From: Amphiscolops sp. MND2022
Lineage: Eukaryota
DNA length: 64,000 nucleotides
Reading direction: 5' to 3'
Assembly: GCA_964187785.1 (NCBI GenBank)
Contig: OZ076409.1
Coordinates: forward strand, 11,162,001-11,226,000
Each line of letters starts with the position of its first letter. Positions within the stretch are counted from its first letter, which is position 1. Both the position numbers and the translations under genes were made by a program. Shown here in pieces: positions 1-64,000 of the stretch. The notes under the pieces are model-generated. The model did no database searches. It had not been told where the DNA came from and was given only the letters and a program-made list of their open reading frames with translations.

Positions 1-542
1 TGCTTGCTAGTGAGGTGGAGCAGTTCACAGAATTGTTAATCGATCTGCGGAGAATCCGTACATCAGAGAAACGACAGATGGATGGAAGTTTCAGGTCGTT
101 TTTGACGAATTTCCGGCGCGGGGCAACTGATGTCGCTGTTGACAGTTGCAGTTCAGCCGTGGATATTCTCCGAGCCTGCGATAATCTGCATTCTCGACGT
201 TTGTTTCGTTTCCTGATGTGCCTTGGAGGGAGTCCCCTTTTCCCAGGAACTTTGAGTTGTGTTGGTGTGGGGCAGTTGCGTGCGAATGTTACAACTAGTG
301 TGTGTGCTACTATCTTGAGTTTCCTCAAGACTCATTGTGTTCGCCAGTTTGAAAGTGTCAGTGGGCCCTTAGTAGAAGAAGTCGTCGACGCAATAAGTCG
401 ATTTACAGTCCTGTCAGAGTTAACCGAAGAGATGCTCTGGGATGACGTCGGAGTTGTTGCAGACGAAGCTTATCGTCAATCTCTTTATGAGTTGATGGGT
501 TTCACTGAAGAGGGGGAACGTGCTCCGAGTCCGGAAGTTTGA
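1..542 (+). CDS. C-terminal part of the antisense accessory (hAT/ZBED-like) protein of element A
   Basis: FRSFLTNFRR..AVDILR..HSRRLFRFLMCL..FP..TILSFL..LWDDV aligns by eye with B (QYMQLLDHLR..LIEFL..LFYLFKLCCL..YP..VQSYM..PWSYV) and C (FYSYVVEKRR..VMAFL..SRHNVLRIFKLCCL..YP..VQSYV..VWKNV). Same position and orientation relative to pol. Confidence 0.7.
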   Translation, partial: LASEVEQFTELLIDLRRIRTSEKRQMDGSFRSFLTNFRRGATDVAVDSCSSAVDILRACDNLHSRRLFRFLMCLGGSPLFPGTLSCVGVGQLRANVTTSVCATILSFLKTHCVRQFESVSGPLVEEVVDAISRFTVLSELTEEMLWDDVGVVADEAYRQSLYELMGFTEEGERAPSPEV

Positions 543-867
543 AGACTTGCTGTTCGCTACAATTTTTGCTGTATATTGTTTCATTGTGTACGTTTTGATT
601 TATTATTTTATTTTATTTGTGGTACAGGTAGTGTTAGTGTGGGTGACCAAATCAATGAAAATACTATTAGATGAGGGAGGAGTGAAAAATACTACGTCGG
701 AAAGGTCGGTAGTATGATTTATGTACATTAATTAAAATTTGGTGCCCGAAATTCATTTTCATTTAGAGCTGTTAGTGGTAGACGTTGTAGGTAGTGAAAT
801 TTTGCGGTTCATAACTTTCTTAGTCTGCTAGTAAGTCATGTCATTGAGCTATTCGGGTTCCTGTTGT

Positions 868-1249
868 CATCGCTTTAACATCGTTTTTTCGTTGTCGTAA
901 GTCTCAAATGGCTCTTCTCACGGTGATCATCGTTGTTACATCTAATATACATGTAGGTAGTATATCAGCGTTGCGGTATTGATTTTACATCTCATTTTCA
1001 TCACGTTTTCCTCGGTTGACCGGGCGACGTCGCGAAAGTTGTTTTCTCATCTTTTTTACATCGTTTGTTATATGCGATTCCTTGCATGTTTGTTACATGT
1101 GATTTTCCTACATAGTTCATCGTTTTTTCATCTTGCCTTTGAATTTTTGCATTTTTGCTAGTTTTTGGTGTAATTCATCGTTTTTGCATCGCAAGTTTGT
1201 CTTGTCCAGTTTTTGCTCATTTTGCTGTATAGTTCATCTTCTTTTCATC
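868..1249. repeat. Array of CATC-N7-CATC motifs at ~60-bp period
   Basis: Sites start at 868, 928, 988, 1048, 1118, 1176 and 1235. Confidence 0.9.
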
Positions 1250-2631
1250 GTATTTTTGAAATGTACAATTTTTGCGTGTATTCGATGTTATTTTGCTATA
1301 ACGTAAGCGGGGTTGCATTTTTCATGTCCGGGGGAAATTTTTATTAGTATTGCGGTGATTCAGAGTGTTTTCTTCATGTATTTTAGCGTTATACGGTTAT
1401 AATCGTTTGTCGTGTTTTTGAATTTGCATGAATTTTATAGTACATGTGGTTTGATCATCGTCGTCATTTTTCTAATTTGTCATCTTCGGAACGTCATAGC
1501 ATGTATTTTTAGTTCGAATTCTGGTGACCGCCGCGTGCGTGGCAGTCGAAAATAAGTTCACTCAGCAGTGGTACTGATAGCCTGTAGGCGTGCAAGGTAC
1601 TAGTGGCTTCAGTCCAAAGCTGGGTGAGTGGAGCTGCTCCGCTCCTTTCAGATGAATTGAATCTCGTAGTTTCGGGCTATATATAGTGTATATGTCATTT
1701 TTTCGGTTGGTTGTTTGCCATTATTCATCGAAATGGGTTTGTCCATTTGACGGTCAGTCCGATCAATTAATATGATTGACAACTACAGTTATGCATGTGT
1801 CCAGTTTGAGACTATCTGTTTCTTGTATTTACATGTATGGATTGTTACATGATGTGTTCTTTTTAAATGGGTTGCCCCATTATTGACATGTCGTTATATG
1901 TTCGGTGTCAGTTTCATGTTTTTTAATTTTATTTTCGTTCATTTGGACAGGGCTTTGTCGTCACAAAGCCCCTACAAAACTAACTGAGAATCCACTAGCC
2001 GCTGGATAACCAACGCAGCAAGCTTCATCCGAATATGGTTGTGAGCTCCCCGCCTCAACTAACCAGCACTCTTTTCAGAGAAATGCCAGCCAGCACGAAG
2101 GAATGTTTTTTAGTTTTTCGATAGGGGTGTTTTGTATGTTATGAGCTGATGTTTACTGGGGGGTGCTCACTCCTTTATTAGTTTTGTAGTTGTTTCGTCA
2201 ATTCTTATATTTTGCATGTAAGTTAGTAGACTTCATGTATTTTCGTTTGTTTGTTTCATTTTTATTCGTCTAGGTTCGGATGGTTTTGGTGTGAATTGCA
2301 TATATTATCTCATTCATTTTTGAACGGTACATGTATATTTCCGTGCGTTGCTCATTTGTATTGCATGTAGTTTGGAATTGTTAATTGCTTTCGTGACGTC
2401 ATTGATTTGGCAGGTCTTTGAACCGTACATGTATTGATCATTTCATTTTTGTGTCGCATAATTCTATTTGCATGATTCGAAATAAGGTCAGCTGTTTTTT
2501 ATCGTTTCGTGGAGTTACATGTTGTTTGAGAATTAGCTGATTTGTTGTGATGTTATGTTGATGGTGTTTCCCATCACAAAGAGGTTTTGGTAAGTCATTT
2601 AATATTTTCGATCTTCTATTTAGACTAAATA

Positions 2632-3095
2632 CATCGTTTTGACATCCTCCAGCGAAGCTAGAGTATTGTGTCAGGTTAACGATAAATTCGGTCACGATTT
2701 GATGGTAGTGTCCATCACAAATTCATCTCGTTATTTGATTTCATGTAATTTATGAATAATTGGATCGAGTTCATCGCTATTTCATCCTCTAGCCGAGCTA
2801 GAGTCTTATGATAGCATGAACGTGAGTGCGTTCGCATTCTGATGGTATTTTCCATCTCAAATGCATCGTTAGTAAATATTGCATGTTGATTGGTCGATTT
2901 TTTGGTTGAGTTCATCACTTTTTCATCTCTCGTGTGTCTGAGCTAAATTTTCGTGTGGTTTCATCCTTTTTTCATCTCAAACTTTTGTGTGGTGTTTTTT
3001 CTGGTTTTTTGATCGTTTTCCATCCGTTTTACATCGCGTTTTGTTTGTATGCGGCTTTCATGTGATTTTTAGTAACTTTTCATCCATTTTGCATC
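2632..3095. repeat. Second array of CATC-N7-CATC motifs
   Basis: Sites start at 2632, 2713, 2772, 2853, 2913, 2962, 3021 and 3081. Confidence 0.9.
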
Positions 3096-3193
3096 TTCAT
3101 GTGTTTTTTAAGTTAAAATTGCATATAATTCGTTCGTTTTTGTGATTTATTCATCCGTAACAGATCTCAGGTTTAAAATGAGACTTTTCTTGG

Positions 3194-6100
3194 CTAAATC
3201 GTTACGTCTATTTTGTTGGTCTTTCTCAGTGCGTTTCTAGCTGAAGTAATCTCATGAATGAGGAAGTCTGGATACGTTTTCGGTGTAGGGTTCTCACGTA
3301 ACCTGTACCTACTTTGATTTGATCTAGACGGTCTAGGACTCATCCTTTCTTCATCTTCATTTTGCGTGTTTGTCTGTTGTGACTGGTTTTCGTGTTGTTC
3401 GTCTCTCAGAGGTACTCTTATCCTACTTTCATCGCGGGGAGGCGGTAGAATAATTTCTTCTCGCGTTCCAAATCTAACTGTAGGTGGTCTAAAGTTGTTG
3501 TGATCAGTTTCTACTTGGTGATAGTCTATTCTCGTGGTTATTTCTGGTGGAATTACTTGTGGAGTGTGTTGTTCTTGTACCCGAGGAATTGTTTCTTCTG
3601 AAGGCTCTTCTTCGACCAAGTCTTGATCTAGATTGTCATTCTCATTCTGATCTACTTCGTCGGTCGTCGGAATATTCGAGTCGAAAATGTCCGTGTCTTC
3701 AACCCTTTCGGTATCTGGGTAGAGATGTTTGGACGCGTTGATGTCGTCAATCGGAAATTCCGGTTTGAACAATCTCAGTCGCATGCGATGTACGCACTGA
3801 GTTTGGTGTGTGCCTACTTTGCGGATGATGTAGTTGCTATCGGATAGCACTTTAATCACCTTGTACGGTCCTTTCCAATGGAAAGTTTTAAACTCTTCTT
3901 TGCTTCTCTGAGAGTCGTACTTAGGGTCTAGTAGGAACACAAATTCATTCACCTTCAGTGGCTGTGCTCGTGCTATTCTCTCATAGTACGTTTTGTATTT
4001 GTGATAGGCGGAAATGATGTTATCTAGATTGTCTCTGAAGATAAAATTCATTTTGTCTAGAATTTCGTTCACGTCCTTGCACTTTGTTTCAGCCGGTTTG
4101 TTTGCGTTTCGGAATTGCAGATCTAGTGAGTTGTATGGTGTTCTTCCGTGGAAAATTTCAGTTGGTGAACATTTCAGTGAATCATGATACGTTGTGTTAT
4201 GGGCCATGATTGCTATGTCGACATAGCGGTCCCATTGTGGTCTGTCTGCGTTTACGCTAATCTTAAGGATCTTTTTCAGTTTCGCGTGCGTTCTCTCCAC
4301 CATGCCTATCGTCTGCGCGTGCTTTATCGTGGCATGGGAGATGTGAATATCAGCCGCTTTCGCGATTTCAGACAGAAGTTCAGCCGTGAACGCCGTGCCC
4401 TTGTCGGTCAGAATGTGTTTGGGCACATACGCGTGTTTTGTGAAGATCGACAGTAGTCCTCTGACTACGGAATGTGTGTCAGGTCTCTTCAGCGGAACGG
4501 CGAACAGGTAGCGCGAAAAAACGTCAACAGCCGTCAGGATGTGTGTAAAACCGTTCGATGCCGGGAGTGGACCAACGATGTCTATTTCCAGCAGGTCTTC
4601 TGGTCCGTCGCACGGGTCGTAGATTTTTTGTAACGGTGGACGTAGTTGCGTTTCTTTTACACTTTTAGACTTCATGCAGTTTTCACATCCGTCAAGGACT
4701 TTTTGAACTTTACAGGCTAAGTTAGGAGAGTAATATCTTTTACGAAGTTCATACAACATTTTCTTTAAACCAGGGTGTCCTTGTACCGGGCTGTTATGTA
4801 GAGTCCTAATTATTTTCAAAATACAGTCTTCAGGAACGACTAACTGCTTGTGAGACTCTAGTCCCGTGTGATCAAAAAACTGTCTGTACAAGACACCGTT
4901 TACAACTTGTAGGCGTTTTCGATTTTTGTACAACTTTTGAAAAAACTGGTCTTGCATATTAACTGGGTGTTGCAAAATTTCAGTACCTTCTAAAAATCTA
5001 ATCATTTTTTGGATAACCCAGTTATTTTTCTGGACCTGAATTAGATCGATCCCCTCGGCGGGGCTAACCTGACTCATTACCGGGTTTGATAATGATACTT
5101 TACGGATGAATTGCGAGAGTTGGATCGGCTCGTCCACGTCTGTGAGGCGGTACGTCAGATGGTTGTCAGTCGCGAAGTCATCTGAGGCCGCAGTTCTCTC
5201 ACAGTTGGTGAACTTCATCCCTTTCCCATCGTCATGAGCCACGTCAGTGCCAGTTGCCAATTTCATCTCTTTGACATCCTTCTGGCGTTTGCATCTGAGT
5301 GGTTCGCTCGCGGGGAAGTAATCAGGCTCGTCTTCCTCCTGTTTTGGTGTACGGGAGGCGATGTCGATCTCGATCCTGTGAATTGGAATAGTATCAGTCA
5401 ATTTTAAATGTACACGGTCTTCAGGTCTAATCTCAAGCCGAGATAAGTAATCCGCTGCGGGATTTTCAACTCCTGGAACATGTGCTAATAGAAAATTGAA
5501 CTGAAGGGTTTGATCGCAAAAATTCCAAAGTGAAGGCGGGATATGCTTCGCCTGGAAAAATCTAGTCAAGGCCTTATTGTCAGTCATAACAATGATGGGT
5601 TTTTTCGCACCCCACAAAATGTGGCCAAATTCATCGAAGGCAAAGTGCATAGCTAGAAACTCTTTGGCATACATTGTTAGAGACATCTGGCCGCCCTGAA
5701 ATTTCTTAGAGCCAAATGCAACAGGGGCGTATGTATGTTTGACTGACGGGTCTGCATAATCCTCGATTAACAACACATAGCCTGCAGCGTGTTCGCTGGC
5801 GTCACACATGATTACCAGTTGTTTATCTGGTAATGGCAATTTCAGAGACACTTTTGTTGCTTTTAACAAACTTTCATTAATTTCAAAAATAGCATCTTTA
5901 TGTTGTTGGTTCAGCTTGAAAGGGACGTCTTTCTTGATGAGTTCCTGTAAACAACAAGTTTTATCAGCTAGACGGGGAATGTAAGATCTGTAAAAGTTCA
6001 CAAAACCAAGATAACGTTGCAACGCTTTCACTGAATTGGGGGGTTTCAACTTCGTTAAATAGTCTGTTACGCGTTTTTCAATGGGAGCAATACCAGTGCT

Positions 6101-8287
6101 AGAAATGGTTTTTCCCAAGTACTCAATTTGTTTTTGTCCAAATTCACATTTACTCATGCTAAGTTTAAGACCAGCTTTGTGCAATTGTTGAAAAACAAGT
6201 TCAAGGTTGGTAATCAATTCTTCGGGTGAGTGTGCTGCAATTCCAATATCGTCAACATATTGGGCACAGCGGTCCGCTTTGACCAAGGGGTCCAAATACT
6301 CACGGATTACTCCTGTAAATGCTGACAAAGAACGATTAAGACCTTGTGCTAGACGTAAAAATGCAAAAGTTCTAGACCCAAAATTAAACGATAACAGTTG
6401 GACAGATTGCTCATCGGCCATTGGAATGCAATGGTAGGCCTGGGAACAATCAAGTTTGCAGAAGTACTTTTTCCCGGCCATGTGTTGGGCAGCGTCAGCA
6501 ATTGTTGTTACGGGATGATTGTGCTCACCGTAATCGTTTTTGATCAGGTGGTTTATTCTTCTCAAGTCAACTAAAATCCTCAATTTACCATTAGGTTTAC
6601 GCTGAGCAAATATCGGGGAAGAGTATTTGCTGTGAGGCAAAGTAGTTATAATCCCGTACTCTTGCATTAGGGCTAACTCCACGAGCAAATCGTCCTTCAA
6701 ATTTGTCGGAGTCGGGAGACTTTGTGAATAAACAGGTTCTTCATGTTGAGGTGTTAACTTAACTTTAAAATCAGTGTTCATGCCAATATCAAAACGATGT
6801 CTAGCAAAAATGGAGTTGTACTTTACCAGCAACTCCTCTACCTGTAACCGTTGAGACGGAGTAAGAAGCGAGTCGTCCCAGTTGAAGTTCTTCAGGAAGT
6901 TCATCCGTTGTTCATCGGATTGGGACGGGTCAAGCTTCTCGAGCTCTCGCAGTGCCAGAATCTCATCATAAATCCGTCGCTCAATTGCGTTGAGTTTGTC
7001 TGGCTCACTGCACGTCTCGGGAGTTGGGTACCACTTGGTTGACTTCATTTCAGGGTTCACGAACAGTTGGTTGATCACTGCTTCGGCTTCATCTGGATAC
7101 TTGGTGATCAAGTTCAAGTGTTCCACTGGCATGGGCGCGATGTTTGCCGCCTGGTGTGGTGTCGGGATGCGAAAGTGTGCCAGAGTGGTGTTGGCTTCAA
7201 GTGTGTACGTGTGGTTGTTTGGGTTGGTGACCTGGATTGTCGTCTTGCCCTCGTCTAGGTCAACCAAAGCTGGAGAAACAAGCAAACACGTCTTTCGCAT
7301 GAATCCAGGTGAGCCCTCAACTGTACCAGTTGTAAGTGAGATGTCCGCGTCACTGTGGACCTGTATCATCACTTGATGGAGAGGAGGGATCACTGTTCTA
7401 GTGCTGGAACACAAATCAATTAAACCAGTTTTGAATCTGTTGTTCTTTTGCTGTCTAACTTGCATGGACATCATGTGATTAGGGAAGTGGACAAGGTGGT
7501 TTTTGATGTCTAAGTTGACTGAGTACTTTTCAAAAAAGGACATTCCAATTAAAATTGTTCCCATTGTTGGAAGGATTAGGAACGTTTCTTCGAATACTTT
7601 TCCAGCAACGTAAAATCTAAGTAAGACTTGCTTACGCACTGGGACTAAGTTCCCGTTTGCTATTTGAATTTTGAAATTCGGAGGGGGGAATTCTTGAAGG
7701 ATGGCTTCTGGATGAGCCGTTGTTATTTTTCGCAGTTCGGCTTCAGACATTGCACTTTGTATTGCGCCTGTGTCTAAAAGTGCGCTGTTTTCGTATTTGT
7801 CAAACTGAAGAGGGACGTACAGCATTTTATCTTTCTTGTTTAAATGTAAAGTGGGACTGAGAACGTGAATTTCTGTTTTAATTGCATGTTTTTTAGTTTT
7901 CGAAACGTTAATACTACTCTGTTTTGCATGTTTTTTAATACTAAGCCGTTTGTCGATTGTTGAGTGTGAAGTCGAGTCGTCGTCTAGATGGTGGGTTTCC
8001 ATCTCTTTGGCATCTTCCACCTGCCTCATGGTGTTTGGTTGCCAGTTCATCGTTTGTTCATCGTTGATTTCAGCGAGTGGAGAAAACCGGCTGCCGTTGA
8101 GTTGACGTGCATTTCTCATCGCTTTTTCATCGTTGGAAAGTCTTCGCTGATAGACGTCGTCAGCTTTTGGTCGTTTGTCCAATGAAGGCTGCCATTTCTT
8201 CATTGGACGGTCGTGTGTAGTCGGTTGAGTCGAAAGTCGTTGGTCGCGCGTTGTGTTTCTAGCGGGTGGAAATCGTGGCGGAATCAA
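3194..8287 (-). CDS. pol: Gypsy Pol polyprotein of element A (protease, RT, RNase H, integrase), expressed by -1 frameshift from gag
   Basis: LLDTGA protease; KLDCSQAYH and YVDD RT; CDAS RNase H; H-x6-GH..CENC zinc finger; IDIVGP/TDKG/ERTH DDE core; WKGPY motif; uninterrupted 1697 codons. Confidence 0.97.
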   Translation of the reverse strand: MIPPRFPPARNTTRDQRLSTQPTTHDRPMKKWQPSLDKRPKADDVYQRRLSNDEKAMRNARQLNGSRFSPLAEINDEQTMNWQPNTMRQVEDAKEMETHHLDDDSTSHSTIDKRLSIKKHAKQSSINVSKTKKHAIKTEIHVLSPTLHLNKKDKMLYVPLQFDKYENSALLDTGAIQSAMSEAELRKITTAHPEAILQEFPPPNFKIQIANGNLVPVRKQVLLRFYVAGKVFEETFLILPTMGTILIGMSFFEKYSVNLDIKNHLVHFPNHMMSMQVRQQKNNRFKTGLIDLCSSTRTVIPPLHQVMIQVHSDADISLTTGTVEGSPGFMRKTCLLVSPALVDLDEGKTTIQVTNPNNHTYTLEANTTLAHFRIPTPHQAANIAPMPVEHLNLITKYPDEAEAVINQLFVNPEMKSTKWYPTPETCSEPDKLNAIERRIYDEILALRELEKLDPSQSDEQRMNFLKNFNWDDSLLTPSQRLQVEELLVKYNSIFARHRFDIGMNTDFKVKLTPQHEEPVYSQSLPTPTNLKDDLLVELALMQEYGIITTLPHSKYSSPIFAQRKPNGKLRILVDLRRINHLIKNDYGEHNHPVTTIADAAQHMAGKKYFCKLDCSQAYHCIPMADEQSVQLLSFNFGSRTFAFLRLAQGLNRSLSAFTGVIREYLDPLVKADRCAQYVDDIGIAAHSPEELITNLELVFQQLHKAGLKLSMSKCEFGQKQIEYLGKTISSTGIAPIEKRVTDYLTKLKPPNSVKALQRYLGFVNFYRSYIPRLADKTCCLQELIKKDVPFKLNQQHKDAIFEINESLLKATKVSLKLPLPDKQLVIMCDASEHAAGYVLLIEDYADPSVKHTYAPVAFGSKKFQGGQMSLTMYAKEFLAMHFAFDEFGHILWGAKKPIIVMTDNKALTRFFQAKHIPPSLWNFCDQTLQFNFLLAHVPGVENPAADYLSRLEIRPEDRVHLKLTDTIPIHRIEIDIASRTPKQEEDEPDYFPASEPLRCKRQKDVKEMKLATGTDVAHDDGKGMKFTNCERTAASDDFATDNHLTYRLTDVDEPIQLSQFIRKVSLSNPVMSQVSPAEGIDLIQVQKNNWVIQKMIRFLEGTEILQHPVNMQDQFFQKLYKNRKRLQVVNGVLYRQFFDHTGLESHKQLVVPEDCILKIIRTLHNSPVQGHPGLKKMLYELRKRYYSPNLACKVQKVLDGCENCMKSKSVKETQLRPPLQKIYDPCDGPEDLLEIDIVGPLPASNGFTHILTAVDVFSRYLFAVPLKRPDTHSVVRGLLSIFTKHAYVPKHILTDKGTAFTAELLSEIAKAADIHISHATIKHAQTIGMVERTHAKLKKILKISVNADRPQWDRYVDIAIMAHNTTYHDSLKCSPTEIFHGRTPYNSLDLQFRNANKPAETKCKDVNEILDKMNFIFRDNLDNIISAYHKYKTYYERIARAQPLKVNEFVFLLDPKYDSQRSKEEFKTFHWKGPYKVIKVLSDSNYIIRKVGTHQTQCVHRMRLRLFKPEFPIDDINASKHLYPDTERVEDTDIFDSNIPTTDEVDQNENDNLDQDLVEEEPSEETIPRVQEQHTPQVIPPEITTRIDYHQVETDHNNFRPPTVRFGTREEIILPPPRDESRIRVPLRDEQHENQSQQTNTQNEDEERMSPRPSRSNQSRYRLRENPTPKTYPDFLIHEITSARNALRKTNKIDVTI

Positions 8288-9789
8288 AAACCCTGATTTA
8301 TGTCTTCATCAGAGTAGGTTTCTTGGTCTTCTTCTTCAGTGACTGCTTGCATAGGATTCATCGGCTTTTGTTGTCGTTTTAAGTCTTGTCTTCTAGTTCT
8401 GTTGTCATCTTGTGAATTCGTTGCGTATGGAATCTTTCCATATGCAGAACTGCTTTCTTTAGGTACACGTCGTCTGCAATCCCTTGCTGAGTGGCCTGTG
8501 TAACCGCAAATCTGGCAAACCAATTTTGGATTGTATTTCGGCTTATCTGGATCGGCTGCTTTCTTCATTGGGATTGCATCCTCCTTCTTTATGCCGTTCG
8601 CTTCGTCTCGTTGTCGGGCGCGACATTCCGTTTTGCGGTGTCCTGTCTTTCCGCAGTAGAAACATTGTCCTTCAAACCGTTTTCGTTCTGTCGGTTGTGT
8701 GGTCGTCGTTGTTGTTGTAGGCTTCGTCGTTGTAATCGTAGGTGGTGCTGAGGAGGTGACCGCGTTGAATGGTTGGATTGCCGTAGGTGGCGCGACGTAC
8801 TGCTGGTACTGGTATTTTCGCATTAGGTAGGTTTTGATTTCCTCTGGGGAGCTCTCTTCTTTGTTTGCCATGGTGAGCTCTTGTTGAATCTCGACTGGCA
8901 GTTTTCCAAACAGGAACATTTTGATTATACTGTCGGCGTCATTGCCGAAGGCTTGTTTGGCAGTCTTCTTGAGATTTTTGAGGAAATCGCCGAATGTTTC
9001 TGTTGTGGGATCATAGCGTGCTTGATCCCATTTGTAACGGGCCACTTCCTTTAGATCCTCTTTTGCAAATTCTTTTCTGAAGAGGTCGAGTACGTCCTTT
9101 AGTGTTGTCATTGGCGTTATCTGGATGGATTGCCAGTATTCTATTGCGTCATCTCTCAAAAGGCTTTGAAAGAAGTGTAGTTTGTTCTCCTCGGTGATTT
9201 TGTTGGCAAGCGGGCTAAGGTGGTTGAGGAGAAGGTGCTCAAATTCGACGAATTTGTCTTTTTGGCCTCTGAAATTTGGCACGTGTGTCTGCAGAAGCTT
9301 CGTGTTGGTGGTTGTGTTTTTGATCCGTTGGGGGATCGTCTCGATTGCATTGAGTAGTCGTTCCTCATTGCTTCTGGGGGTTGATTCTCCTTCGTCTGAA
9401 TCGTCTTCTTGGTAACTTCTGAAGTTGGTGAAGCTGGTTGTCGGGCGGTTGGAGCGGGTTTCTGTAGCTCCTGTCACCATGTCGAACCCAACCGTGTGGG
9501 TCGGCTTTGAAGGACCTTTCGAGGTTGACTGTCGGTTTTCGGTGTCTGTCTTACTTATGACAGCCATCATTAAGTCCTTCAGTTGACTGAACTCATTCTG
9601 TAGTTCGTTTATCTTTCTCTCATAACTCTCTTTTATTTCAGATAACTGAGACGAGATATCGGAAACCTCGTTGCTATCAGAATCATTGGCAGAAGACTGA
9701 GCCATGTCTGGGTCCGTTTGAATGGGTGTTTCTGATGAGGAACTAATAACTCTTCCGCTTCTGAGTTCTGTGCCTAGATCTGAGTTCAT
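8284..9789 (-). CDS. gag: Gag of element A with two CCHC zinc knuckles
   Basis: PNFRG capsid-like start; CFYCGKTGHRKTEC and CQICGYTGHSARDC; overlaps the start of pol. Confidence 0.95.
   Translation of the reverse strand: MNSDLGTELRSGRVISSSSETPIQTDPDMAQSSANDSDSNEVSDISSQLSEIKESYERKINELQNEFSQLKDLMMAVISKTDTENRQSTSKGPSKPTHTVGFDMVTGATETRSNRPTTSFTNFRSYQEDDSDEGESTPRSNEERLLNAIETIPQRIKNTTTNTKLLQTHVPNFRGQKDKFVEFEHLLLNHLSPLANKITEENKLHFFQSLLRDDAIEYWQSIQITPMTTLKDVLDLFRKEFAKEDLKEVARYKWDQARYDPTTETFGDFLKNLKKTAKQAFGNDADSIIKMFLFGKLPVEIQQELTMANKEESSPEEIKTYLMRKYQYQQYVAPPTAIQPFNAVTSSAPPTITTTKPTTTTTTTQPTERKRFEGQCFYCGKTGHRKTECRARQRDEANGIKKEDAIPMKKAADPDKPKYNPKLVCQICGYTGHSARDCRRRVPKESSSAYGKIPYATNSQDDNRTRRQDLKRQQKPMNPMQAVTEEEDQETYSDEDINQGF
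8287..8293 (-). promoter_or_regulatory. -1 ribosomal frameshift slippery site G GGU UUU
   Basis: CAG GGT TTT TGA ends gag; the -1 frame GGG TTT TTG ATT CCG is the pol frame. Confidence 0.85.
9468..9479 (-). promoter_or_regulatory. Primer-binding site TGGTGACAGGAG (tRNA-Leu-like, tentative) of element A
   Basis: Immediately follows the LTR-terminal CA; the same 12-mer occurs in B and C. Confidence 0.85.
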
Positions 9790-11604
9790 AGAGGTGAGAG
9801 AAAAGGAATTATGAGTGAAGACTGGATTCTGGATGGGTTTTCGATGTATTTTACTATTTTGTGCCTTTATTCGAACTCAAATTCACTATTTCTGAACTTG
9901 AGATGTAAATGCGATGAGTTTTACAGTAAGACAAGGATACTAGTAAAAATGAGAAATAGTTAACGAGGATTAAGCAGAATTCATCCAAATTTCATCGAAC
10001 AGATATCGATCACGGAATTACTCAGAGTTGTGAAGGTAGTGTTTTACGATGAATAAGAGATATGTTTTTCTAGTTCAAATCTGTCGTAACTCGTCCAACT
10101 GGACAGTAGCTAATCGCAATTTCGGTCTGAGTAATCTCTAATGGCGGTCCAAAATACAGCAGTTCACGTGTCTTTTCAGGCTGGTAAGACGCTAAATCTC
10201 TTACCAGCCGACTCTTATTGGCTATTGCCAGTTGGTGCTAATTGGTAAGTCACGTGACCGGTGTTGTGAACTGCCGCAAGTTGGCCAAACCACATGGTAC
10301 ATCTACATATGCTAATTATGACTAATCATCACTTTACAATGTCGCAATTGCCTGCACACAGTGTCATGGTTTCTATAGCAACTCAAATCATTCAATAATG
10401 TACTAATTTCAAGTCAAAACAGAGTAAACTGCATCACAGGATGAGAAAACGATGTTTTTCCAACTAATTCTAGCACTAAAATCAATACTTCAAAAGCAAA
10501 GATGGAAACGCGATGAATTCGTCAGAATATTTGCTGATTTTCAAGTCTAGTTTAGCTCTGGATGAAAATGCGATGAATGGTGGTCTTTTAGCTCAAAAAT
10601 CAACACGATATGAACTGGCGATGATAAAAGGATGAACTCGTCTTCAAAATGAATGATTTCCAGCACAATTTAAATCAACGATGGTAAAAGGATGAACTCT
10701 CCTCGAAAATAACTAATTTCCAGCACTAGTGAAATTGACGATGAATTCAGGATGAATTCAGCCAATAAAACAGGTGAAACAGCTAATCCTGCAGTGAAGA
10801 CAAATATACGATGACTTTAGGATGAATACATTCAATAAAACAGCAAAATCTAATGAATGAAATTCCAACGATGGGTTTAGGATGAACTCAACTGAAAATT
10901 CGGCTAATTCTAACGTAAGTCGAACTAGCGATGAATTTACGACGAACTAGTGATAAGTTAATCTAATAAAACAGATATCCAGCACTTCACTCTTTTTTAG
11001 GATGAATTAAGGATGTACTTTCTCATTTCTTGCAGTTTCTGTTCAGGGCGATGAAATATAGATGTGTTATGCTCTTTTTAAGAAATGAGAAGCACATTGA
11101 AGGTTAATAATCACAAAACGACGATGAGTATAGGATGGCTTTCATGCATTTTAAAGTCCCGTGAGATCCGCTGATGGATCACTAAATGAAATCAAATAAA
11201 TGTCTCAATTTTGTTCACCCGCAATCTTGGCGATGTGATTGCGATGAACTTTGATAATTTAGCACTGTAATTTCACTAGTAAATAAAGTTAAAAGATCAC
11301 TAAATCCGCTGATGGATTAGTGATGAACTTTTCCCGAAATTCGTCACGACTACAAGTCCTGAGGCGAGGGAGCTAGTAGAAGTTACAGATTCCATTATTT
11401 CTACATCTCTCGGTCCAGTCTGACCGGAAAACTTCTCTCCCTTATCGTGACAGACCAATATTGAATAAGATAGCACATTAAAAGCTATTGGCCAGATCAT
11501 TTGTGCGGACACCGGAATTAGAGCGCTCAGTATTAAGTAAATATATATAGCTCAAACTCAGGGGGGATAGGGATTAAAGTACAAGTAACGTAGGGTTGCT
11601 CACA
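9480..11604 (-). repeat. 5' LTR of element A (outer boundary tentative)
   Basis: Inner end fixed by the PBS; outer end from an imperfect terminal inverted repeat. The partner LTR is outside the window. Confidence 0.55.
10440..11325. repeat. Array of GATG-N7-GATG motifs at ~60-bp period in LTR A
   Basis: Sites at 10440, 10501, 10561, 10620, 10680, 10740, 10810, 10870, (10930 variant), 11001, 11050, 11123, 11232 and 11311; also 9902 and reversed at 9982. Confidence 0.9.
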
Positions 11605-11687
11605 ACCATGGCTCTTATTATATGACATCATATTGCCCATATCTAAGTACATAAGACATAATATTTACATTACAAATATTTAGTAGA

Positions 11688-12149
11688 TTATATTTCCATC
11701 ATGCTGGCATGACAGGGGGTGTCCACACTTGGACCCCTTTCGTGCTCTGGGGGGGACATAGGTGATTCCAAGACGGGCATTATTGTGTTACAGAGATCTA
11801 TGCGCTTCTTCTCGAATTTCCTTGGCGGGGCATAGCACATTTCCCTATCGAAGTATTTAAGGCCCAGTTTCGGTGCCACCCCTTCTTCCATTTGAGACGT
11901 ACTTGGTCCAGCTCTCGCTTCGTCTTCGGGTTCACCCATAGTCATTATTCTGCCCCCGATTAACATTGGGCTAGAAGTAACTTCCTTTTCAATCCGGGCT
12001 ATCAGTTGCTCGGTGTCAGTCGAACAATAGGTTTCCCAGTCCGAGGACTCATCTTCACTACTGGATATGTAGATTACTGATTTATCAGAGTTATCAGAAT
12101 CGTATTCTCCAAAGTCAAACAATTTTCTTGAGAGGTTAAACTTGCTCAT
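11688..12149 (-). CDS. Small acidic accessory protein with SIM-like motif (element B)
   Basis: 153-aa ATG-started ORF containing VIYISSSEDESSD; a positional counterpart in C contains VIDISSDEE. Confidence 0.55.
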   Translation of the reverse strand: MSKFNLSRKLFDFGEYDSDNSDKSVIYISSSEDESSDWETYCSTDTEQLIARIEKEVTSSPMLIGGRIMTMGEPEDEARAGPSTSQMEEGVAPKLGLKYFDREMCYAPPRKFEKKRIDLCNTIMPVLESPMSPPEHERGPSVDTPCHASMMEI

Positions 12150-13271
12150 TATGAGTTTTTTGGCGATTTTTGAAGCTGGTAAGGCGACTGATTGCTGAAT
12201 AATTTAAGACAGAATGAATATACCTAAATTCCGTCGCAAGCCGAGTTAGGACGTTTTTCCGAAGTTTCCAATTTGGCGGGTAAAACTTCGGTTGGTCGTC
12301 CTGATCCGTCGTAAACTTTCCTGAATGGAATTCCATAACTGATCGGCGTCCTTTGATATTTCAGTGTTTACCCCTCATCAGCATCATTACTATGAGAGGC
12401 GTGAATGACGCTTGAGTTATTAATATCAACTACACCAGTCTCAAGTGGGTAATTAACGGGTCGCTTGTAAACAATTAACAGCATGCGTCGCAAAGTTTTC
12501 TCAAAATGGCTTCAGCCAATCAGAACTAAGCCTTGATAAATTGTAAATTGAATAATAAAATGGCGGAAAATAATAAAACTAAATAATCCCAAAATGGCGG
12601 AAATTTTAACTAAAGGGTAACTAAGGTAATTGGACGAAACGTCGAAACGAAACAAGGCAAACAGCCATAACCGGCCATTAACTAAGTAAGCTGCAGATAA
12701 TGAAGATCTTTGTACATTTCGCTGGCAGACTCCATGTACAGAATAGATATATAAATAATCAAATAACATTAGTCTAGTAAATCTTCTTCAGCCACGAACT
12801 CCAACTATCCAATTCCTTTATTCAATTTTAAATTCCAGTTGAATTCCAGTTACTTTTCACATTCACGTTTACAAATACGCTGTCTAATCATCATCTTCCG
12901 GCCTTCACGACGCCATAACTGTTGGACTTCCACACTCCAAAGCCTTCTTGGCCTTTCCTCCACCAATTCCGATCTTTCTCAAATCCCCACTAGTTGACGG
13001 CCTGATTCGGACCAGTTCTCAGCAGTCCAATTCTCCAAGAGCATGTCTTCTGACTCAGGTTGGTTTGGGTTTCCATTTTAGAACTAATTTAACTTGATCA
13101 AGGTCAAATTTGTTCACTAAATACTTCCTGCTTCCATCACTAAACACGTGACGAGCACGTTTCATTCAAATTTGTTCACTAAATACTTCCTGCTTCCATC
13201 ACTAAACACGTGACGAGCACGTTTCATTCAAATTTGTCATACACTTCCGGAAGGTTTCTAATCGCGGTAAA
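12150..13271. promoter_or_regulatory. Candidate divergent promoter between the acidic ORF and the antisense BED gene (B)
   Basis: Head-to-head ORFs; AAAATGGCGG (YY1-like) twice near 12557 and 12591; CAGCCAATCAG; CACGTGAC twice; ACTTCCGG just before the ATG at 13272. Confidence 0.45.
13104..13237. repeat. 62-bp tandem duplication
   Basis: Units start at 13104, 13166 and (partial) 13228; each full unit has CACGT-N6-CACGT. Confidence 0.9.
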
Positions 13272-16200
13272 ATGGATTCGTATCAAGGAAGTACACCGCT
13301 AAATTTCATTCCCTTTCGTTTAGAGATTCCGTCAAAAGAGAATGCTTCTGCACCAACCTTACCCCAAGTCAGCAGTCCTGTTAATGCCGAGGACTTGACA
13401 ACACTGATAGAGGAACACAAGCGAGGCGAGGCTGGTACTTCTGAGCCTCAACCCGAAGCAAAACATGGTGGCTCAGCCGGTAGCCAAGACAGCGACACCG
13501 ATGTTACTGTTTACGCTGATTCTATGGTCCAACGGATGGAGCAAACTCAATCCCCTGCCACGAAAGATAGTAGCCTTCCACCATCTGCCTCATCTCAAGG
13601 CCAAGAACTGACCTCTGGCACTCAGGAATTGATGCCCACTGTACTCGAAGAGCGTAGATCGAGTACTCCTATCCAGTCTGAGGAGGAGGGGAGACAAGAT
13701 GTAAATCTGTCAGCTTTGGAATCTGCCTTAGAAGTTGTCATGACCTCTGGGTCTCAGTTCCCTGAATTAAGGGATAGGGAAGATCCAAACCAGTCAGAAG
13801 CAAGTGGCATTCAATCTAAGACTGACGAAGACAATGCCTCAACAGTCTGTGATGTGCCCGCGCTCCCAGGAGGCGACCCCAAAGTACGCTTCGCGGTAAG
13901 TCGCAGTGAGGAAGAAGAGTCCACAGAGGAGTCGAGCCGACTTGTCCCGGTGGAATTGTACGGGTATCCTCCTTTTACCCCGGAAACCGAAACCGAGTGT
14001 GAAGGGGACACCAGCTCTGAAAAGCAGCCCTTGAGGCCAGGTAACACGTGCGGGACCAGTGGAAGCCTTAGCCAGGACAGGCTTCCGGACCTTTCAGGAC
14101 GTAGCAGGGCCATCCTAAAGGAATATTTTGAGGAAGCATCCCCGATTAGACTCCCTGTCGGACACACTACTGTCGCCTTCACTGAGCCCCAGGTGTACCA
14201 TCTTCTGCGTACACTCACAGATGAGACTCTCCGTAGGTCCTTCAGTACCATGGAAAGAATGGTGCTTGATGCTGTACGTGGATCTCCAACCGCCCTGCCA
14301 TCACGAACGTCTCACTTTCAGCTTAGGCGACGACCGCAAACCCCCGGACCTAGGCCTCAGAGTGATTCTGAAATCGACAGCGATCATCCTGGATCGGCTT
14401 CAGACCGACCAGGATCAAGTGCAGAGGACACCGGTTGGTCGTCCTTTTACGAAGAGACCGACAGTGCCACTGAGATGGACTTAATATCGAAGTCCTTCAA
14501 GCAAACTCCTGTAATTCCTCAAAGCAGAGAGATCCGGGAAGAAACAGGAGACACCCAGCAACAGATAGAACTCGGGGCAGAAGGGTACAGCAGCCAGGAC
14601 ACTACCCTGCATGAGATGCGCAAACAGGCGCAGAAAAACTTGGACGTGGGACCTTCCAAATCCAAAAAGAAGAAAGACAATAAGAGACTTTCCCGGAGGG
14701 GTGTTCCCATGCGAGAAGAATTTTTCTCAAAAATAGGGTGGACGAGGTCATTCATATCCGGTCCGGGTGACCCTCTTCACAATCCCCATATGGTCTGGTG
14801 CCATATTTGTAAGAAAAACTTTTCTATAAAGTCAAAAGGACCTTATGAGATCTTAAGACATCACCGGACAGACCGACATTTGAGACGCGACCAAAGATGG
14901 CGGTACGAACATCTACGCAGCGTAGATCCTGTTAGCGGCAAGGTGCAACATCGGGTCAGGGGCGCCAATGGCAAAATCCTGACAAAAATTGAGCTGGCCA
15001 GTCAACTGCACAAGTTCATCAACGTGGAATTAGTGGACATCGGGGAGAGGTTCCCCTTCTATGAAGATTTCTTGCGCGGAACCACTACTGCCTTAGTCAC
15101 CCAAGAAGCGCGTGTTAAAACTCAACTCTGTCTGGTGGGCGACTTCATAAAGACGATAGGAGACCTCACTGTCTTGAGGAACTTATGGTCCAGGATGGGA
15201 GCCTACACCAACCACCAGGCTACAGTTTGCGATTTCGACTGGGGCGAAGAGCGCATAAATGTAAGGGTATTTCCGTTCTCCTGTTCATAGTCTTGAGTAT
15301 TTCTTGTCCTAAGTAGTTTTGTTTCCTTTTCAGGCCATATTCCAGCATTTTTCACAAGTGCTTTGAGTGACATTGCCGAACACGTCACTACCCAACAATG
15401 CTTCCCCGTAGAGTTCGAGACTGTAGGAATTTATCGCTACATGACTGTCAAATTCTGGAAGGGCCATGAACTATGTCGAGTTCTCATCTGTCGAAGTTCC
15501 CTTCCCGCAACTGATGTGACGGGTGAACTTGGATCTCTGGCCCGGTTCTTGTCGGCAGTATCGACCCAACCTGATGTGGTGGCGTGTTCCGGTTGCCATG
15601 TTGACCTGGTGAAGACGATTGACCAGTCGGACTACTTCCCGCAAGGGGTTCAAAGCTGTTTCCGCTTCGAGCAGCTATCATTGCCCACCCTGATGCATAA
15701 GTCCAAGTACTCTGTCTTTGGCCAGATAGACTTCTTCTCTGTGCTCCAGGCTCTGATGGTGTCCTTAGGTGGTTCCCTCACAGAAGAATGGGCGCTGCGT
15801 AGCCCAGAACTCACTAAAGTAAGTACACCCTTTTCGTCTTTCTTCCTCTTAGTCGTAGAATGAGTAGTGTTGGTACAGTGTGATACAGTCCTCAACATTG
15901 AAATGGGTTTTTACAGGCAGTTACCAGTTGCAAGCTTGACGTCCGGACACTTCCAATTCTCTGTACAGAGCTTGTGAAGGAATGGAGACTCATCCTCCGG
16001 TACTTGACTGAACATGCCCCTATACAAGGAGGTCAAGGGGTTCGCAGCAGGGTTAGACCTTATCTTATCCCTTTAATAGTACTGTCAGGTGGTTCCAGAG
16101 GGGGTGGGTTTTGGCTTCTTTTCTTGCTATGAGACTGACAAACACTCACATATGTGTTCTGCTTAAGGTACAGAGCTTCGAATGGTCCCTGATCTGTGAC

Positions 16201-17662
16201 GAGTTTTTCGTTGTCAAGCTGGAGTTCTTTAACAGGCTCACGAGTGACTGTAAGTATCTCACTTTAAGGTGAAAAGCCACGGTTTTGTTCCACTTTAGAC
16301 ACCAGACTTGTGTTTCCAGACGTGTCCAGTTTCCCTGTGAACCTCCAGCATAGACGTGATGCATCCTTTTACCTTTGTGGGGAAGTCTGTCGGTTTCTGA
16401 GCCTGCTCTGTTCCCGCGTCTATACCCCTGATACTGCCCCCTTGGCGAATGCTTGGTTCTTGTTGCTACGCTTCCAGATTAGTGAGGCCACCTTCCTGGA
16501 TGAAGAGGAGTATTTGGTGCGACTGAAGCTCACCAACAAGGTGTCGTCTGCTAGCAAAGCAAAGGCCGAAGGGATGCACTTTGGTAAGAAGTCGGAGCGC
16601 CCAGCAATCCTGGCAACTACTGAGACTGTAAAGTCTGATTTCGTCAAGGACAGTCAGCAGTACGTGCAGTACGTGCAGTACCTTATTAATGAAGTTCTTC
16701 GGCAGACTGGGCTAACCACCAACATCGTGAAAGGGATGGCTACTTTTGACCCTTTCATACTATTCAAGCGCCCTATGGACGTGGCCCTACGCCACTTCGA
16801 CATCCTGTACAGTACCTTTTCCCTCCGCTCTTGGGTATCCAGTACTAATGAGTCCTTGTGCCGGGATCAGTACATGCAGCTTCTCGATCATCTGCGTACA
16901 GCTTATAGCCCAGATTTCGATATTACCAGCGTCTCCTGTGATTTAATTGAGTTCTTGTCTGAGCTGGAGTTCCTTCGAGACCGTAGCTGTTTGTTCTACC
17001 TGTTCAAATTGTGTTGTTTGTGTGCCACCACTGTCAGTCCTACATACCCTGATGTTACTTTCGTGACAGTTTCCACCGCTGGACGCCATAGCAGGTTAGC
17101 TGACGTCATTCTTCCTGTTCAAAGTTATATGTCTAACGTGCGAGATGCAGTTGCTTTCTGTAAAGATGACAGAAATCTTGCCAGATTCATTGACTTCACT
17201 TCTTCTTTCGAGCGTTCAGCATTTGCTCCTGATTATGATCCTTGGAGCTACGTGGACACTTTTGGCCGTTCAAAAATTTACAAGTCACTGCTTGCTTCTT
17301 ATCGTGTGGCTCTTTCTTCCCCTCAAAAGGCTCTGGTCCGGATTGCGCCTGATGATGTACATTCTGTAGCTGACACATCCGCCGTGAAGGCCACTTCCAG
17401 CACTAAACGGAGGAAGATGGAACGTCGCGCATCCCGTTCATCTTCATCATCTGCCGTCGGGGCTGACGAACCTGGTTCCTCTAAATCTAACTGTACATAT
17501 GTATGTGTGTTCTTTCAAATTGTAAACTTTGTTAATTTCTTTGCCGATTTGCTTATTTATTCTTTGTTGTTTGTATCTCTCGATCCCTGTATTTATTCTT
17601 TTGTAAGGGATCCTTTGAATGCCCCACTATTTATTTCGAGGAAAAAGAATAAAAGGGGCTAG
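13272..17662 (+). CDS. Antisense multi-exon accessory gene of element B: disordered N-terminus, BED zinc finger, hAT-transposase-like body
   Basis: Exons 13272-15260, 15334-15818, 15917-16051, 16168-16249 and 16320-<=17662, with GT..AG introns in compatible phases. BED-like WCHICKKNFSIKSKGPYEILRHHRTDRH at 14796-14879. One apparent 1-nt deletion in the T-run near 15350. Confidence 0.75.
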
Positions 17663-17720
17663 AAAAAGAATAATGAAAAGATACAGAAAAGAACTCCCAT
17701 TTTCGGGAAGAATTCAATTC

Positions 17721-20700
17721 TTAGTATCTGAAGTCTTCTGAGTAGTTTGGGTTAGGGTTAGGCCTGAGATTGTATTTCCCTCCTCTAGGGCTCAGGCTTT
17801 CATTTCTAGCTTCATTTTCTGATATTTCGGGCACAATAATATCATCCCCCCTTTTTGGAGACTTTTGTGCGTCGTTTTCATTCGTCAAATTTCTTTCTGG
17901 AAGAATTTCATCATTTTTTGGTCTTTCATCCGTATTCGATAAAGTTTTTTCTTGTCCTTTGGGGTAAACGGCCGGGTTCGGCCAATCAGATTTGCTGTTG
18001 CTAGCCGCTTCACTAGCTTCATTGCTTTTTGTGACGTCATGATTTAATCTTTCATTCCGGCTCCGCGCCGCGTGGTCAGCGTAGTTTGTTTCGTCTCTCG
18101 TGATTATGTAATCCGCTTCATTCTCGTCTACGTCACTGTAACTCGGTTCTGCCGGATTCGGTTGTTCGCTATTCGGCAAGCTAGTCGGAATGGGATCATG
18201 TCCTCGTGTATTAAGCTGCTCGCCAAAGTCGGTTTCCCATGTGATTATATATAAGTCATCTTGCGGAATAACAATTTCTTCGTCAGGCTGTAGCTGCTGT
18301 TCTTGGAAATTGTCCTCAAGAGGCTGATTAGGGACAAACTTTTTAAGGCGAATTCGATGTAATATTTGAGTCTTGTTTGTGTTGATTCGTCTCACAATAT
18401 AATTTTCGTTAGGTAAAACTTTTTGGACTATAAATGGTCCAACCCACCGATAATCACGGAGTGGAATTTTTGATCCTTGATGATCCGCCTTCGGCTGTAG
18501 GACAAAGCAGTAATCATTCTCCTTTAATGGAGTGGCTTTTCCCTTGCGATCATAGTATTCTTTGTACTTGATGTATGACTGCATAATATTTTGCTTCGTT
18601 TTGTCAATCAAGATTTTCGTCCGATTTTGTATTTCTTCAGCAAATTCGGTTGTTGGGTTGACCTGCTCGTTTGGATTGTTTCCAAGCTTGTGGTCGAGAA
18701 TAATATATGGAATTCTTCCATGAAATACTCTTGTTGGCTCACAACCGATGCTGGCATGGTAACTTGTGTTGTGGTTCAGTACTGCTAATGGCAAGTATTT
18801 GTGCCATTGTCGGCGATATTCTCCGCATGCCATTTTGAGATTTGTTTTCAACGTGGCATGGGTTCGCTCCAATTTCCCAATTGTTTGCGGGTGTTTTGTT
18901 GTGGCACATTTGAGTGTTATGCCCAAAATTTGTGTGATCTCCGCAATAATTGTGGACGTAAATGCAGTACCTTCATCAGTAATGAGTGTTGTGGGTAAAT
19001 ATGCATGTTTGGTCATAATGTCAATGAGCGCTTTTGCTACATTGATGACTGATGCGTCCGTAAGAGGATAGGCAAACAAATATCTAGAGAAGACATCGAT
19101 CGCTGTTAGGACATTTTGATATCCTCCGCTTGGGGGAAGATTCGGCAATAGGTCGATTTGCATGGCGTCCTCAGGTCCAAGGTCCCATTCGGGCAAGTTG
19201 AGTAATTCAGGCGTAATTGTTGCGTTGGGGACTCGCTTGTCTCTTGCGCATTCCTCGCACCGCTCTACCCTTTTTTTGACGTGTTTGGCCATTCTAGGGT
19301 AGTAATACCTCTGTCGAATTTCCTGCAGCATTTTTGAAATCCCAGGATGTTTATGGGCTGTCCCGTGAAGGGATTGGAGTAATTCCTGGAGTAAATGTTG
19401 CGGGAGTAAATGTTGCAGTCCCTGTTTCATCAAAATATTGCCTTGCTAGGATTTCGTCCTTCAGTACAATCCGTTCCAGATTGTTTGCGTAATGTCTATA
19501 TCGGGCATCCTAGTGCAGTAAATTTTCTGAATACTCTTCATGAAGCAGTTTTGTTTTCAATTGCTGTAGAACTGCATCTTTGGATTGCTCAATAATGATC
19601 TGGTTCGTTTTCCTCAATCGGACTTGTATATCGGGGTGTTGCTTGACCAGATTTGTTGACAGAGTTTGTATAGTAACAGTGGGCTCATCAGTTGCTGGAT
19701 TTTTCCTGATTGCTTCTTTCCTTGCCCAATACTGTTCTTCTGTCTCATCGTCGTCATTGGTGTAGAAGATTTGTTCTTCTTGTGACACTCCTGCGGATTG
19801 GACATTGATTTCGATTGGTAGTGTTTGTACATCTTCGCGGATTTTCATCACCAATTTGTCCTTCGGATCTGCTTTCAATCGGGACAAATAGTCGGCAGCT
19901 GTATTTTGTGCCCCTGGGATGTGTGCTTTGACAAAATTAAACTGGATGACATAATCACAGGCGTTCCACAGGGCTGGGGCTATTATTTTTGTTTGGAAAA
20001 ATCTCGTGACAGCTTTGTTGTCCGTAAGGATGATGACCAGTTTCGGCGCACCCCAGAAGGTATGTCCGAATTCTTTGAATGCAAAATAAATTGCATGGAA
20101 TTCCTTGGCATAAATTGACATTTTGATCTGTGCTGTGGTGAAAGTTTTTGATCCATATGCGACTGGTGCATATGATTTTCTGAGTGACGTAAAATTCTGG
20201 CTTGGGTCGTCTTCGATTAGGACCGCGTACCCGGCTGCACCAAAACTTGCATCAGTCATTAGTGCTATTTGCTTGTTTGGAATGGGTTGCTGTAGGGCCA
20301 AGTCGCAACATTTGTCTAGTGCTTTGTTGATTTCTTCGAATTGCTGGACTAATTCTTTCGATACTAGGACTTTTTCGTCACTTTTCAGCATCTAGTAGAA
20401 TGGGGCAAGGCGTTCGGAGAGTCTTGGGACATAATTCATGTAGTAGTTTAGGATTCCCAAATATCGTTGTAAAGCATTTTTCGACTTCGGGAATTTGGTC
20501 TTTTCCAGAAAGTTTTGCACGTTCTGTTTCTGGGGTTTGACGCCTTGTGGGGTAATAGTCCGTCCGAGAAAATCGCTTTATTTTGCACCGAAGTGACATT
20601 TGTGCATTGTTAACTTAAGGCCTGCTTCCTGAATGCATTTAAATATAGCTCTCAGGTTGGTTATGAGGTGGTGAGCATCATTGGTCGCGATGCCGATATC

Positions 20701-22917
20701 GTCCACATACTGTGCACACTGTTCCGCTTTGATGACTTTGTCGAGGTATTCCCTCATGAAGCTTGAGAATGCGGACAGTGCCCGGCTGAGGCCTTGTGCC
20801 AAACGTCTGGATGCAAATGTGCGACTGGCAAAATTGAAAGCTAACATTTCAATTGAACGTTGGTCAGCCATTGGTAGGCAGTGATATGCCTGCGAACAGT
20901 CCAATTTACAGAAAAGTTTTTTGCCTGCTAGGTGTTGGGCAGCGTCGACTAGTGTACTGACGGGATGATTATTGTTGATATAATCATCCGAGATGAGGTT
21001 GTTGATTTTCCTCAGGTCAACCAGGAGTCGGAGTTTCCCATTTGGTTTCTTTTGTGCAAATATTGGACTCGCATATTTTGAAAACGGCAAAGTTGTTATT
21101 ATGCCATATTTGTGTAACATGGCTAATTCAACTAGGATGTCCTCCTTCAGGTTGATGGGAGCTGGAAGGCTCTGGCTATAGGCTGGGGAATCGTCCTTAT
21201 TCGTCAGTTTCACCTTGAATTCCTCATTCATACCTATATCAAATCGGTGTCGTGCAAATATATCATGGAATTCCACTAGGAATTCCTCGATTTTCTCCTT
21301 CTCTTCAGGAGTAAGGGTGGAATCTTTCCAATCAAAGTTTCCTAAAAATTTTGCACGGGATTCCTCATCTTTGGTGGGGTCAAGAGTCTCCAGGTCCTGT
21401 AAGGCCTGTAATTCTCGAAGGATTCGTTTTTGTATAGGTGTGTGTTCCTCAGGATTTCCAGGATTTTCTGGCGTCAGGAGCCAATAATTTTCGGAGTTTT
21501 GTGGATTTCTATTGGTCTTGATGAGACTGCTGACATAGTGGGCTGCCTGCTCCTGGTCATTCTGCAAAAGATGCCAGGTTGATGCCGGATCTACCGGTTT
21601 GACATACTTCATCTGTTCTGGCGTCATGACAGAGAAATTGGCAATATGAAGTCCCTTTTTGAGTTTATAAGGGTGGTCTGTGAAATTGTTCACTGGTATC
21701 AATATATTGCCGTCATTCAGAGTGACCAAAGCTGGGCAAAACGTGATGTCGCCTTCCTCGTGTAGAAGGTCGCTCGGTTGCAAAATTCCAGTGACAGCAT
21801 TCTCAGGGTAGAGTAGGGAATTGGTCCTAATTGGGACTCTATCATTTGGTGGAATAGTTGTCTCAATAGGGTTGAGAATTGGTTCTAGGACGTTTGAGTA
21901 TTTGTGATCAGCTGTTTTGAGCTGCATTGAAAAGAACGGGAAATTCAGGATTCCTTGTCTCATATCCAGAACTGTATGGTTTCTCTGAAGGAACATTAGT
22001 CCGATAATCGGTCCTGTCAAGTGTTCCATTACTATAAAAATCTCATGAAACTCGATGTCACCAACCTCAAATTTGAGCTCAATGGTACTCTTAGGAGTTA
22101 CCAATTGCCCGTTAGCGACCATTATTTGGAAATTCGGAGGCGGGCCTTCTCGGATAACAGATTGTGGAGATAGGAGGCGGATTTTCCGGAGGTCCATTTC
22201 AGGGATTGCACTGGACAGTGCCCCAGTGTCTATTAATCCATCAATGGTCAATTCCCCAAAGTCCATTGGGAAATAAAGCATGCGTTTCTTGCATTTGAGG
22301 TTAATGTTGGTTGACAGAGGTATACAGTCTGGTTCACCATCTCTGGTGATGAGTATATTTTGGAACTGTTTTTCGTCTAGTAATGATTGTGGTATGGCGT
22401 CGGTGGTATTTTCAGGGTTCTCGGTTCCCAGAGGGTTTGGGAACACTGGGTGGTTTGTACCATCGTTCATCTGCCAGTTTTCAATTAGTGCCCGTGTTTT
22501 CTTGTTGTGTGTGATCGGAGGGTTCTCGTGGACTGTTTTATTGTAGAGCTCGATGTCGTCTAAAACATACTAGAATTGCAGGAGGTCCTGGTTATAGATC
22601 TCTGTATCCCAGTAGGGATCTCCGTCATAGTCCGTGTCGATGTATGTTGGGTTGTAATCATCGATCAGGGGAATGGGCCTGAACCGGGTTGTAAAGGTAG
22701 TTGTATAATCAGGATCCCAAACAGGAATTGGTTTCTGGAACAAATGGGTGTTATTGTAGGTATTGGTGATGGCTTTTTCCATCTGCTGCTGCCAGACAAC
22801 AGAGGGATAGCCCATCAATTGCTGATTGTATTGGTGAAAAGTTTTCGTTGGAGGATCCGACCTGATGTATTGTCGGACGGATATGAGTTCGCTATATTGG
22901 AGTCGTGGCGAAGTTAG
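17721..22917 (-). pseudogene. pol: Gypsy pol of element B, broken by stops and frameshifts
   Basis: Fragments 20578-22470 (LIDTGA, YVDD), 19510-20391 (TDAS RNase H) and 17721-19433 (integrase, WVGPF). Confidence 0.93.
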
Positions 22918-24605
22918 TTTTTTGACTCATCATTAGAAGATGAGGATTGGGAGCTTGATGATGTCGGCTTGGTCTGAGGTTTCTGAGCCTTTGAATTAGG
23001 CTTATTATCATTTGAGTCCTCGGGTCTAGTGCGTTTGGGTTTAAGATGTGCACCGGCACCTTGCCAACATCTTTCTTCCGGGTGGTTCTTTTTGCCACAA
23101 GTGCCACACTCCGGATATGTTTTCTTTTGAGTCGACTTGCCTTGTTGGGCGTCTTTTTCTTTTTTCTTTTCAAACTTTTCACAGTCCTTGACCATGTGGC
23201 CCTTTTTCTTGCAGTAGTTGCAAGTGATGTCCGACATTTGTTCAGTGGACAGAGGCGTTTTGGGCTTAGTTGATGAGGAAGTCATTGTTGCCATTGGTAG
23301 GTCGTCTGACTCCTCGAGAGCGTTAAGTTCCAATTCCCTCTCTAAATGAGCAACTATCTCATCGTATGAGCCATTTTCTAATCTGGCCATGTTGACGGAC
23401 CGCTTCAGTTTTGGTGGCAGTTTTGCATAAAGCAAGCTGTCAATCATTTTCTGTGCATGATCACCAAACGCCTTTTCTGCTCCCTGGTTGAATTCCTCGA
23501 GAAAATCAGGCAGTTTCATTGTATTGGAATCGAATACCAGACGGTGCCATTTATGTTTGGCGGTCGCCTGTGACTCGGGCTTGACGTATTTTCGTCTAAA
23601 GATAACTAATACGTCCTCTAGAGTTTGTCGGTTACTTGAGCTGATGTTTCTGAATGTCTGAAGGGCATTCTTCCTCAATAAAGAGTGGAAGTGATTGATC
23701 TTCATTTGCTCAGTCATTTCTGGCTGCATCTTGATCATAGTGTGAAATAGGTCTTCGAACAGCTCGAATTTTTCACTTTTGCCATCGAATGTCATGGTAT
23801 TTGAGTTGACTGGGCGTATTGTGAGTTGCTGGGCTGTCGGTCTATTCTGCATCGTAGTCAAGACGTCTGCCAGTCGAATGATGGGGTCGGAGTCAATAGC
23901 CGTAGCGATTCTCTCTTGTGCCGGGATCGTCGTGTCGAGGTTGATGTCCTCAAAGGACCTGTCGAGATGATTTCTGGATGAGATTCGTCCTGTGAGAAAA
24001 TCAGGAACTTGATTTGGAGATTCGTTGTCTCCTGTCACCATGTCATGAACATTACGGTGTGTTTTGTCACCATGTTCACTATTAAGAGTAGTCTTAGCTC
24101 TCGCGTTGTGCTGAACTTCGGAATAACTTTCCGGCCTCTCATCAGATCTCTCCCATCCTCTTCTAGTCTCCTGTCCTGAACCGGCCATAATAACGTTTTG
24201 AATCTGGGGCAAAACCTGGTTATTGATGGCGTCACTTATGGCTCTCTGGATCTGAGAACTAACACTGTACATCATCTCATCCATTTCTCTAGATATTCTA
24301 GAGTTTAATTCACTCGATAACTTATTGATCTCAGCCTGAGAATCTATGCTTGCTGAATTTTGGCCGTAACCGTCATTAATCCCTCCTTCAAGATTTCTAT
24401 GGTCGGAATGGAGATTCATTTCATCTTCCAAATTATTACTTGTAATGCTTTCTTGCCTCCTAATCGAGGTGCCATTAAGGCTGTCGTCTCTTTCTGTCCC
24501 GTTAAAGTGATTCTCTCCTAACATAATATCAAGGTTCTCAATGTCTGAGAGGAACTCTAATCCCCTAGACGTTCTTGCCTTCTTTTGTTTTCTTGTAGTA
24601 GGCAT
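22914..24605 (-). CDS. gag: Gag of element B (likely start MPTTRKQKK)
   Basis: TFDGKSEKFELFE capsid-like motif; CNYCKKKGHMVKDC and CGTCGKKNHPEERC knuckles. Confidence 0.92.
   Translation of the reverse strand: MPTTRKQKKARTSRGLEFLSDIENLDIMLGENHFNGTERDDSLNGTSIRRQESITSNNLEDEMNLHSDHRNLEGGINDGYGQNSASIDSQAEINKLSSELNSRISREMDEMMYSVSSQIQRAISDAINNQVLPQIQNVIMAGSGQETRRGWERSDERPESYSEVQHNARAKTTLNSEHGDKTHRNVHDMVTGDNESPNQVPDFLTGRISSRNHLDRSFEDINLDTTIPAQERIATAIDSDPIIRLADVLTTMQNRPTAQQLTIRPVNSNTMTFDGKSEKFELFEDLFHTMIKMQPEMTEQMKINHFHSLLRKNALQTFRNISSSNRQTLEDVLVIFRRKYVKPESQATAKHKWHRLVFDSNTMKLPDFLEEFNQGAEKAFGDHAQKMIDSLLYAKLPPKLKRSVNMARLENGSYDEIVAHLERELELNALEESDDLPMATMTSSSTKPKTPLSTEQMSDITCNYCKKKGHMVKDCEKFEKKKEKDAQQGKSTQKKTYPECGTCGKKNHPEERCWQGAGAHLKPKRTRPEDSNDNKPNSKAQKPQTKPTSSSSQSSSSNDESKN
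22917..22923 (-). promoter_or_regulatory. -1 frameshift slippery site A AAA AAC (B)
   Basis: TCA AAA AAC TAA at the end of gag. Confidence 0.8.
24029..24040 (-). promoter_or_regulatory. Primer-binding site TGGTGACAGGAG (B)
   Basis: GTTCATGACA|TGGTGACAGGAG on the minus strand. Confidence 0.85.
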
Positions 24606-25992
24606 TATGACGAAACCGGGTTGAAAACTTGAATTGTCAATTCCGGAAAAGTTAACAAAGAAATCGTTTTGAATAACTTTACTAGCATGGGTCAAAATGA
24701 ATTAATGAATTCCCCAAGCGGGGCAATGGTATATATACCGCACGGGGAGTGGCAAACGCATTTTTTGCATGACTAGCAAATCATGTGACATATAGCATCA
24801 AAGAAATTATCCCAGCGTTTACATATTTCGGGATTTTAAACTAACAATTCTCGGAAAGAAATTAATCAATTCGGTAACATCAAACAAATCATTGACTAAA
24901 CTATTTGCATCAAAGTGCCGCTGAATTGTGATCATAAGGTCACACGACCGTTCAAATTCTTGTTTTGACATCTTCAACAAGTATTCAAAAGGCGCACGGT
25001 ACATCAAATAGCATCAATTAAAATGTTTACACAGCTAATATTTCAGGAATGCTGACAATCTCGTGTCGGCACATGTCCTGTTAGCAGGCTAAACCAACTT
25101 GTATTCAACAATGTTACATGTAATAACATACATTGACTTTTGAATACTACACCCATAAATTACATGTTTGAACTGGCTAATAAATCCGGATAGGTCTTTT
25201 GGACCAATATGAACAGCAACATCATACACTGGCATTGATTGTATTAATTAGTTTCAAGGATTGCATGATTGTTTGTGACGTACTTGTAACTATACATGAC
25301 ATTTAAAGCACACTAAATAGTTGAAACTAGCGTCTGGATATTAGGTTTGAAAGAGGGCCTTAACCGGCCATCGTCCGGTTGGCCATAGCAACAAAGAACG
25401 GAAGTCAGTCAAATGGCCTTATTCGGCCTAAAATTTAAATGAGTAAAATAAAGCGCCAATTAGCTAAAATGCACGTTTAATTAGCACAGGGACATGGCTA
25501 GACAATTATTTGTTGAACTATAGCAATGTTTACGTTAATATCCTTTCATCTGAACACTAAGGCCGGAACCGGCCGTTTGACTAAAGTGTCAATCAATTAG
25601 AGATGAAATTTTGGCGCATGGCCTTAACCGGCCATTAATTAAATACAGCACTAGTAATGCTCAAATGGATGAATATGATTAGCTAATATGTTGATTCCAA
25701 GTGACGTCTCCGGAATAAGAGTTTCGTTCACTTGAACTCGTTTCCTTTACGTTGTACAGCTATATTGCTACGTATTACTTTCATAATCGCAAAGCACCTT
25801 TCAACTTTTGAACCACAATTACATTGTTTGGACCTTCAAATGTAGTTTTAACAGACTAATTTTACATATGCAAATATATATTAAGACTAGCAACATTAAC
25901 AAACGTACTATGTAATGAATAACAAAATGGCAAAAAAGTTTTTAAGTTCCGTGTTTTAACCTGATCAATAGATGGGTAGTGTTCCGGTTACA
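24041..25992 (-). repeat. 5' LTR of element B (outer boundary tentative)
   Basis: Inner end fixed by the PBS; outer end TGTAACCGGAACA resembles TGTCATGAACA; GGCC-N6-GGCC motifs at 25356, 25415, 25561 and 25620. Confidence 0.5.
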
Positions 25993-26312
25993 AACTCTTG
26001 CCCGTTTGCCGATGTAGTCACTGTCGTACCGTCACAGGCGGCAGCCTGCGACACCACTGTTTCTTGAAAAAAAAGTTGTTTGAGGCTTATGAAGGTGCGG
26101 CTATTATGCCCAGGTGGACGAGTTGATTGGAACTTATCTTCTTCATAATTTATATTGTTTGCATATTATTACTGAAATTGTTTCCAAAAACACACCTAAT
26201 GTTAATCTCAAACCTGTTTTGAGCCCAAGTTTACCATCACCCAGCTGGGCCGAAGTTGTCAAAAAACTTTTGAAGAACAAGATTTTGGAAAAACTGTAGT
26301 TATAAACATTAT

Positions 26313-28687
26313 TGTTACGACTATTCACCGGTGTAATTTTACGAGTAGTCGCAGTGGTTTTATTTTTGATTGGTGTTGAAGTTGCATTTTCCGGAATTTT
26401 TTCGGATTCAGAATCTGTTTCTTCAGTGGCTGTTATGATGGTTTGCTTTTTAACGGGAGGAGCTATTAGTTTTAGTATCTCCTTTTGGTTCTCAGCTAAG
26501 ATTTTAGCAAGATCAGACATGATCTCTTTCCTCAATGAGGACTTGATTTCCTCCAGGTTTTCAGTGAGTACTCTAGGAGATTTACTCGTTCCCGCAACGG
26601 GATTTAAGTTTTGGCTAGTTTCAGGCATTGGAGTTTCAATTTCTGTAGAAACTAATTCTTCAACAGCTTTTCTCTTCTGGCTTCTAGTAGTCATTTTTGA
26701 GAGAGAGAGAGAGGTTGTTCTTTGGAAAACTCGAATTCTTCAAAGAAAATATGGTTTTCAGAAACGAAGTATCAACGTAGCAAAGTAAAAAACAGATTAA
26801 CAGATCCACTTATTTTACATATCCCTAGGTATATATACTTTCATAGCATCATTAGTTCCTCACCTAAAAATTCCTAGGAATCCTTAAAATCGGTTTTGTT
26901 CATCAAAATTGCTTAATCATCCTTATTATTTCAACCCTTTAATTAATTGTTCACGATTTAAAATTCCTAGTCACGGCTCCCTTACAGAGTGCTTGTTGAA
27001 ATCATTTTTGTTCACTATCATCATTTCCGGTTTGATCGCGGAAAAGGCGGCAAAATGAAAGTCTAGTTGAATTTTCATCGAGAAACGCACGCTGGCGTGA
27101 TCAATGATTCATCTCGAGACTAGTGAAAATCGTCTGTTCGCGGTAAAAGAATGACAAGCAAAACTGATTACGGAAATATCTCGGAGTGATTTTGGGTAGA
27201 TGTGCTGGGAATATTTTGAAAAAAAAACAAATGATGCTGGAAAACGGTTAATACCGATCAAGAGCTGAGATAGCAAACAATATAACACAGAATCATTTTG
27301 AGCTTCTGAACTACTTTTACACGTATTGGAACATGATGGTTTGATTAATACAGATCAATGGCTCATCTAGCCCAAAGAACATAACATATTGAATGTACAA
27401 AACATCCTTTTCCAAAATGAAGGAAAGCACCTTTCTTTTAATGATTTCCTTTGTTTTAACCTGTAGTACGATCAATTTTATTAGGTATTAAACGGGGACA
27501 ATTCGGAAAGGTATTATTCCAATGTTATGATATTTTGAACATTCCTTTTCGGTTCCGTATAGCATAAGGAATATCTTGATATATTAGAACAGTTTTGATT
27601 TTGCAGCATTTCTTTTTAGTCGTTCTGTATGTTTTAACATTAGACATAACCTTGTCTTTTCACAATTTGCTCCGTAAGCGCTCCGTACGTATTAAGATTA
27701 GTTATAGCTTTTTCGCATTACAATTTGCTCCGTAAGCGCTCCGTACGTATTAAGATTAGTTATAGCTTCTTCGCATTACAATTTGCTCCGTAAGCGCTCC
27801 GTACGTATTAAGATTAGTTATAGCTTCTTCGCATTACAATTTGCTCCGTAAGCGCTCCGTACGTATTAAGATTAGTTATAGCTTCTTCGCATTACAATTT
27901 GCTCCGTAAGCGCTCCGTACGTATTAAAATTAGTTATAGCTTCTTCGCATTACACTTTGCTCCGTAAGCGCTCCGTACGTATTAAGATTAGGTATAGCTG
28001 AGCAGCGCATGCTTGCGGGGACAGAGCGGACAGCGTTAACAAATTCATTCTTATTCTCTCGCTCAATTGGCGTTGCTATGGTAACTAGGGATGGTGAAAG
28101 ACGACGCTATTGGTCCGTAAAAATAGAAACATCTACTCTTCAATCAAGCTGAGTGACGCCGTCATTACGTTGTAAATATTCTCTTAAGTTGCTTAACTGC
28201 ATTCTTAAGTGGATATTCACAACTATTCAATCATTGGAAAACAATTCCGCCATTCTCTTTGTATGTTCTTTCCTTTTAGATTGCATGAATTCCGTTGGGA
28301 CCTCGGAATTGAATTTCATTTTGGTGTTTTCATTTTAGTGTGGAAAAGAAAAAGGTCCCAAAGTTAAGAATGTTTTTAATTTGTTATTTAGATTTGTATG
28401 GGATTTTCAGCTGACGAAACCGGAAGTAACGGAACGGTCACGCATGAAAACTTTATACCGGAAGTTTCGTTCCGTCTAAAATCACTTTTGGATATTTTAC
28501 TTATCGCTTTCGTTATACTAAAATCCTTTTGTTCTGATTATTAACTCGTACTACAGTTAAACAAAGGTAAGTGATCAGTCAAAGTTTTTTACCTAATTTT
28601 GTGAGGCATTGCCATGTCCTCGCCCTCTTGCGAATTTCGGTATTCCTCGGCAACAGGAAAAATTCCGACCAGGAGCGGGTCGTGACT
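26313..28687 (-). repeat. 3' LTR of element C (contains a copy of the gag N-terminus)
   Basis: Direct repeat of 38990-41320; about 4% mismatches by eye in the first ~390 bp. Confidence 0.95.
27663..27998. repeat. 58-bp tandem repeat, ~5.8 copies, in the 3' LTR of C
   Basis: CAATTTGCTCCGTAAGCGCTCCGTACGTATTAAGATTAGTTATAGCTTCTTCGCATTA units at 27663, 27721, 27779, 27837, 27895 and 27953. Confidence 0.97.
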
Positions 28688-29243
28688 GGGCGCCTCTATA
28701 ACTTGTTGACCACGGCCTGGGGCAATGTGGGATCTCTCTAGCAATAAGTACGGGCTGCTTTCGTGCTCTTCTGATTCTCGCGGAGGTAAATGAGTTCCCT
28801 CTTCCGGCAGTGCAGTAGTAGTCTTCTGTCATTGATAGCCCGTGAGTCTCTTCTATTTCTTTGATGGAAGGCTCGTCTAGGTCATTCAACTTCTCTATCT
28901 TTGACGGGGAGACGTATTCTTTTTCGTTCCTGATGTCAGCAAGTACTGGGGCACGGGTCAGTTCAGGCATCTCCCGGGACGAATCCGGTTCTTCGTAGTA
29001 GTCTTCAGAGTTTTCTTTCTGGTGTGACTCAACGACAAAAGCTTCTTCCGTATGAGATTCGAATGTCGATACTGATTCTTGAGTTGAATTAAGGTCCGCC
29101 TCGCTTCCCCGCCATACTTCCACGGAAGAATCACTTAAGTTGAGTCACCCCACCATGTTTAAGGGTAGGGTTTTGATCGGCGTACTGTATCTATGATTTT
29201 CTTCGTCCGAAGAGATGTCGATGACAAGGGCATAGTTGTCCAT
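28593..29243 (-). pseudogene. Small acidic accessory ORF with SIM-like motif (element C), one in-frame TGA
   Basis: ATG at 29243 gives MDNYALVIDISSDEENH, in frame with the listed ORF 28593-29123; TGA at 29145-29147; the ORF runs into the 3' LTR. Confidence 0.55.
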
Positions 29244-29798
29244 TTTTCTTTTAGCGATTTTTGTCTAAGTCTTGAAGAAATAATTCTGGACAAACTTTTC
29301 TTTACGTTTATTGTACGGCAAATGAGAAGGTCAATTTTCTTCTATTCATGTTTTTCCTGTATTCCTATTGGCTGATATTTTTCTTCTTATTTCGGTTCGT
29401 TTTATCTTCGGAAAGCGTTTCACTTCCATCTGCGCTGTGATTGGCTGAACCGAATAAACTGAAGTTTCTAATTTTGAACCTCGTCATGTCGTCATCAATT
29501 TCTTTCCGGTGATGATCCGTGTGACGTCATAATTTAGAAAATGATCTGTTTTCCTTTTAGGACATTCAAATAGTCAGATTTATTTTTTGGTTTTTTTTGT
29601 TTTGGGAGTGATATGCTCTCGTCAGTGCTTTATCAGGCTTATGTGAAATAAGATGACAGGTGTATTTTCCTTTTCTTGGTCGTGAATAAATGATTTTGGA
29701 CTCTTTCCTTATTTTTATCTTTCGGAGCGTTCTCGTTGCTCTTCTCTTGTTTGACTTGTTGTTTTCTTTTAGATTGCTTCTGAAGATTTTGCTCCCTT
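29244..29798. promoter_or_regulatory. Candidate divergent promoter in element C
   Basis: Head-to-head ORFs; ATTGGCTGA (CCAAT) twice; GTGACGTCAT (CRE-like); TTTCCGGT. Confidence 0.4.
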
Positions 29799-32565
29799 AT
29801 GGAAGACGAAGGGGCAGGGCAATCCTCTACCGTACCTCGTACAGGTTTCTTCAGTGGAAATGAGACAAACTTTGAGTATTCCGATGACGATGTTCTTCCG
29901 GAAGCTGTCTCTTCTGCCTCAGGTTGGTAAAATCTTTCCGTTTTCCATGGGTATTTGGACTATTTGTTTTTGGTGATCAGCCTTTATAGTCTTACCCGTA
30001 ACTCTGACGCGTCAAGCCAGATCTTGATTTTCAGTATCTCAACCTGTCTCAACTTCAGCTGCTATTACTTGTGTCACTTCCACGGCTGTAGTTGTCTCCA
30101 GTTCTTCCGTGTTGCCTCCGGTTTCAAGTGTTCTAACTGTCCGTGCTTCTGTCAATGATGTATTGACTTCTGCGCTTAATGCGTCTGGATCTGGGCCTTC
30201 ATCTGGACTTTTTCTTTCTTGCTCCGCTGAAGATCCGACGAGTGTCAGTGTTGATCCCGTTGGGAGTCAACCTCATGTTACAGATCCTGTTCCTTCTCCT
30301 ACTGGTGGCTCGGATAGTGAGTCTCAAGGAGGTGAGACTGATGCCCCCGTCGATCGAGAAACAGGTCAGTGCATTCTTATTTGTTGTTTGGGTGGGAGGC
30401 TGTATTTCTTTTCTTTCATGGTGTATTTGTACGTGTAAGTTTTTCCTTTGGAATATTTCTCCGTTAGTTATACGGATGTTGTGATGTTTTATTTTCTCCA
30501 CCTGTTGCTGGCCGTAAGATGGTGGTGAAATTTAAAACTCCTCCAAAGGGGTTTTGCTTTGTGGTCTGGTGGGAGGACGATCATCTAAAGAAGGTGTGCA
30601 TCAGTGTGGAGTCTCTTGATCAAACATTGCCCGATGCTGAATTGGTTCCTCTTTCTCGCGTGATTCACAGTCTGGATCCTCCTCAGTTTCCGTTGTGTAT
30701 CCGTGGTGCAAGTCCAACGCTGGTTCGTGTACTTGGCGAAGTACTTCCCGATGGTAGGGATTTTGTGGTCCACGAGCGTTTTACTAGTGAGGTGTTCCTA
30801 GAGTGCTTCCGTCGGGCGCACCAGAATATTTTCGGGATGCTAGAGGTCGTGACTGCAGTGGAATACATTGTAATGCGGATGCGCAGTGCTCTTCATGATA
30901 CGTGGACTGAAGGGAAGACAGTGTTGCGCCGTTGCATACGTAAGGGTTCCGTTCCTTTTGAGGATTTGCTCCATGTTGTGGACGATATAGTTGGACTGTG
31001 GGCAAACATTCGTCCTTTCGTTCGTTATACGGGGTTGCCACATGTTGAAGAACGGGTTGACAGCGTTAGTATTTCATCCATTGCTTTTGACAAGTTTCTC
31101 TTTTTGTCGATCCTGTTCTTGAAAGTTGGTTTTTTTGTTACTAGATGCGCGGTGCAGATTGGAATATAATTGCAGATGGTATGATTTTATACAAGTTTGG
31201 ACTTCTGCGATTGGTACTAACCACATGTAAGGGTTGATTTTTGCGTTCTTCTCTTTGCCATTGCCTGTTACGGATTGTGTTGGAGTTCTTGCATGAGTTC
31301 GACTGTTTCTGAGTGAAGCTGTTAATTGTATTGTTTGCCGAGTCATGTCCTCTTTTAGTTTGACTTTTGATTATCTGTGACTATCCCGTTCGTATGATTT
31401 TTTTGTGTGTGTTTCAGTTCGTAACAATTTCGTGAAGTTCTTTGGGCAGCGTGATGATTACGATTTCTGTTGTTACGGGGAAATCTGTAATTTTGTGTAT
31501 TGCTTGCTGCTGAAAACTCGATCCACAGATGGACTTCCTGGCATTCATGAGCGGTAGAGTTACAAGGACGTTGAGAAAATTGCTGGTTTCCCTGCTATAT
31601 CAGCTGATGCGTTCCTTGTGAACTACGAATTGGGCCAGGAATTGTTGAAAGGCAAGACAAGTGAAGTACAGGAGTTCCGTGTTAACTGTCGCAAGTTTCT
31701 CGATGAGTTGATTCGGGAGATTGTTTGCCATCGGAGCGTTTCTTCTGGAGTTTCTCGTGGTCTTTACTGTTTTGGTCCCGAGATTCTGCTTGATGGGGAT
31801 GGCGAAAGGGTTTTTGGCCTGTTTGCTGGTCTTTGCAAATAATTAGTTGACTGCGGAGTGCTGCCGTTGGGATCTTCGAGTGCCGCAGTTGATGAGTTCT
31901 ACAGTTATGTAGTAGAGAAACGTCGCCAGTATGCCAGGAGTGATCGATCGGGAAGTGCACTATTTGATGTTATGGCTTTTTTGTTGGGCGATTATTCTTT
32001 CCAGTCACGTCACAATGTCTTACGGATATTCAAACTGTGTTGTTTGATTGTGAGTTCCGGCCGGAGCCGTTATCCTTCCATGTTGTTGGAGCTTCCTGGT
32101 AGCGCATTGAATCAGAAGGCTGTGAATAATTGTGTCAGGATGGTGCAGTCCTATGTGTTGAGTCCGGGCTATGTCCCGAAGTTGTTCTTCACTGATTTGA
32201 CATTGGATGCTGTGCGGAGTGCTGTCGAGGATGCGGGCGTGTTTTATGTGACTGGCGATTTTGATGTGTGGAAGAACGTTTGTAGTTCCGGGTTTGCTGC
32301 GTTTGTGTCTGCTGTGAGTGCTTCATACTCAAAGGTGTTGTCGCGACGTCGAGAAGCCGAGGAAAAAGATTATACTGAGTGGAATCGGGCTAATACGCAG
32401 ACCCAGATTGACCGTCGAGCTGGCTCTAGTCGTAATGAGAGCGGCGGGAGTGTTGTGGCCAAACCCAAGAAGACAGCGGCAAGTGGTTCAAATGGAAGTG
32501 GAGGGTCCAGCTCTAAAGGTGGACCATCAAAATCTGGCAGTGAAAAGAAAACCGGCCAAGAATGA
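29799..32565 (+). pseudogene. Antisense multi-exon accessory gene of element C (homolog of the B gene; BED region apparently deleted; two nonsense codons)
   Basis: Exons about 29799-29922, 30035-30364, ~30500-31064, 31145-31226 and 31418-32565. The 82-nt exon and both flanking intron phases match B. Stops near 31555 and 31840. Confidence 0.72.
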
Positions 32566-32742
32566 TGCTGATCGGGGTGTTTATGATACCCTCAATAGAT
32601 CATCTAGTAGTTGAGGTTGTCCTGTTCAGACTCTGCAATTTTTTAATTTTCAGGCATTTGTTACTCTGCTCTTGTTATTATTGTATTGTAGTTTAGAAAT
32701 TAACGTTACCATCCCGGTTCGGCGTGGTCTACTTGATCATTT

Positions 32743-35700
32743 TCATTCAGTTTTGAGTTTTTGAGTTTGAGAACTCTCCTCCGTAGTGATTGCGTCCAGC
32801 ATCCGAAAATCAGGATGTGCATTAGGTCTAGGATTAGGTCGTAGGTTATACCTTCCCGTTTTTCTAGGATTGTATCCGACAACTATAGGCGGTGGTGTAG
32901 GCGGTATTGGGGGGCTTTCTGTAGGCGGCGGCATCGTTATAAAAGGGTTATCACTGACGTCTAAGTTAAATGACGTATTATCTCCGGAGGATGTTTTATC
33001 CATCGTTGTTTTCTCATCTGCAGTTGTTATAACTGTTTCATGGTCCGTTGTATTTCCGTCTTCAGTTTGTACTTCCGTGATAGTAGCTTCTTCATTGTCG
33101 TTTTTCGTTGAGGTTCCGAACAGAACTTCTCCGAATTCGGTTTCCCAAGCTTGCGCTTACCAATCGTCATGGGTTGTTTTAACCTCAGGATCTGGAAGCT
33201 GATCTTCCACTTTGACCGTTACGTCAGGTACTCGTTGATTGGGCGCGTATAGCCTTAGGCGAATTCTATGGAGGGTTTGCGTATATCTTGTTCCCGTCCG
33301 TCTTACGACGTAATTGTTATTGGAAAGGACTTTGACCACTATATATGGCCCTGTCCAAATGCAATCTTTGAAAGCGAATTTCATTGACTGATTATCAGCC
33401 TTCGGATTCTGGACGTAGCAATACTCATTGATTTTCAATGGCGTTGCTGTCGCTTTTTTATCATAATATCGCTTATACTTCAAATATGATTGCATGAGGT
33501 TGTCCTTGGCTGACCGGTGGATTTCGGCGATTTGCTTTTGTAATTCGTCCGTTAGGTCTTCGTTGGCGTCTTTCTTCCATTCTGGCTTGAGTCCCAGTTT
33601 AATGTCCAGAATGTTGTACGGGATGCGTCCGTGGAATACTGTTGTCGTTTCGCAGCCTAGGCTTTCCTGGTAGCTTGCGTTGTAGTTCATGACTGCAATT
33701 TGTACCTATTAATGCCACATTGAACGTCGTTCTCCCGTTGATATTTTTAAGGACGTTTTTAGTGATGCGTGCGTTCTCTCAAGTATTCCAATCGTTTGTG
33801 CGTGTTTCGTTGATGCGTGACTAATCCGTATGTCGAGAGTTTGTGCTATCTGGTTTACGATATCCGATCGGAATGGTGATCCTTTGTCGGTGAGGATTAT
33901 TGTGGGTAGGTAACAATGGCGTGTCATTACGTCAATTATGCATCGGCCTACTGATCTGGCTGTCATGTCTTCCGTAGGATATGCGAAGAGGTATCGAGAG
34001 AAAACGTCCATCATTGTTATGATGTGCCCGTATCCATTGGATGAAGGCAAATTTGGTAGAATGTCAACTTCTAAGTAATCCTCTGGGCCGAAGGTAAATT
34101 CCGTGTTGCTCAGTTTTTTTGCGTATTTGTCTTGTGTCGATCCGTTTGTTGGCTATGCAGTCAGGGCAGTTGATTACCCAGGCTCTAGTTTTCCGTGCAA
34201 GTCCCGGAAAGTAGTATTTTATTCGGCTTTCTTGGATCATCTTTGTTATTCCTGGATGTTTGTTGGTTTTCCCGTGCAGAGTTGATAGGAGTTCGGGGAC
34301 TATGTGTTTCGGTATGAGGATTTGATGATGCGTGATTGTGCCATCTTCTCCGTAATATTTGCGCATGAGAACTCCATCTTTGACTATGATTCTTTCTTCG
34401 TGGCGTAGCAAATTTCTCCCTCTTGGTTCAGTTTTGAGGAGATGTTTGTCATATTCTTCGTGTAGTAGACGTAGCTTTAGTGCTTTCAGGATTGGATCTG
34501 CATCTTTTTCGTTGCGTATTCGGGCGTTTTCTTTGATTGCTCCAAATGCGTAGACTGCCGTATTGAGCGGTATATACTACTTCTGTTATTTCAGTGGATA
34601 AGTTTTGTTGTTCTTTTTCGTCCACTGCTCGTTGTTTGCTGAGAGCTTTTCTTGCAAAAGTTTCTTGTTCTGATTCTTCTTCCTCATCTGGTAAGAAAAA
34701 AAGTTGTTCTTCGTCAGCAACGTCTGTGGACTGTACGTTGATTCGATGGGTGCCGTTATAATGTCGTCTCGTAGCTTGAGCTGAACTCTTTCATTTGGCG
34801 TTAGTTCCAGGCGAGAAAGAAAATCGGCTGCTGTGTTTTGTGACCCGGCTACGTGCATAATGCGGAATTTGAATTGTAGGACGTAGTCGCAAGCGTTCCA
34901 GAGCGCGGGTGGGGTTGTCTTTGTTTGGAAAAACCTTGTTACTGATCTATTGTCCGTTAATACTAGGGTTGGTAGTTTCGTTTCCCATAGGATGTGACTG
35001 TATTCCAGGAATGCATGATAAAAGGCGAGGAACTCTTTACAGTATAATGACATTTTCAGCTGTGACGGAGAAAATACGCGGGAACCAAAAGCGACCGGTG
35101 CGAAAGTTTTCCGTTTGGAGAGTAGCTTTTTATCATCGTTTTCTTCTATCATTAGGGCATATCCTGATGCTCGGAAACTTGCGTCCGTCATAAGTACGTA
35201 TTGTTTTCCCGCAACTGGTTGTCTGAGGGCTAGTCCACATGCTTCCGCTAGGCTTGTGTTGATGGTTTTGAAGTTGTCGACTAGTTCTTCTGATATGGTG
35301 ATTTTTGCATCTGCTTTTAGGAGTTCATACATTCCAATCATCTTTTCGGACAGTCTCGGTATGTAGTTTCTGTAGTAGTTGATAAATCCAATGTATTTCT
35401 GGACTTGTTTCTTTGATCGGGGAAATCTGATTTTTGACAAAAAATTGGTGATTTTGTGATCTTGCGGTGCTACTCCGTGGGGTGTGATGGTTCTTCCCAG
35501 GAATTCGATTTGGGTGACGCCAAAGTGGCATTTTTCACTTGTGAGTTTTAGTCCGGCTTTGCGGATTCATTTGAAGACTGCTCTGATGTTCTTGATGAGT
35601 TGTTCCGTTGTGTTGGCGGCAATCCCGATATCGTCCACATATTGGGCACACTGGTCGGCTTTGATGACGGTGTCGAGGTATTCCCGCATGAAGCTCGAAA

Positions 35701-37971
35701 AGGCCGACAAGGCTCTACTAAGTCCTTTGGCTAGCCTGCGATAGGCAAACGTTCTACTAGCAAAGTTAAATGCAAGGAGTTCTACTGACCTTTGATCTGC
35801 CATTTGGAGGCAGTGATAGGCTTGTGAGCAATCTAGTTTGCAGAACAGCTGTTTCCCCGCAAGATGTTGTGCGGCGTCCGAGAGGGTGCTGATGGGGTGG
35901 TTGTTGTTTATGTAGTCATCTGAGATGAGGGCGTTGATCTTCCGTAAGTCTACTAAGAGTCGCAGTTTGCCATTGGGTTTGCGTTGCGCGAAGATGGGGC
36001 TAGCATAATTCGAGAATGGGAGAGTTGTGATGATCCCATATTTGTGCATCAGTGCTAATTCTACCGTGAGGTCGTCTTTGAGGTTGATGGGTACAGGGAG
36101 ACTCTGGGTGTATACCGGTTTGTCATTTTTGGGGGTTAGGCATACCTTGAACTGGTTGTTCATTCCGATGTCCAGTCGGTGGCGTGCAAAGATGTCATTG
36201 AATTCAACTAGGGTAGACTCTAGGTTTTCACGGTCTTCTCCCGTTATTAGCGAATCATTCCATTTGAATAGTGAAAGGAATTGTGATCTGGATTTTTCGT
36301 CTTGTTTGGGGTCCAGTTCTTCTAATCTTTGTAGTTCGCGTAGTTCTCTCAGAATGCGTTGTTGGATGGGTGTGTGTTCCGATTCATCTCCGGGATTTTC
36401 GGGAGTTGGGAACCAGAATTTCTTTTCTGTTTGTTCTGACGACTCAACTTGCATCAGTGCATTGACGTACGCAACAACATCGTCGTGTTCGGCGAGTAGA
36501 TTGAGGGCTGCTATATCTACTGCTCGTATCGATTTCGTTTCTTCAGGTTTCAGTATTTGTAATTCTGCTAGTTTCGTATGTGGTGTTACTGTATAGGGGA
36601 AGTCTGTGGTGTTCGCTATCTTTATCGCGACTCGTTTGTCTCGGGCTGTGGTTATTGCTGGGGCTACTATAAGTTTCGCATTTTCATCGAACTGTGGTAG
36701 AGGTTGAACTGTCCCAGTTATTGAATGGTCGTTGCTTGCAGTAATAGACGCGTGGATGATCCGTGTGGCTTGCGCTGGTATGGTGTGTTTTTCTTCCGTC
36801 TTGATAGTGATGGGTTTGGGGTTGCACTTTTGTCTTTCGTCCTTTAGGGCTAGAGTTATTTGTATTTTAGGAAAGTCTATTGTTCCTTGTGCAGTATCTA
36901 GGATTGCGGAATGTTTCCGGAGGAATGCCAGGCCGATGATTGGGTAAGATGTTTTGGTCATGATGATGAAGGTCTCTTCGAACGCGTAGTCTCCAATTTT
37001 GAACTGCATTGTGTATGTCGCGCGGGCTTTTTCAAGTTCGGTGTTGGCATATTGTATCTTGAAAGGGGGCGGAGGTGCCTTCGCGATTATGGTTGCGTTG
37101 GCTTCAGTTTATATTTTGTCTGCGTCTCTTTCGCTGATGACGTTGATGTAGGCTCCCGAGTCAACTCGTGCATCAATTCTAGTGTTTTCAAAGTCAAGAG
37201 GGTTAACGAGCATTCTTTTCTTCTTTTTGAGGGTAATTGCTGACTTTAACGGAATGTAGTCGTCGTCTTTGTCATGTTGTATGAATTCTTTTATGATATT
37301 GAGGTCATATGGTAATTGTTGTGGGCATTCCGTTACTTCGTCGTCGTCATGAATGTTGTCCTGAGTTGGCAATTTGGGTGCTGCTTTTGGGGGTGATACT
37401 GTTTGATTGGCTTTTGTGCGCTGTTCTTTTTCTTGTTGTGTCCATATTGTTTTATCCTCGATGCAGATGATATTCTCTGCATCTGTTGGTGTGGACGTGG
37501 TGGTGACGGGTATTGGCGAGGACTGTGTTGTCTTTTTTAAGATTGGTGACGGTGGTGATGGTAAGGTTGTACTCTCGGTGCATTGGGCTTGAGGATTTGA
37601 AACTTGAGTTTTGAAAGAGAGTTTGTTTGTGTCATAGATGGTTGGTTCGTCCCAGGGATCACATCTATAGTCTCTATCATATATGTAAATGCGTTCGGTC
37701 TTTGATTCTGGTAGGGGCCTTTTTAGTGTCGCGTAGTTATCGGGTGATTCTGTTATCCATTGGGGTAGTGGTGTTGGGTCCTCTGGGTGTCGGGCATTAT
37801 GTCTGAGTATCATGCCTACGTTCCAACGACGTTGCCAGTCTTGGATGGGTTCTTCATTGCATTCTGTGAGGAAGTCTTCTTCATACCTATTGGGGGGGTC
37901 TTCTTTTGTGTACGCCCTTGCGTCTACCGTTTCCCCGAAGCGAAGCGGAGGCGCGGCGTTCCTAGTTTTTT
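32743..37971 (-). pseudogene. pol: Gypsy pol of element C, fragmented
   Basis: VDSGA protease; YVDD RT (35567-37009); TDAS RNase H (34586-35440); integrase pieces 33157-34411; GRYNLRPNP tail. Confidence 0.93.
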
Positions 37972-39371
37972 GGCTGGATTTCAATAGAAGGGATTGGTTG
38001 TTCGCCAATTTGGTTTGTGGGTATGGCGAACTCGTGTCGTTTCTTCCTAGGATCGTTCGCCGCATTAGCTCCGTACCAGCAATTTTCAGTTTTGTGGAGT
38101 TTCTCACAGGTGTCGCATTTTGGTTTGGGTGGTTCATTGGTGTTGGGAATGCCGTTCTGTGCTTTAGTTTCGTAGTAGCAATCTTTTCGCAATTTGCGGC
38201 ACTGTGCTTTATAATGCCCCTGTTTGCCACAGTGGATGCAATTCCCTCGATGGTTGAGTTACTTTTTTGGTTCCGGTGGGACGACGTCGACCGTATTGAG
38301 TGGTACTAGCGTGGTTTCGTCTGGGGTTCCCAGACCATTAAGGCGCATCTCTCGTTCAAGATGTAGGACAATGTCGTTATAAGGTTTGTTCTCGAGGTAG
38401 GCTCGGTTAAGAATCTTTTTGACGTGGTCCGGCATTTTGGCGTATATGGCCTTGTCTATGAATCTTTGTGCTTCTGAGCCGAACGCTTCTTTAGCCGTTT
38501 TTTGCAGTGTGTCCAAAAATTCATGTAACTTTTGCTTGGTTGGGTCAAAATGTAGCGAATCCTATTCGCATTTCGCTTTGGCCGAAGATTGAAAATCTCC
38601 GAAGCGCCGTTTATACGCCGTAATTACCTCCTCTAAGTTATCTTTTTTGGCATCGTCCAAGTTGCAATATGCTTGTAGTGCATTGCCTCGTAGTAGCGAG
38701 TGGAAGTAGTTGACTTTTTGGATTTCTGTTAGATGTGGATACATTTTTATGTTGTTTCGAAATAAATCCTCGAAAAGTTCGACTTTTTCGGACTTACCAT
38801 CAAACACGGGCAGAGATGCGGTGAGGGCTTTTGGCATTGGAGGTTGAGGTGGTGGATGGATTTCCGGCTGGGGAGCGAATAGTAGTCTTGATGTCGAGGG
38901 TCGTTCGTTGGGTGGCAGGCTTTGTGGACGGTGTGGTCGTGTTTTCTTTTCCCCCAGATTTGTGGAGTCATTGAGGACTCCTGTCACCATGTTACGACTA
39001 TTCAGCGGTGTAATTTTACGAGTAGTCTCAGTGGTTTTCTTTTTGATTGATGTTGAAGTTGCATTTTCCGGATTATTTTCGGATTCAGATTCTGTTTCTT
39101 CAGTGGCTGTTATGATGGTTTGCTTTTTAACGGGAGGAGCTATTAGTTTTAGCATCTCCTTTTGGTTCTCAGCTAAGATTTTAGTAAGATCAGACCTGAT
39201 CTCTTTCCTCAATGAAGACTTGATTTCCTCCAGGTTTTCAGTGAGTACTCTAGAAGATTTACTCGTTCCCGCTACGGGATTTAAGTTTTGGCTAGTTTCA
39301 GGCATTGGAGTTTCAATTTCAGTAGAAACTAATTCTTCAACAGTTTTTCTCTTCTGGCTTCTAGTAGTCAT
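37962..39371 (-). pseudogene. gag: gag of element C, fragmented
   Basis: MTTRSQKRK start inside the LTR; PVFDGKSEKVELFE; knuckle remnants; ends CCA AAA AAC TAG (slippery AAAAAAC at 37965-37971). Confidence 0.9.
38978..38989 (-). promoter_or_regulatory. Primer-binding site TGGTGACAGGAG (C)
   Basis: Abuts the LTR end at 38990, which is independently defined by the LTR duplication. Confidence 0.92.
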
Positions 39372-41320
39372 TTTTGAGAGAGAGAGGTTGTTTTTTGGAA
39401 AACTCGAATTCTTCAAAGAAAATATGGTTTTCAGAAACGAAGTATCAACGTAGCAAAGTAAAAAACAGATTAACAGATCCACTTATTTTAAATATCCCTA
39501 GGTATATATACTTTCATCGCACCATTTGTTCTTCACCTAAAAATTCCTAGGAATCCTTAAAATTGGTTTTGTTCATCAAAATTGCTTAATCATCCTTATT
39601 ATTTCAACACTTTAATTAATTGTTCACGATTTAAAATTCCTAGTCACGGCTCCCTTACAGAGTGCTTGTTGAAATCATTTTTGTTCGTTATCATCATTTC
39701 CGGTTTGATCGCGGAAAAGGCGGCAAAATGAAAGTCTAGTTGAATTTTCATCGAGAAAGGCACGCTGGCGTGATCAATGATTCATCTCGAGACTAGTGAA
39801 AATCGTCTGTTCGCGGTAAAAGAATGACAAGCAAAACTGATTACGGAAATATCTCCGAGTGATTTTGGGTAGATGTGCTGGGAATATTTTGAAAAAAAAC
39901 AAATGATGCTGGAAATTGGTTAATACCAATCAAGAGCTGAGATAGCAAACAATATAACACAGAATCATTTTGAGCTTCTGAACTAGTTCTACACGTATTG
40001 GAACATGATGGTTTGATTAATACAGATCAATGGCTCATCTAGCCCAAAGAACATAACATATTGAATGTACAAAACATCCTTTTCCAAAATGAAGGAAAGC
40101 ACCTTTCTTTTAATGATTTCCTTTGTTTTAACCTGTAGTACGATCAATTTTATTAGGTATTAAACGGGGACAATTCGGAAAGGTATTATTTTAATGTTAT
40201 GATATTTTGAACATTCCTTTTCGTTTCCGTATAGCATAAGGAATATATCAGAACAAGGAATATATCTTGATATATCAGAACAATTTTGATTTTGCAGCAT
40301 TTCTTTTTAGTCGTTCTGTATGTATTAACATTAGGCATAACCTTGTCATTTCACAATTTGCTCCGTAAGCGCTCCGTACGTATTAAGATTAGTTATAGCT
40401 TCTTCGCATTACAATTTGCTCCGTAAGCGCTCCGTACGTATTAAGATTAGTTATAGCTTCTCCGCATTACAATTTGCTCCGTAAGCACTCCGTACGTATT
40501 AAGATTAGTTTCAGCTTCTTCGCATTACAATTTGCTCCGTAAGCGCTCCGTACGTATTAAGATTAGTTATATTTTCTTCGCATTACAATTTGGTCCGTAA
40601 GCGCTCCGTACGTATTAAGATTAGGTATAGCTGAGCAGCGCATGCTTGCCGGGACAGAGCGTACAGCGTTAACAAATTCATTCTTATCCTCTCGCTCAAT
40701 TGGCGTTGCTATGGTAACTAGGGATGGTGAAAGACGACGCTATTGGTCCGTAAAAATAGAAACATCTACTCTTCAATCAAGCTGAGTGACGCCGTCATTA
40801 CGTTGTAAATATTCTCTTAAGTTGCTTAACTGCATTCTTAAGTGGATATTCACAACTATTCAATCATTGGAAAACAATTCCGCCATTCTCTTTGTATGTT
40901 CTTTCATTTTAGATTGTATGAAATCCGTTGGGACCTCGGAATTGAATTTCATTTTGGTGTTTTCATTTTAGTGTGGAAAAGAAAAAGGTCCCAAAGTTAA
41001 GAATGTTTTTAATTTGTTATTTAGATTTGTATGGGATTTTCAGCTGACGAAACCGGAAGTAACGGAACGGTCACGCATGAAAACTTTATACCGGAAGTTT
41101 CGTTCCGTCTAAAATTACTTTTGGATATTTTACTTATCGCTTCCGTTATACTAAAATCCTTTTGTTCTGATTATTAACTCGTACTACAGTTAAACAAAGG
41201 TAAGGGATCAGTCAAAGTTTTTAACCTAATTTTGTGAGGTTTTGTCATGTCCTCGCCCTCTTGCGAATTTCGGTATTCCTCCGCAACAGGAAAAATCCCG
41301 ACCGGGAGCGGGTCGTGACA
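38990..41320 (-). repeat. 5' LTR of element C
   Basis: Direct repeat of 26313-28687; TG..CA termini. Confidence 0.95.
40354..40631. repeat. 58-bp tandem repeat, ~4.8 copies, in the 5' LTR of C
   Basis: Units at 40354, 40412, 40470, 40528 and 40586. Confidence 0.97.
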
Positions 41321-41325
41321 ATTAT

Positions 41326-42030
41326 CACTGATTCGGATGATATCAATGCAATGAAAACAACAGAAATATCTTCGAAAAAGTAATGAAACTGAATGACTTC
41401 ATTCTTTCAGCCAACCGCATGAGAAAATTTGAGACAACAAGAAGTGCTCGTCCAAGACCTTTTGAAGTTATATGAAGAGTGTTGTGTTGTGGCAAATATG
41501 AAAAAAATATTGAAAGAACCGACTTTCCTTGTAAAGCACAACTGAGCTGGAAAGATCGGCAAAGTGAGAAGTCGCTTTTGGGGGTGCGCTATAACTTTGT
41601 TAACCAGTGTTTGACAAGAAGTTAATTCGCATCAAAAATCTCTCTCGCGTTCATGATGCTGTCAGAGTGTATCACAATGCATCCCTTTCTAACGTCATCC
41701 AACAATTGGCGGGTTAAAGTGATCAACGTTAAAGACTAACTGTTTCACTTTAAAAAATGATTTCCGAATCACAATTCCGAATCACAAGTAAAAGTGCTGT
41801 CCTACATGAGCTTGATTTCTTTGGTTAATTGTCAATTACTATTCCTGTTATAAAAGGCGTTCCTCCTTGTTCTGTCTTGGACCTCTTGCTCGTTTTACTA
41901 TTCAACAACGATTTATCAGCTGTTTTCCTCGACTCATCAACATGGTTTTTTGCAGAGGACTAGAAGCTGGTATTTCGTTCTTTCAATGTTGAAAATGACA
42001 TCGCTAAACCCGCCATCTGGAGTTAATAAA
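41326..42030 (+). pseudogene. Old LINE (CR1/L2-like) remnant into which element C inserted; upstream part at ~26100-26312
   Basis: GVPPCSVLDLLLVLLFNNDL..FAED*KL at ~41856-41970 resembles GVPQGSVLGPLLF..NDL..FADD.KL; an ORF1-like SWAEVVK lies left of C. Confidence 0.55.
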
Positions 42031-42059
42031 TGATAATGCTTGATAACTCACCATGCGTT

Positions 42060-44488
42060 CCCAGTGACACGAATCTTGGTAGCCTTGCCAAGATCTTGGA
42101 AAAACATGGAAACGCATGGTAGGCTTACCAAGACGCATGGAAAAACATGATGCATGCTACGCTTGGTAAGATCTTGGCAAGATCTTGGCAAGATCTTGAC
42201 AAGCGTTCCATGTGGAAATGCTTGCCAAGATCATGGCAAGATCTTATCAAGATCTTGGCAAGCAAATGATATGAAGATCTCTTCTTCAGAAAAACTGAAA
42301 AAAAACTTGTTTAACCCAATCTAATTGTCATTACATTTAGAAGAATTATGTTGCGCATATCAAATATGATGGCAACATCTTAACAAGGCTAGAAGAACTA
42401 ATTCTAAGTCAAAAAACGCAGTTTACCATCTACTCTAGGTATCGTTACACCTTGAACCAAAGTCAATATGAATTAAGGATGTACCTAGAACGTTCCTAGA
42501 AACAAATCAGAGAGGTGAAGCTATAATTATCGCAAAGTTATTGGAACATTCAAGCTTTTTCCAGATCAACACTACTGTTTTCGAGTATCGCAATTTTTGT
42601 TTTTTACGTAGTTTTTCATGTTTCATGTTTTGAAATGTTTCCAGGTACATGCGACAACTTCAGCATTGTCCCCTGTAGTGCTTGAACTGCTCAGATCTCG
42701 AAGACTGCCATCATAACTCAACTCAACACAATTGTTTTTCGGGCTCTTGCAGATACTCTTCCATGTCGGGCGATGTTCGAGTTAAAAATGACAGTTTCGT
42801 TTGCATGCCTTTAGTATATGCTTGATATACATTCTGAGTGGCTGTTTTGGCGTGCTGTGAGAGTTTCGAAATGGTTTCGAAAGTTTCGAAATGAGAGTTT
42901 CTTTGCGCGCTCTGACGCTATTTTTGTTTTGGGATTGTGACAAGCAGATGCGCTGCCGATGATCGATCCGGGTACTCGATGGCCTTCCAAGATGTTAAAA
43001 TCTTTATGCTGGAAAATTTCCGTGGCGTTTTCAATAGGATTCTTTTTTGCTATAATGTGGCACTTAGTAATGTGGTATTCAAACGCTGGGCCGTGTTCAG
43101 CTAGAGTTTCGTGGAGTCGATGTAGATCTTTCAGTATCCTTACGGCGTTTCCGTCGTCGGCGTACCACTTCTGGACTCTATCGGTGTTCTCTAGTAATTT
43201 CACAAGTGGCAAAATGGCAATTCCACGCGTTGCCTTTGCAACAGGATCACCTTGAGTTGTGCCTTCTTGTGAAAGAATCACTTTACCCCTGACAAAAAGA
43301 GAGCAAGGCGATGCATAAGAATTTTTCAGAGGAATGAGAAGAGATGGACATACGACCTTTATGTTTTTCAGTACTAATTTTCTATTCAAACTATTGTGTA
43401 GTTCTTCACAATTCATGTTTTCGAATGTTTCCAGGGAGACGGAACAACTTATGCAGCCTCGTCGCCTGTGGTGATTGGACTTCTCGGATCTCAGCGCCTT
43501 TCAGCAGTACTCATTATTTGTTGGATGGTAAGTTTCTCTCCTGTTTTTGAAGATGTTTTTTTTGTAAATTGTGTTCCTGCCCAATGGAACCCGTAGGCCT
43601 GGCAGTGCTAAAAATGACTCTTTGAAACCTTTGACTGGTTTGACTTTTTCTCGTTTGCAATTTTTTCATTGTTCTCTTTTGCTTTCTTCTCATTGCGAAT
43701 GATTTGCTTCTCCACTTCGTAGAAAATTTGGAAAATGTGTTCCTAACTTGAGAAAAATGTACTTCGCAACGCTAGAGCGGAACATTCAAGCTTTTTCCAG
43801 ATCAACAACTACTCTTTTCGAGTATCGCATTTTTTTATGTAGTTCTTCACAATTCATGTTTTGAAATGTTCCCAGGTACATGCGACAACTTCAGCATCGT
43901 CCCCTGTAGTGCTTGAACTGCTCAGATCTCGAAGACTGCCATCAGAACTCATTCTTTGTTTAATGGATAATATATCTCCAGCTTTCGAAGTTTTGCAAAT
44001 TGTGTTGCTGTCCGTGGAAGAAACAAACTCCATTTGTCAAACTTTCGCATGATTTTCCAATTTTCTTTGGTGCTGCAACTACAATACTTACTGTTATAAT
44101 ATTTGAAAATCGAAACAATTAAATTTTGGTTATTCCAGTTTTCGAAAATATTCAATATAAAATCTCAAATGGCTCAAAAACACACGTAGAACGTATTAAG
44201 CTTTGCAAGTTACAACGAAAATCTTGGAATGCTTTGCAAAATGCATGAAAAAATCCTGGTTGGATTGGCAAGATGGATAGAAAAATCTTGGTATGCTTGG
44301 CAAGACACATGGAAAAGCTTGGTAAGATACATGGAAAATCTTGGTACGCTTGGTAAGACGCATGGTCAGCCTTGCCATGATCTTGCATGATCATGGTAGC
44401 CTTGGTAAGATCTTGGCAAGATCTTGCCAAGATCTTGGCAAGCATACCCATGCATCTTGGCAAGCGTGCCAAGATTCGTGTCACTGGG
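42060..44488. mobile_element. Non-autonomous CACTA/CMC-like DNA transposon
   Basis: 20-bp TIR CCCAGTGACACGAATCTTGG / CCAAGATTCGTGTCACTGGG; TT on both flanks (2-bp TSD); dense subterminal CCAAGATCTTGG repeats at both ends; CCCAG fits the CMCWR terminus. Confidence 0.8.
42811..43416 (-). pseudogene. Fragment of a non-LTR retrotransposon RT (CRE-like, tentative) inside the CACTA-like element
   Basis: ILSQEGTTQGDP and WYADDG motifs. Confidence 0.75.
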
Positions 44489-45065
44489 TTATCACCGCTT
44501 CAAGACCTCGCCCACTCAAACCTGATTATCACGGCTTCACATGGAACCTGACGTTCGCTAACTTCAATATTCTCGTCCTATCAAGTGCACAAGTTGGAGA
44601 TGTGAGACCCATTTTACCCTAAAATCTGATCGTGCTCTTCATCGGAGGCAATACTTACCAAATAGCAACACTCAAACGCTTGCTAGGAAAATCTCGGGCC
44701 TTGCTGTAGCAGCCTCTGAAGCTGCACTCAGAATTTTTGTCATCGAGGTACCTCCCCAGCTAGACAACCTTGACCAGGCCAAGGCTTTGAATCGACTCCT
44801 AGAAAGCAAGAACGATTGCCGTTGGCTTTACAGAGGCATCTCGTGAAGCATCTACAACGTCAAAAAGCACACTACCGGAAATCACATCCTCCTAGAGCCA
44901 AAGGCTATCAGTGGAATTCGCCCCATGTTAAAGGATCGAGTGCTTCGGAAAGCCTTCTGTTCACAATTCTACAAACGAGGTCACCACCGAACATACGAGT
45001 GCCGTCGAGGTCATTGCACCTGCCCGCGCTAAACCACGTAAGCTGTCTTCACGTAAGCGAATTCC

Positions 45066-45204
45066 CTATTCTGCTACTACGGTACTTTCTTAAGTTCCTC
45101 GTAGCTACTGTCTATTCCGCTACTACGATACTTTTTTAAGTTCCTCGAAGCTATTGTCTCTTCTGCTACTACGGTCTTTCCTTAGGTTCCTCGTAGCCAT
45201 TGTC
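45066..45204. repeat. 46-bp tandem repeat, 3 copies
   Basis: Units at 45066, 45112 and 45158 (CTATTCTGCTACTACGGTACTTTCTTAAGTTCCTCGTAGCTACTGT). Confidence 0.85.
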
Positions 45205-45233
45205 TTTGCCCTGTGTTCTTTCGTCTGCCTCTC

Positions 45234-48200
45234 ATGAAGTTTAAATTACCCGACTTGCAATTAAAATTTTCTCCCGAAAAATAGAAATGGTGAAAGAAGT
45301 GTTTCGAGGACGGTTTACGTATCAATGACACAGCTGAAGATGCTGGCAAATTAGTTTTCCTTCGTAAATTTGTCGGCTCTGACTATTTCACCCTCCGCGA
45401 AAGTTCTGCAACGTTCGCAGACACACTGAGAATGTTAGACACAGTTTCTGATGCCCACGTGAGTGCTGCTCTTTGACTGTCATCAAATGCTCATTGCCAG
45501 TCAAAAGGACAACGATTCCATCGTACAGTTTCTAGAAGGCTGAAACGACATTTTGAAGACTGCGGGTGCACCATTTTGACCGTCCAAGCACAATTAGAGT
45601 ATCTAGTACGAGACGCCTTAAAATCAGGGCTTAAGTCTAACGATAAGGGGGCAAGACTGTTGGAGCTGGAAGACTCCAAGGCCGACATCGATAGCTGCAT
45701 ATCGCTTGCATGTGACTTTTCGACATCTTTTTGAAGCACCAACTTTTCAACTGGAGCTGCGGCCAAGCTGTTCTCCCAGACAACTCGTGGCAACCTGAAC
45801 AACCTGGCACCTCCACTGCCTAACAGGTCTCGAACAAGCTGCGTCCGCGCTGTCAGCTCTGCGGTATAAAACAGCACCCACGCACTAGGTGCCCAGCCAA
45901 AAAGGACATGTGTCACAAATGCTCCAAAGCAGGACACTGGGCGTCGGTGTGAAGATCGACCGCTGACGTCTTGCAACAGTCATCTGATGAAGAACTCGAG
46001 ACTGCCACTGTTTTGTGTAGTACTGGCCGGCCGCCTGCCAATCTAAACATCAGTCTCAAACGTGCCGAATTGGTATTAACGGAAAAGAAAATTGCCCCTC
46101 CGAATAAACTCCCTGTTCAGTCTATAGTGGAAAACCGATCGCTACAAAATCGCGCCGTCAAAAACCCCAAGACGTTGCTTTCATGGAGTTCGAGAATGCC
46201 CGCATGCTCACTGAGGGCATAGCTCAAGTTTCCACGTCTCGCTGGCGGGCACAAGCATTTGTCGTAATGGACGTTCCCAAACCACGGATAGTGATACACT
46301 ATTCGCTGAAAATAAATCGTCCTTCGTCCAGGGATGCGTTTCCTTTCGCAAATATGCAAAATCCGCTTGATCAAGCAGCTGAGAACACTGTTTTCTCAAA
46401 ACTTGATTTGAAGTCTGCGTATCATCAAAATCCACTCCAACGCAAATACATGCCTTTCACTTCGTTCGAAGTAAACGGACGCCTTTTTGAGTTCACCAAA
46501 GACTCCTTTTGGGGTCAAACGCTGTAGCGGCATTTCAACGAGGAATGAGAGCCTTTATGCATCGGTACAACTTGAAGCAAACGCACCCATATCATGATGA
46601 TGTGATAATCTGAGGCAAATCCGAGGAGGAACACCAAAAACAACTGAAGATTTTCCCAAAAGTGGCCAAGATTGAGGGTCTGACGCTGAACAAATTGCGT
46701 TTTTGTCTAAGACAGTGTCAATTCTCGGTCACATCGTGGTAGTTGGATTTAAACGCCCCGATCCGAGCCGAATCTAGACTCTGATTCATCTCCTTATCCC
46801 CGAAAACTCGCCCCATTTGAAACGTGGATTCTTTGCGTAAAACGCAAAGTGGGTTGCAGATTACTCAAATATGGTTGCCCCTTTGCTCGCAGCACAGAAT
46901 CAACTGACTTTTCCGCTCAGTCAAGTGTCTCGACTGGCTATCTCAACTCTTCAGAAGGAAGTTGCCTCCGCTGTTTGCCACTGACTTCCCCGGGCAAACG
47001 AGGTCTTCGTTCTCCAAACCGACGCGTCCGGAACAGGTATCGGAACGACACTCAGTCAAGGCGACAAACCTGTCAGCTTTTTTGAGAACTTTGAAGATAA
47101 CGAAATGGCTTTCACGGTTGTCGAACGGGAAGCTATGGCCATCTTGGAAGGCTTACGCTATTTCTCGGACCTGTGACGTACGTTACGGGTTCAGTTCGAA
47201 CAGACCAAACGGCGCTCTCTTTCATTTTTGGCCAACTCTTACAGAGTAAAAAAAGACCAGTTGATTCGCTGGCGCTTGGAACTATTGGAATAACACTTCT
47301 TAATAAGCTATCAGAGGGGTTCTCAGAACGTGCCATCTGACGCGCTGTCTCGATTAGCGACATCCCAGCTGTAAAACTTTACACGCGACACTTGCGCATC
47401 CGGGAGAGACCCAACTGTACAAGTACATTCAAAAACCTAAAGTCCCAATATCCTTAGAGGAGGCGAAAAGGGTTACCGAAAACTGCAAAACGTGCGTTCT
47501 GTTTAAACCGGACTTTCTGCGGCCGCCCGGCAGCGATCTTATCCGATCGCCCAAACCTTGGGATTAACAATCAAGTGACATTGTTGGCCCTAAATCAATG
47601 ACTCGAAGCAAGAACCAGTGCCTTCTCAAAGTGGTGGATGAGTTTAGTAGGTTTCCGTTCGCTTTCCGTCTCCGGAACGTCACGTCTAGTAGCGTCATCA
47701 AATGTCATTCGACACTTTTTGCTATCTTCAGAACCCCCTTGTTCGTTCACTCCGACCAGTGCACACAGTTCATGTAATCGGAATTCCAAAACTTCTGCCG
47801 CCAAAATGAAGTTCCTCCAAAACTATGCCCTACCATCATCAGCGCAAGGACCAAAATGAGGGCTACAACCGAAATGTGTGGAAGGCTGTTCAGTGCCTGT
47901 TACACTCCGCAAACTGTCAACCCTCCGACTTGAAAATGGTCCCACCATTGGCGCTCTCGGCGATCCGGACACTCATCAAAACTGTAATGAAGGAAAGACC
48001 CCATGACCGCTTCTTTTGTTTCAAACGCGGTGAGCTGCTGATCCGTCCCTCCAGGAGCGCACCTTGACTCAATGCAGATACTCATGCGTACCTCCTGACA
48101 TTCGCAAGGGCAGAAGACCAAGGTCCAGTTGTGCTTGTACAGTTATCCGAAATTATCTCTCCTCACATTGCCCGAGTCTCCTTCGACAATGGGCGAGTTG

Positions 48201-48583
48201 ACACAGTTTCTACCAGTGACCTCTCTCGTCCACCGCCGGATGTTGACAACGAAGGCACAATCTCACAACCAAGCGATCAGTGCAGAGAGAAGGAGACCAA
48301 CGTAGACCCTGAAATCTGAACCCAGTGTAAGCAACCTTAACCTGTGGAACCAGTAAAGAAATCGCAAGTCAGTTCGGACTCTCCTGCTCCCACCTTGCCG
48401 CACGCAGCAAGGAATACGAAACCACCTACATACTTGGACGACTTTAAGTTGGCGACGAACTAGAGTGTTTCGAAGAGGAAGGAGTGTTAAGAATGTAATG
48501 TATGTAATATCTTGTATGTCTGCTTCGGATGAAAGCTTATTAAAGAGAATTTTCCTGCAAGTGGTGTTTTCCCCACCACAACA
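45234..48583 (+). mobile_element. Heavily decayed small Gypsy element D
   Basis: VFSKLDLKSAYHQ and YHDDVII RT; LQTDASGTGIG RNase H; H..AHPG..CKTC integrase finger; PPT GAAGAGGAAGGAG (48472-48484) followed by a candidate short LTR TGTTAAG..CAACA (48485-48583). Confidence 0.75.
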
Positions 48584-49016
48584 TGCACTTTTCCTCCTAT
48601 TCGGAAGATTATTTATATTTATACGATGTTCAGGTCCGGAGTCAAAAATGATGATGCTAACTACTGATCTATTAGCTACCAAGTCTTCTTGGTCTCAGGG
48701 TGACTTCCCTCCAAGTTTTACTGTTGTAAAGTCAAGAATCATATTGTTCCGAATCAGATAGGATTTCAGTCATGCAAGAGTGGTGTCCTGCTTGAGCTTG
48801 ATTTCTTCTGTTTTCAAAACAAATTTAGACTTCGTGGGGTGCAGTCGGTTAAAATTGTTTTCTTATTTCACTCTATTACCATATTTAGCTGTCAATCTAT
48901 CAACTTTTATTGATCTTTCATTTTCTTGTTTGTCAACAAAAAGTTTTATCACTCATTTTGTTTGTCAACAACTATTGATGTACTGCTAATTTGTACACCT
49001 TCAACACTGTTAAACA

Positions 49017-49896
49017 ATGGAAAATATGATCAATTTCGAAACGTTCAAAAAACTAAACACGGAAGAAAAATTCAACCTATTCGAAAAAGTTTACCAACAA
49101 AACGTCAAACTCAACAATTTACTTGAAAATGTTACGATGAGGCTGGATACCCATGAGAAAAAATTGAATGACATATTACGCAATCAAGAAACCAACCGAG
49201 TAAATAATCCCAACAATGTAACAGAAATCAAAGACAATCAACAACAACCAATACAAATTCGTTCATTTCGACCTCACTTGCTGAATCCAGAAACGGAAAA
49301 CCTTATTATTGGATCGAGCATCATCAGTAGAATAAATCAGAACGACCTTCCTCGTGATGTGGCTATCCATGCTTATCCAGGATCAACGACTGAAGAAAAG
49401 GCAGGAATACTGGACTCATAAGAAAACAAACAACTACGGACGGTAACCCTCCAGGATGGAACAAATAGCCTGCTAAAGCAGAGAAGTATCAATGTGAAAA
49501 ATCATTTCGAAAAACAGAAACTGTTAGTTGAGAAATTATCTTCGAAATTTAAGCCGCAGAAAATTTTCATTTGCGAAATTTCACCGGTAAAAAATGATGA
49601 TACTGTCAATGAGCAAATTCGAAATTTCAATAATCTATTGAATAACGAATATCATGATAATCCAGCTATTGAAACAATCAATTTACACGAACGAATTTGT
49701 GCTGTTGATAATTCAAACAATCTTTTTTTTCGACAATATACATTTCAATTGTAAATATGGGTTGCCTTTGATAAAGTTTTCCTTACTCTCACATATTTTG
49801 AAATACTCAAACAATGTACCTCGTGAACAACTGGTTCAAAAGAAAAATTATTGGAATTATCCGAGATCAAACAATTATCAGAGAAACTTCAACTGA
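49017..49896 (+). pseudogene. LINE ORF1: coiled coil plus SGNH esterase-like domain (one stop, one frameshift)
   Basis: LIIGSSII, AYPGST, QDGTNSL, ICEISP and DNIHFN blocks; TAA at 49419-49421; frameshift in the T-run near 49725. Confidence 0.75.
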
Positions 49897-49914
49897 TAAT
49901 TTTTCATTTGTTCA

Positions 49915-52900
49915 GTGTTGAGGATGTCTGATGAATTATCATACATGCAGTTTAGGTTTCTCTGTACCATGCTGCTTTTTCTCTTTGCTCTACTTAGAGC
50001 TAATACTGTTAGCATAAATTCCTTGAATATTGCTGAAACCTACTCTTTGTTGAGGTCATCTTCTATTCATGAAAGAAATAAATTTGGGTACTTTTATGAA
50101 AATCCAGAGATCCTAAAACTTGTGCTTCTTCTACTTTTGTTGTCTGGAGATATCGAGCGTAACCCGGGCCCTGTCATGACTTACACACAAACTCTGCAAA
50201 TCATTCAGAATAAGGAAAATTACCTGAAATATGTACATCTGAACTTTCAAGATATTCGAAAGAAACAAAATGGCGTAAAAAATTTAAGCAATGATCTTGG
50301 CCCAAACACAGTTCTAGCTATAACTGAAACATGGTTGACCGAAAAAGATGAATATAAAACATGGGATATTTCACCTAAAACTCATAAATGCTTTAGATAC
50401 GATAGAAAGTGTGTAGATAAAACCAAAGGCGGTGGTATTCTCCTATATATCCCTTATAAATTAGAACCAAAAGAATTACCGGAACTAAACTTGTGCAATA
50501 CGGAACTGTTTGAATCATTATGGGTTGAACTTAAACGACCCCAAGTCGCCTCTCATGTGAACAAAGTTCTATTAAATGTTTCGTACAACCCTCAAAAATC
50601 ATTTTCTGGCCTTTTTCTTGAAAATTTATCTAAAAGTATTGAAGTGGCTATGCTTAAGACAACCAACATTGTTTTGATGGGTGATTATAACATAGATTAC
50701 CTGAATCAACCTGAACAAAATCACCTTGACTCGGTCATAAATCATTTTGCACTAAATGTTTGTTGCCCAACGGTTCCAACAAGAGTAGGCAAAACCTCTG
50801 AAACTCACATCGATTATATAATAATGGAAAATGTTCAAAACTCGTTTGTGTTTGACATACCCTTCAAAACAGACCATTTCGCATCAATACTTTTTAGTAG
50901 TGAGAAGATGAGAGATAGAAAACCAATAGAAAAAATGGTTTTTGATAAATCCAGGTTCAATAGGGATGAATTTCGCACAACTTTAAGATCTCTGGATTGG
51001 GACCTAATGTATAATCAATGTAATGCCGATTCTATGTTGTACACTTTTATTTCTCTATTAGGTGGAGCTTTGAAGCAGCACGCTCCTTTAAAGAAAGTTT
51101 TTATCCGTACTCAAAAACCAGAAAAACACCTTAAATCAGAATGGTTCGACCATGAATGTAAATGCCTGCTACAAAAAAGAACAATAGCTCTTTAACGTTA
51201 CCAACGCCAAACTTCTGCTATAAATTGGGAGAAATACAAAACATTGAGAGCAGAGTTTTCGGAACTAATAGCTAAAAAGCAATCTGATTACAGCTTGAAC
51301 TTATTGGAAACCTTCAAATCGTCCAGAAAAACATGGAATTTTATCAACAACCTACGCAATACAAAAAGTGAAAACTCGCGAATATCGGCACTAATGAATA
51401 CTTTCGGAGATTTAATTGCCGAAGACAAAAAGATTGCGAACCTACTGAACTATACATTTTCACACCTAGGTGATTACTACGGAAGAAAAATACCAAATAA
51501 CATTGAAAGCAAAACTACACTTAAATTGTTTAGTTTCCGACCAACCACCATCAAAGAAGTCTTCGATGCAGTAAAATCGTTGAAAATCAATAAACCCCTA
51601 GGACCAAGCTCGATACCAGCATGGGATATTAAAGACGGAATGACTGAAATTGTACCACAACTCACAATGGTTATAAATGAATACGTTAAAAAACAAAAAT
51701 TTCCCTCAATTTTGAAGAAAGGTCTCATTACACCTTTATATAAAAAAGATGACCCACTAAACCCTTTGAACTACAGACCCATTACAATAACGAGCAGTTT
51801 GTCAAAAAAATTTGAAAAACTTTTGCATAAACAAATTAATCAATACCTATCATCTAATAAACTTCTGTCTCCTCTTCAATTTGGCTTCCGTGAGAAAATA
51901 TCAACACAAGATGCTCTCATTTATTTCACCGAATCGATCCGTAAACATGTTGACGAAAACGATACTATTTATTCAGTATGTATAGATCTTTCAAAAGCAT
52001 TCGATTCCGTCTCCCACCAAATTTTGTTGGAAAAATTGAACTTAATAGGCTTCAATGATGATGCTTTGGAACTAATTTTTAGCTTTTTATCACACAGAAG
52101 CCAACAAGTTGTCATCAATAATACGGTATCCTACATCACCGAAACATATCAAGGTGTACCGCAAGGAACACTACTTGGACCATTACTTTTTAACATCTAC
52201 AAAAACGATATTACAAAATACATCTCGGAAGAGTGCAGAATTATCCAATACGCCGATGACTGTTTGATATACTCAGCGAATCCAAAACCTGACATTGCAT
52301 TTGAGAATTTACGAATCTGTCTTGAAAAACTAGAAAATTATTTTCGGTCAAATCAGTTAACCCTGAATGCTTCTAAAACAGAATTCATACGTTTCTCAAC
52401 ACCAAAAATAACCGTATCCAATAGTCAACTTATAGTTGCTGGTTCCAATGTAAAACTTAAGAATGAAGTAAAGTATTTAGGCATTATCATCGACAATAAA
52501 CTAAGTTTCGAATATCAAGTTAAAAGTGTGCTTAAAAAAATGGCCCTTGGCATAAGAGCAATTCAAACAATACGCAACAACCTACCCAAAAAGTGTTTAA
52601 AAGTGCTGCTTCATGCTCTTGTCCTAAGTCATTTTGAATATTGTAACCTTCTTTCAACGGACATCAGTAGTGCTCTTTTACTTTCTTTAGAGAAACAACT
52701 GAATTGGGCTCTTAGAACCGTGTTCTACAGATCTAGAAACAAATGCTCAACCTCTTTGAGAATATCTGAAGAAATTTTAAGTATGAAACAAAGAATTGAC
52801 TTGAAATCATTTGACTTATTATATTCGATTCTCAAAAACGAAAGGTCAGCTTTTCAGAATCATCTTAAACTCCCAACAATGAGTTTTCGAATTAATGAAA

Positions 52901-53130
52901 GAAACAAAAAAATTATATTGAAAGAGCCTGGTTCCAGTAAGTTTCTTCATGGATTCTTCTTTTATACCTGTGTGAGAAGTTGGAATTACTTACCCACTGA
53001 ACTGAGAACAATCAAATACAAGAGAGAAAAATGGAAGAAACTTATCAAAGAACACATGATACAACTTTACAAAGATTGTCCAACTTTTTATAAAAACCAT
53101 ATTTGGCACTGCTTCCAACTTCTCCAATAG
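49915..53130 (+). pseudogene. CR1/L2-group LINE ORF2 (2A peptide, APE endonuclease, RT) with a single nonsense codon
   Basis: ITETWL, MGDYNID, IDYI and TDH (APE); NYRPI, DLSKAFD, GVPQG and YADD (RT); both ORFs in the same frame around TAA 51193-51195. Confidence 0.93.
50149..50172 (+). other. 2A (StopGo) ribosome-skipping motif DIERNPGP
   Basis: LLLLLSGDIERNPGP matches D[V/I]ExNPGP directly before the APE domain. Confidence 0.9.
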
Positions 53131-55624
53131 TTCAAAAGTGCTACTTTATTTTAACTTCATTTCAATTACTACGCCTACTGTACCAAATAAGTTGTTTCTT
53201 TTTTATAAGGTATAGTAATTAAGCGTCTTTCTCTCTCTCTCTCACTTGTCGATTACTTTTAGCCATTGCTTGTGTTGGAATGGACTTGGCTTACTTTTAT
53301 CAATTTTTGGCTGGAAATCTTTAAGCCAAATTACTCACGGAAAAACAAGACAAATGATTTCGAGCCAAGTGACTTGTGACCGTTTGAAGTCAATTGGCGC
53401 AATGTCAAATGTTCTAATGAGTTTGGACACTTGACTTGATACCATTTGGTTGAAAATCACTAAGTTGAAAACGCGCGGCAGGTTTCGACGGATCTCAATG
53501 GCTCTTCAAATCGGCAATGCAGCCTGTGTTCTAGGAACTGTTTGCGAAAGAAATGCCTTTGAAGAATTAATTACTTAGTTTTTTTTGAACCTGTACAACA
53601 TCGTAGCTTTTAAGAAACTTGTTTTTTTTTCGGTCGACTGGGATAGAGGCTGGTAGGAGTACTTTGTTTTTTTTGCCTCCTTTCTTTAGACCACGGGTGT
53701 GTCACCACCCCCACAAGATTCAAGATATCTGATATTGCAAAAAAAGCACTTGATTGATGAAGATCCAAAATATCTGATAGTGCAAAAAAAAGATTTGTCG
53801 TAAGTTTTTTAACGTAGTCAGCTATGTTCACCTTCCCTTAGTGCAGAAGCGAAGCGGATCGACGTGTTCTTTGGCCATGCTTCAATGTTCCTGCTTCTCG
53901 AAGGTAGCGAAGCGACCGAGTCATGCTACAAATATGCTAAACACGTTAAAAATTCAAGTTTTGGGCTTCAATAAGTTGTTTGTAGCCAATGCTTGAGTTA
54001 GAATGGACATGGTTTAATTTTGTGGTCATTTGGCCTAAAAATTTTGAGCCAAATGACTCGATGAAAAAATTGAGCCAAATTTCCATGCGACTGTACAATA
54101 AATAACTGGAATGTCTTGTGAAGCCTGTGGAGAGGTCACTCCCCTTGCGAGAAATCGCAGAAGCCCTATTACTACTACTACTGACTTTAAGCTATGTGAA
54201 TTGTAACTGTCTAAAAGTTGACGGTATATAGAGACTGCCAACAGCTGATCTGTCACTGGCGTACCTTTTCTGAGTAACATCAGTGTGTTGCACTCTGGCC
54301 ATAGCGAGGGGTCTCCTTGGGTGGTCCCTTTCCGGACAGCAGCATGACTGATGAGGTGAAAATTCTTTGTTTCTAGTTAAAGATCGAATTGTTTTGTTAG
54401 TTTTGTTTTCATTGATAGATTACTATTTTCTGTTTATTTTACCATTTGTTGCAATAACTCTTCGGCATCTGAAAGTGCTCTAATTATTCTGAAATTACCT
54501 TTTGGTTGCGCTGTATTTGTGGAATGCTCTTTCAAATCTCGACCACGTATCTAATCTTCAATTTCTGATCACTTCAATCAATAGTGAGAGTCACCTCAAA
54601 GAATAATTCTTAATGGTGTTTGCGGAAAAGTGTCTAAATTGCAATGTATAAAGATAGCGAGTGAGAAATTCTTCCCGTTTTGCATTGAGACGTTATTTTT
54701 GTTCGCCCATAAATAATGAGGGTATCATCCGTTCTAATGCTCAAACAGTGCGAAGGTAGTGACTGTCGCATAGCCTCGTAAAAATAATTGCCAAATTATG
54801 GTGTATGTTCCCTCAAATGTTTCCATAAATTAAGCTGTGAAATGATTAATTCTATAAATCATGCTTAAAAATAAATAATTGCAATAATTGTAAATTGGCA
54901 AAAATGAATTCACAAAATTTTTGATACAAGTTCGGCGTTCCAAAAAGTTTTGTTAAGGAAAAGAATTTTAGTAGTGTGCAATTTTTGATTGGATGATGCA
55001 ATACAATACGTCAGCCACAAGACAAACTAGTGCGTCATGCGTCTGATGAGAGGAATACCCCAAACATGACAAAAATAAAAGTACAATTATTGCTAAAATG
55101 ATTGCTCACGTTCCGTAAATCATTCCATATTAAAGGTCTGAAAATAAAATATTTCCATAATCAGTTGCATGAGATAAATCATTTATGGAAATTATTTCAC
55201 TGAAAAATTATTTTTACGGAGGCCCTGGACTGTTGAATGCAGAGTGCTGTGATCAAACAATTGGGCCAAATATTGACCTCATTGTTTTCAAGCTTCATAT
55301 TTTTGATGTACACGTATTTTATTTAGTTTGTTACTTGCTTCTTGAGGCTGCTGCTTACGACGGATCGCCGCGTTCAGTTGAATGTAGTTTTTGTTGTTTC
55401 GGTATGAATTGTTTTTCGGTATATTGCCGAAACATTCGCACCTGTGTACAAAACTGTTTTCGAAGACCGAAATCACTCGAGCTGCAATTTTCCCGACCTG
55501 TTTTTTCCAAACCAACTTATCGTACCGTTCTCATAACCAAAAGCTGTAGTTTATAAAAATGAAATGTTCAGATATTGAATCATTTGTATAAAGTTGAAAA
55601 ATACTAAATTGATCAGAATATACT

Positions 55625-57087
55625 TCATGGTGTCTTTCTGAATTGAAATGCTGATTGTATTGTAATCGTAACCACGATGACCAAAGCTCCTGCTAAACAC
55701 ACTAAGTCGTAAGGCTTGTCGAAGTACAGCAATTGCACTGCGTAACCGGCTGGAATAACTGTCAATCGAATAATCAAGGCAAAAAATGGACTGGAAGCTT
55801 TAGATGAAACGATAGCCGCAAACTGACCCGTGAACTGCATGAATCCGTTGAATATTGGGATCAACCGGAGGTACTCGGAACATGTTATACCATTACCCGT
55901 GTTATCGTCACTCTTGTAAACCATCGCGATAATGAATGATGTCATAAAAATCAACAAGCCTTGGAACAGTGTATCGTACACGATATACAATTATATGAAA
56001 TCCGTGTTATTTTACATGTTATACGAAGATGCCATTATCATACGAGTTATACGGAGAATCGCTTTTCAGCCATTTTGCGTCGATTTTTCCCATAATGCAC
56101 TTGAGAAGTTTTTTGGAAATTATGAAATTTTTGTGATGAATTTCAAATGAAATGCATCCTAAAATTGTAATAGGCAAAATGGGATTCGAAAAGGGGGCTA
56201 TTGCAATCCCCTTTTCGAAACAATTAACACTTTCCGATTACAAAATGATCCAAAAAATGTACTCCATGGCTTTATACGATATAAGAGGCCAATTATACGA
56301 ATGTACGATATATGAAACGAATTATATATGAAACTAATTATGCGAATACACGTTATAAGAGGAACTCAGTATACGACAATACACTGCCTTGGAATGATGC
56401 ATGTGTCGATGACGTAATGTGTGAGAATTTGGAGAGATAAGTGTAGAAAATGACTCCATTGAAAGCCATAAGGGAACAAAGGAGCATTCCAATGGCTGTA
56501 TCAGAGGCACTGCGAACTTCCGCTGAGTTGTGAACGAAGTTGAATAAGAAGGGAGGCTTTGCCACCATGAGAATTCCCACTGTGACAAACAATGAACAGA
56601 TGACAGAAATCTTGGACGGACGTTTCGATAGAATGAAGTATTCCGCCACAATAAGTCCAAAGATCTGAATTCCGTTTCCTGAAATTTTTTGAATGATGAT
56701 GGAACATATGATGGAGTTTGAACGGAATTACTCAACGGAAAAGAGCTAACCCAAAACTATGCTGTCTCCCAATTCCAAAAACAAAAGAACGAAGTAGACG
56801 CAAACCACGTGTACACAGCCTGCGGTTACTTCGAGAAGAAAGGGTGCCCATATTTTGTGCAGTTTTTGCGTCCCATGATCATTCTGCAAATCGTCCGTTT
56901 TCTTTTTGCGTGGTTGATAGAATAAAAGAGGAGTAGCGAGTAATCCACTCCATGCTATGCTGGGCCAGATATATTGCGGGTTTTTCTTGACACTGATGGA
57001 ACATACAATGTTACAAGCTGCTGCAATAACTCCCAGAGCTACAGATGCTATCAATCTTCGGTTTGTTCTCGTTGGAGTAAGTTTCAT
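55625..57087 (-). CDS. EamA/DMT-family membrane transporter, SLC35G-like (host gene, interrupted by a MITE)
   Basis: Multiple hydrophobic helices; LELGDSIVL|GNGIQIFGLIVAEYFIL across a GT-AG intron at 56679-56750; GILMVAKPPFLF; C-terminal half at 55625-55959; start codon uncertain. Confidence 0.7.
55967..56386. mobile_element. 420-bp hAT-type MITE inside the transporter coding sequence
   Basis: TIR CAGTGTAT(C/T)GT; perfect 8-bp TSD CCTTGGAA at 55959-55966 and 56387-56394. Confidence 0.9.
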
Positions 57088-57576
57088 TTGGACTTTCTGT
57101 GTTTGTATGCTATTCTTTCTGGCTCTGCTTTTAAAAACAAGTCGAATGAGCGCGTTCTACTGGGAAAATTGCAATTGAGTGATCATGCTTTTAACGCAAA
57201 ATATCGATCATATTTTTATCAAATATCTTTTAGAAATTTTTTTGTTGCATTACTGCTTGAAAATGAGTCCAGTGCTTTTCCCCGTTAACGGATGTATCGT
57301 GCAGCGATATGAAACATCAACGCTATTGAATTTTTCCGACGTTCTTCGTGCCTGTGTTTTGAAAAGTTATCGATTTTATTGGCTTTGCTTTTTCTGACTC
57401 GAAATTGTTTCAAAATTAATTCATTTATAGTTCCGTTTCCGTGAATGCTTTCGTAGTAATTTCGGAATATTACGGGTTTTCCGGTATAAAAGTTATTTTG
57501 GTACTTATGTGCTTTTGGTACTTTATCATCTTGAACGTAATTTTTGGAGAAATTGCCAATTGCAAACTATAGAAAA

Positions 57577-58543
57577 TAAGGTTCCAAATAAGCCAAGCCA
57601 GCTTTTACCAGCTTTAAGCCAAGGTCAAGCTGAGCCAATGAAAAGCTTAGCTAATAACGTGTTGAACAAAAGCTCAATAAGCCAAGTCATGGCTTGGCTT
57701 GAAATATTAAACAAGCTCTTGTAAATTAATTAGTGGAATTCCGTGCGGCGGAATTAGGGTGACCTGGTCGCTTTTTTCCCAAAGTAGCTTTTTTGGTCGC
57801 TTTTTATACGTTATAAGAGATTAAGTGCCTAGTTAAGTGCCCAAAGTGGACACAGCAACGTCATATCTGGAAATGTCAGTGACTTTCTTTACGCAATAAG
57901 TTTTGAATGCTTATGTGTATACAGGGGTGTTCAATATTTTATTCGAATATTATTATTGCTTAAAAATAAATTATTTTATTTTCAGGGTAGAAAAAATAAA
58001 TAATTTTATTATTTTTTTTGCTAAAATAATTATTTTTATTCTCAGCGAAAAACGGATATCAACAAAAACTCAAATTAGCTATCCATAATCAGGCCAAAAC
58101 GAGGCGGCAGGGCTTTTTTAATGGACTCTTCGGCCTTTTGAGTCAGTAGCCCAAAGTATTTGACAAAGGTATTTCTAGAAATTAGCTCAAGATTTCTGCA
58201 TTTTCGAATTTAATTGGCTGACGATATGTTGAATTAAGCGCTTTTAGTTTTAGTTATCTCAAGAATAATTATTTTTATTTTAAGAGGTCCAAAAATAATT
58301 ATTTTTATTCCTTTGAGTGAAAAAATAAATTATGTTATTTTATTTATTATAATTATTCTTACCCATAATTATTTATTGAACACCCCTGTGTGTATACCTA
58401 TTTCATATTCTGTTCAACATTTTGTTCCTAATATAATTTATGGTTACTAAAACATGTCTTGATAATCTCAAGCGTGAAAATTTCGCATCAAGGTAAGCCA
58501 AGATTTAACAGGCTTGGCTTAGCTTGGCTTATTTGCAACCTTA
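57577..58543. mobile_element. hAT-like MITE (outer)
   Basis: 22-bp TIR TAAGGTT(C/G)CAAATAAGCCAAGC; subterminal AAGCC repeats; imperfect ATAGAAA flanks. Confidence 0.75.
57922..58388. mobile_element. hAT-type MITE nested in the previous one
   Basis: TIR CAGGGGTGTTCAATA; perfect 8-bp TSD TGTGTATA. Confidence 0.9.
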
Positions 58544-60119
58544 AATAGAAACAAAAATCAAAATTTTCGGTATATATAAAAATATATCATAGGGGAAATA
58601 TCTATTGAAAATAGTTGTTCTATTTATATCTATATTTTGCAGTTGTTAATTTCTCCAAAAAATACGTCCAAGAACACAAACTTCTCAAGGGTGCTCGACT
58701 GAATTATTTCAAATTTCCTTCTTTGGCAGATGCGTCATATTTGCAGCTTGTTTCCTGTGGAAAATATCGAACTTAAGTGCACCCATTGGTAATGCAAATT
58801 AGATTTTCCTTTCATCATGAGAATTATAAGCAACATAGTGTGAATGACTTGCTTGCAAGCATTTCCATTCGAAAAGTAAGAAATCTTTTACATTGAGGTG
58901 TAGAGAGCGCTGGCTTGCAAAGACCTTAGGGTGAAAATATCTGAACTAAAGTTTAGTTCTCATTATTCCATGGCATAGCTGAAATCTGCAATATTGAAAT
59001 GTTTCCGCTATTTTCATTTTTCCAGTCGATTTCTATCCTTGCTTCAAGCATTTCTTGCTCGTAGAAGTGAAAAATACTTATCTATCTATCTTTAGTTCTC
59101 TCTATGCTTAATTTTGTTTTTCAGTCTCATCTTTTTACTGACTTTCTGCGGTTTCTTGCTGACATATATCGTAGAATGCTCGTTTTTTCAATTTTCTAAT
59201 TAATACAATTTTAACAAGACTCCCGCTAAACGCCGCGATATATTCAGCCCGTAACTATTTTAGCAACATGCATTGGAAACAATCGTTCAAAACTGCACAA
59301 AATTCAAGAAAATGTTCTTGGCGCCTTCCTATTTTATGCACTTCTTTGAAATGTTCAGATTTCCCTATAACTTAGTACACTATGAAAATACACTTACCAG
59401 CAAAAGGTCTGTCCTTGTCTACTTTGATATCTAGGTTTTTGGGAACGCTGAAATTGAGAAGTCTGAAAGTACTTTTTCGATAAATGCCACCAGTGCCGCG
59501 ATTTTCGACAGACCTGCTGAAACTATTGGATTTCAATTGCTGTGAAACGTTTTTCTTAGCATTACAGCAGTAGTTCAAAGATGAAAATGCGAATGAATTC
59601 TTTTTGCAGCAGTGAATTCCATGTGTAGTTTTCATTTCTGATGCTCAATTATTTCTTCACAAGATGTTTCCACATGCTTTCCTGTCTGTTTCAGTTAAAA
59701 TTCATTAAGAACAAAACTTAAGTGTAATTTCGTTGACTTTGTGGATGCAACTCTATCTTCTATATCGAAAGGGACAATATGGGCCCTCGAAAACGCTTTT
59801 ATCTCAATGGAAACAAAGAATACCCAAATTCGAAGAAAAAAAAATCGGAAAAAGTCCATGCGGAACCCCAACGATCAGAACTTTTAGGCTTGAAAAATGT
59901 TTTTTCTTGGAATTTGAAACACGGGAAAACAGAAGAGGGAATCTCTGGTGAAATAAAAATCTTTTCAAAAAGAAATCACTGCTGTAACAAGCCGGGTACT
60001 GCTCAAGTCGGCACCATATCTAAGACTCAAAAATAGCAAAAGGACTTCAAAGTGTCAAAGTATTCTCCTCTCCAGTACCCCGAAAAAGGCAAAAGTTGGG
60101 CCGAATTGGCGCGCCATGG

Positions 60120-60330
60120 GGACACTTTGAGATTTTTTATCCATTCTGTCGCAAATCATCAAAAAAATTGAAGGGGGACCCTTTGTTGAAAAAAATGAAA
60201 AAATTTCACAATCCCAAAAAAACAAAGGTGGGATCTTTTGGGATTTTTCAACATCCATTCTGTCGCAAAGATCCAAAAAAAATGAAGGGGGAGCCTTTGG
60301 GGGAATTTTTTTTCGAAAAAATCTCAGTGC
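60120..60330. repeat. Degenerate ~110-bp direct repeat (ATCCATTCTGTCGCAAA..AAAAAA.TGAAGGGGGA)
   Basis: Two copies near 60139 and 60253; probably part of an interspersed repeat. Confidence 0.6.
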
Positions 60331-63300
60331 CAAAAAAAACTGAAAGGGTCCTTTAGTGTCGCCCGGTATTGTATGTTACGCGGAAAAAAGGAAAAACCTG
60401 TGATCTGTGATCTTCTGAGAGAAAACTAATCACTGTATGCGAAAAAACTAATCCCTGTAATGGGCCTATTTCCTGTGAAATTTGCCGAATAAAATGCGGT
60501 CGAGATCAAATTCTCGCTATTCCTGTCATGAACTACACTTACCGACAGAAGCTGTGTCCCTGGGTGATTGACTCCAACTGCTTCAAAACGTTTCACGTCA
60601 ACTGAACTTGCTGATAGGAATAGTGCCTCATTATGGAAAAAAACCCTGAAAATGTTTCAAAATATTTTTGTTATCAATCTGTTATCAATTTCAACAAAAT
60701 TGAGTTTGTTTTGATGTAAACCCGTATTGATAAAATGATAATGATAATCCTTCTGTAGCTGTGTTTTTCGAAACTACCGGTTTCAAGATAGCTCATATTG
60801 CATATTTTTGTGAAAACTTTCAAAGAGATGACTGTTCACAAAACTTCTTTGAGTAAAAGTTTTTGAAAAAGCTGCATCAAAGTGTTTCAGAAACTTCCAT
60901 CCGTGTCGAGAACTTCGATAAGAAGTTTGAAAAAGCTTCATTTTCGATTGTTGTGAAACGTTTTTCTCAGCAATACCGCAGTATGATCGGTATGATGGTG
61001 ATGATCGTTCAGGATGATCTTGTGAATGAAATCTTTCTACAGTAGTAACGTTTATGTAATTTTTTTTTCGGACACTCAGTTTTTTACAAAACGTTTTCAC
61101 ACTTCCTGTTTTACCGATGACTTTCATTAAGGACAGGACTTTTATCTGCAAGTTCATGTGCGGAAAACTAAAACATATGAATGAACTAACTGAACTCGCC
61201 GGCTGAGCTAATTGGAAGCTTTATAAAAATCTGAATAAAGAATCACGTGGTGATATTCAAGTTTTCTCAATGAAACTTTCAAAGTCCGCTTGTATTGTAA
61301 TGCTCTTTGTTTCACTAAAATTTTCGGTATTGAGTTTTCAGGCAATTAGTTTTTTGGCTGTGCCGAAAATACTTTTCGAGATGTCACAATTTTGTCAATT
61401 TAAAGCAAAACGCCCGCTAAGCACCGGGATATTTTCCGCCCTGAATTATTTTAACAACCTGAACAACCTGTTTTTCAGGCTCGAGCGGAGTTAATAAAAT
61501 AAATTCATGCCGATGAGAACTTCCACAAATTTTTACAAAACATGCCGAAAAATTGAAGATTGAAACGTTTTTAGCATTTTTTTTTACTTCTGGGGCATTA
61601 TGGCGCTTTCTGATTTTAGGCATTTTTCAAGAAACGGTCAAATGTCTCCATAAACATCTATGCTCTCAACTTATTTTTTTTCGTCGTTAGAATCTGGAAT
61701 AACCTTCATCATATGTTCATGAAATTGAAGTATGTCCAAATTTGGAAAAAAAACGGCGCCCAGAGATGAATTTTTCTCATAACGAATATGGGCGGGAATG
61801 TACAAATACTTTTTTGCCCAGCAATGACAAAAATCGATTTTTTGAGCACTTGTAAATATTGGTCATGAGGTTGTGTAATTGTCAAAATTGAAGTTATAAA
61901 AATCACCTGGTAGAATTATGCGAACGAATAGTCTAAAAATTAATCTATGAATATGCTTGAAGTCAAGTTTTAGTTTCATCAGCAGTTGCCAATCATAAAT
62001 GCTCATTTTCAATTGATGTAATATGTTCAGGGCTTTTTTTACGGAAAATCTCTTAGATATGAGAGCCGAGACTATCTAAAGGAAAATGTTTTTCTCCAAG
62101 TGAAAACGTCAAATAAAAACCAAATTGGTAAAAAACGCAACATATCATGATTCCCCCCATTCGCAAATAAATTTGTGGGGGCGGAAAATAAAAACCCAAA
62201 AGGGAGTTTTAGACTCCTTGGGAACCCTTTGAAACTTAGGAGTAAGTGGACCATTCAGTATGAGGTCTGTGGTCTGACGAAAAAAATGTTGCAACTGTGA
62301 TAGTCGGTCACTGCTACAAAAAGCGCCGACTGAAAAGTGGCTATTACAGTGACAGTTGGGGAAAAATCTTACCACTGCCAAAGTCTTCGGAAACGTCGTT
62401 TCGAGTTTTTGGTTTATATAAGCATGCCGTCTAATAAAATGTGCGACATGCAATGGAATTCGTATGATTTTGTTGGTTGTGTGAAATGAAAATCTTTGAA
62501 ATGAAAAAAGTCCAACTCTAATGAAAGTGAACTTGAACTTTCCTATGTTTGGCATTATGAGTTGATGTAAACCACCGATCGAGCAGTTGAAAGTCTCCGG
62601 TGTCGACACTAATTCACTAAAATCACTGATTATCGGTGTCAAAATTTTACTTTGGGCTACTAGTTGTAGGGGTTTTGAATCAGAACTTCTGATTGTATGA
62701 TCTAAGGCAAACTTCTGGCGTGTTTCTGAAGTAGACTTCTATGTTTCTGCAATGCGGCTTGTTCGATTTATTCAGGGATCCATGAATTTCAATGCGAGAA
62801 AAACCAAACCCTTGCAAATAGGGATACCATGATAACGAGATTTTCGAAACTAGTTTAGAAAGATGCTCTATCCATGTTTGGCTAATTGGACGTTTGTTTC
62901 GGCAGGAATAAGGCAGTACATGTAATTTTGCTAATTTTCTCTGTGAACTCTAGAGACTAAAATTTTTCTTAACCGCTCCTTAGAAATTTGGCAAATTTGC
63001 GCCCGTTTGAAAAAAAAAAACGTGCAAGAAAAACATGCAAAAAGAACTGAAACATGAACAGTAGAATGTAGAATACAAACACCGGGTAAGTAGGACAGAC
63101 GAGCTGAGAAAAACGGTGTCCGGACATTACGCCCAGTAATTATAGGGACGGTAAATGACGTGCAAAAGTTGTTAAAGTAAATAACGTCCAAAAAAGGTAG
63201 TGATCTGCCACTGTCACATACCTCTGATGCTCTAAACGCAGGAGCGAAGCGGAGCGACGTGCCGTTACCGATATAGCGGCTGATTTTCGCGAGGGCCGAC

Positions 63301-63392
63301 CTCGAGGGGTGCGAAGCGCCCTGAACGAGAATGGCCGAACAATTTTTTCACAAATTATTGGGCGTAATTTCCTCTTCCCCGAGTTGGGATCC

Positions 63393-64000
63393 CAGGGCAG
63401 CCCATCGATGGACCATCGCATTCCCATCGATGGTCCGCCGACCTTTTTGCCATGGCCCATCGATGCTGAGCTCCCATCGATGGGCCCTCGCAATTTTTGC
63501 CGGGGTATAAAAAAACACCTTTCTAAGGGACTTCTATGAAAAAAGATTGGAAATAAATAATAAGAAAATAAAAGATCTGAAATATGCAAAAATTTGACCT
63601 TCAAAATACGGAAATCTGGTCAAAAATACAGTATTTTTCCACAGCAAAATTTAAAAAACCTGGTATAACTGCAAAAATACGCGTCAAAATACGACGGAAT
63701 AGAGCTTTAATAGCTGGGAAAACCATCTGCTTATAAGGAAAAAACTGAAATTAGACCTAAAATTATCCCTTTTTCTGACCGTAAATTAATCCAGCTACCC
63801 CGAAAATACCTGAAAATCTTACCCATCAAACGGCTTCAGGAAACGCGGTGCCGAAAAGCGTCATTAACGCTACCCGGGTCATTAAGGTAACCCAAACAAC
63901 CAAAAAATATGGAAGAGACACGATTATAGAAAATCAACCAAGCTTCCGGCGCAATTCGAATTTTTCAGACATGTCAGTTTTTCTCCTCCATCGATGAGCC
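63393..64000. mobile_element. Probable MITE with CCATCGATG subterminal repeats (runs off the window)
   Basis: CAGGG start; four CCCATCGATG copies at ~63400-63485; the motif recurs at the window end. Confidence 0.4.

Follow-up and report, generated by a model that had tools for sequence, protein, structure and literature searches.

VANDAL21 of Arabidopsis, together with its protein VANC21, is an anti-silencing system for which both binding and hypomethylation have been measured, according to the relevant sections of the original report (Hosaka et al. 2017, PMC5735166). Among Retand elements, which belong to the Tat lineage of plant Ty3/gypsy retrotransposons, about half carry tandem-repeat arrays between pol and the 3' LTR, as summarized in excerpts of a recent survey (Vicient 2025, PMC11963269). 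Of the known systems, VANC and Retand are the closest to the retrotransposon described here, element A, which lies in a 64,000-nucleotide stretch of Amphiscolops sp. MND2022 DNA (the window). Regular site arrays also occur elsewhere. The 5' leader of Drosophila gypsy contains about a dozen regularly spaced sites, in one short array after the primer-binding site, for Su(Hw), a host protein with many zinc fingers. HTLV-1 encodes Tax, which works with three 21-bp LTR repeats through host CREB instead of direct DNA binding, as well as the antisense gene HBZ, while in the hAT transposons Ac and Hermes, subterminal repeat arrays are bound by the BED finger of the transposase.

Element A is a Ty3/gypsy (Metaviridae) LTR retrotransposon of 19,298 bp on the minus strand. 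Its placement follows from the domain order of pol, the CCHC knuckle of gag, direct TG...CA LTRs, a primer-binding site, a purine tract (GGGGAG) ahead of the 3' LTR, and a short target duplication, with CCCCC on both flanks. The LTRs start with TGTCA and end with CGACA, are 99.776% identical over 2235 bp in self-BLAST, and have identical boundaries in 12 of 12 LTR loci. The segment 10440-11325 is recognized as LTR because a second copy sits 17,063 bp leftward, outside the window. Pfam matches in pol include RVT_1 (569-734), RT_RNaseH (826-930), Integrase_H2C2 (1157-1215) and rve (1235-1325). Between pol and the 3' LTR lies a region of about 8.5 kb with four conserved antisense ORFs and five site clusters. 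The main parts of the element are as follows.

9480 to 11714, minus strand: 5' LTR, TG...CA, 2,235 bp
9462 to 9479, minus strand: primer-binding site TGGTGACAGGAGCTACAG, also given as TGGTGACAGG..., directly after the 5' LTR
8284 to 9876, minus strand: gag ORF, 530 aa stop to stop, zf-CCHC, frame open from within the LTR
3194 to 8305, minus strand: pol ORF, 1703 aa, domain order RT, RNase H, integrase as in Ty3/gypsy
-471 to 542 (1 to 542 in the window), plus strand: last antisense accessory ORF, 337 aa
-2218 to -1508, outside the window: zinc-finger ORF, antisense to gag-pol
-7583 to -5349, outside the window: 3' LTR, the second copy in self-BLAST, 2,235 bp

The element is studded with paired GATG sites, at which a DNA-binding protein most likely docks. 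In the window, GATG-N7-GATG occurs 45 times on both strands, 40 of these within 868-11325, against a chance expectation of 2.10 (sd 1.31, largest 5, in 100 dinucleotide shuffles), an excess stronger than the initial annotation had described. Among spacings N0 to N25, only N7 is enriched, and single GATG words outside pairs show no enrichment. In three element regions, the counts at k=7 (plus, minus) are (1,15), (2,7) and (14,1), while every other k in 0-25 gives 0 or 1, which bears out the predicted spike. One copy of element A holds 54 distinct sites, or 70 with both LTRs counted, and genome-wide there are 100,399 matches compared with 26,360 for the reversed control pattern. The sites in the window are distributed as follows.

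10440 to 11325, plus strand (antisense to gag-pol): LTR array, 13 perfect sites and the variant GATGAATTTACGACG at 10930
9832 to 9996: three more LTR sites just upstream of the gag ORF, at 9832 (plus), 9902 (plus) and 9982 (minus)
8117, 8048, 8000, 6902, 5264, 5216 and 3341, sense strand: pol sites
7700, antisense: pol site
2632 to 3095, minus strand: post-pol array 1, 8 sites on the sense strand of element A
2549, plus strand: site in opposite orientation beside post-pol array 1
868 to 1249, minus strand: post-pol array 2, 7 sites on the sense strand, spacings 58-60 and 70

Every site group listed in the initial annotation (868-1249, 2632-3095, 10440-11325 with its variant, 9902 and 9982) is present, and the arrays flanking gag-pol do run in opposite orientations, with the LTR array on the plus strand and the post-pol arrays on the minus strand. 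Its total of thirty sites was too low by ten (9832, 2549 and eight in the gag/pol ORFs), and those eight make the restriction to non-coding parts not quite right. The placement of the arrays between the accessory gene and pol is accurate inside the window and incomplete beyond it, since element A extends 7.6 kb past the left edge, a stretch with further arrays and the zinc-finger ORF. In the consensus, a(c)GATGAAAWA-rs-GATGAA, the word GATGAA appears twice in the same direction, 11 bp apart, around an AT-rich centre, and this arrangement suits a pair of DNA-binding modules spaced by one helical turn. Spacings between same-strand neighbours fall into classes of 48-49, 58-61, 69-73 and 79-84 bp (mainly 59-61, 70 and 49 in the LTR array), and Rayleigh R reaches 0.70 at periods of about 10.2-12, versus a null maximum of 0.56 in 2000 simulations. 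The proposed binding on one helical face would depend on the helical repeat: 60 bp corresponds to 5.7 turns at 10.5 bp per turn, and the sites would be in phase only at about 10.0-10.2.

Conservation of the sites was assessed in ten diverged subfamilies. Their zinc-finger ORFs share 67-94% identity with that of element A, and in every 20 kb they hold 29-71 sites. N7 was the enriched spacing in every subfamily locus with GATG/CATC pairs among the five top-ranked entries. Sites of element A are perfectly kept at 241 of 277 aligned positions, compared with 65, 100 and 93 of 277 for masks shifted by 20, 30 and 40 bp, so the sites are under selection. By array, retention is 100 of 117 positions in the LTR array (9 subfamilies), 73 of 80 in post-pol array 1 (10 subfamilies) and 29 of 35 in post-pol array 2 (5 subfamilies). 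Column identity in the diverged subfamilies is 0.89-0.96 for half-sites, 0.75-0.92 for N7 and 0.66-0.84 between sites, and half-site columns differ from between-site columns with Mann-Whitney p from 2e-14 to 2e-4. As judged from these alignments, both the GATG pairs and their 11-bp spacing are under selection, as had been suggested.

Two other gypsy families in the window, B and C, whose pol is 41-47% identical to that of element A, have the same architecture with different half-sites, TCCG-N7-TCCG and GGCC-N6-GGCC, respectively. Family B carries its sites in 58-bp tandem units in both LTRs, along with 10 dispersed sites, and its spacing spectrum gives 10 at N7 and at most 2 at any other k. 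In family C the number per element is only about 5: the window copy has 4 sites in 59-bp pairs and 1 further site, and another copy has 5, with N6 as the sole enriched spacing (N5 and N11 occur once each); many of its copies retain open frames of 676-694 aa. The half-site motif is thus family-specific, as anticipated, within a common layout, and this combination is simply explained by homologous binders that share an architecture and have diverged in specificity. Between A and C, the finger sequence and the half-site both differ.

The accessory proteins of element A are encoded antisense to gag-pol, and the initial annotation was right to credit them to the element itself. Between subfamilies, the four antisense ORFs give dN/dS of 0.08-0.41 where dS is estimable, compared with 0.54-0.85 for an overlapping alternative frame; for the last of them (337 aa), dN/dS is 0.14-0.29 in 3 of 6 subfamily comparisons with estimable dS. 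By this measure, the post-pol antisense ORFs are under purifying selection. One of them contains a CX2C-X16-H-X5-H zinc finger that is nearly invariant in the A clade, and the encoded protein consists of an acidic Ser/Pro-rich N-terminal part, the single finger and then a helical domain. In the A clade no part of the ORF is better conserved than the finger segment, with 44 of 60 residues invariant versus 21 of 60 and 26 of 66 downstream. The conservation of this segment parallels the invariance of the GATG half-site.

The finger domain is common to A and C in alignment, and a profile built from that alignment recovers both by construction. For the domain, 420 representative relatives were obtained at E<=0.001. 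The family consensus W..F...FYCQIC-X16-H-X5-H, with aromatic residues ahead of the finger, has the BED-type signature CX2C...HX3-5H. A Pfam scan with the A finger as query returned no match; among 27 members of the finger alignment, weak matches were obtained to zf-C2H2_ZN292 (8 of 27) and the KIN17 finger (2 of 27), and none to zf-BED (PF02892) at E<=0.1. Foldseek gave BED matches only at E>2, including ZBED1 (2ct5, E 2.2, TM 0.44) and the Hermes BED domain (8eb5, E 4.5). The top solved structures in VIA-align, all with low scores (Z 3.8-5.2), were U1-type fingers of RNA-binding proteins, namely TUT4 (Z 5.2, rmsd 4.0 over 70 residues) and TUT1 (Z 3.8, rmsd 1.6 over 45 residues). Language-model Atlas look-alikes with hAT/BED families score 0.87-0.92 and serve as leads only. 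No Pfam domain, and thus no transposase domain, was found in the longer relatives among the matches listed (120 of 202), or in the ORFs downstream of the finger. The predicted model of ORF2 is poor (pLDDT 52).

These observations suggest that the GATG pairs are cis-acting sites for a sequence-specific protein, which is possibly the zinc-finger protein encoded on the opposite strand of element A. A probability of about 45% is given to the reading in which element A's own antisense-encoded protein reads docking sites on the element's DNA. A pair of recognition modules would each engage one of two adjacent major grooves, one helical turn apart, and neighbouring complexes would lie about 60 bp apart, in steps of about 10-12 bp. 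One zinc finger reads only about 3-4 bp, so pairing or oligomerization must be assumed, and the protein would bind as a pair or oligomer. With sites over the LTRs, the post-pol region and parts of gag-pol, the bound protein would mark the whole family. Its effect on copies of that family would be that of a transactivator or anti-silencing factor, with a copy-number repressor as the alternative.

A host factor as binder is a serious rival, albeit a less likely one. The sites would then be arrays for a host transcription or chromatin factor, that is, enhancer or insulator modules amplified in each family by tandem duplication, like retroviral U3 enhancer repeats or the Su(Hw) sites of gypsy, and the accessory protein would do something else. 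Conservation and exclusive spacing show that something binds, not what, and different host factors per family would likewise yield family-specific motifs. The densest array lies in the LTR, family B has as its array a tandem repeat with a 58-bp unit, young and of the enhancer-repeat type, and the copy of family B in the window, which is old and broken, has arrays and no recognizable finger. Some family C sites contain GGCCAAT, which is presumably CCAAT-box-like and could bind a host factor. However, three distant families would need three factors, all using half-site direct repeats 10-11 bp apart with phasing of about 59 bp. It would also be unusual for an enhancer that the sites extend across 19 kb, face both ways and reach into coding sequence and the space between convergent genes, and the genome-wide excess of about 74,000 over the control matches the size expected from element copies alone, as inferred from copy numbers rather than counted.

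Two further readings dispense with a DNA-reading factor. A structural or chromatin role is improbable: phased AT-rich centres together with a lattice of 11 bp would curve the DNA or set nucleosome positions, or else the pattern would result from slippage of 11-bp and 60-bp units. The N7 centre is A/T at 47-51 of 54 sites, spacing classes are about 10-12 bp apart, Tandem Repeats Finder reports two-copy repeats of 11 bp at several sites and a single 60-bp repeat, and the family B array arose by recent tandem duplication. Yet the information resides in GATG and not in the AT-rich spacer, as the column identities of half-sites and N7 indicate, GATG is not enriched as a single word, and repeat dynamics alone cannot hold 241 of 277 sites perfect amid diverging flanks. 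Very improbable is an RNA motif, GAUGAA-N5-GAUGAA, serving as a packaging, export or stability signal read by the Gag nucleocapsid or the accessory finger. The U1-type folds nearest to the finger are consistent with it, as is the sense-strand position of all 15 post-pol sites and of 7 among the 8 in pol, which would place them in genomic RNA, but the structural Z scores are low, and the 13-site LTR array and several other groups lie on the opposite strand, so no single transcript carries all sites as GAUG. That the sites face both ways and also lie within coding sequence speaks for recognition of DNA rather than of RNA.

If the protein of element A does read the sites, LTR retrotransposons join complex retroviruses and VANDAL in being able to carry self-recognition specific to a family, which would help to explain how many related families stay active side by side in one genome. 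The wider proposal, tentatively advanced, is a clade of giant Ty3/gypsy elements in which an antisense single-finger protein co-evolves with paired-half-site arrays (GATG-N7-GATG, GGCC-N6-GGCC, TCCG-N7-TCCG), so that the protein of each family would recognize no copies but those of that family, activating them or protecting them against silencing. Such a system would be a first among LTR retrotransposons, convergent with VANC in DNA transposons. It is easy to test, with a motif that is short, precisely defined and strict in its spacing (N7, never N6 or N8), and the two sister families provide natural specificity swaps. Even if a host factor is the binder, the arrays would offer a large natural set of about 100,000 genomic sites with one paired motif and a clean annotation marker for this transposable element clade.

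Compared with known systems, element A resembles gypsy in having a regular site array for a zinc-finger protein (putative in A) in a Ty3/gypsy element; gypsy is not known to have the paired half-site geometry or an accessory gene. Like complex retroviruses, element A has additional genes, one of them read in antisense from the side of the 3' LTR, and repeats in its own LTR (response elements in HTLV-1), whereas HTLV-1 has three repeats against about fifty sites in A and is not known to share homology with it. As in hAT elements, many copies of a 4-6-bp motif in both orientations flank the gene of a single-finger protein, and in A the antisense gene lies between oppositely oriented arrays; hAT arrays, however, are in transposons, while those of A are in a retrotransposon, with no transposase domain in the ORFs and relatives scanned. 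Retand elements, in the excerpted account, share the long region between pol and the 3' LTR with antisense ORFs predicted to be DNA-binding, and A likewise combines such a region with antisense ORFs and repeat arrays (Vicient 2025, PMC11963269). They differ in LTR length (315-1194 bp versus 2,235 bp in A), in the length of this region (2.9-6.6 kb versus about 8.5 kb) and in TRP28 (PF04195), carried by Retand antisense ORFs (PMC11963269) and absent at E<=1 from five antisense ORFs of A, two of C and two of B. Unlike in Retand, the arrays of A also occupy the LTR and gag-pol, and its conserved paired motif has no counterpart in the excerpts describing Retand (PMC11963269). VANDAL, as portrayed in the sections cited, is a Mutator-like DNA transposon rather than a Ty3/gypsy LTR retrotransposon, and the VANC motif is a single 9-mer, YAGTATTAY, rather than paired half-sites at fixed spacing (PMC5735166). 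As in A, dense arrays of a short, family-specific motif lie within the element, arise through tandem-repeat formation and differ in motif among related families, and the candidate binder is encoded by the element itself (PMC5735166). No sequence relation between VANC and the proteins of A came up in the searches described here. Element A thus bears high-density, family-specific motif arrays of the VANC type, and the parallel with VANC would be one of functional analogy only.

Element A, the Ty3/gypsy LTR retrotransposon on the minus strand of the window, belongs to an abundant family and inserted recently. Its 9480-11714 segment recurs beyond the left edge of the window, offset by 17,063 bp, with 99.776% identity over 2,235 bp, and this offset between the LTR copies gives an element length of 19,298 bp. 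The LTR ends are TG...CA, a primer-binding site (PBS) TGGTGACAGG... follows the 5' LTR, GGGGAG precedes the 3' LTR, and CCCCC is found on both flanks. A genome search with the LTR, in which 40 matches at 96-100% were scored out of 1,906 candidates, showed that the scored matches are mostly paired about 17.06 kb apart. The distance from pol to the 3' LTR is about 8.5 kb. The gag frame is open from within the 5' LTR and in frame across the PBS both in A (9480-9876) and in element B, another gypsy element of the window (38990-39482); in A an ATG is created exactly at the LTR/PBS junction.

Element A and its GATG-N7-GATG sites (CATC-N7-CATC on the other strand)
Minus strand: gag (zf-CCHC) and pol (RT, RNase H and integrase, in Ty3/gypsy order), two long ORFs
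868-1249, minus strand: post-pol array, 7 sites
2632-3095, minus strand: post-pol array, 8 sites
9902, plus strand, and 9982, minus strand: single sites
10440-11325, plus strand: LTR array, 13 perfect sites and the variant GATGAATTTACGACG at 10930
2549, 9832 and eight positions within gag-pol: ten sites absent from the initial annotation
Full copy, each LTR: 16 sites
Full copy, gag-pol: 9 sites (7 sense, 2 antisense)
Full copy, post-pol: two arrays, 8 and 7 sites
Full copy, near the accessory ORFs: three more clusters and scattered sites, both orientations

On both strands of the window, GATG-N7-GATG occurs 45 times against 2.10 expected from 100 dinucleotide-preserving shuffles (sd 1.31, largest 5), and 40 of these matches fall inside 868-11325. 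Every group of sites named in the initial annotation was recovered; the variant at 10930 bridges a 131-bp gap in the LTR array. The same annotation had confined about thirty phased sites to the non-coding parts of the element, which is correct for the arrays and fails for the eight sites within gag-pol. The predicted spike at a spacing of seven was borne out when GATG-Nk-GATG was counted for k=0-25: enrichment appears at k=7 alone in three element regions, with plus and minus counts of (1,15), (2,7) and (14,1), while at other k the count never exceeds 1, and GATG on its own, outside pairs, shows no enrichment. A full copy of element A carries 70 perfect sites (31 sense, 39 antisense), or 54 with one LTR counted. 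Genome-wide there are 100,399 matches, compared with 26,360 for the reversed pattern.

The consensus over the 54 sites, a(c)GATG-AAAWA-rs-GATG-AA, repeats GATGAA directly at 11 bp around an A/T-rich centre, the three central positions being A or T in 47-51 of the sites; little information lies more than 3 bp outward on either side. Spacings between same-strand neighbours cluster at 48-49, 58-61, 69-73 and 79-84 bp, giving a Rayleigh R of 0.70 at periods of about 10.2-12, a value above any reached by 2,000 random sets (at most 0.56). Placement on one helical face, as had been proposed, holds only for a helical repeat near 10.0-10.2, since 60 bp amounts to 5.7 turns at 10.5 bp per turn. The spacing classes may reflect either conservation of helical phase or indels in 11-bp units.

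Conservation of the sites was assessed at two depths. Among 12 LTR copies of A that are 97.5-100% alike, 4 of 128 half-site positions vary, versus 39 of 715 non-site positions of the array; copies so alike leave this comparison underpowered, and diverged subfamilies were therefore used instead. These were found by a genome search with the A zinc-finger ORF (67-94% protein identity), and 20 kb was fetched around each of ten loci, which hold 53, 51, 45, 54, 71, 53, 61, 29, 53 and 55 sites. N7 is the enriched spacing wherever GATG/CATC pairs entered a locus's five top-ranked entries, the expectation being about 1 per strand; for subfamily A94 those five entries are other tandem repeats, and for A68 they include CATC-N7 only. 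In alignments of four arrays, from which loci covering less than 80% of the array were excluded (leaving 9, 5, 10 and 9 subfamilies), pairwise identity of the sequences other than A averages 0.89-0.96 in half-sites, 0.75-0.92 in the N7 and 0.66-0.84 between sites (half-site versus inter-site, Mann-Whitney p 2e-14 to 2e-4). At aligned columns 241 of 277 A sites are perfect, versus 65, 100 and 93 for the 8-column mask shifted by 20, 30 and 40 bp. An aligner may favour matching GATG words in a repetitive array, and the alignment-free counts are independent of that. With half-sites the most conserved columns, these comparisons uphold the proposed selection on the paired sites, which are conserved functional elements. 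The subfamily loci (L016-L035) are themselves mosaics: one combines an LTR array 93.5% like that of A with a zinc-finger ORF just 74-75% identical, suggesting that subfamilies have recombined, and locus A72 carries two LTR arrays in tandem.

The layout extends to two distant gypsy families, B and C, whose pol proteins are 41% and 47% identical to that of A.

Elements B and C and other features of the window
About 12-26 kb: element C
13206-15290: C antisense ORF, 694 aa, intact, ending in the zinc-finger domain that it has in common with A
16268-17662: second C antisense ORF
17970, 25356, 25415, 25561 and 25620: GGCC-N6-GGCC sites of C, the last four forming two pairs 59 bp apart
26313-28686 and 38990-41319: LTRs of element B, about 95.5-96% alike
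27671-27975 and 40362-40608: arrays in the B LTRs, with six and five tandem copies of a near-identical 58-bp unit
42162-42260 and 44371-44440: runs of the 11-bp palindromic unit CAAGATCTTGG
42811-43500: 229-aa ORF without a Pfam match, in the 1.4-kb stretch flanked by the CAAGATCTTGG runs
49900-53130, plus strand: non-LTR retrotransposon with an endonuclease ORF and an RVT_1 ORF

Element B (26313-41319) is an older, broken Ty3/gypsy element. Each 58-bp unit of its LTRs holds gcTCCGTAAGCgcTCCGTAcg (TCCG-N7-TCCG), and ten additional such sites are dispersed through the element; outside the tandem units the N7 count is 10, and no other k exceeds 2. In C the enrichment is at N6 only, with a single pair each at N5 and N11, and a second C copy (L036) also has five GGCC-N6-GGCC sites; some C sites finish in CCAAT-like GGCCAAT. 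From these spacing counts, the three families have in common direct half-sites paired at 10-11 bp and phasing at about 59 bp, with a differing half-site in each. A perfect 62-bp tandem duplication (13104-13237, 2.2 copies) spans the start of the 694-aa frame of C. Contig 12 of G000 carries, at about 14.846-14.875 Mb, three zinc-finger domains of the C type at intervals of exactly 14,465-14,467 bp, a regularity suggestive of elements in tandem that have LTRs in common.

After pol, element A has no long sense ORF; the opposite strand carries four ORFs of 230, 236, 180 and 337 aa, none matching Pfam. Between subfamilies these ORFs have dN/dS values of 0.08-0.41 in all comparisons with unsaturated dS. 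An overlapping 98-aa alternative frame gives 0.54-0.85, and a 'FKLCCL' likeness seen in it was dropped on that ground. A domain with the consensus W..F...FYCQIC-X16-H-X5-H is common to the 236-aa ORF and to the last 190 aa of the 694-aa ORF of C, and many C copies retain open frames of 676-694 aa. Searches returned 420 representative relatives of this domain at E<=0.001, and 84 still pass at E<=1e-30; among the relatives listed there is no name and no Pfam domain (for Pfam, the 120 listed of 202 longer relatives). The predicted structure (pLDDT 81.8) has a zinc-finger core, a hairpin and helices. Foldseek with this model gave nothing at E<=0.001, its weak matches being ZBED1 (E 2.2) and the Hermes BED domain (E 4.5), and the top ranks of VIA-align are U1-type fingers, also weak (TUT4, Z 5.2; TUT1, Z 3.8). 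Across 27 aligned members, weak Pfam matches are to zf-C2H2_ZN292 (8), the KIN17 finger (2) and zf-BED (0). The accessory protein has one C2H2-like finger, whose subtype is uncertain. A hAT origin of the gene, to which Atlas look-alikes alone pointed, was not borne out by the zf-BED count or by the listed relatives, which lack Pfam domains.

No other part of the ORF is as conserved within the A clade as the finger segment, with 44 of 60 residues invariant there, versus 21 of 60 and 26 of 66 in the stretches further downstream. Between families similarity is low: tblastn of the A antisense ORFs against B and C gave nothing at E<=1e-3, and blastp gave weak matches between the A and C fingers (E 0.001) and between the last B ORF and the second C ORF (E 4e-6), whose predicted fold has a mean pLDDT of 52. 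The old, broken B copy of the window contains a Ser/Pro-rich ORF and a 233-aa ORF belonging to a large family; no recognisable finger was found in this copy, and an Atlas look-up of the 233-aa ORF gave no usable match.

In the simplest reading, a protein would dock on two GATGAA half-sites one turn apart, and this binder may be the finger protein encoded antisense in element A itself. We tentatively give this a probability of about 45%, because three families have the same layout and each its own half-site, the accessory gene has been conserved, motif and finger are invariant together, and the sites occur in both orientations across the whole element. Binding by a host factor is a serious rival, somewhat less probable than this. 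The sites might alternatively serve a structural or repeat-dynamics role, which we consider improbable, and an RNA signal would be more surprising still. A reading of the sites as mini-ORFs (ATG-N9-TGA) was set aside by inference, since the arrays occupy both strands and positions beyond pol.

Element A has further likenesses to gypsy/Su(Hw), to HTLV Tax/HBZ and to hAT subterminal repeats, and a 2026 preprint reportedly deals with transposases that activate their own copies. In the openly accessible full texts searched, no LTR retrotransposon was found described that combines paired phased motif arrays with a zinc-finger gene in antisense. The TRP28 domain was looked for in the antisense ORFs of A, B and C and was not found. 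In structure the plant Retand lineage, in which antisense TRP28 ORFs and tandem arrays follow pol (PMC11963269), is the nearest analogue. In function the VANC/VANDAL21 system comes closest (PMC5735166).

Follow-up and report, generated by a model that had tools for sequence, protein, structure and literature searches.

We consider it likely that the plus-strand gene region facing the pol of element B, in the window analysed here (the whole stretch of 64,000 nucleotides), holds a real, spliced accessory gene in decayed form, which belongs to a very abundant Ty3/Gypsy lineage. The accessory gene is located between pol and the 3′ LTR, on the strand opposite to that of pol, and most likely derives from a transposase of the hAT superfamily, most reminiscent of the Buster/ZBED5/GTF2IRD2 branch, with loss of the catalytic triad. 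The evidence base is one genome plus ENA ORFs. The features discussed are collected in Table 1.

Table 1. Positions in the window of the accessory genes, their parts and the elements that carry them.
Feature	Positions	Strand	Remarks
Element B accessory gene	13272 to about 17498	+	five exons, tail-to-tail with pol; window copy decayed
Upstream region of B gene, 3′ LTR side	11715..13271		element B sequence
Exon 1	13272..15260	+	663 codons; Ser/Glu/Pro-rich N-terminal region, then zinc finger, then linker
Zinc finger, C2H2/BED-like	14799..14879	+	CHIC-x16-HH-x4-H
Intron 1, phase 0	15261..15333	+	GT..AG in 7/7 copies; 69-73 nt
Exon 2	15334..15818	+	predicted first half of RNase-H-like core: strands 1-3, helix 1, strand 4 (secondary structure from the model of a homologous C-type protein)
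Intron 2	15819..15916	+	GT..AG in 7/7 copies; 95-116 nt
Exon 3	15917..16051	+	45 codons; 135 nt in 7/7 copies
Intron 3	16052..16167	+	GT..AG in 7/7 copies; 110-121 nt; identity 48%
Exon 4	16168..16249	+	ends in phase 1; 82 nt in 7/7 copies; identity 84%
Intron 4	16250..16319	+	GT..AG in 7/7 copies; 69-70 nt
Exon 5	16320..17498	+	predicted all-alpha domain, then Ser/Lys-rich tail
AATAAA, candidate poly(A) signal of accessory gene	17648..17653	+	sequence only; ~70 nt before opposite-strand pol stop
Element B gag-pol	17721..24701	-	four ORFs: PR, RT, RNase H, integrase
Left copy of element C 2.37-kb repeat	26313..28686		LTR + 5′ UTR + gag start; bounds gene on 3′-LTR side
C-type accessory gene	29548..32565	+	deletion derivative; stops in exon-5 part
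Element C gag-pol	33157..39482	-	several ORFs
ORF upstream of element A pol end	3..542	+	open-ended; homology to B/C gene not established

Gene structure and its conservation among copies

The gene region of element B is made up of three plus-strand ORFs (13206-15290, 15297-15863 and 16268-17662), which are faced tail-to-tail by the integrase ORF on the minus strand (17721-19445), the gap between the end of the gene and the pol stop being about 60-220 nt. The splicing proposed for this region in a preliminary description was borne out by the comparison of seven copies, including that of the window, with protein identities of 57-92%. All four introns display GT..AG boundaries (28/28 donors and 28/28 acceptors), and exon 1, with its C-terminal end ...WGEERIN, is followed by the donor GTAAG, with GT in 7/7 copies. 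The lengths of exons 2, 3 and 4 are fixed at 486, 135 and 82 nt, apart from exon 2 of the window, and the lengths of the introns vary by non-multiples of three. Sequence identity amounted to 48-56% in the introns versus 69-84% in the exons; for intron 1 it was 52% versus 73-74% for the flanking exons. The position of intron 1 is common to the B-type and the C-type genes, while the latter are devoid of intron 2, their exons 2 and 3 being fused in an ORF that is continuous there.

Purifying selection, for which a dN/dS comparison across copies had been proposed, was found wherever dS could be estimated, with dN/dS values of 0.01-0.24 across the parts of the gene: 0.08-0.24 in the N-terminal part (8/21 pairs estimable), 0.01-0.05 in the zinc-finger block formed by the last 200 codons of exon 1 (4/21), 0.02-0.08 in exon 2 (6/21) and 0.04-0.16 in exon 5 (8/21). 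In the other pairs dS was saturated, with dN of 0.08-0.54. The conserved gene structure and the selection argue that the accessory gene is a real spliced gene with a predicted transcript.

In the copy of the window, exon 2 has lost 1 nt near its start (485 nt versus 486 nt in 6/6 other copies), which produces a frameshift, and the pol of element B is split into four ORFs. Furthermore, a stop occurs about 392 codons into exon 5 in 5/6 other copies, where exon 5 usually ends in ...SSK followed by N or D, but it is missing from the window copy, the frame of which continues to 17662. The end of the gene had been placed at that position, which is to be corrected as a read-through due to the loss of the usual stop.

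The unbroken B-type copies encode about 1,290 residues, comprising a long N-terminus that is found only in the B type and is probably disordered, a zinc finger of the C2H2/BED-like kind, a core with a predicted RNase-H-like fold and a large all-helical domain. The motifs quoted in the preliminary description, from the finger through FKLCCLC, are all present at their mapped positions: FPVEFE (15402), MTVKFW (15441), LCRVLI (15471), ELGSLARFL (15525) and VVACSGC (15576) in exon 2, and FKLCCLC (17003) in exon 5, which also contains LPVQSY (17111) and YDPW (17234).

Upstream of the gene, similarity to the upstream flanks of the loci L009-L014 starts at about 11715 (blastn). Immediately before the ATG, a block of ~200 bp that contains TTCCGGAA is conserved between subfamilies and constitutes a candidate internal promoter. 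A 62-bp tandem duplication lies upstream of the ATG in the window copy, at about 13108-13229. At the other end of the gene, the AATAAA listed in Table 1 could act as the poly(A) signal.

Carrier elements and linkage to pol

The elements A, B and C are of the Ty3/Gypsy type, with gag followed by protease-RT-RNase H-integrase: RVT_1, RT_RNaseH, rve, Integrase_H2C2 and Integrase_p58_C, together with zf-CCHC or DUF1759 and aspartyl protease, were matched in this order in all three, with DUF1759 in the gag-pol of element B. In the same 1.07-Gb genome, the accessory gene was antisense to and convergent with pol in 14/14 longer loci, with pol sequence just downstream of the gene, in agreement with the antisense location anticipated for it; these loci were the best-scoring matches, a sample that does not represent degenerate copies, or copies standing alone, beyond the Gypsy elements. 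When the genome was searched with three pieces of the gene, 7,715, 7,825 and 4,633 candidates came up at first look, and tandem copies of the gene recurred together with the element every 14,465 bp. In element C the gene sits between pol and a 2.37-kb repeat, the left copy of which is 94% identical to 38990-41319 and contains 58-bp tandem repeats. Since these repeats include the start of gag, they point to a tandem arrangement with shared LTRs. For element B, an LTR pair was looked for in the window and none was found.

The preliminary description attributed homologous convergent genes to all three elements. This holds for B and C, whose proteins are collinear over their full length (alignment A2) even if only about 14-27% identical between the two element types. 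Exon 5 of B matched 31693-32358 of element C (tblastn, E 6.3e-6), and an HMM built only from C-type copies matched the B ORF (E 6.4e-12). It does not hold for the ORF 3-542 of element A, which gave no HMM match at E≤10, no phmmer match to 273 family proteins, and only an hhalign E of 0.065 on the motif ...SR..LFRFLMCL...; between the end of this ORF and the pol stop at 3194 there are 2.65 kb. Compared to a sister copy, the C gene of the window suffered an internal deletion of 1,121 bp (window 30548/30551 corresponding to L029 3372/4494), with loss of everything from the zinc finger and linker through intron 1 to the first core strand. As this strand is missing, C ‘VAGRKMVVKFK’ was wrongly paired with B ‘MTVKFW’ in the preliminary description, the true counterpart being C ‘FCFVVWWEDD’ (alignment A2).

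It is worth noting that the accessory cassette was found swapped between elements with near-identical pol. The congruence between pol and accessory gene looked for at the outset did not occur, which indicates recombination and gives no argument against the hAT reading.

Resemblance to hAT transposases and alternative explanations

The finger follows the pattern C-x2-C-x16-H-x4/5-H, with its Cys/Cys/His/His columns conserved in 27/27, 26/27, 28/28 and 27/28 rows of alignment A2, and strands followed by a helix are predicted by the model. Its earlier designation as BED-type appears valid at the motif level only: Pfam zf-BED was matched by 0/53 members at E≤5, generic C2H2 models gave E 0.2-1, and hhalign paired the finger with the BED finger of the genome's own hATs at a non-significant E of 0.12.

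At the level of sequence and profile, no hAT relationship was detected. The three B ORFs matched no Pfam family at E≤1, PF05699 included; the Pfam hAT and BED families were matched in 0/53 members; Hermes was not found by PDB sequence or profile searches with the accessory protein; and hhalign against fragments of the genome's own hAT transposases was not significant (best E 0.12).

The structure search that had been named beforehand was run with a predicted model of the zinc-finger-to-core part of a homologous C-type protein (model 2; mean pLDDT 53.8, core 65-86). In this model the order is beta1 (232-239), beta2 (242-251), beta3 (254-264), alpha1 (271-283), beta4 (292-294) and alpha2 (298-307), so that the core of the accessory protein is predicted to have an RNase-H-like fold. 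The best Foldseek match among 350,542 PDB chains, and the only one at E≤1e-3, was Hermes (8edg_A, E 4.3e-4, prob 0.99), which occupied ranks 1-5, 7, 12 and 15 (8/13 rows listed through rank 15), with TM-scores of 0.20-0.26 and large rmsd. With VIA-align the best 50 matches were all RNase-H-like, ASKHA or integrase folds, and Hermes gave the longest alignment (196 residues, model 159-414 versus chain 135-355); the Z values of 5-7 are in the range that the tool calls common/noise, many unrelated RNase-H-like folds scoring like Hermes. The model of the exon-5 part (model 1, pLDDT 74) was all helical and aligned with Hermes 364-566 over 145 residues (VIA-align Z 5.5, rmsd 4.2 Å), the longest alignment of the top rows, while Foldseek gave no match for it at E≤0.001. 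In these models, the N-part (Hermes 135-355) and the exon-5 part (Hermes 364-566) are placed collinearly on Hermes.

Concerning language-model comparisons, the ESM Atlas neighbours of exon 5 were Dimer_Tnp_hAT or FAM200-GTF2IRD2-like (score 0.88-0.90), those at ranks 2 and 3 (score 0.90) being clusters with PF05699 in 56% and 53% of their members. The neighbours of the N-half were EPM2AIP1, ZBED5, GTF2IRD2, DUF4371 and FAM200-ZBED5_RNase-like, with scores of 0.79-0.84, which the tool itself grades as ‘lead only’ when under 0.9; the ‘recognition’ values were 1776 and 2077, under the 2300 mark. The hAT-like origin proposed in the preliminary description is supported by Hermes as the top Foldseek match, by the collinear halves and by the hAT-derived language-model neighbours; capture by the Gypsy lineage would be the direction of transfer.

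With respect to catalysis, strand 1 has Glu in 27/30 rows, the others having S, M or V. An acidic residue never occurs just before the conserved Gly that follows strand 4; R, S, V or C are found there, in agreement with the replacement claimed for this position. No place was found for the third residue. In these equivalences, which rest on motif and secondary-structure position rather than on a printed structural alignment, a conserved D-D-E triad does not appear, and the absence of the second catalytic Asp indicates that the protein is probably non-catalytic.

Other explanations were weighed against a hAT origin. The protein could be specific to this lineage and merely share the common RNase-H-like fold, for instance as a diverged duplicate of the element's integrase or of another DDE enzyme, the matches to Hermes being then coincidental at the fold level. 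In favour of this are the lack of any hAT link by sequence and profile methods, the low confidence of the model, and the fact that integrases, ASKHA kinases, Hsp70 and actin-like proteins reach Z values of 5-7, equal to or above Hermes. However, it was Hermes and not the integrases that headed the 3Di search, as the sole match at E≤1e-3; both halves are collinear on one Hermes chain, with the helical domain where the hAT insertion domain sits; and, among named neighbours, the language-model look-ups of non-overlapping halves gave hAT-derived families only. We regard this explanation as rather unlikely.

A transposase or nuclease still active through a non-canonical active site, which would cut or join DNA for the element, seems very improbable. 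The Glu kept on strand 1, the conservation of several further acidic columns and the strong purifying selection would suit such an enzyme, but no acidic residue follows strand 4, where DDE enzymes have the second catalytic Asp, there are no inverted repeats to act on and the element has its own integrase. Even less credit can be given to independent nested insertions of hAT DNA transposons, or to a host gene overlapping the elements by chance, which already look refuted. It is true that the genome contains genuine hAT elements (146 PF05699 matches at E≤1e-8 among 150 candidates scored), but the accessory genes are absent among these matches. Both the place and the orientation of the gene relative to pol are constant over 14/14 loci and two element types. 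Moreover, in element C the gene falls within the unit that the LTRs delimit, and it recurs with the element in the tandem copies spaced 14,465 bp apart. Inverted repeats bracketing the gene were not found in 11700-17800, where only short imperfect inverted pairs occur, and, instead of terminal inverted repeats with 8-bp target duplications, the gene has a fixed place inside LTR elements.

Proposed role and comparison with known systems

For this probably hAT-derived gene, it seems reasonable to propose that integrated copies would transcribe it from a promoter of its own, located in the conserved block of ~200 bp that precedes the ATG, and that the four introns would be spliced out of the antisense transcript only. 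The introns would survive retrotransposition because they are reverse-complemented, and hence inert, in the sense genomic RNA. In the nucleus, the protein would serve the element in trans, as a factor that binds DNA in a sequence-specific manner without catalysis, with control of its transcription or silencing, or the guiding of integration, as likely roles. More tentatively, and as a possibility for which we would claim a limited chance, the dead hAT protein may be a swappable ‘specificity cassette’, with anciently diverged allelic types shuffled by recombination onto near-identical gag-pol backbones, persisting through an arms race (e.g., by preventing the host from silencing the element or by selecting where it integrates) and expressible only from integrated copies owing to the antisense, intron-bearing layout.

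The order of zinc finger, RNase-H-like core and large helical domain is that of hAT transposases such as Hermes (8edg, 4d1q, 8sjd, 6dww), and the local motif pattern around strands 1-4, read by eye, resembles that of the genome's own hATs. Unlike hAT transposases, the accessory protein is devoid of detectable sequence or profile similarity, of the second catalytic Asp and of a PF05699 match, and its gene has four introns and lies inside a retrotransposon, with neither inverted repeats nor mobility of its own. ZBED5, EPM2AIP1, GTF2IRD2 and FAM200 are zinc finger, RNase-like and helical proteins that have lost transposase activity. These inactive, domesticated proteins of the Buster/Charlie type are the nearest language-model neighbours of both halves (0.79-0.91, to be taken as leads only), but they are encoded by single-copy host genes, whereas the accessory gene is cargo of a retrotransposon with thousands of copies. 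HTLV-1 (HBZ) and HIV-1 (ASP) likewise have regulatory proteins encoded on the minus strand, close to the 3′ end of the retroelement, whose expression requires integrated DNA; these proteins, of the bZIP or membrane type, are short, have the 3′ LTR as promoter and are not derived from transposases, and the accessory protein is unrelated to them in sequence and fold.

No description of a hAT-like Gypsy cargo was found in the full-text literature searched, the scope of which left out most subscription journals and the Repbase reports. An extra ORF antisense to gag-pol, between pol and the 3′ LTR, is described in the plant Gypsy elements Tat/Retand, Grande and RIRE2, and the same arrangement is found here in B, in C and in 14/14 loci. 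According to the plant reports, these ORFs are widespread in their lineage and of unknown function, with some nuclear proteins among their products, and they carry Transposase_28 (PF04195) or no known domain (PMC7264820, PMC11963269). PF04195 was absent from the Pfam families matched by the accessory proteins (B ORFs, 53 members). In the passages searched, the word ‘intron’ occurs 0 times in both reports; the accessory gene has four conserved introns and a predicted hAT-like fold.

If the proposed origin is correct, this would be a clear case of DNA-transposase cargo under strong selection in an LTR retrotransposon, that is, of a gene passing from one of the two great classes of mobile elements to the other. 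Antisense introns would survive reverse transcription and may let a large multi-exon gene ride in a retroelement. There is also a risk for annotation, as the copies, present by the thousand in a 1-Gb genome, can be mistaken for host genes or for hAT transposons. The gene offers a possible handle on the antisense extra ORFs of Gypsy elements, the purpose of which is still unknown in plants according to PMC7264820. The accessory gene can itself be placed among these antisense extra ORFs, differing from the plant ones in its four conserved introns and its predicted hAT-like fold.

Carrier elements and gene models

The window, which lies in a 1.07-Gb eukaryotic assembly (G000; C-numbers denote its contigs and L-numbers loci taken from it), was found by ORF scan to contain three mutually divergent LTR retrotransposons, A, B and C, all on the minus strand and with about 65% RT DNA identity among them. 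By Pfam, their gag domains were a zinc knuckle or DUF1759, and their pol domains followed the Ty3/Gypsy order: aspartyl protease, RVT_1, RT_RNaseH, Integrase_H2C2, rve and Integrase_p58_C. The 2.37-kb repeat that bounds element C also holds the start of gag, which indicates a shared-LTR, head-to-tail tandem arrangement; three B-type copies on contig 12 (G000:C12:14845922, 14860387 and 14874854) displayed a repeat spacing of 14,465 bp. No LTR pair for element B was found in the window, even with word size 7. Both LTR-region copies of element C contain arrays of 58-bp tandem repeats, to which a factor encoded by the element or by the host might bind. The window also contains a non-LTR retrotransposon and clustered short repeats, both direct and inverted, with an ORF among them (see the table).

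Coordinates of the features in the window and of the segments of L010 compared with L013
Feature	Sequence	Position	Strand	Details
Element A gag-pol	Window	3194-9876	-	ORFs
Element B gag-pol	Window	17721-24701	-	Four ORFs
Element C gag-pol	Window	33157-39482	-	Several ORFs
2.37-kb repeat bounding element C	Window	26313-28686 and 38990-41319		94% identical
58-bp tandem-repeat arrays of element C	Window	27505-28152 and 40196-40785		6-7 units
B gene, exon 1	Window	13272-15260	+	7-copy alignment
B gene, intron 1	Window	15261-15333	+	7-copy alignment
B gene, exon 2	Window	15334-15818	+	7-copy alignment
B gene, intron 2	Window	15819-15916	+	7-copy alignment
B gene, exon 3	Window	15917-16051	+	7-copy alignment
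B gene, intron 3	Window	16052-16167	+	7-copy alignment
B gene, exon 4	Window	16168-16249	+	7-copy alignment
B gene, intron 4	Window	16250-16319	+	7-copy alignment
B gene, exon 5	Window	from 16320	+	7-copy alignment
Repeat cluster	Window	42146-44475		Pieces of 90-190 bp, 75-93% identical
229-residue ORF in repeat cluster	Window	42811-43500	-	No Pfam match
Non-LTR retrotransposon	Window	49900-53130	+	Two adjacent ORFs; Exo_endo_phos endonuclease, E 7.4e-5; RVT_1, E 5.9e-40
Segment with ATG at 1058	L010	932-1110		97-100% sliding identity
Diverged block	L010	1112 to about 5250		Sliding identity mostly 40-75%, mean about 60%
Segment with stop codon at 5266	L010	5257-5490		83-93% sliding identity
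Segment continuing through pol	L010	5491 onward		95-100% sliding identity

The plus strand of B contains three long ORFs (13206-15290, 15297-15863 and 16268-17662), which stop about 60 nt short of the opposite-strand integrase stop, and every motif that the preliminary description quoted for B was found there. The gene model rests on an alignment of the window copy to six others of this genome, in which exon proteins are 57-92% identical. The gene is spliced, as had been claimed, with four introns whose GT donors and AG acceptors were both present in 28 of 28 instances. An intron-4 acceptor at 16297-98 was discarded in favor of the one kept in all seven copies. The lengths of exons 2-4 are 486, 135 and 82 nt in all six other copies, the intron length differences among copies are non-multiples of three, and identity among the seven copies is 48-56% in introns versus 69-84% in exons. 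The window copy of the B gene is dead. One nucleotide is deleted near the start of exon 2, which is left with 485 nt, and the usual stop, ...SSK(N/D), which terminates five of the six other copies, is missing. With this stop lost, the frame continues to 17662, so the position earlier taken as the gene end is a read-through.

The accessory genes of B and C are homologous over their whole length. They were matched by tblastn (E 6.3e-6), an HMM from C-type exon-5 proteins alone matched the B ORF (E 6.4e-12), and in A2, the protein alignment of the N-terminal half, the two types could be aligned with each other over finger, linker, intron-1 position and core, at 14-27% identity. The claim that all three elements carry homologous genes thus stood for B and C and was not confirmed for A, whose partial ORF 3-542 gave non-significant results against the B/C gene with HMM, phmmer and hhalign; by eye, it has three motifs in common with that gene, with matching spacing. 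From plus-strand ORF to pol end, the distance in B and C is much shorter than in A, where the 2.65 kb (542-3194) without long ORFs may reflect an insertion or another arrangement of genes. The C-type genes have neither the long N-terminus of B, the finger being about 60 residues from the start of the open frame that holds it, nor intron 2, which indicates that introns were gained or lost within the family. The window copy of C shows, relative to its sister copy L029, a 1,121-bp internal deletion at 30548-30551, which takes out the zinc finger, linker, intron 1 and first core strand. The C peptide formerly paired with the MTVKFW of B spans the junction of this deletion, so that pairing was wrong.

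Likeness of the accessory protein to hAT transposases

No known family was recognized by Pfam on the B ORFs and on 53 members of A2, nor by PDB phmmer and profile searches. In a library of 1.8 billion proteins there were 427 representative relatives, the 150 listed being 79-418 residues long; a search for near-length relatives gave 132 proteins, the 120 listed being all from ENA and having neither name nor Pfam domain, and no homologues longer than exon 5 were found. A hhalign comparison of A2 and of A1 (the protein alignment of the exon-5 part) with the hAT fragments of the genome was not significant, this being a weak test with hAT alignments of 8-12 fragmentary rows.

Structure prediction gave likenesses to Hermes, a hAT transposase of solved structure. 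The N-half model was run on a natural C-type open frame reading through intron 1 (L029:3766-5007) with the 53 rows of A2. Its mean pLDDT was only 53.8, with residues 220-400 at 65-86, where the predicted order is RNase-H-like: beta1-beta2-beta3-alpha1-beta4-alpha2 and then helices. Foldseek against 350,542 PDB chains placed Hermes 8edg_A first (E 4.3e-4, prob 0.99, 393 columns); Hermes was the sole match at E<=1e-3, and its entries occupied ranks 1-5, 7, 12 and 15. The VIA-align top 50 were all RNase-H-like folds (Z 5-7), including pantothenate kinases, Hsp70, actin-related proteins, retroviral integrases and Argonaute; with Hermes, model residues 159-414 were aligned to chain residues 135-355 (196 residues, Z 5.2). 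The exon-5 model (A1, 45 rows) was all-helical, with mean pLDDT 74. Here the likeness to Hermes was not recovered by Foldseek (no PDB match at E<=0.001), though exhaustive VIA-align gave Hermes rank 6 (Z 5.5, model 5-243 on chain 364-566), and at 145 residues this alignment was the longest of those ranked at the top. So, both halves map collinearly onto a single Hermes chain. In the ESM Atlas, the language-model neighbours of exon 5 were clusters with Dimer_Tnp_hAT (in 56% and 53% of members, at a score of 0.90) and FAM200-GTF2IRD2-like clusters, and those of the N-half were EPM2AIP1, ZBED5-like, GTF2IRD2-like, DUF4371 and FAM200-ZBED5_RNase-like clusters (0.79-0.84).

Each of these lines of evidence is weak by the standards of the tools themselves (pLDDT is low, Z falls within noise and Atlas recognition is <2300). 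They are of different kinds, concern non-overlapping parts of the protein and point to one common family, proposed beforehand. It seems reasonable to regard a hAT origin of the accessory protein as probable.

Concerning the conserved residues, the four zinc ligands were found in 26-28 of 27-28 rows. In 27 of 30 rows strand 1 has a Glu, which may have replaced the first Asp. Past strand 4, the conserved Gly is preceded by R, S, V or C, while the same site in the real hATs of the genome reads ..TDNA.. This means that the second catalytic Asp is gone, in agreement with the replacement of acidic core residues noticed previously, and makes canonical DDE chemistry by this protein unlikely. As the third catalytic residue, the Gln of the exon-5 motif LPxQSY, which is near-invariant, is only a guess.

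Ordinary hAT transposons also occur in the genome (e.g., L053-L064). PF05699 matched 146 times at E<=1e-8 among 150 scored of 2,215 candidates, all 146 scoring above the cut-off, and some of these transposons have open frames of 597-697 residues. None of the 146 overlaps the Gypsy-borne gene.

Linkage to pol, selection and cassette exchange

First-look genome candidates for three gene pieces numbered 7,715, 7,825 and 4,633, and all of the 91, 150 and 150 scored, respectively, were strong matches. In the search with 7,825 candidates, the exon-1 frame was open for at least 670 residues in 33 of the 50 first-listed matches. The antisense placement described for the window was seen again in 14 of 14 longer loci (6 B-type, 8 C-type), with opposite-strand pol sequence after the gene, although these were drawn from the best-scoring matches and are thus not an unbiased census; in one, pol was reduced to an RNase H remnant. 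No terminal inverted repeats were found around the accessory gene.

Selection was estimated by the Nei-Gojobori method between copies, only with pairs of estimable dS. The dN/dS ratios were 0.01-0.05 in the zinc-finger block (4 of 21 pairs estimable), 0.02-0.08 in exon 2 (6 of 21), 0.04-0.16 in exon 5 (8 of 21) and 0.08-0.24 in the N-terminus (8 of 21), and 0.08-0.15 in integrase and 0.06-0.10 in RNase H (6 of 6 each). In all other pairs dS was saturated, with dN 0.08-0.54. Together with this saturation, the range of 0.01-0.24 in the accessory gene, well under 1, indicates purifying selection at least as strong as on pol, in line with the earlier suggestion that the gene has been kept.

L010 (G000:C7:20805900-20815800) and L013 (G000:C12:14840000-14849900) have almost identical pol (dS 0.036 in integrase, 0.074 in RNase H) and diverged accessory genes, with dN 0.08-0.27 from the C-terminal part of exon 1 through exon 5, dN 0.47 in the N-terminal region and dS saturated in most segments; the histories of pol and accessory gene are therefore not congruent. 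The diverged block corresponds to the coding region including introns, and the whole pattern resembles the exchange of a cassette by recombination, the break-points falling at the start and stop codons. The C-type loci show the same tendency, pol being 83-89% identical and the accessory gene patchily alignable at 65-69%. Judging by the sequences, old accessory-gene types have evidently been recombined onto related backbones.

Possible mode of action and comparison with known elements

A stretch of some 200 bp ahead of the ATG is conserved between subfamilies (window and six other copies) and includes a TTCCGGAA palindrome. Just 5′ of the ATG, the window copy alone has a 62-bp tandem duplication (13108-13229) with CACGTG in each unit. 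The conserved upstream region, together with AATAAA at 17648, a candidate poly(A) signal, suggests an independent antisense transcription unit. The antisense introns would be unrecognised in the sense genomic RNA and would pass unchanged through reverse transcription, so that the protein would be made solely from integrated DNA. The same principle underlies antisense-intron retrotransposition reporters. For a zinc-finger, hAT-like, non-catalytic protein, DNA binding and oligomerisation would be most plausible, and it may regulate or protect transcription of the element or guide integration.

Full-text searches of literature outside subscription journals and Repbase turned up no Gypsy element whose antisense cargo is hAT-like and bears introns. 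In the portions available, an annelid LTR survey mentions antisense extra ORFs solely in its introduction (PMC8220671). A term search found no mention of transposases in a study of captured ORFs in bdelloid rotifers (PMC5408684). Plant Tat/Retand, Grande and RIRE2 elements are already known to carry extra antisense ORFs between pol and the 3′ LTR; according to the consulted sections of two papers, these encode Transposase_28 or no domain and their function is unknown (PMC7264820, PMC11963269). On that partial account, plant Tat/Retand-type elements share with B and C an antisense ORF between pol and the 3′ LTR.

Follow-up and report, generated by a model that had tools for sequence, protein, structure and literature searches.

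Shared intron positions in a multi-exon gene predicted opposite gag-pol in divergent Ty3/gypsy-like retrotransposons of Amphiscolops

How can the accessory genes of clearly diverged retroelements keep introns at the same positions? The question is raised by a stretch of 64,000 nucleotides from Amphiscolops sp. MND2022 (hereafter the window), in which a first-pass annotation had noticed an exon of the same length, flanked by introns of the same phase, in two elements here called B and C. Together with a third one, A, they are LTR retrotransposons of the Ty3/gypsy-like type, as indicated by their domains (protease, RT, RNase H and integrase, in this order, with a zinc-knuckle gag). Domain and ORF calls place the pol domains on the minus strand and further ORFs on the plus strand downstream of pol, so that B and C have gag-pol on the minus strand and a multi-exon gene on the plus strand, between pol and the 3' LTR (Table 1). 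A search for an LTR pair of element B within the window found none. In element C, the segment with the 3' LTR (26313-28686) and the one similar to it (38990-41319) both hold a 58-bp tandem array. Nested insertions are frequent in the window. A first look at the same 1.07-Gb genome gave 1554 candidate copies of B, 753 of A and 293 of C. Pol identity is 50-56% between B and C. Compared with either of them, A reaches about 47% over protease-RT and RNase H, and 32-46% over the integrase.

Table 1. Positions in the window of the parts of elements A, B and C; exons and introns are as predicted
Feature	Position	Strand	Details	Basis
A antisense gene, end of last exon	1..542	+	rest upstream of the window, locus L030	
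A gag and pol	3194..9876	-		ORFs, domains
A 5' LTR	10064..11714	-	99.8% identical to partner 7 kb upstream of the window	
B exon 1	13272..15260	+	start codon also kept in relatives (MD..G..P..FI)	ORF
B zinc finger, in exon 1	~14799-14879	+	Cx2Cx16Hx5H	alignment
B intron I1	15261..15333	+	73 nt, phase 0, common to C and A	siblings: GT 11/12, AG 12/12
B exon 2	15334..15818	+	485 nt in the window copy	sibling comparison
B intron I2	15819..15916	+	98 nt, phase 0, common to A, not in C	sibling rows, profile alignments
B exon 3	15917..16051	+	135 nt	sibling rows
B intron I3	16052..16167	+	116 nt, phase 0, GTTAG donor, common to C, not in A	
B 82-nt exon	16168..16249	+		sibling rows
B intron I4	16250..16319	+	70 nt, phase 1, GTAAG donor, common to C and A	
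B last exon	16320..17490	+		ORF, sibling comparison
AATAAA	17648..17653	+	~160 nt past the family stop codon, ~70 nt before the opposite-strand pol end	
B gag, protease-RT, RNase H, integrase	17721..24701	-	in four ORFs	ORFs, domains
C 3' LTR, then truncated second 5' UTR and gag	26313..28686	-	94% identical to 38990-41319	
C 621-nt exon, 3' part only	30551..31064	+		sibling comparison
C intron I3	31065..31144	+	80 nt, phase 0, GTTAG donor	sibling rows
C 82-nt exon	31145..31226	+		sibling rows
C intron I4	31227..31417	+	191 nt, phase 1, GTAAG donor	sibling rows
C last exon	31418..32565	+		ORFs, sibling comparison
C gag-pol	33157..39482	-	in six ORF pieces	ORFs, domains

The shared exon was found exactly where the first-pass annotation had put it, 82 nt long in both elements, preceded in B and C alike by a phase-0 intron with a GTTAG donor and followed by a phase-1 intron with a GTAAG donor. 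Its borders are GTTAGA after 16051, AG at 16166-16167, GTAAGT at 16250 and CAG before 16320 in B, and GTTAGT after 31064, AG at 31143-31144, GTAAGG at 31227 and CAG before 31418 in C. A rival acceptor exists in B, where an in-frame CAG (16171-16173) lies 6 nt downstream of the AAG and its use would give an exon of 76 nt. The donor of I3, GTTAG, resembles the usual donor sequence only weakly. As had also been noticed, residues W6, I9, D11 and K17 are identical between the 27-residue peptides of B and C, and both genes have G-E-x-C-x-F at residues 21-26 when numbering starts at the split codon. The ungapped BLOSUM62 score of the two peptides is 25, a value reached by 1 in 100000 shuffles, and tblastn with the 82-nt exon alone gave only E 0.39.

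The conservation of intron positions extends beyond what had been seen, with a third common intron (I1) located after the zinc-finger exon of both genes, but it is not complete. B and C have I1, I3 and I4 in common, but not I2, which is missing from C. Between the common introns, the exons measure 486 and 135 nt and then 82 nt in B, 621 and then 82 nt in C, and 486 and then 196 nt in A, so that the absence of I2 from C is exact to the nucleotide (621 = 486 + 135). The lengths of I3 and I4 (116 and 70 nt in B, 80 and 191 nt in C) are not multiples of three, and the introns also vary freely in length between copies, in steps that are not divisible by three; the 82-nt exon changes by 3 nt only, in L014a/b and L022. 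These features suggest introns of the spliceosomal GT-AG type, with a frame that would be continuous only once they are removed by splicing.

The persistence of the splice sites in B and C was followed through 12 B-family and 15-19 C-family rows of the same genome, down to about 70% DNA identity. Sibling copies devoid of the splice dinucleotides, which would speak against the introns, were looked for, and GT and AG turned out to be largely kept in both families. In the B family, I3 retains GT in 12/12 and AG in 10/12 rows, and I4 retains GT in 11/12 (the other one being GC) and AG in 11/12. In the C family, the corresponding figures are 14/15 and 15/15 for I3, and 15/15 and 14/15 for I4. Taking all intron borders, they are kept in 10-12 of the 12 B rows and in 13-15 of 14-15 C rows.

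Element A carries a more distant homologue, which has I1 and I4 together with I2, otherwise present in B only, and is devoid of the GTTAG intron I3. All four exons are open in the copy beside the window, the splice sites are kept in 9/9 rows of an alignment read by eye, and dN/dS within the A family is 0.14-0.53 in the model frame. A tblastn search of the B and C exons against the region downstream of the A pol missed it at all E values up to 0.1, a false negative, since the homologue was revealed by ORF reading and hhalign. An alternative A frame resembling the peptide of the 82-nt exon (W..L.C.E) was rejected, as splice phases and dN/dS favour the other frame.

Once spliced in silico, the B and C proteins can be aligned over their whole length (probability 99.9% with hhalign, E 9.6e-33, 714 columns, 23% identity). 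The profile of A aligns with that of C at E 6.8e-7 over 632 columns, and with that of B at E 2e-4 over 601 columns, this last match being weak (probability 46%) and its global version unsuccessful. The protein comprises about 800 residues from the finger on, with an additional long, disordered-looking N-terminus in B, and its zinc finger (Cx2C...H...H) precedes an extensive conserved part without an assigned fold. The finger residues C34, C37, H54 and H60 are invariant in the 26 rows aligned. A search of 1.8 billion library representatives matched the protein to 666 clusters, none of them named or with a Pfam domain, and all database matches are single-exon ORFs from ENA contigs; screening of database proteins 691-2000 residues long revealed no spliced or long family member. 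No Pfam family was matched at E up to 1-10 by any B or C exon, nor by 36 relatives, and a profile search of PDB sequences gave no match. Two AlphaFold models were poor (pLDDT 50.9 and 51.7). With the first of them, Foldseek found no match at E up to 0.001, and a wide VIA fold search with a poor model returned only middling helical matches, among which the Hermes transposase ranked 6 with a Z of 6.1 (rmsd 3.8, 91 residues), a value within noise for helical models.

That the gene is long-resident and under selection, as the first-pass annotation proposed, is supported by a dN/dS of 0.03-0.2 confined to the plus-strand frame, by exons far more conserved than introns, by the full-length homology, by the equal exon lengths between the common introns of B and C, and by the presence of two of these introns in a third lineage, A. 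Between the window copies and far subfamilies, dN/dS is 0.04-0.10 for B and 0.07-0.21 for C. In a six-frame test, only plus-strand frame 0 combined a low dN/dS (0.03-0.15) with 0-1 stops. Moreover, in far subfamilies the exons are 79-90% identical and the introns 57-75% in B, and 73-82% versus 45-57% in C.

On the other hand, the B and C copies of the window are damaged and dead. In B, exon 2 (486 nt in 10 of 11 siblings and 488 nt in the eleventh) is frameshifted by the loss of one T from a run of Ts near 15356, the last exon has a 9-nt duplication near 16657, and a 1-nt deletion near 17486 puts the family stop codon (17488-17490) out of frame. The AATAAA beyond this codon may be the poly(A) signal of the B gene, judging from its position. 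In C, about 1.1 kb has been deleted at 30549/30550, and with it the 5' end of the 621-nt exon, intron I1 and the zinc-finger exon, all retained by siblings, and two stops of the last exon (TAG 31555-31557 and TAA 31840-31842) are unique to the window copy. Over the part examined, no sampled copy of B or C is free of stops, frameshifts and deletions alike; the lesions include exonic indels that are not multiples of three in single copies, such as those of 23 nt in L013 and of 7, 2 and 16 nt in L016.

Such lesions, present in both window copies and throughout the B and C sample, are what would be seen if the gene had been real once and were now a fossil in this genome, its function lost in all lineages and its conservation only a trace of the past. 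We consider this unlikely. The lesions are unlike between copies, as expected from decay after insertion, and the sample amounts to 11-18 among hundreds of copies per family. Moreover, dN/dS is still low between young subfamilies (0.10-0.36 for B rows of 94-98% identity, 0.14-0.63 for C rows), and the A family includes copies 98-99% identical, with LTRs that are 99.8% identical in the copy of the window. A different reading takes the conserved blocks as cis-acting sequences of the sense-strand RNA or DNA rather than as exons, with GT and AG at their borders by chance. The region does fall within the 3' untranslated portion of the sense RNA, a place in which signals of this kind are found, and the minus-strand frame sharing the same third positions also shows a low dN/dS (0.09-0.22). 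That frame, however, is interrupted by 7-23 stops versus 0-1 in the plus-strand frame, substitutions concentrate at plus-strand third positions, the 82-nt exon varies by no step other than 3 nt, and protein homology reaches E 1e-32 where the DNA can no longer be aligned, all of which makes a cis-acting origin extremely improbable.

The gene could also be foreign to the elements, a separate transposon or a fragment of a host gene inserted by nesting, in line with the nested insertions of the window. Language-model look-alikes suggest hAT transposases, and genuine hAT copies are numerous in the genome, where 150 PF05699 matches were scored. Nevertheless, the gene occupies the same place and orientation in three lineages whose pol is only 47-56% identical (RT, RNase H), it is present in every copy fetched (11/11 B loci, 18/18 C rows and 8/8 A loci), being contiguous with pol in the 4/4 near siblings of C aligned to the window, and its divergence in profile alignments among A, B and C follows the order of pol branching. 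Nor do the three family profiles match, with hhalign, any of seven full-length hAT ORFs taken from this genome (probability <=0.8%, E 0.07-0.48), and a foreign insertion is thus regarded as very improbable. The hAT resemblance is nonetheless a lead, and only a lead, to the origin of the protein. As in hAT transposases and the domesticated proteins related to them (ZBED, FAM200/GTF2IRD2-like), the Cx2C...H...H finger is located close to the N-terminal limit of the conserved part, and the look-alikes come in the expected order, with BED finger and RNase-like families for the N-terminal part and the hAT dimerisation domain for the C-terminal part, whereas the zf-BED and Dimer_Tnp_hAT profiles of Pfam are unmatched by any exon. 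A bolder scenario would see here the relic of a hAT-type transposase (BED-like finger, RNase-H-like core and dimerisation tail), captured by a Ty3/gypsy lineage before A, B and C split and now serving that lineage as a DNA-binding accessory factor, with I2 precisely lost from C after the spliced antisense mRNA had been copied by the reverse transcriptase of the element itself and recombined into the element. We give this scenario a rather small chance; if true, the I2 loss would constitute DNA-level proof of splicing at that junction.

Altogether, A, B and C are probably three lineages of one clade, in whose ancestor a protein-coding gene was already present on the other strand than gag-pol, in the interval from pol to the 3' LTR. 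A splice signal is effective only in transcripts of its own strand. The gene would be transcribed independently, in the direction opposite to that of the element, and the host spliceosome would remove its introns. Reverse transcription, however, uses the sense-strand genomic RNA as template, in which the GT-AG introns would go unrecognised, and they would consequently be copied into every new insertion. Carriage through each insertion would explain how intron positions and phases could outlast nearly all sequence similarity. The earlier proposal that the antisense orientation spares the introns follows in this way from established knowledge, and fits their retention in every copy examined.

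Antisense accessory genes are already known in LTR elements. HBZ of HTLV-1 is a spliced antisense gene of a retroelement that regulates the element itself, a small bZIP protein starting in the 3' LTR, and to our knowledge no homology with the gene described here is to be expected. When the literature was searched for antisense genes with introns in LTR elements of animals, only plant, fungal, retroviral and TART precedents emerged. The antisense additional ORFs (aORFs) of plant Ty3/gypsy elements, such as gene23 of maize Grande, those of rice RIRE2 and of Silene Retand, encode proteins with TRP28 or PMD domains, are described as conserved lineage-wide and are thought to be regulatory (PMC7264820, PMC11963269, PMC4408406). 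Like the gene reported here, they lie between pol and the 3' LTR, opposite gag-pol, and are conserved across a lineage (PMC7264820, PMC11963269, PMC4408406). In contrast to them, the present gene has no Pfam match to TRP28 (PF04195), PMD or any other family and has at least four introns, a word that does not appear in the main text of PMC7264820 or PMC11963269; its host, moreover, is probably an animal. A fungal counterpart is brtn, likewise an additional antisense gene on a Ty3/gypsy element, in this case the Boty-like elements of Botrytis cinerea (Zhao et al. 2011, as cited in PMC8365987). The telomeric non-LTR element TART of Drosophila is reported to have introns on the antisense strand only, carried through retrotransposition and with similar sizes and spacing in divergent subfamilies; its spliced antisense RNA is described as lacking a long ORF (PMC1636488), whereas the exons of the present gene code for a protein under strong selection, in an element with LTRs. 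The role of the protein would most likely be that of a nucleic-acid-binding accessory or regulatory factor needed for the spread of the element itself, as is also supposed for retroviral antisense genes and plant aORFs.

What these elements indicate is that a retroelement can keep a multi-exon gene over long evolutionary time by carrying it backwards. In this regard, intron positions and phases become usable to trace distant relationships among elements, even with accessory proteins of only about 23% identity. The gene is widespread in retroelements but missed by annotation pipelines, which will probably take its exons for host genes or junk. Finally, with I2 missing in C and I3 missing in A, the family offers a clean system to study intron gain and loss within a mobile element.

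The three Ty3/gypsy-like LTR retrotransposons of the window (A, B and C) show on their minus strand the same Pfam domain order of zinc-knuckle gag, aspartic protease, RT, RNase H and integrase, and each carries a multi-exon gene on the plus strand between pol and the 3′ LTR, here called the antisense gene. For B and C, the first-pass annotation had singled out an 82-nt exon and its flanking introns as common to both genes, and every coordinate proved right when checked on the two sequences. In B and C alike, the preceding intron (I3, GTTAG donor) lies in phase 0, the following one (I4, GTAAG donor) in phase 1, and a G-E-x-C-x-F motif occupies residues 21-26 after the split codon, with four identities between the 27-residue peptides of the exon. 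The ungapped BLOSUM62 score of these peptides (25) was reached by only 1 of 100000 shuffles, and a tblastn of the 82-nt exon alone gave only an E of 0.39. An in-frame CAG located in B 6 nt past the AG could be a rival acceptor.

Features of elements A, B and C and of neighbouring sequence (window positions)
Feature	Position	Strand	Details
Element A gag-pol	3194-9876	minus	Pfam
Element B gag-pol	17721-24701	minus	Pfam
Element C gag-pol	33157-39482	minus	Pfam
B long ORFs	13206-17662	plus	downstream of pol (lower coordinates)
C long ORFs	30468-32565	plus	downstream of pol (lower coordinates)
B 82-nt exon	16168-16249	plus	upstream exon end 16051, then GTTAGA; AG before exon; GTAAGT after; next exon start 16320
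C 82-nt exon	31145-31226	plus	upstream exon end 31064, then GTTAGT; AG before exon; GTAAGG after; AG, next exon start 31418
B extra intron (I2)	15819-15916	plus	
A LTRs	-6999..-5349 and 10064-11714		99.8% identical over 1651 bp
58-bp tandem array of C	27505-28152 and 40196-40785		within both LTR copies
C repeats	26313-28686 and 38990-41319		only 94% identical
Non-LTR (LINE-like) element	49900-53130	plus	two adjoining ORFs

The kinship of both genes reaches from end to end. When copies were translated one codon at a time, with a single natural copy of each family as anchor and an X at each break, hhalign joined the B and C family alignments over 714 columns (probability 99.9%, E 9.6e-33, 23% identity). 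The piece deleted from the window copy of C encodes in its siblings a Cx2Cx16Hx5H finger exon, which aligns with the end of the first exon of B at 25-27% identity and whose two Cys and two His are invariant in 26 of 26 rows. In both families the finger exon ends six residues past an invariant Trp, in phase 0 and followed by GT, and a third predicted intron (I1, after the finger exon) is thus also common to B and C. From there to the GTTAG intron, C has a single 621-nt exon and B has 486 + 135 = 621 nt, split by I2, the next exon measuring 82 nt in both. In two B-like relatives on other contigs (P0335 and P0364), I1 is open and in frame, so that the gene caller joined finger exon and exon 2 in one reading; the stretch included between them shows no conservation, which fits an intron.

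The 1.07 Gb assembly has many copies of each of the three families, with 293 (C), 1554 (B) and 753 (A) candidates at first look. For each family, only 8-18 out of hundreds were sampled, including 18 C-family rows (97-70% identity) and 11 B-family loci (98-76%). The splice dinucleotides, which the first-pass annotation had proposed to look for in other copies, were retained in nearly all B and C rows. For the GTTAG intron, GT and AG were found in 14/15 and 15/15 C rows and in 12/12 and 10/12 B rows; for the GTAAG intron, in 15/15 and 14/15 C rows and in 11/12 (the remaining one being GC) and 11/12 B rows. Four further C rows outside the later alignment (L014a/b and L016a/b) kept all four borders. 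Moreover, exons are better conserved than introns in far subfamilies of C (73-82% vs 45-57% identity) and B (79-90% vs 57-75%), and intron length drifts between copies by one to a few bases, while the 82-nt exon changes by 3 nt only, in L014a/b and L022. The I3 donor (16052 in B, 31065 in C) reads GTTAG in 12/12 B rows and 14/15 C rows, with an unusual T as third intron base; its maintenance in both families may reflect weak, regulated splicing, or a truncated isoform upon intron retention.

The B and C exons found no tblastn match in the region downstream of A pol. In A, reading of the ORFs revealed a finger exon, two exons measuring 486 nt exactly and 196 nt, and a last one ending at 542, which hhalign related to C (E 6.8e-7, 632 columns) and to B (E 2e-4, 601 columns, probability only 46%). 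The phase-1 intron coincides exactly in both alignments, as do the intron after the finger exon with C and I2 with B; A lacks the GTTAG intron, its two flanking exons being joined into one and 21 nt shorter. GT and AG borders are present, by reading of the alignment, in 9 of 9 A rows. A exons are 86-91% identical compared with 73-84% for introns, and the model frame gives a dN/dS of 0.14-0.53, the other frames higher values or many stops. From these sequence comparisons, A is a third, more distant lineage of the same antisense-gene-bearing elements.

When the window copies were compared with far subfamilies, dN/dS lay at 0.04-0.10 in B and 0.07-0.21 in C. Of the six frames examined as a control, plus-strand frame 0 alone paired a low dN/dS (0.03-0.15) with 0-1 stops; the ratio was also low in the minus-strand frame sharing third positions, but this frame has 7-23 stops. 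That the gene is selected and long resident, as initially proposed, was borne out by this low ratio and the end-to-end homology: in three lineages, and since before their split, purifying selection has acted on a protein-coding gene of the plus strand whose interruptions are bounded by GT and AG. Every B and C copy sampled bears at least one lesion, varying from copy to copy. In the window copy of B, exon 2 is one T short, 9 nt are duplicated in the last exon, and one base just ahead of the family stop codon is lost; in that of C, ~1.1 kb is deleted at 30549/30550 and two stop codons are private to the copy. Exonic indels with lengths not divisible by three occur in some single copies; they run counter to the pattern of length changes, though they are expected of dead copies.

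As for the encoded protein, Pfam, a PDB sequence profile and Foldseek gave nothing firm, nor did two AlphaFold models (pLDDT 51 and 52). Its relatives (163 and 184 matches in two word-index searches, 666 clusters in an exhaustive one) were all single-exon ORFs on ENA contigs. Language-model look-alikes of the finger part were BED fingers and FAM200/ZBED5 RNase-like families, those of the tail the hAT dimerisation domain, and Hermes transposase ranked 6 (Z 6.1) in a fold comparison with a low-pLDDT model; a profile-level comparison against seven hAT ORFs of the same genome gave no match. A hAT origin is a lead, not a finding.

The pol genes, with 50-56% identity between B and C and, for A against either, ~47% in protease-RT and RNase H and 32-46% in integrase, give the same kinship order as the antisense gene, B and C being closer and A more distant. 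Element A (~18.7 kb, window 1-11714 plus the upstream locus L030) is a recent insertion, since its LTRs are nearly identical. Between its antisense gene stop and pol end lies a T-rich stretch of ~2.6 kb without long ORFs, compared with gaps of ~230 nt in B and ~590 nt in C. Past the LTR, the 3′ repeat of C continues into a further 5′ UTR and the beginning of another gag; therefore, a truncated tandem copy sharing the LTR follows C. No LTR pair was found within the window for B (flanking stretches 11715-13271 and 24702-26312); the insertions of A and of a C-like fragment next to it may have removed or split the ends of B. The LINE-like element encodes endonuclease/exonuclease/phosphatase and reverse transcriptase domains (Pfam). 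Across the three elements (1-40000), the plus strand is strongly T-rich (AT skew -0.2 to -0.36); this makes the sense RNA rich in A, and it is the T-rich strand that encodes the antisense genes.

Splice signals act solely on the strand bearing them. The antisense gene would be transcribed against the element and then spliced. The sense genomic RNA, template for reverse transcription, keeps the intron stretches because their signals are not read on it, which accounts for their presence in every copy. An AATAAA lies at 17648, between the two convergent genes of B. Since 621 = 486 + 135 and both A and B have I2, the comparison of three lineages with no outgroup suggests that C lost this intron precisely, and one attractive, hypothetical reading is a loss through reverse-transcribed spliced RNA.

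A known antisense gene of a retroelement is HBZ of HTLV-1. For animal LTR elements, the literature searched, whose coverage was incomplete, contained no antisense gene that is both protein-coding and intron-bearing. Plant elements have antisense ORFs located between pol and the 3′ LTR (PMC7264820, PMC11963269, PMC4408406), Boty-like fungal elements have the antisense ORF brtn (cited in PMC8365987), and TART antisense RNAs have introns whose size and spacing are alike even in divergent subfamilies (PMC1636488). These TART RNAs encode nothing, whereas the antisense genes of A, B and C are protein-coding. Antisense ORFs of LTR elements being already known, the antisense gene of A, B and C is a further example of them.
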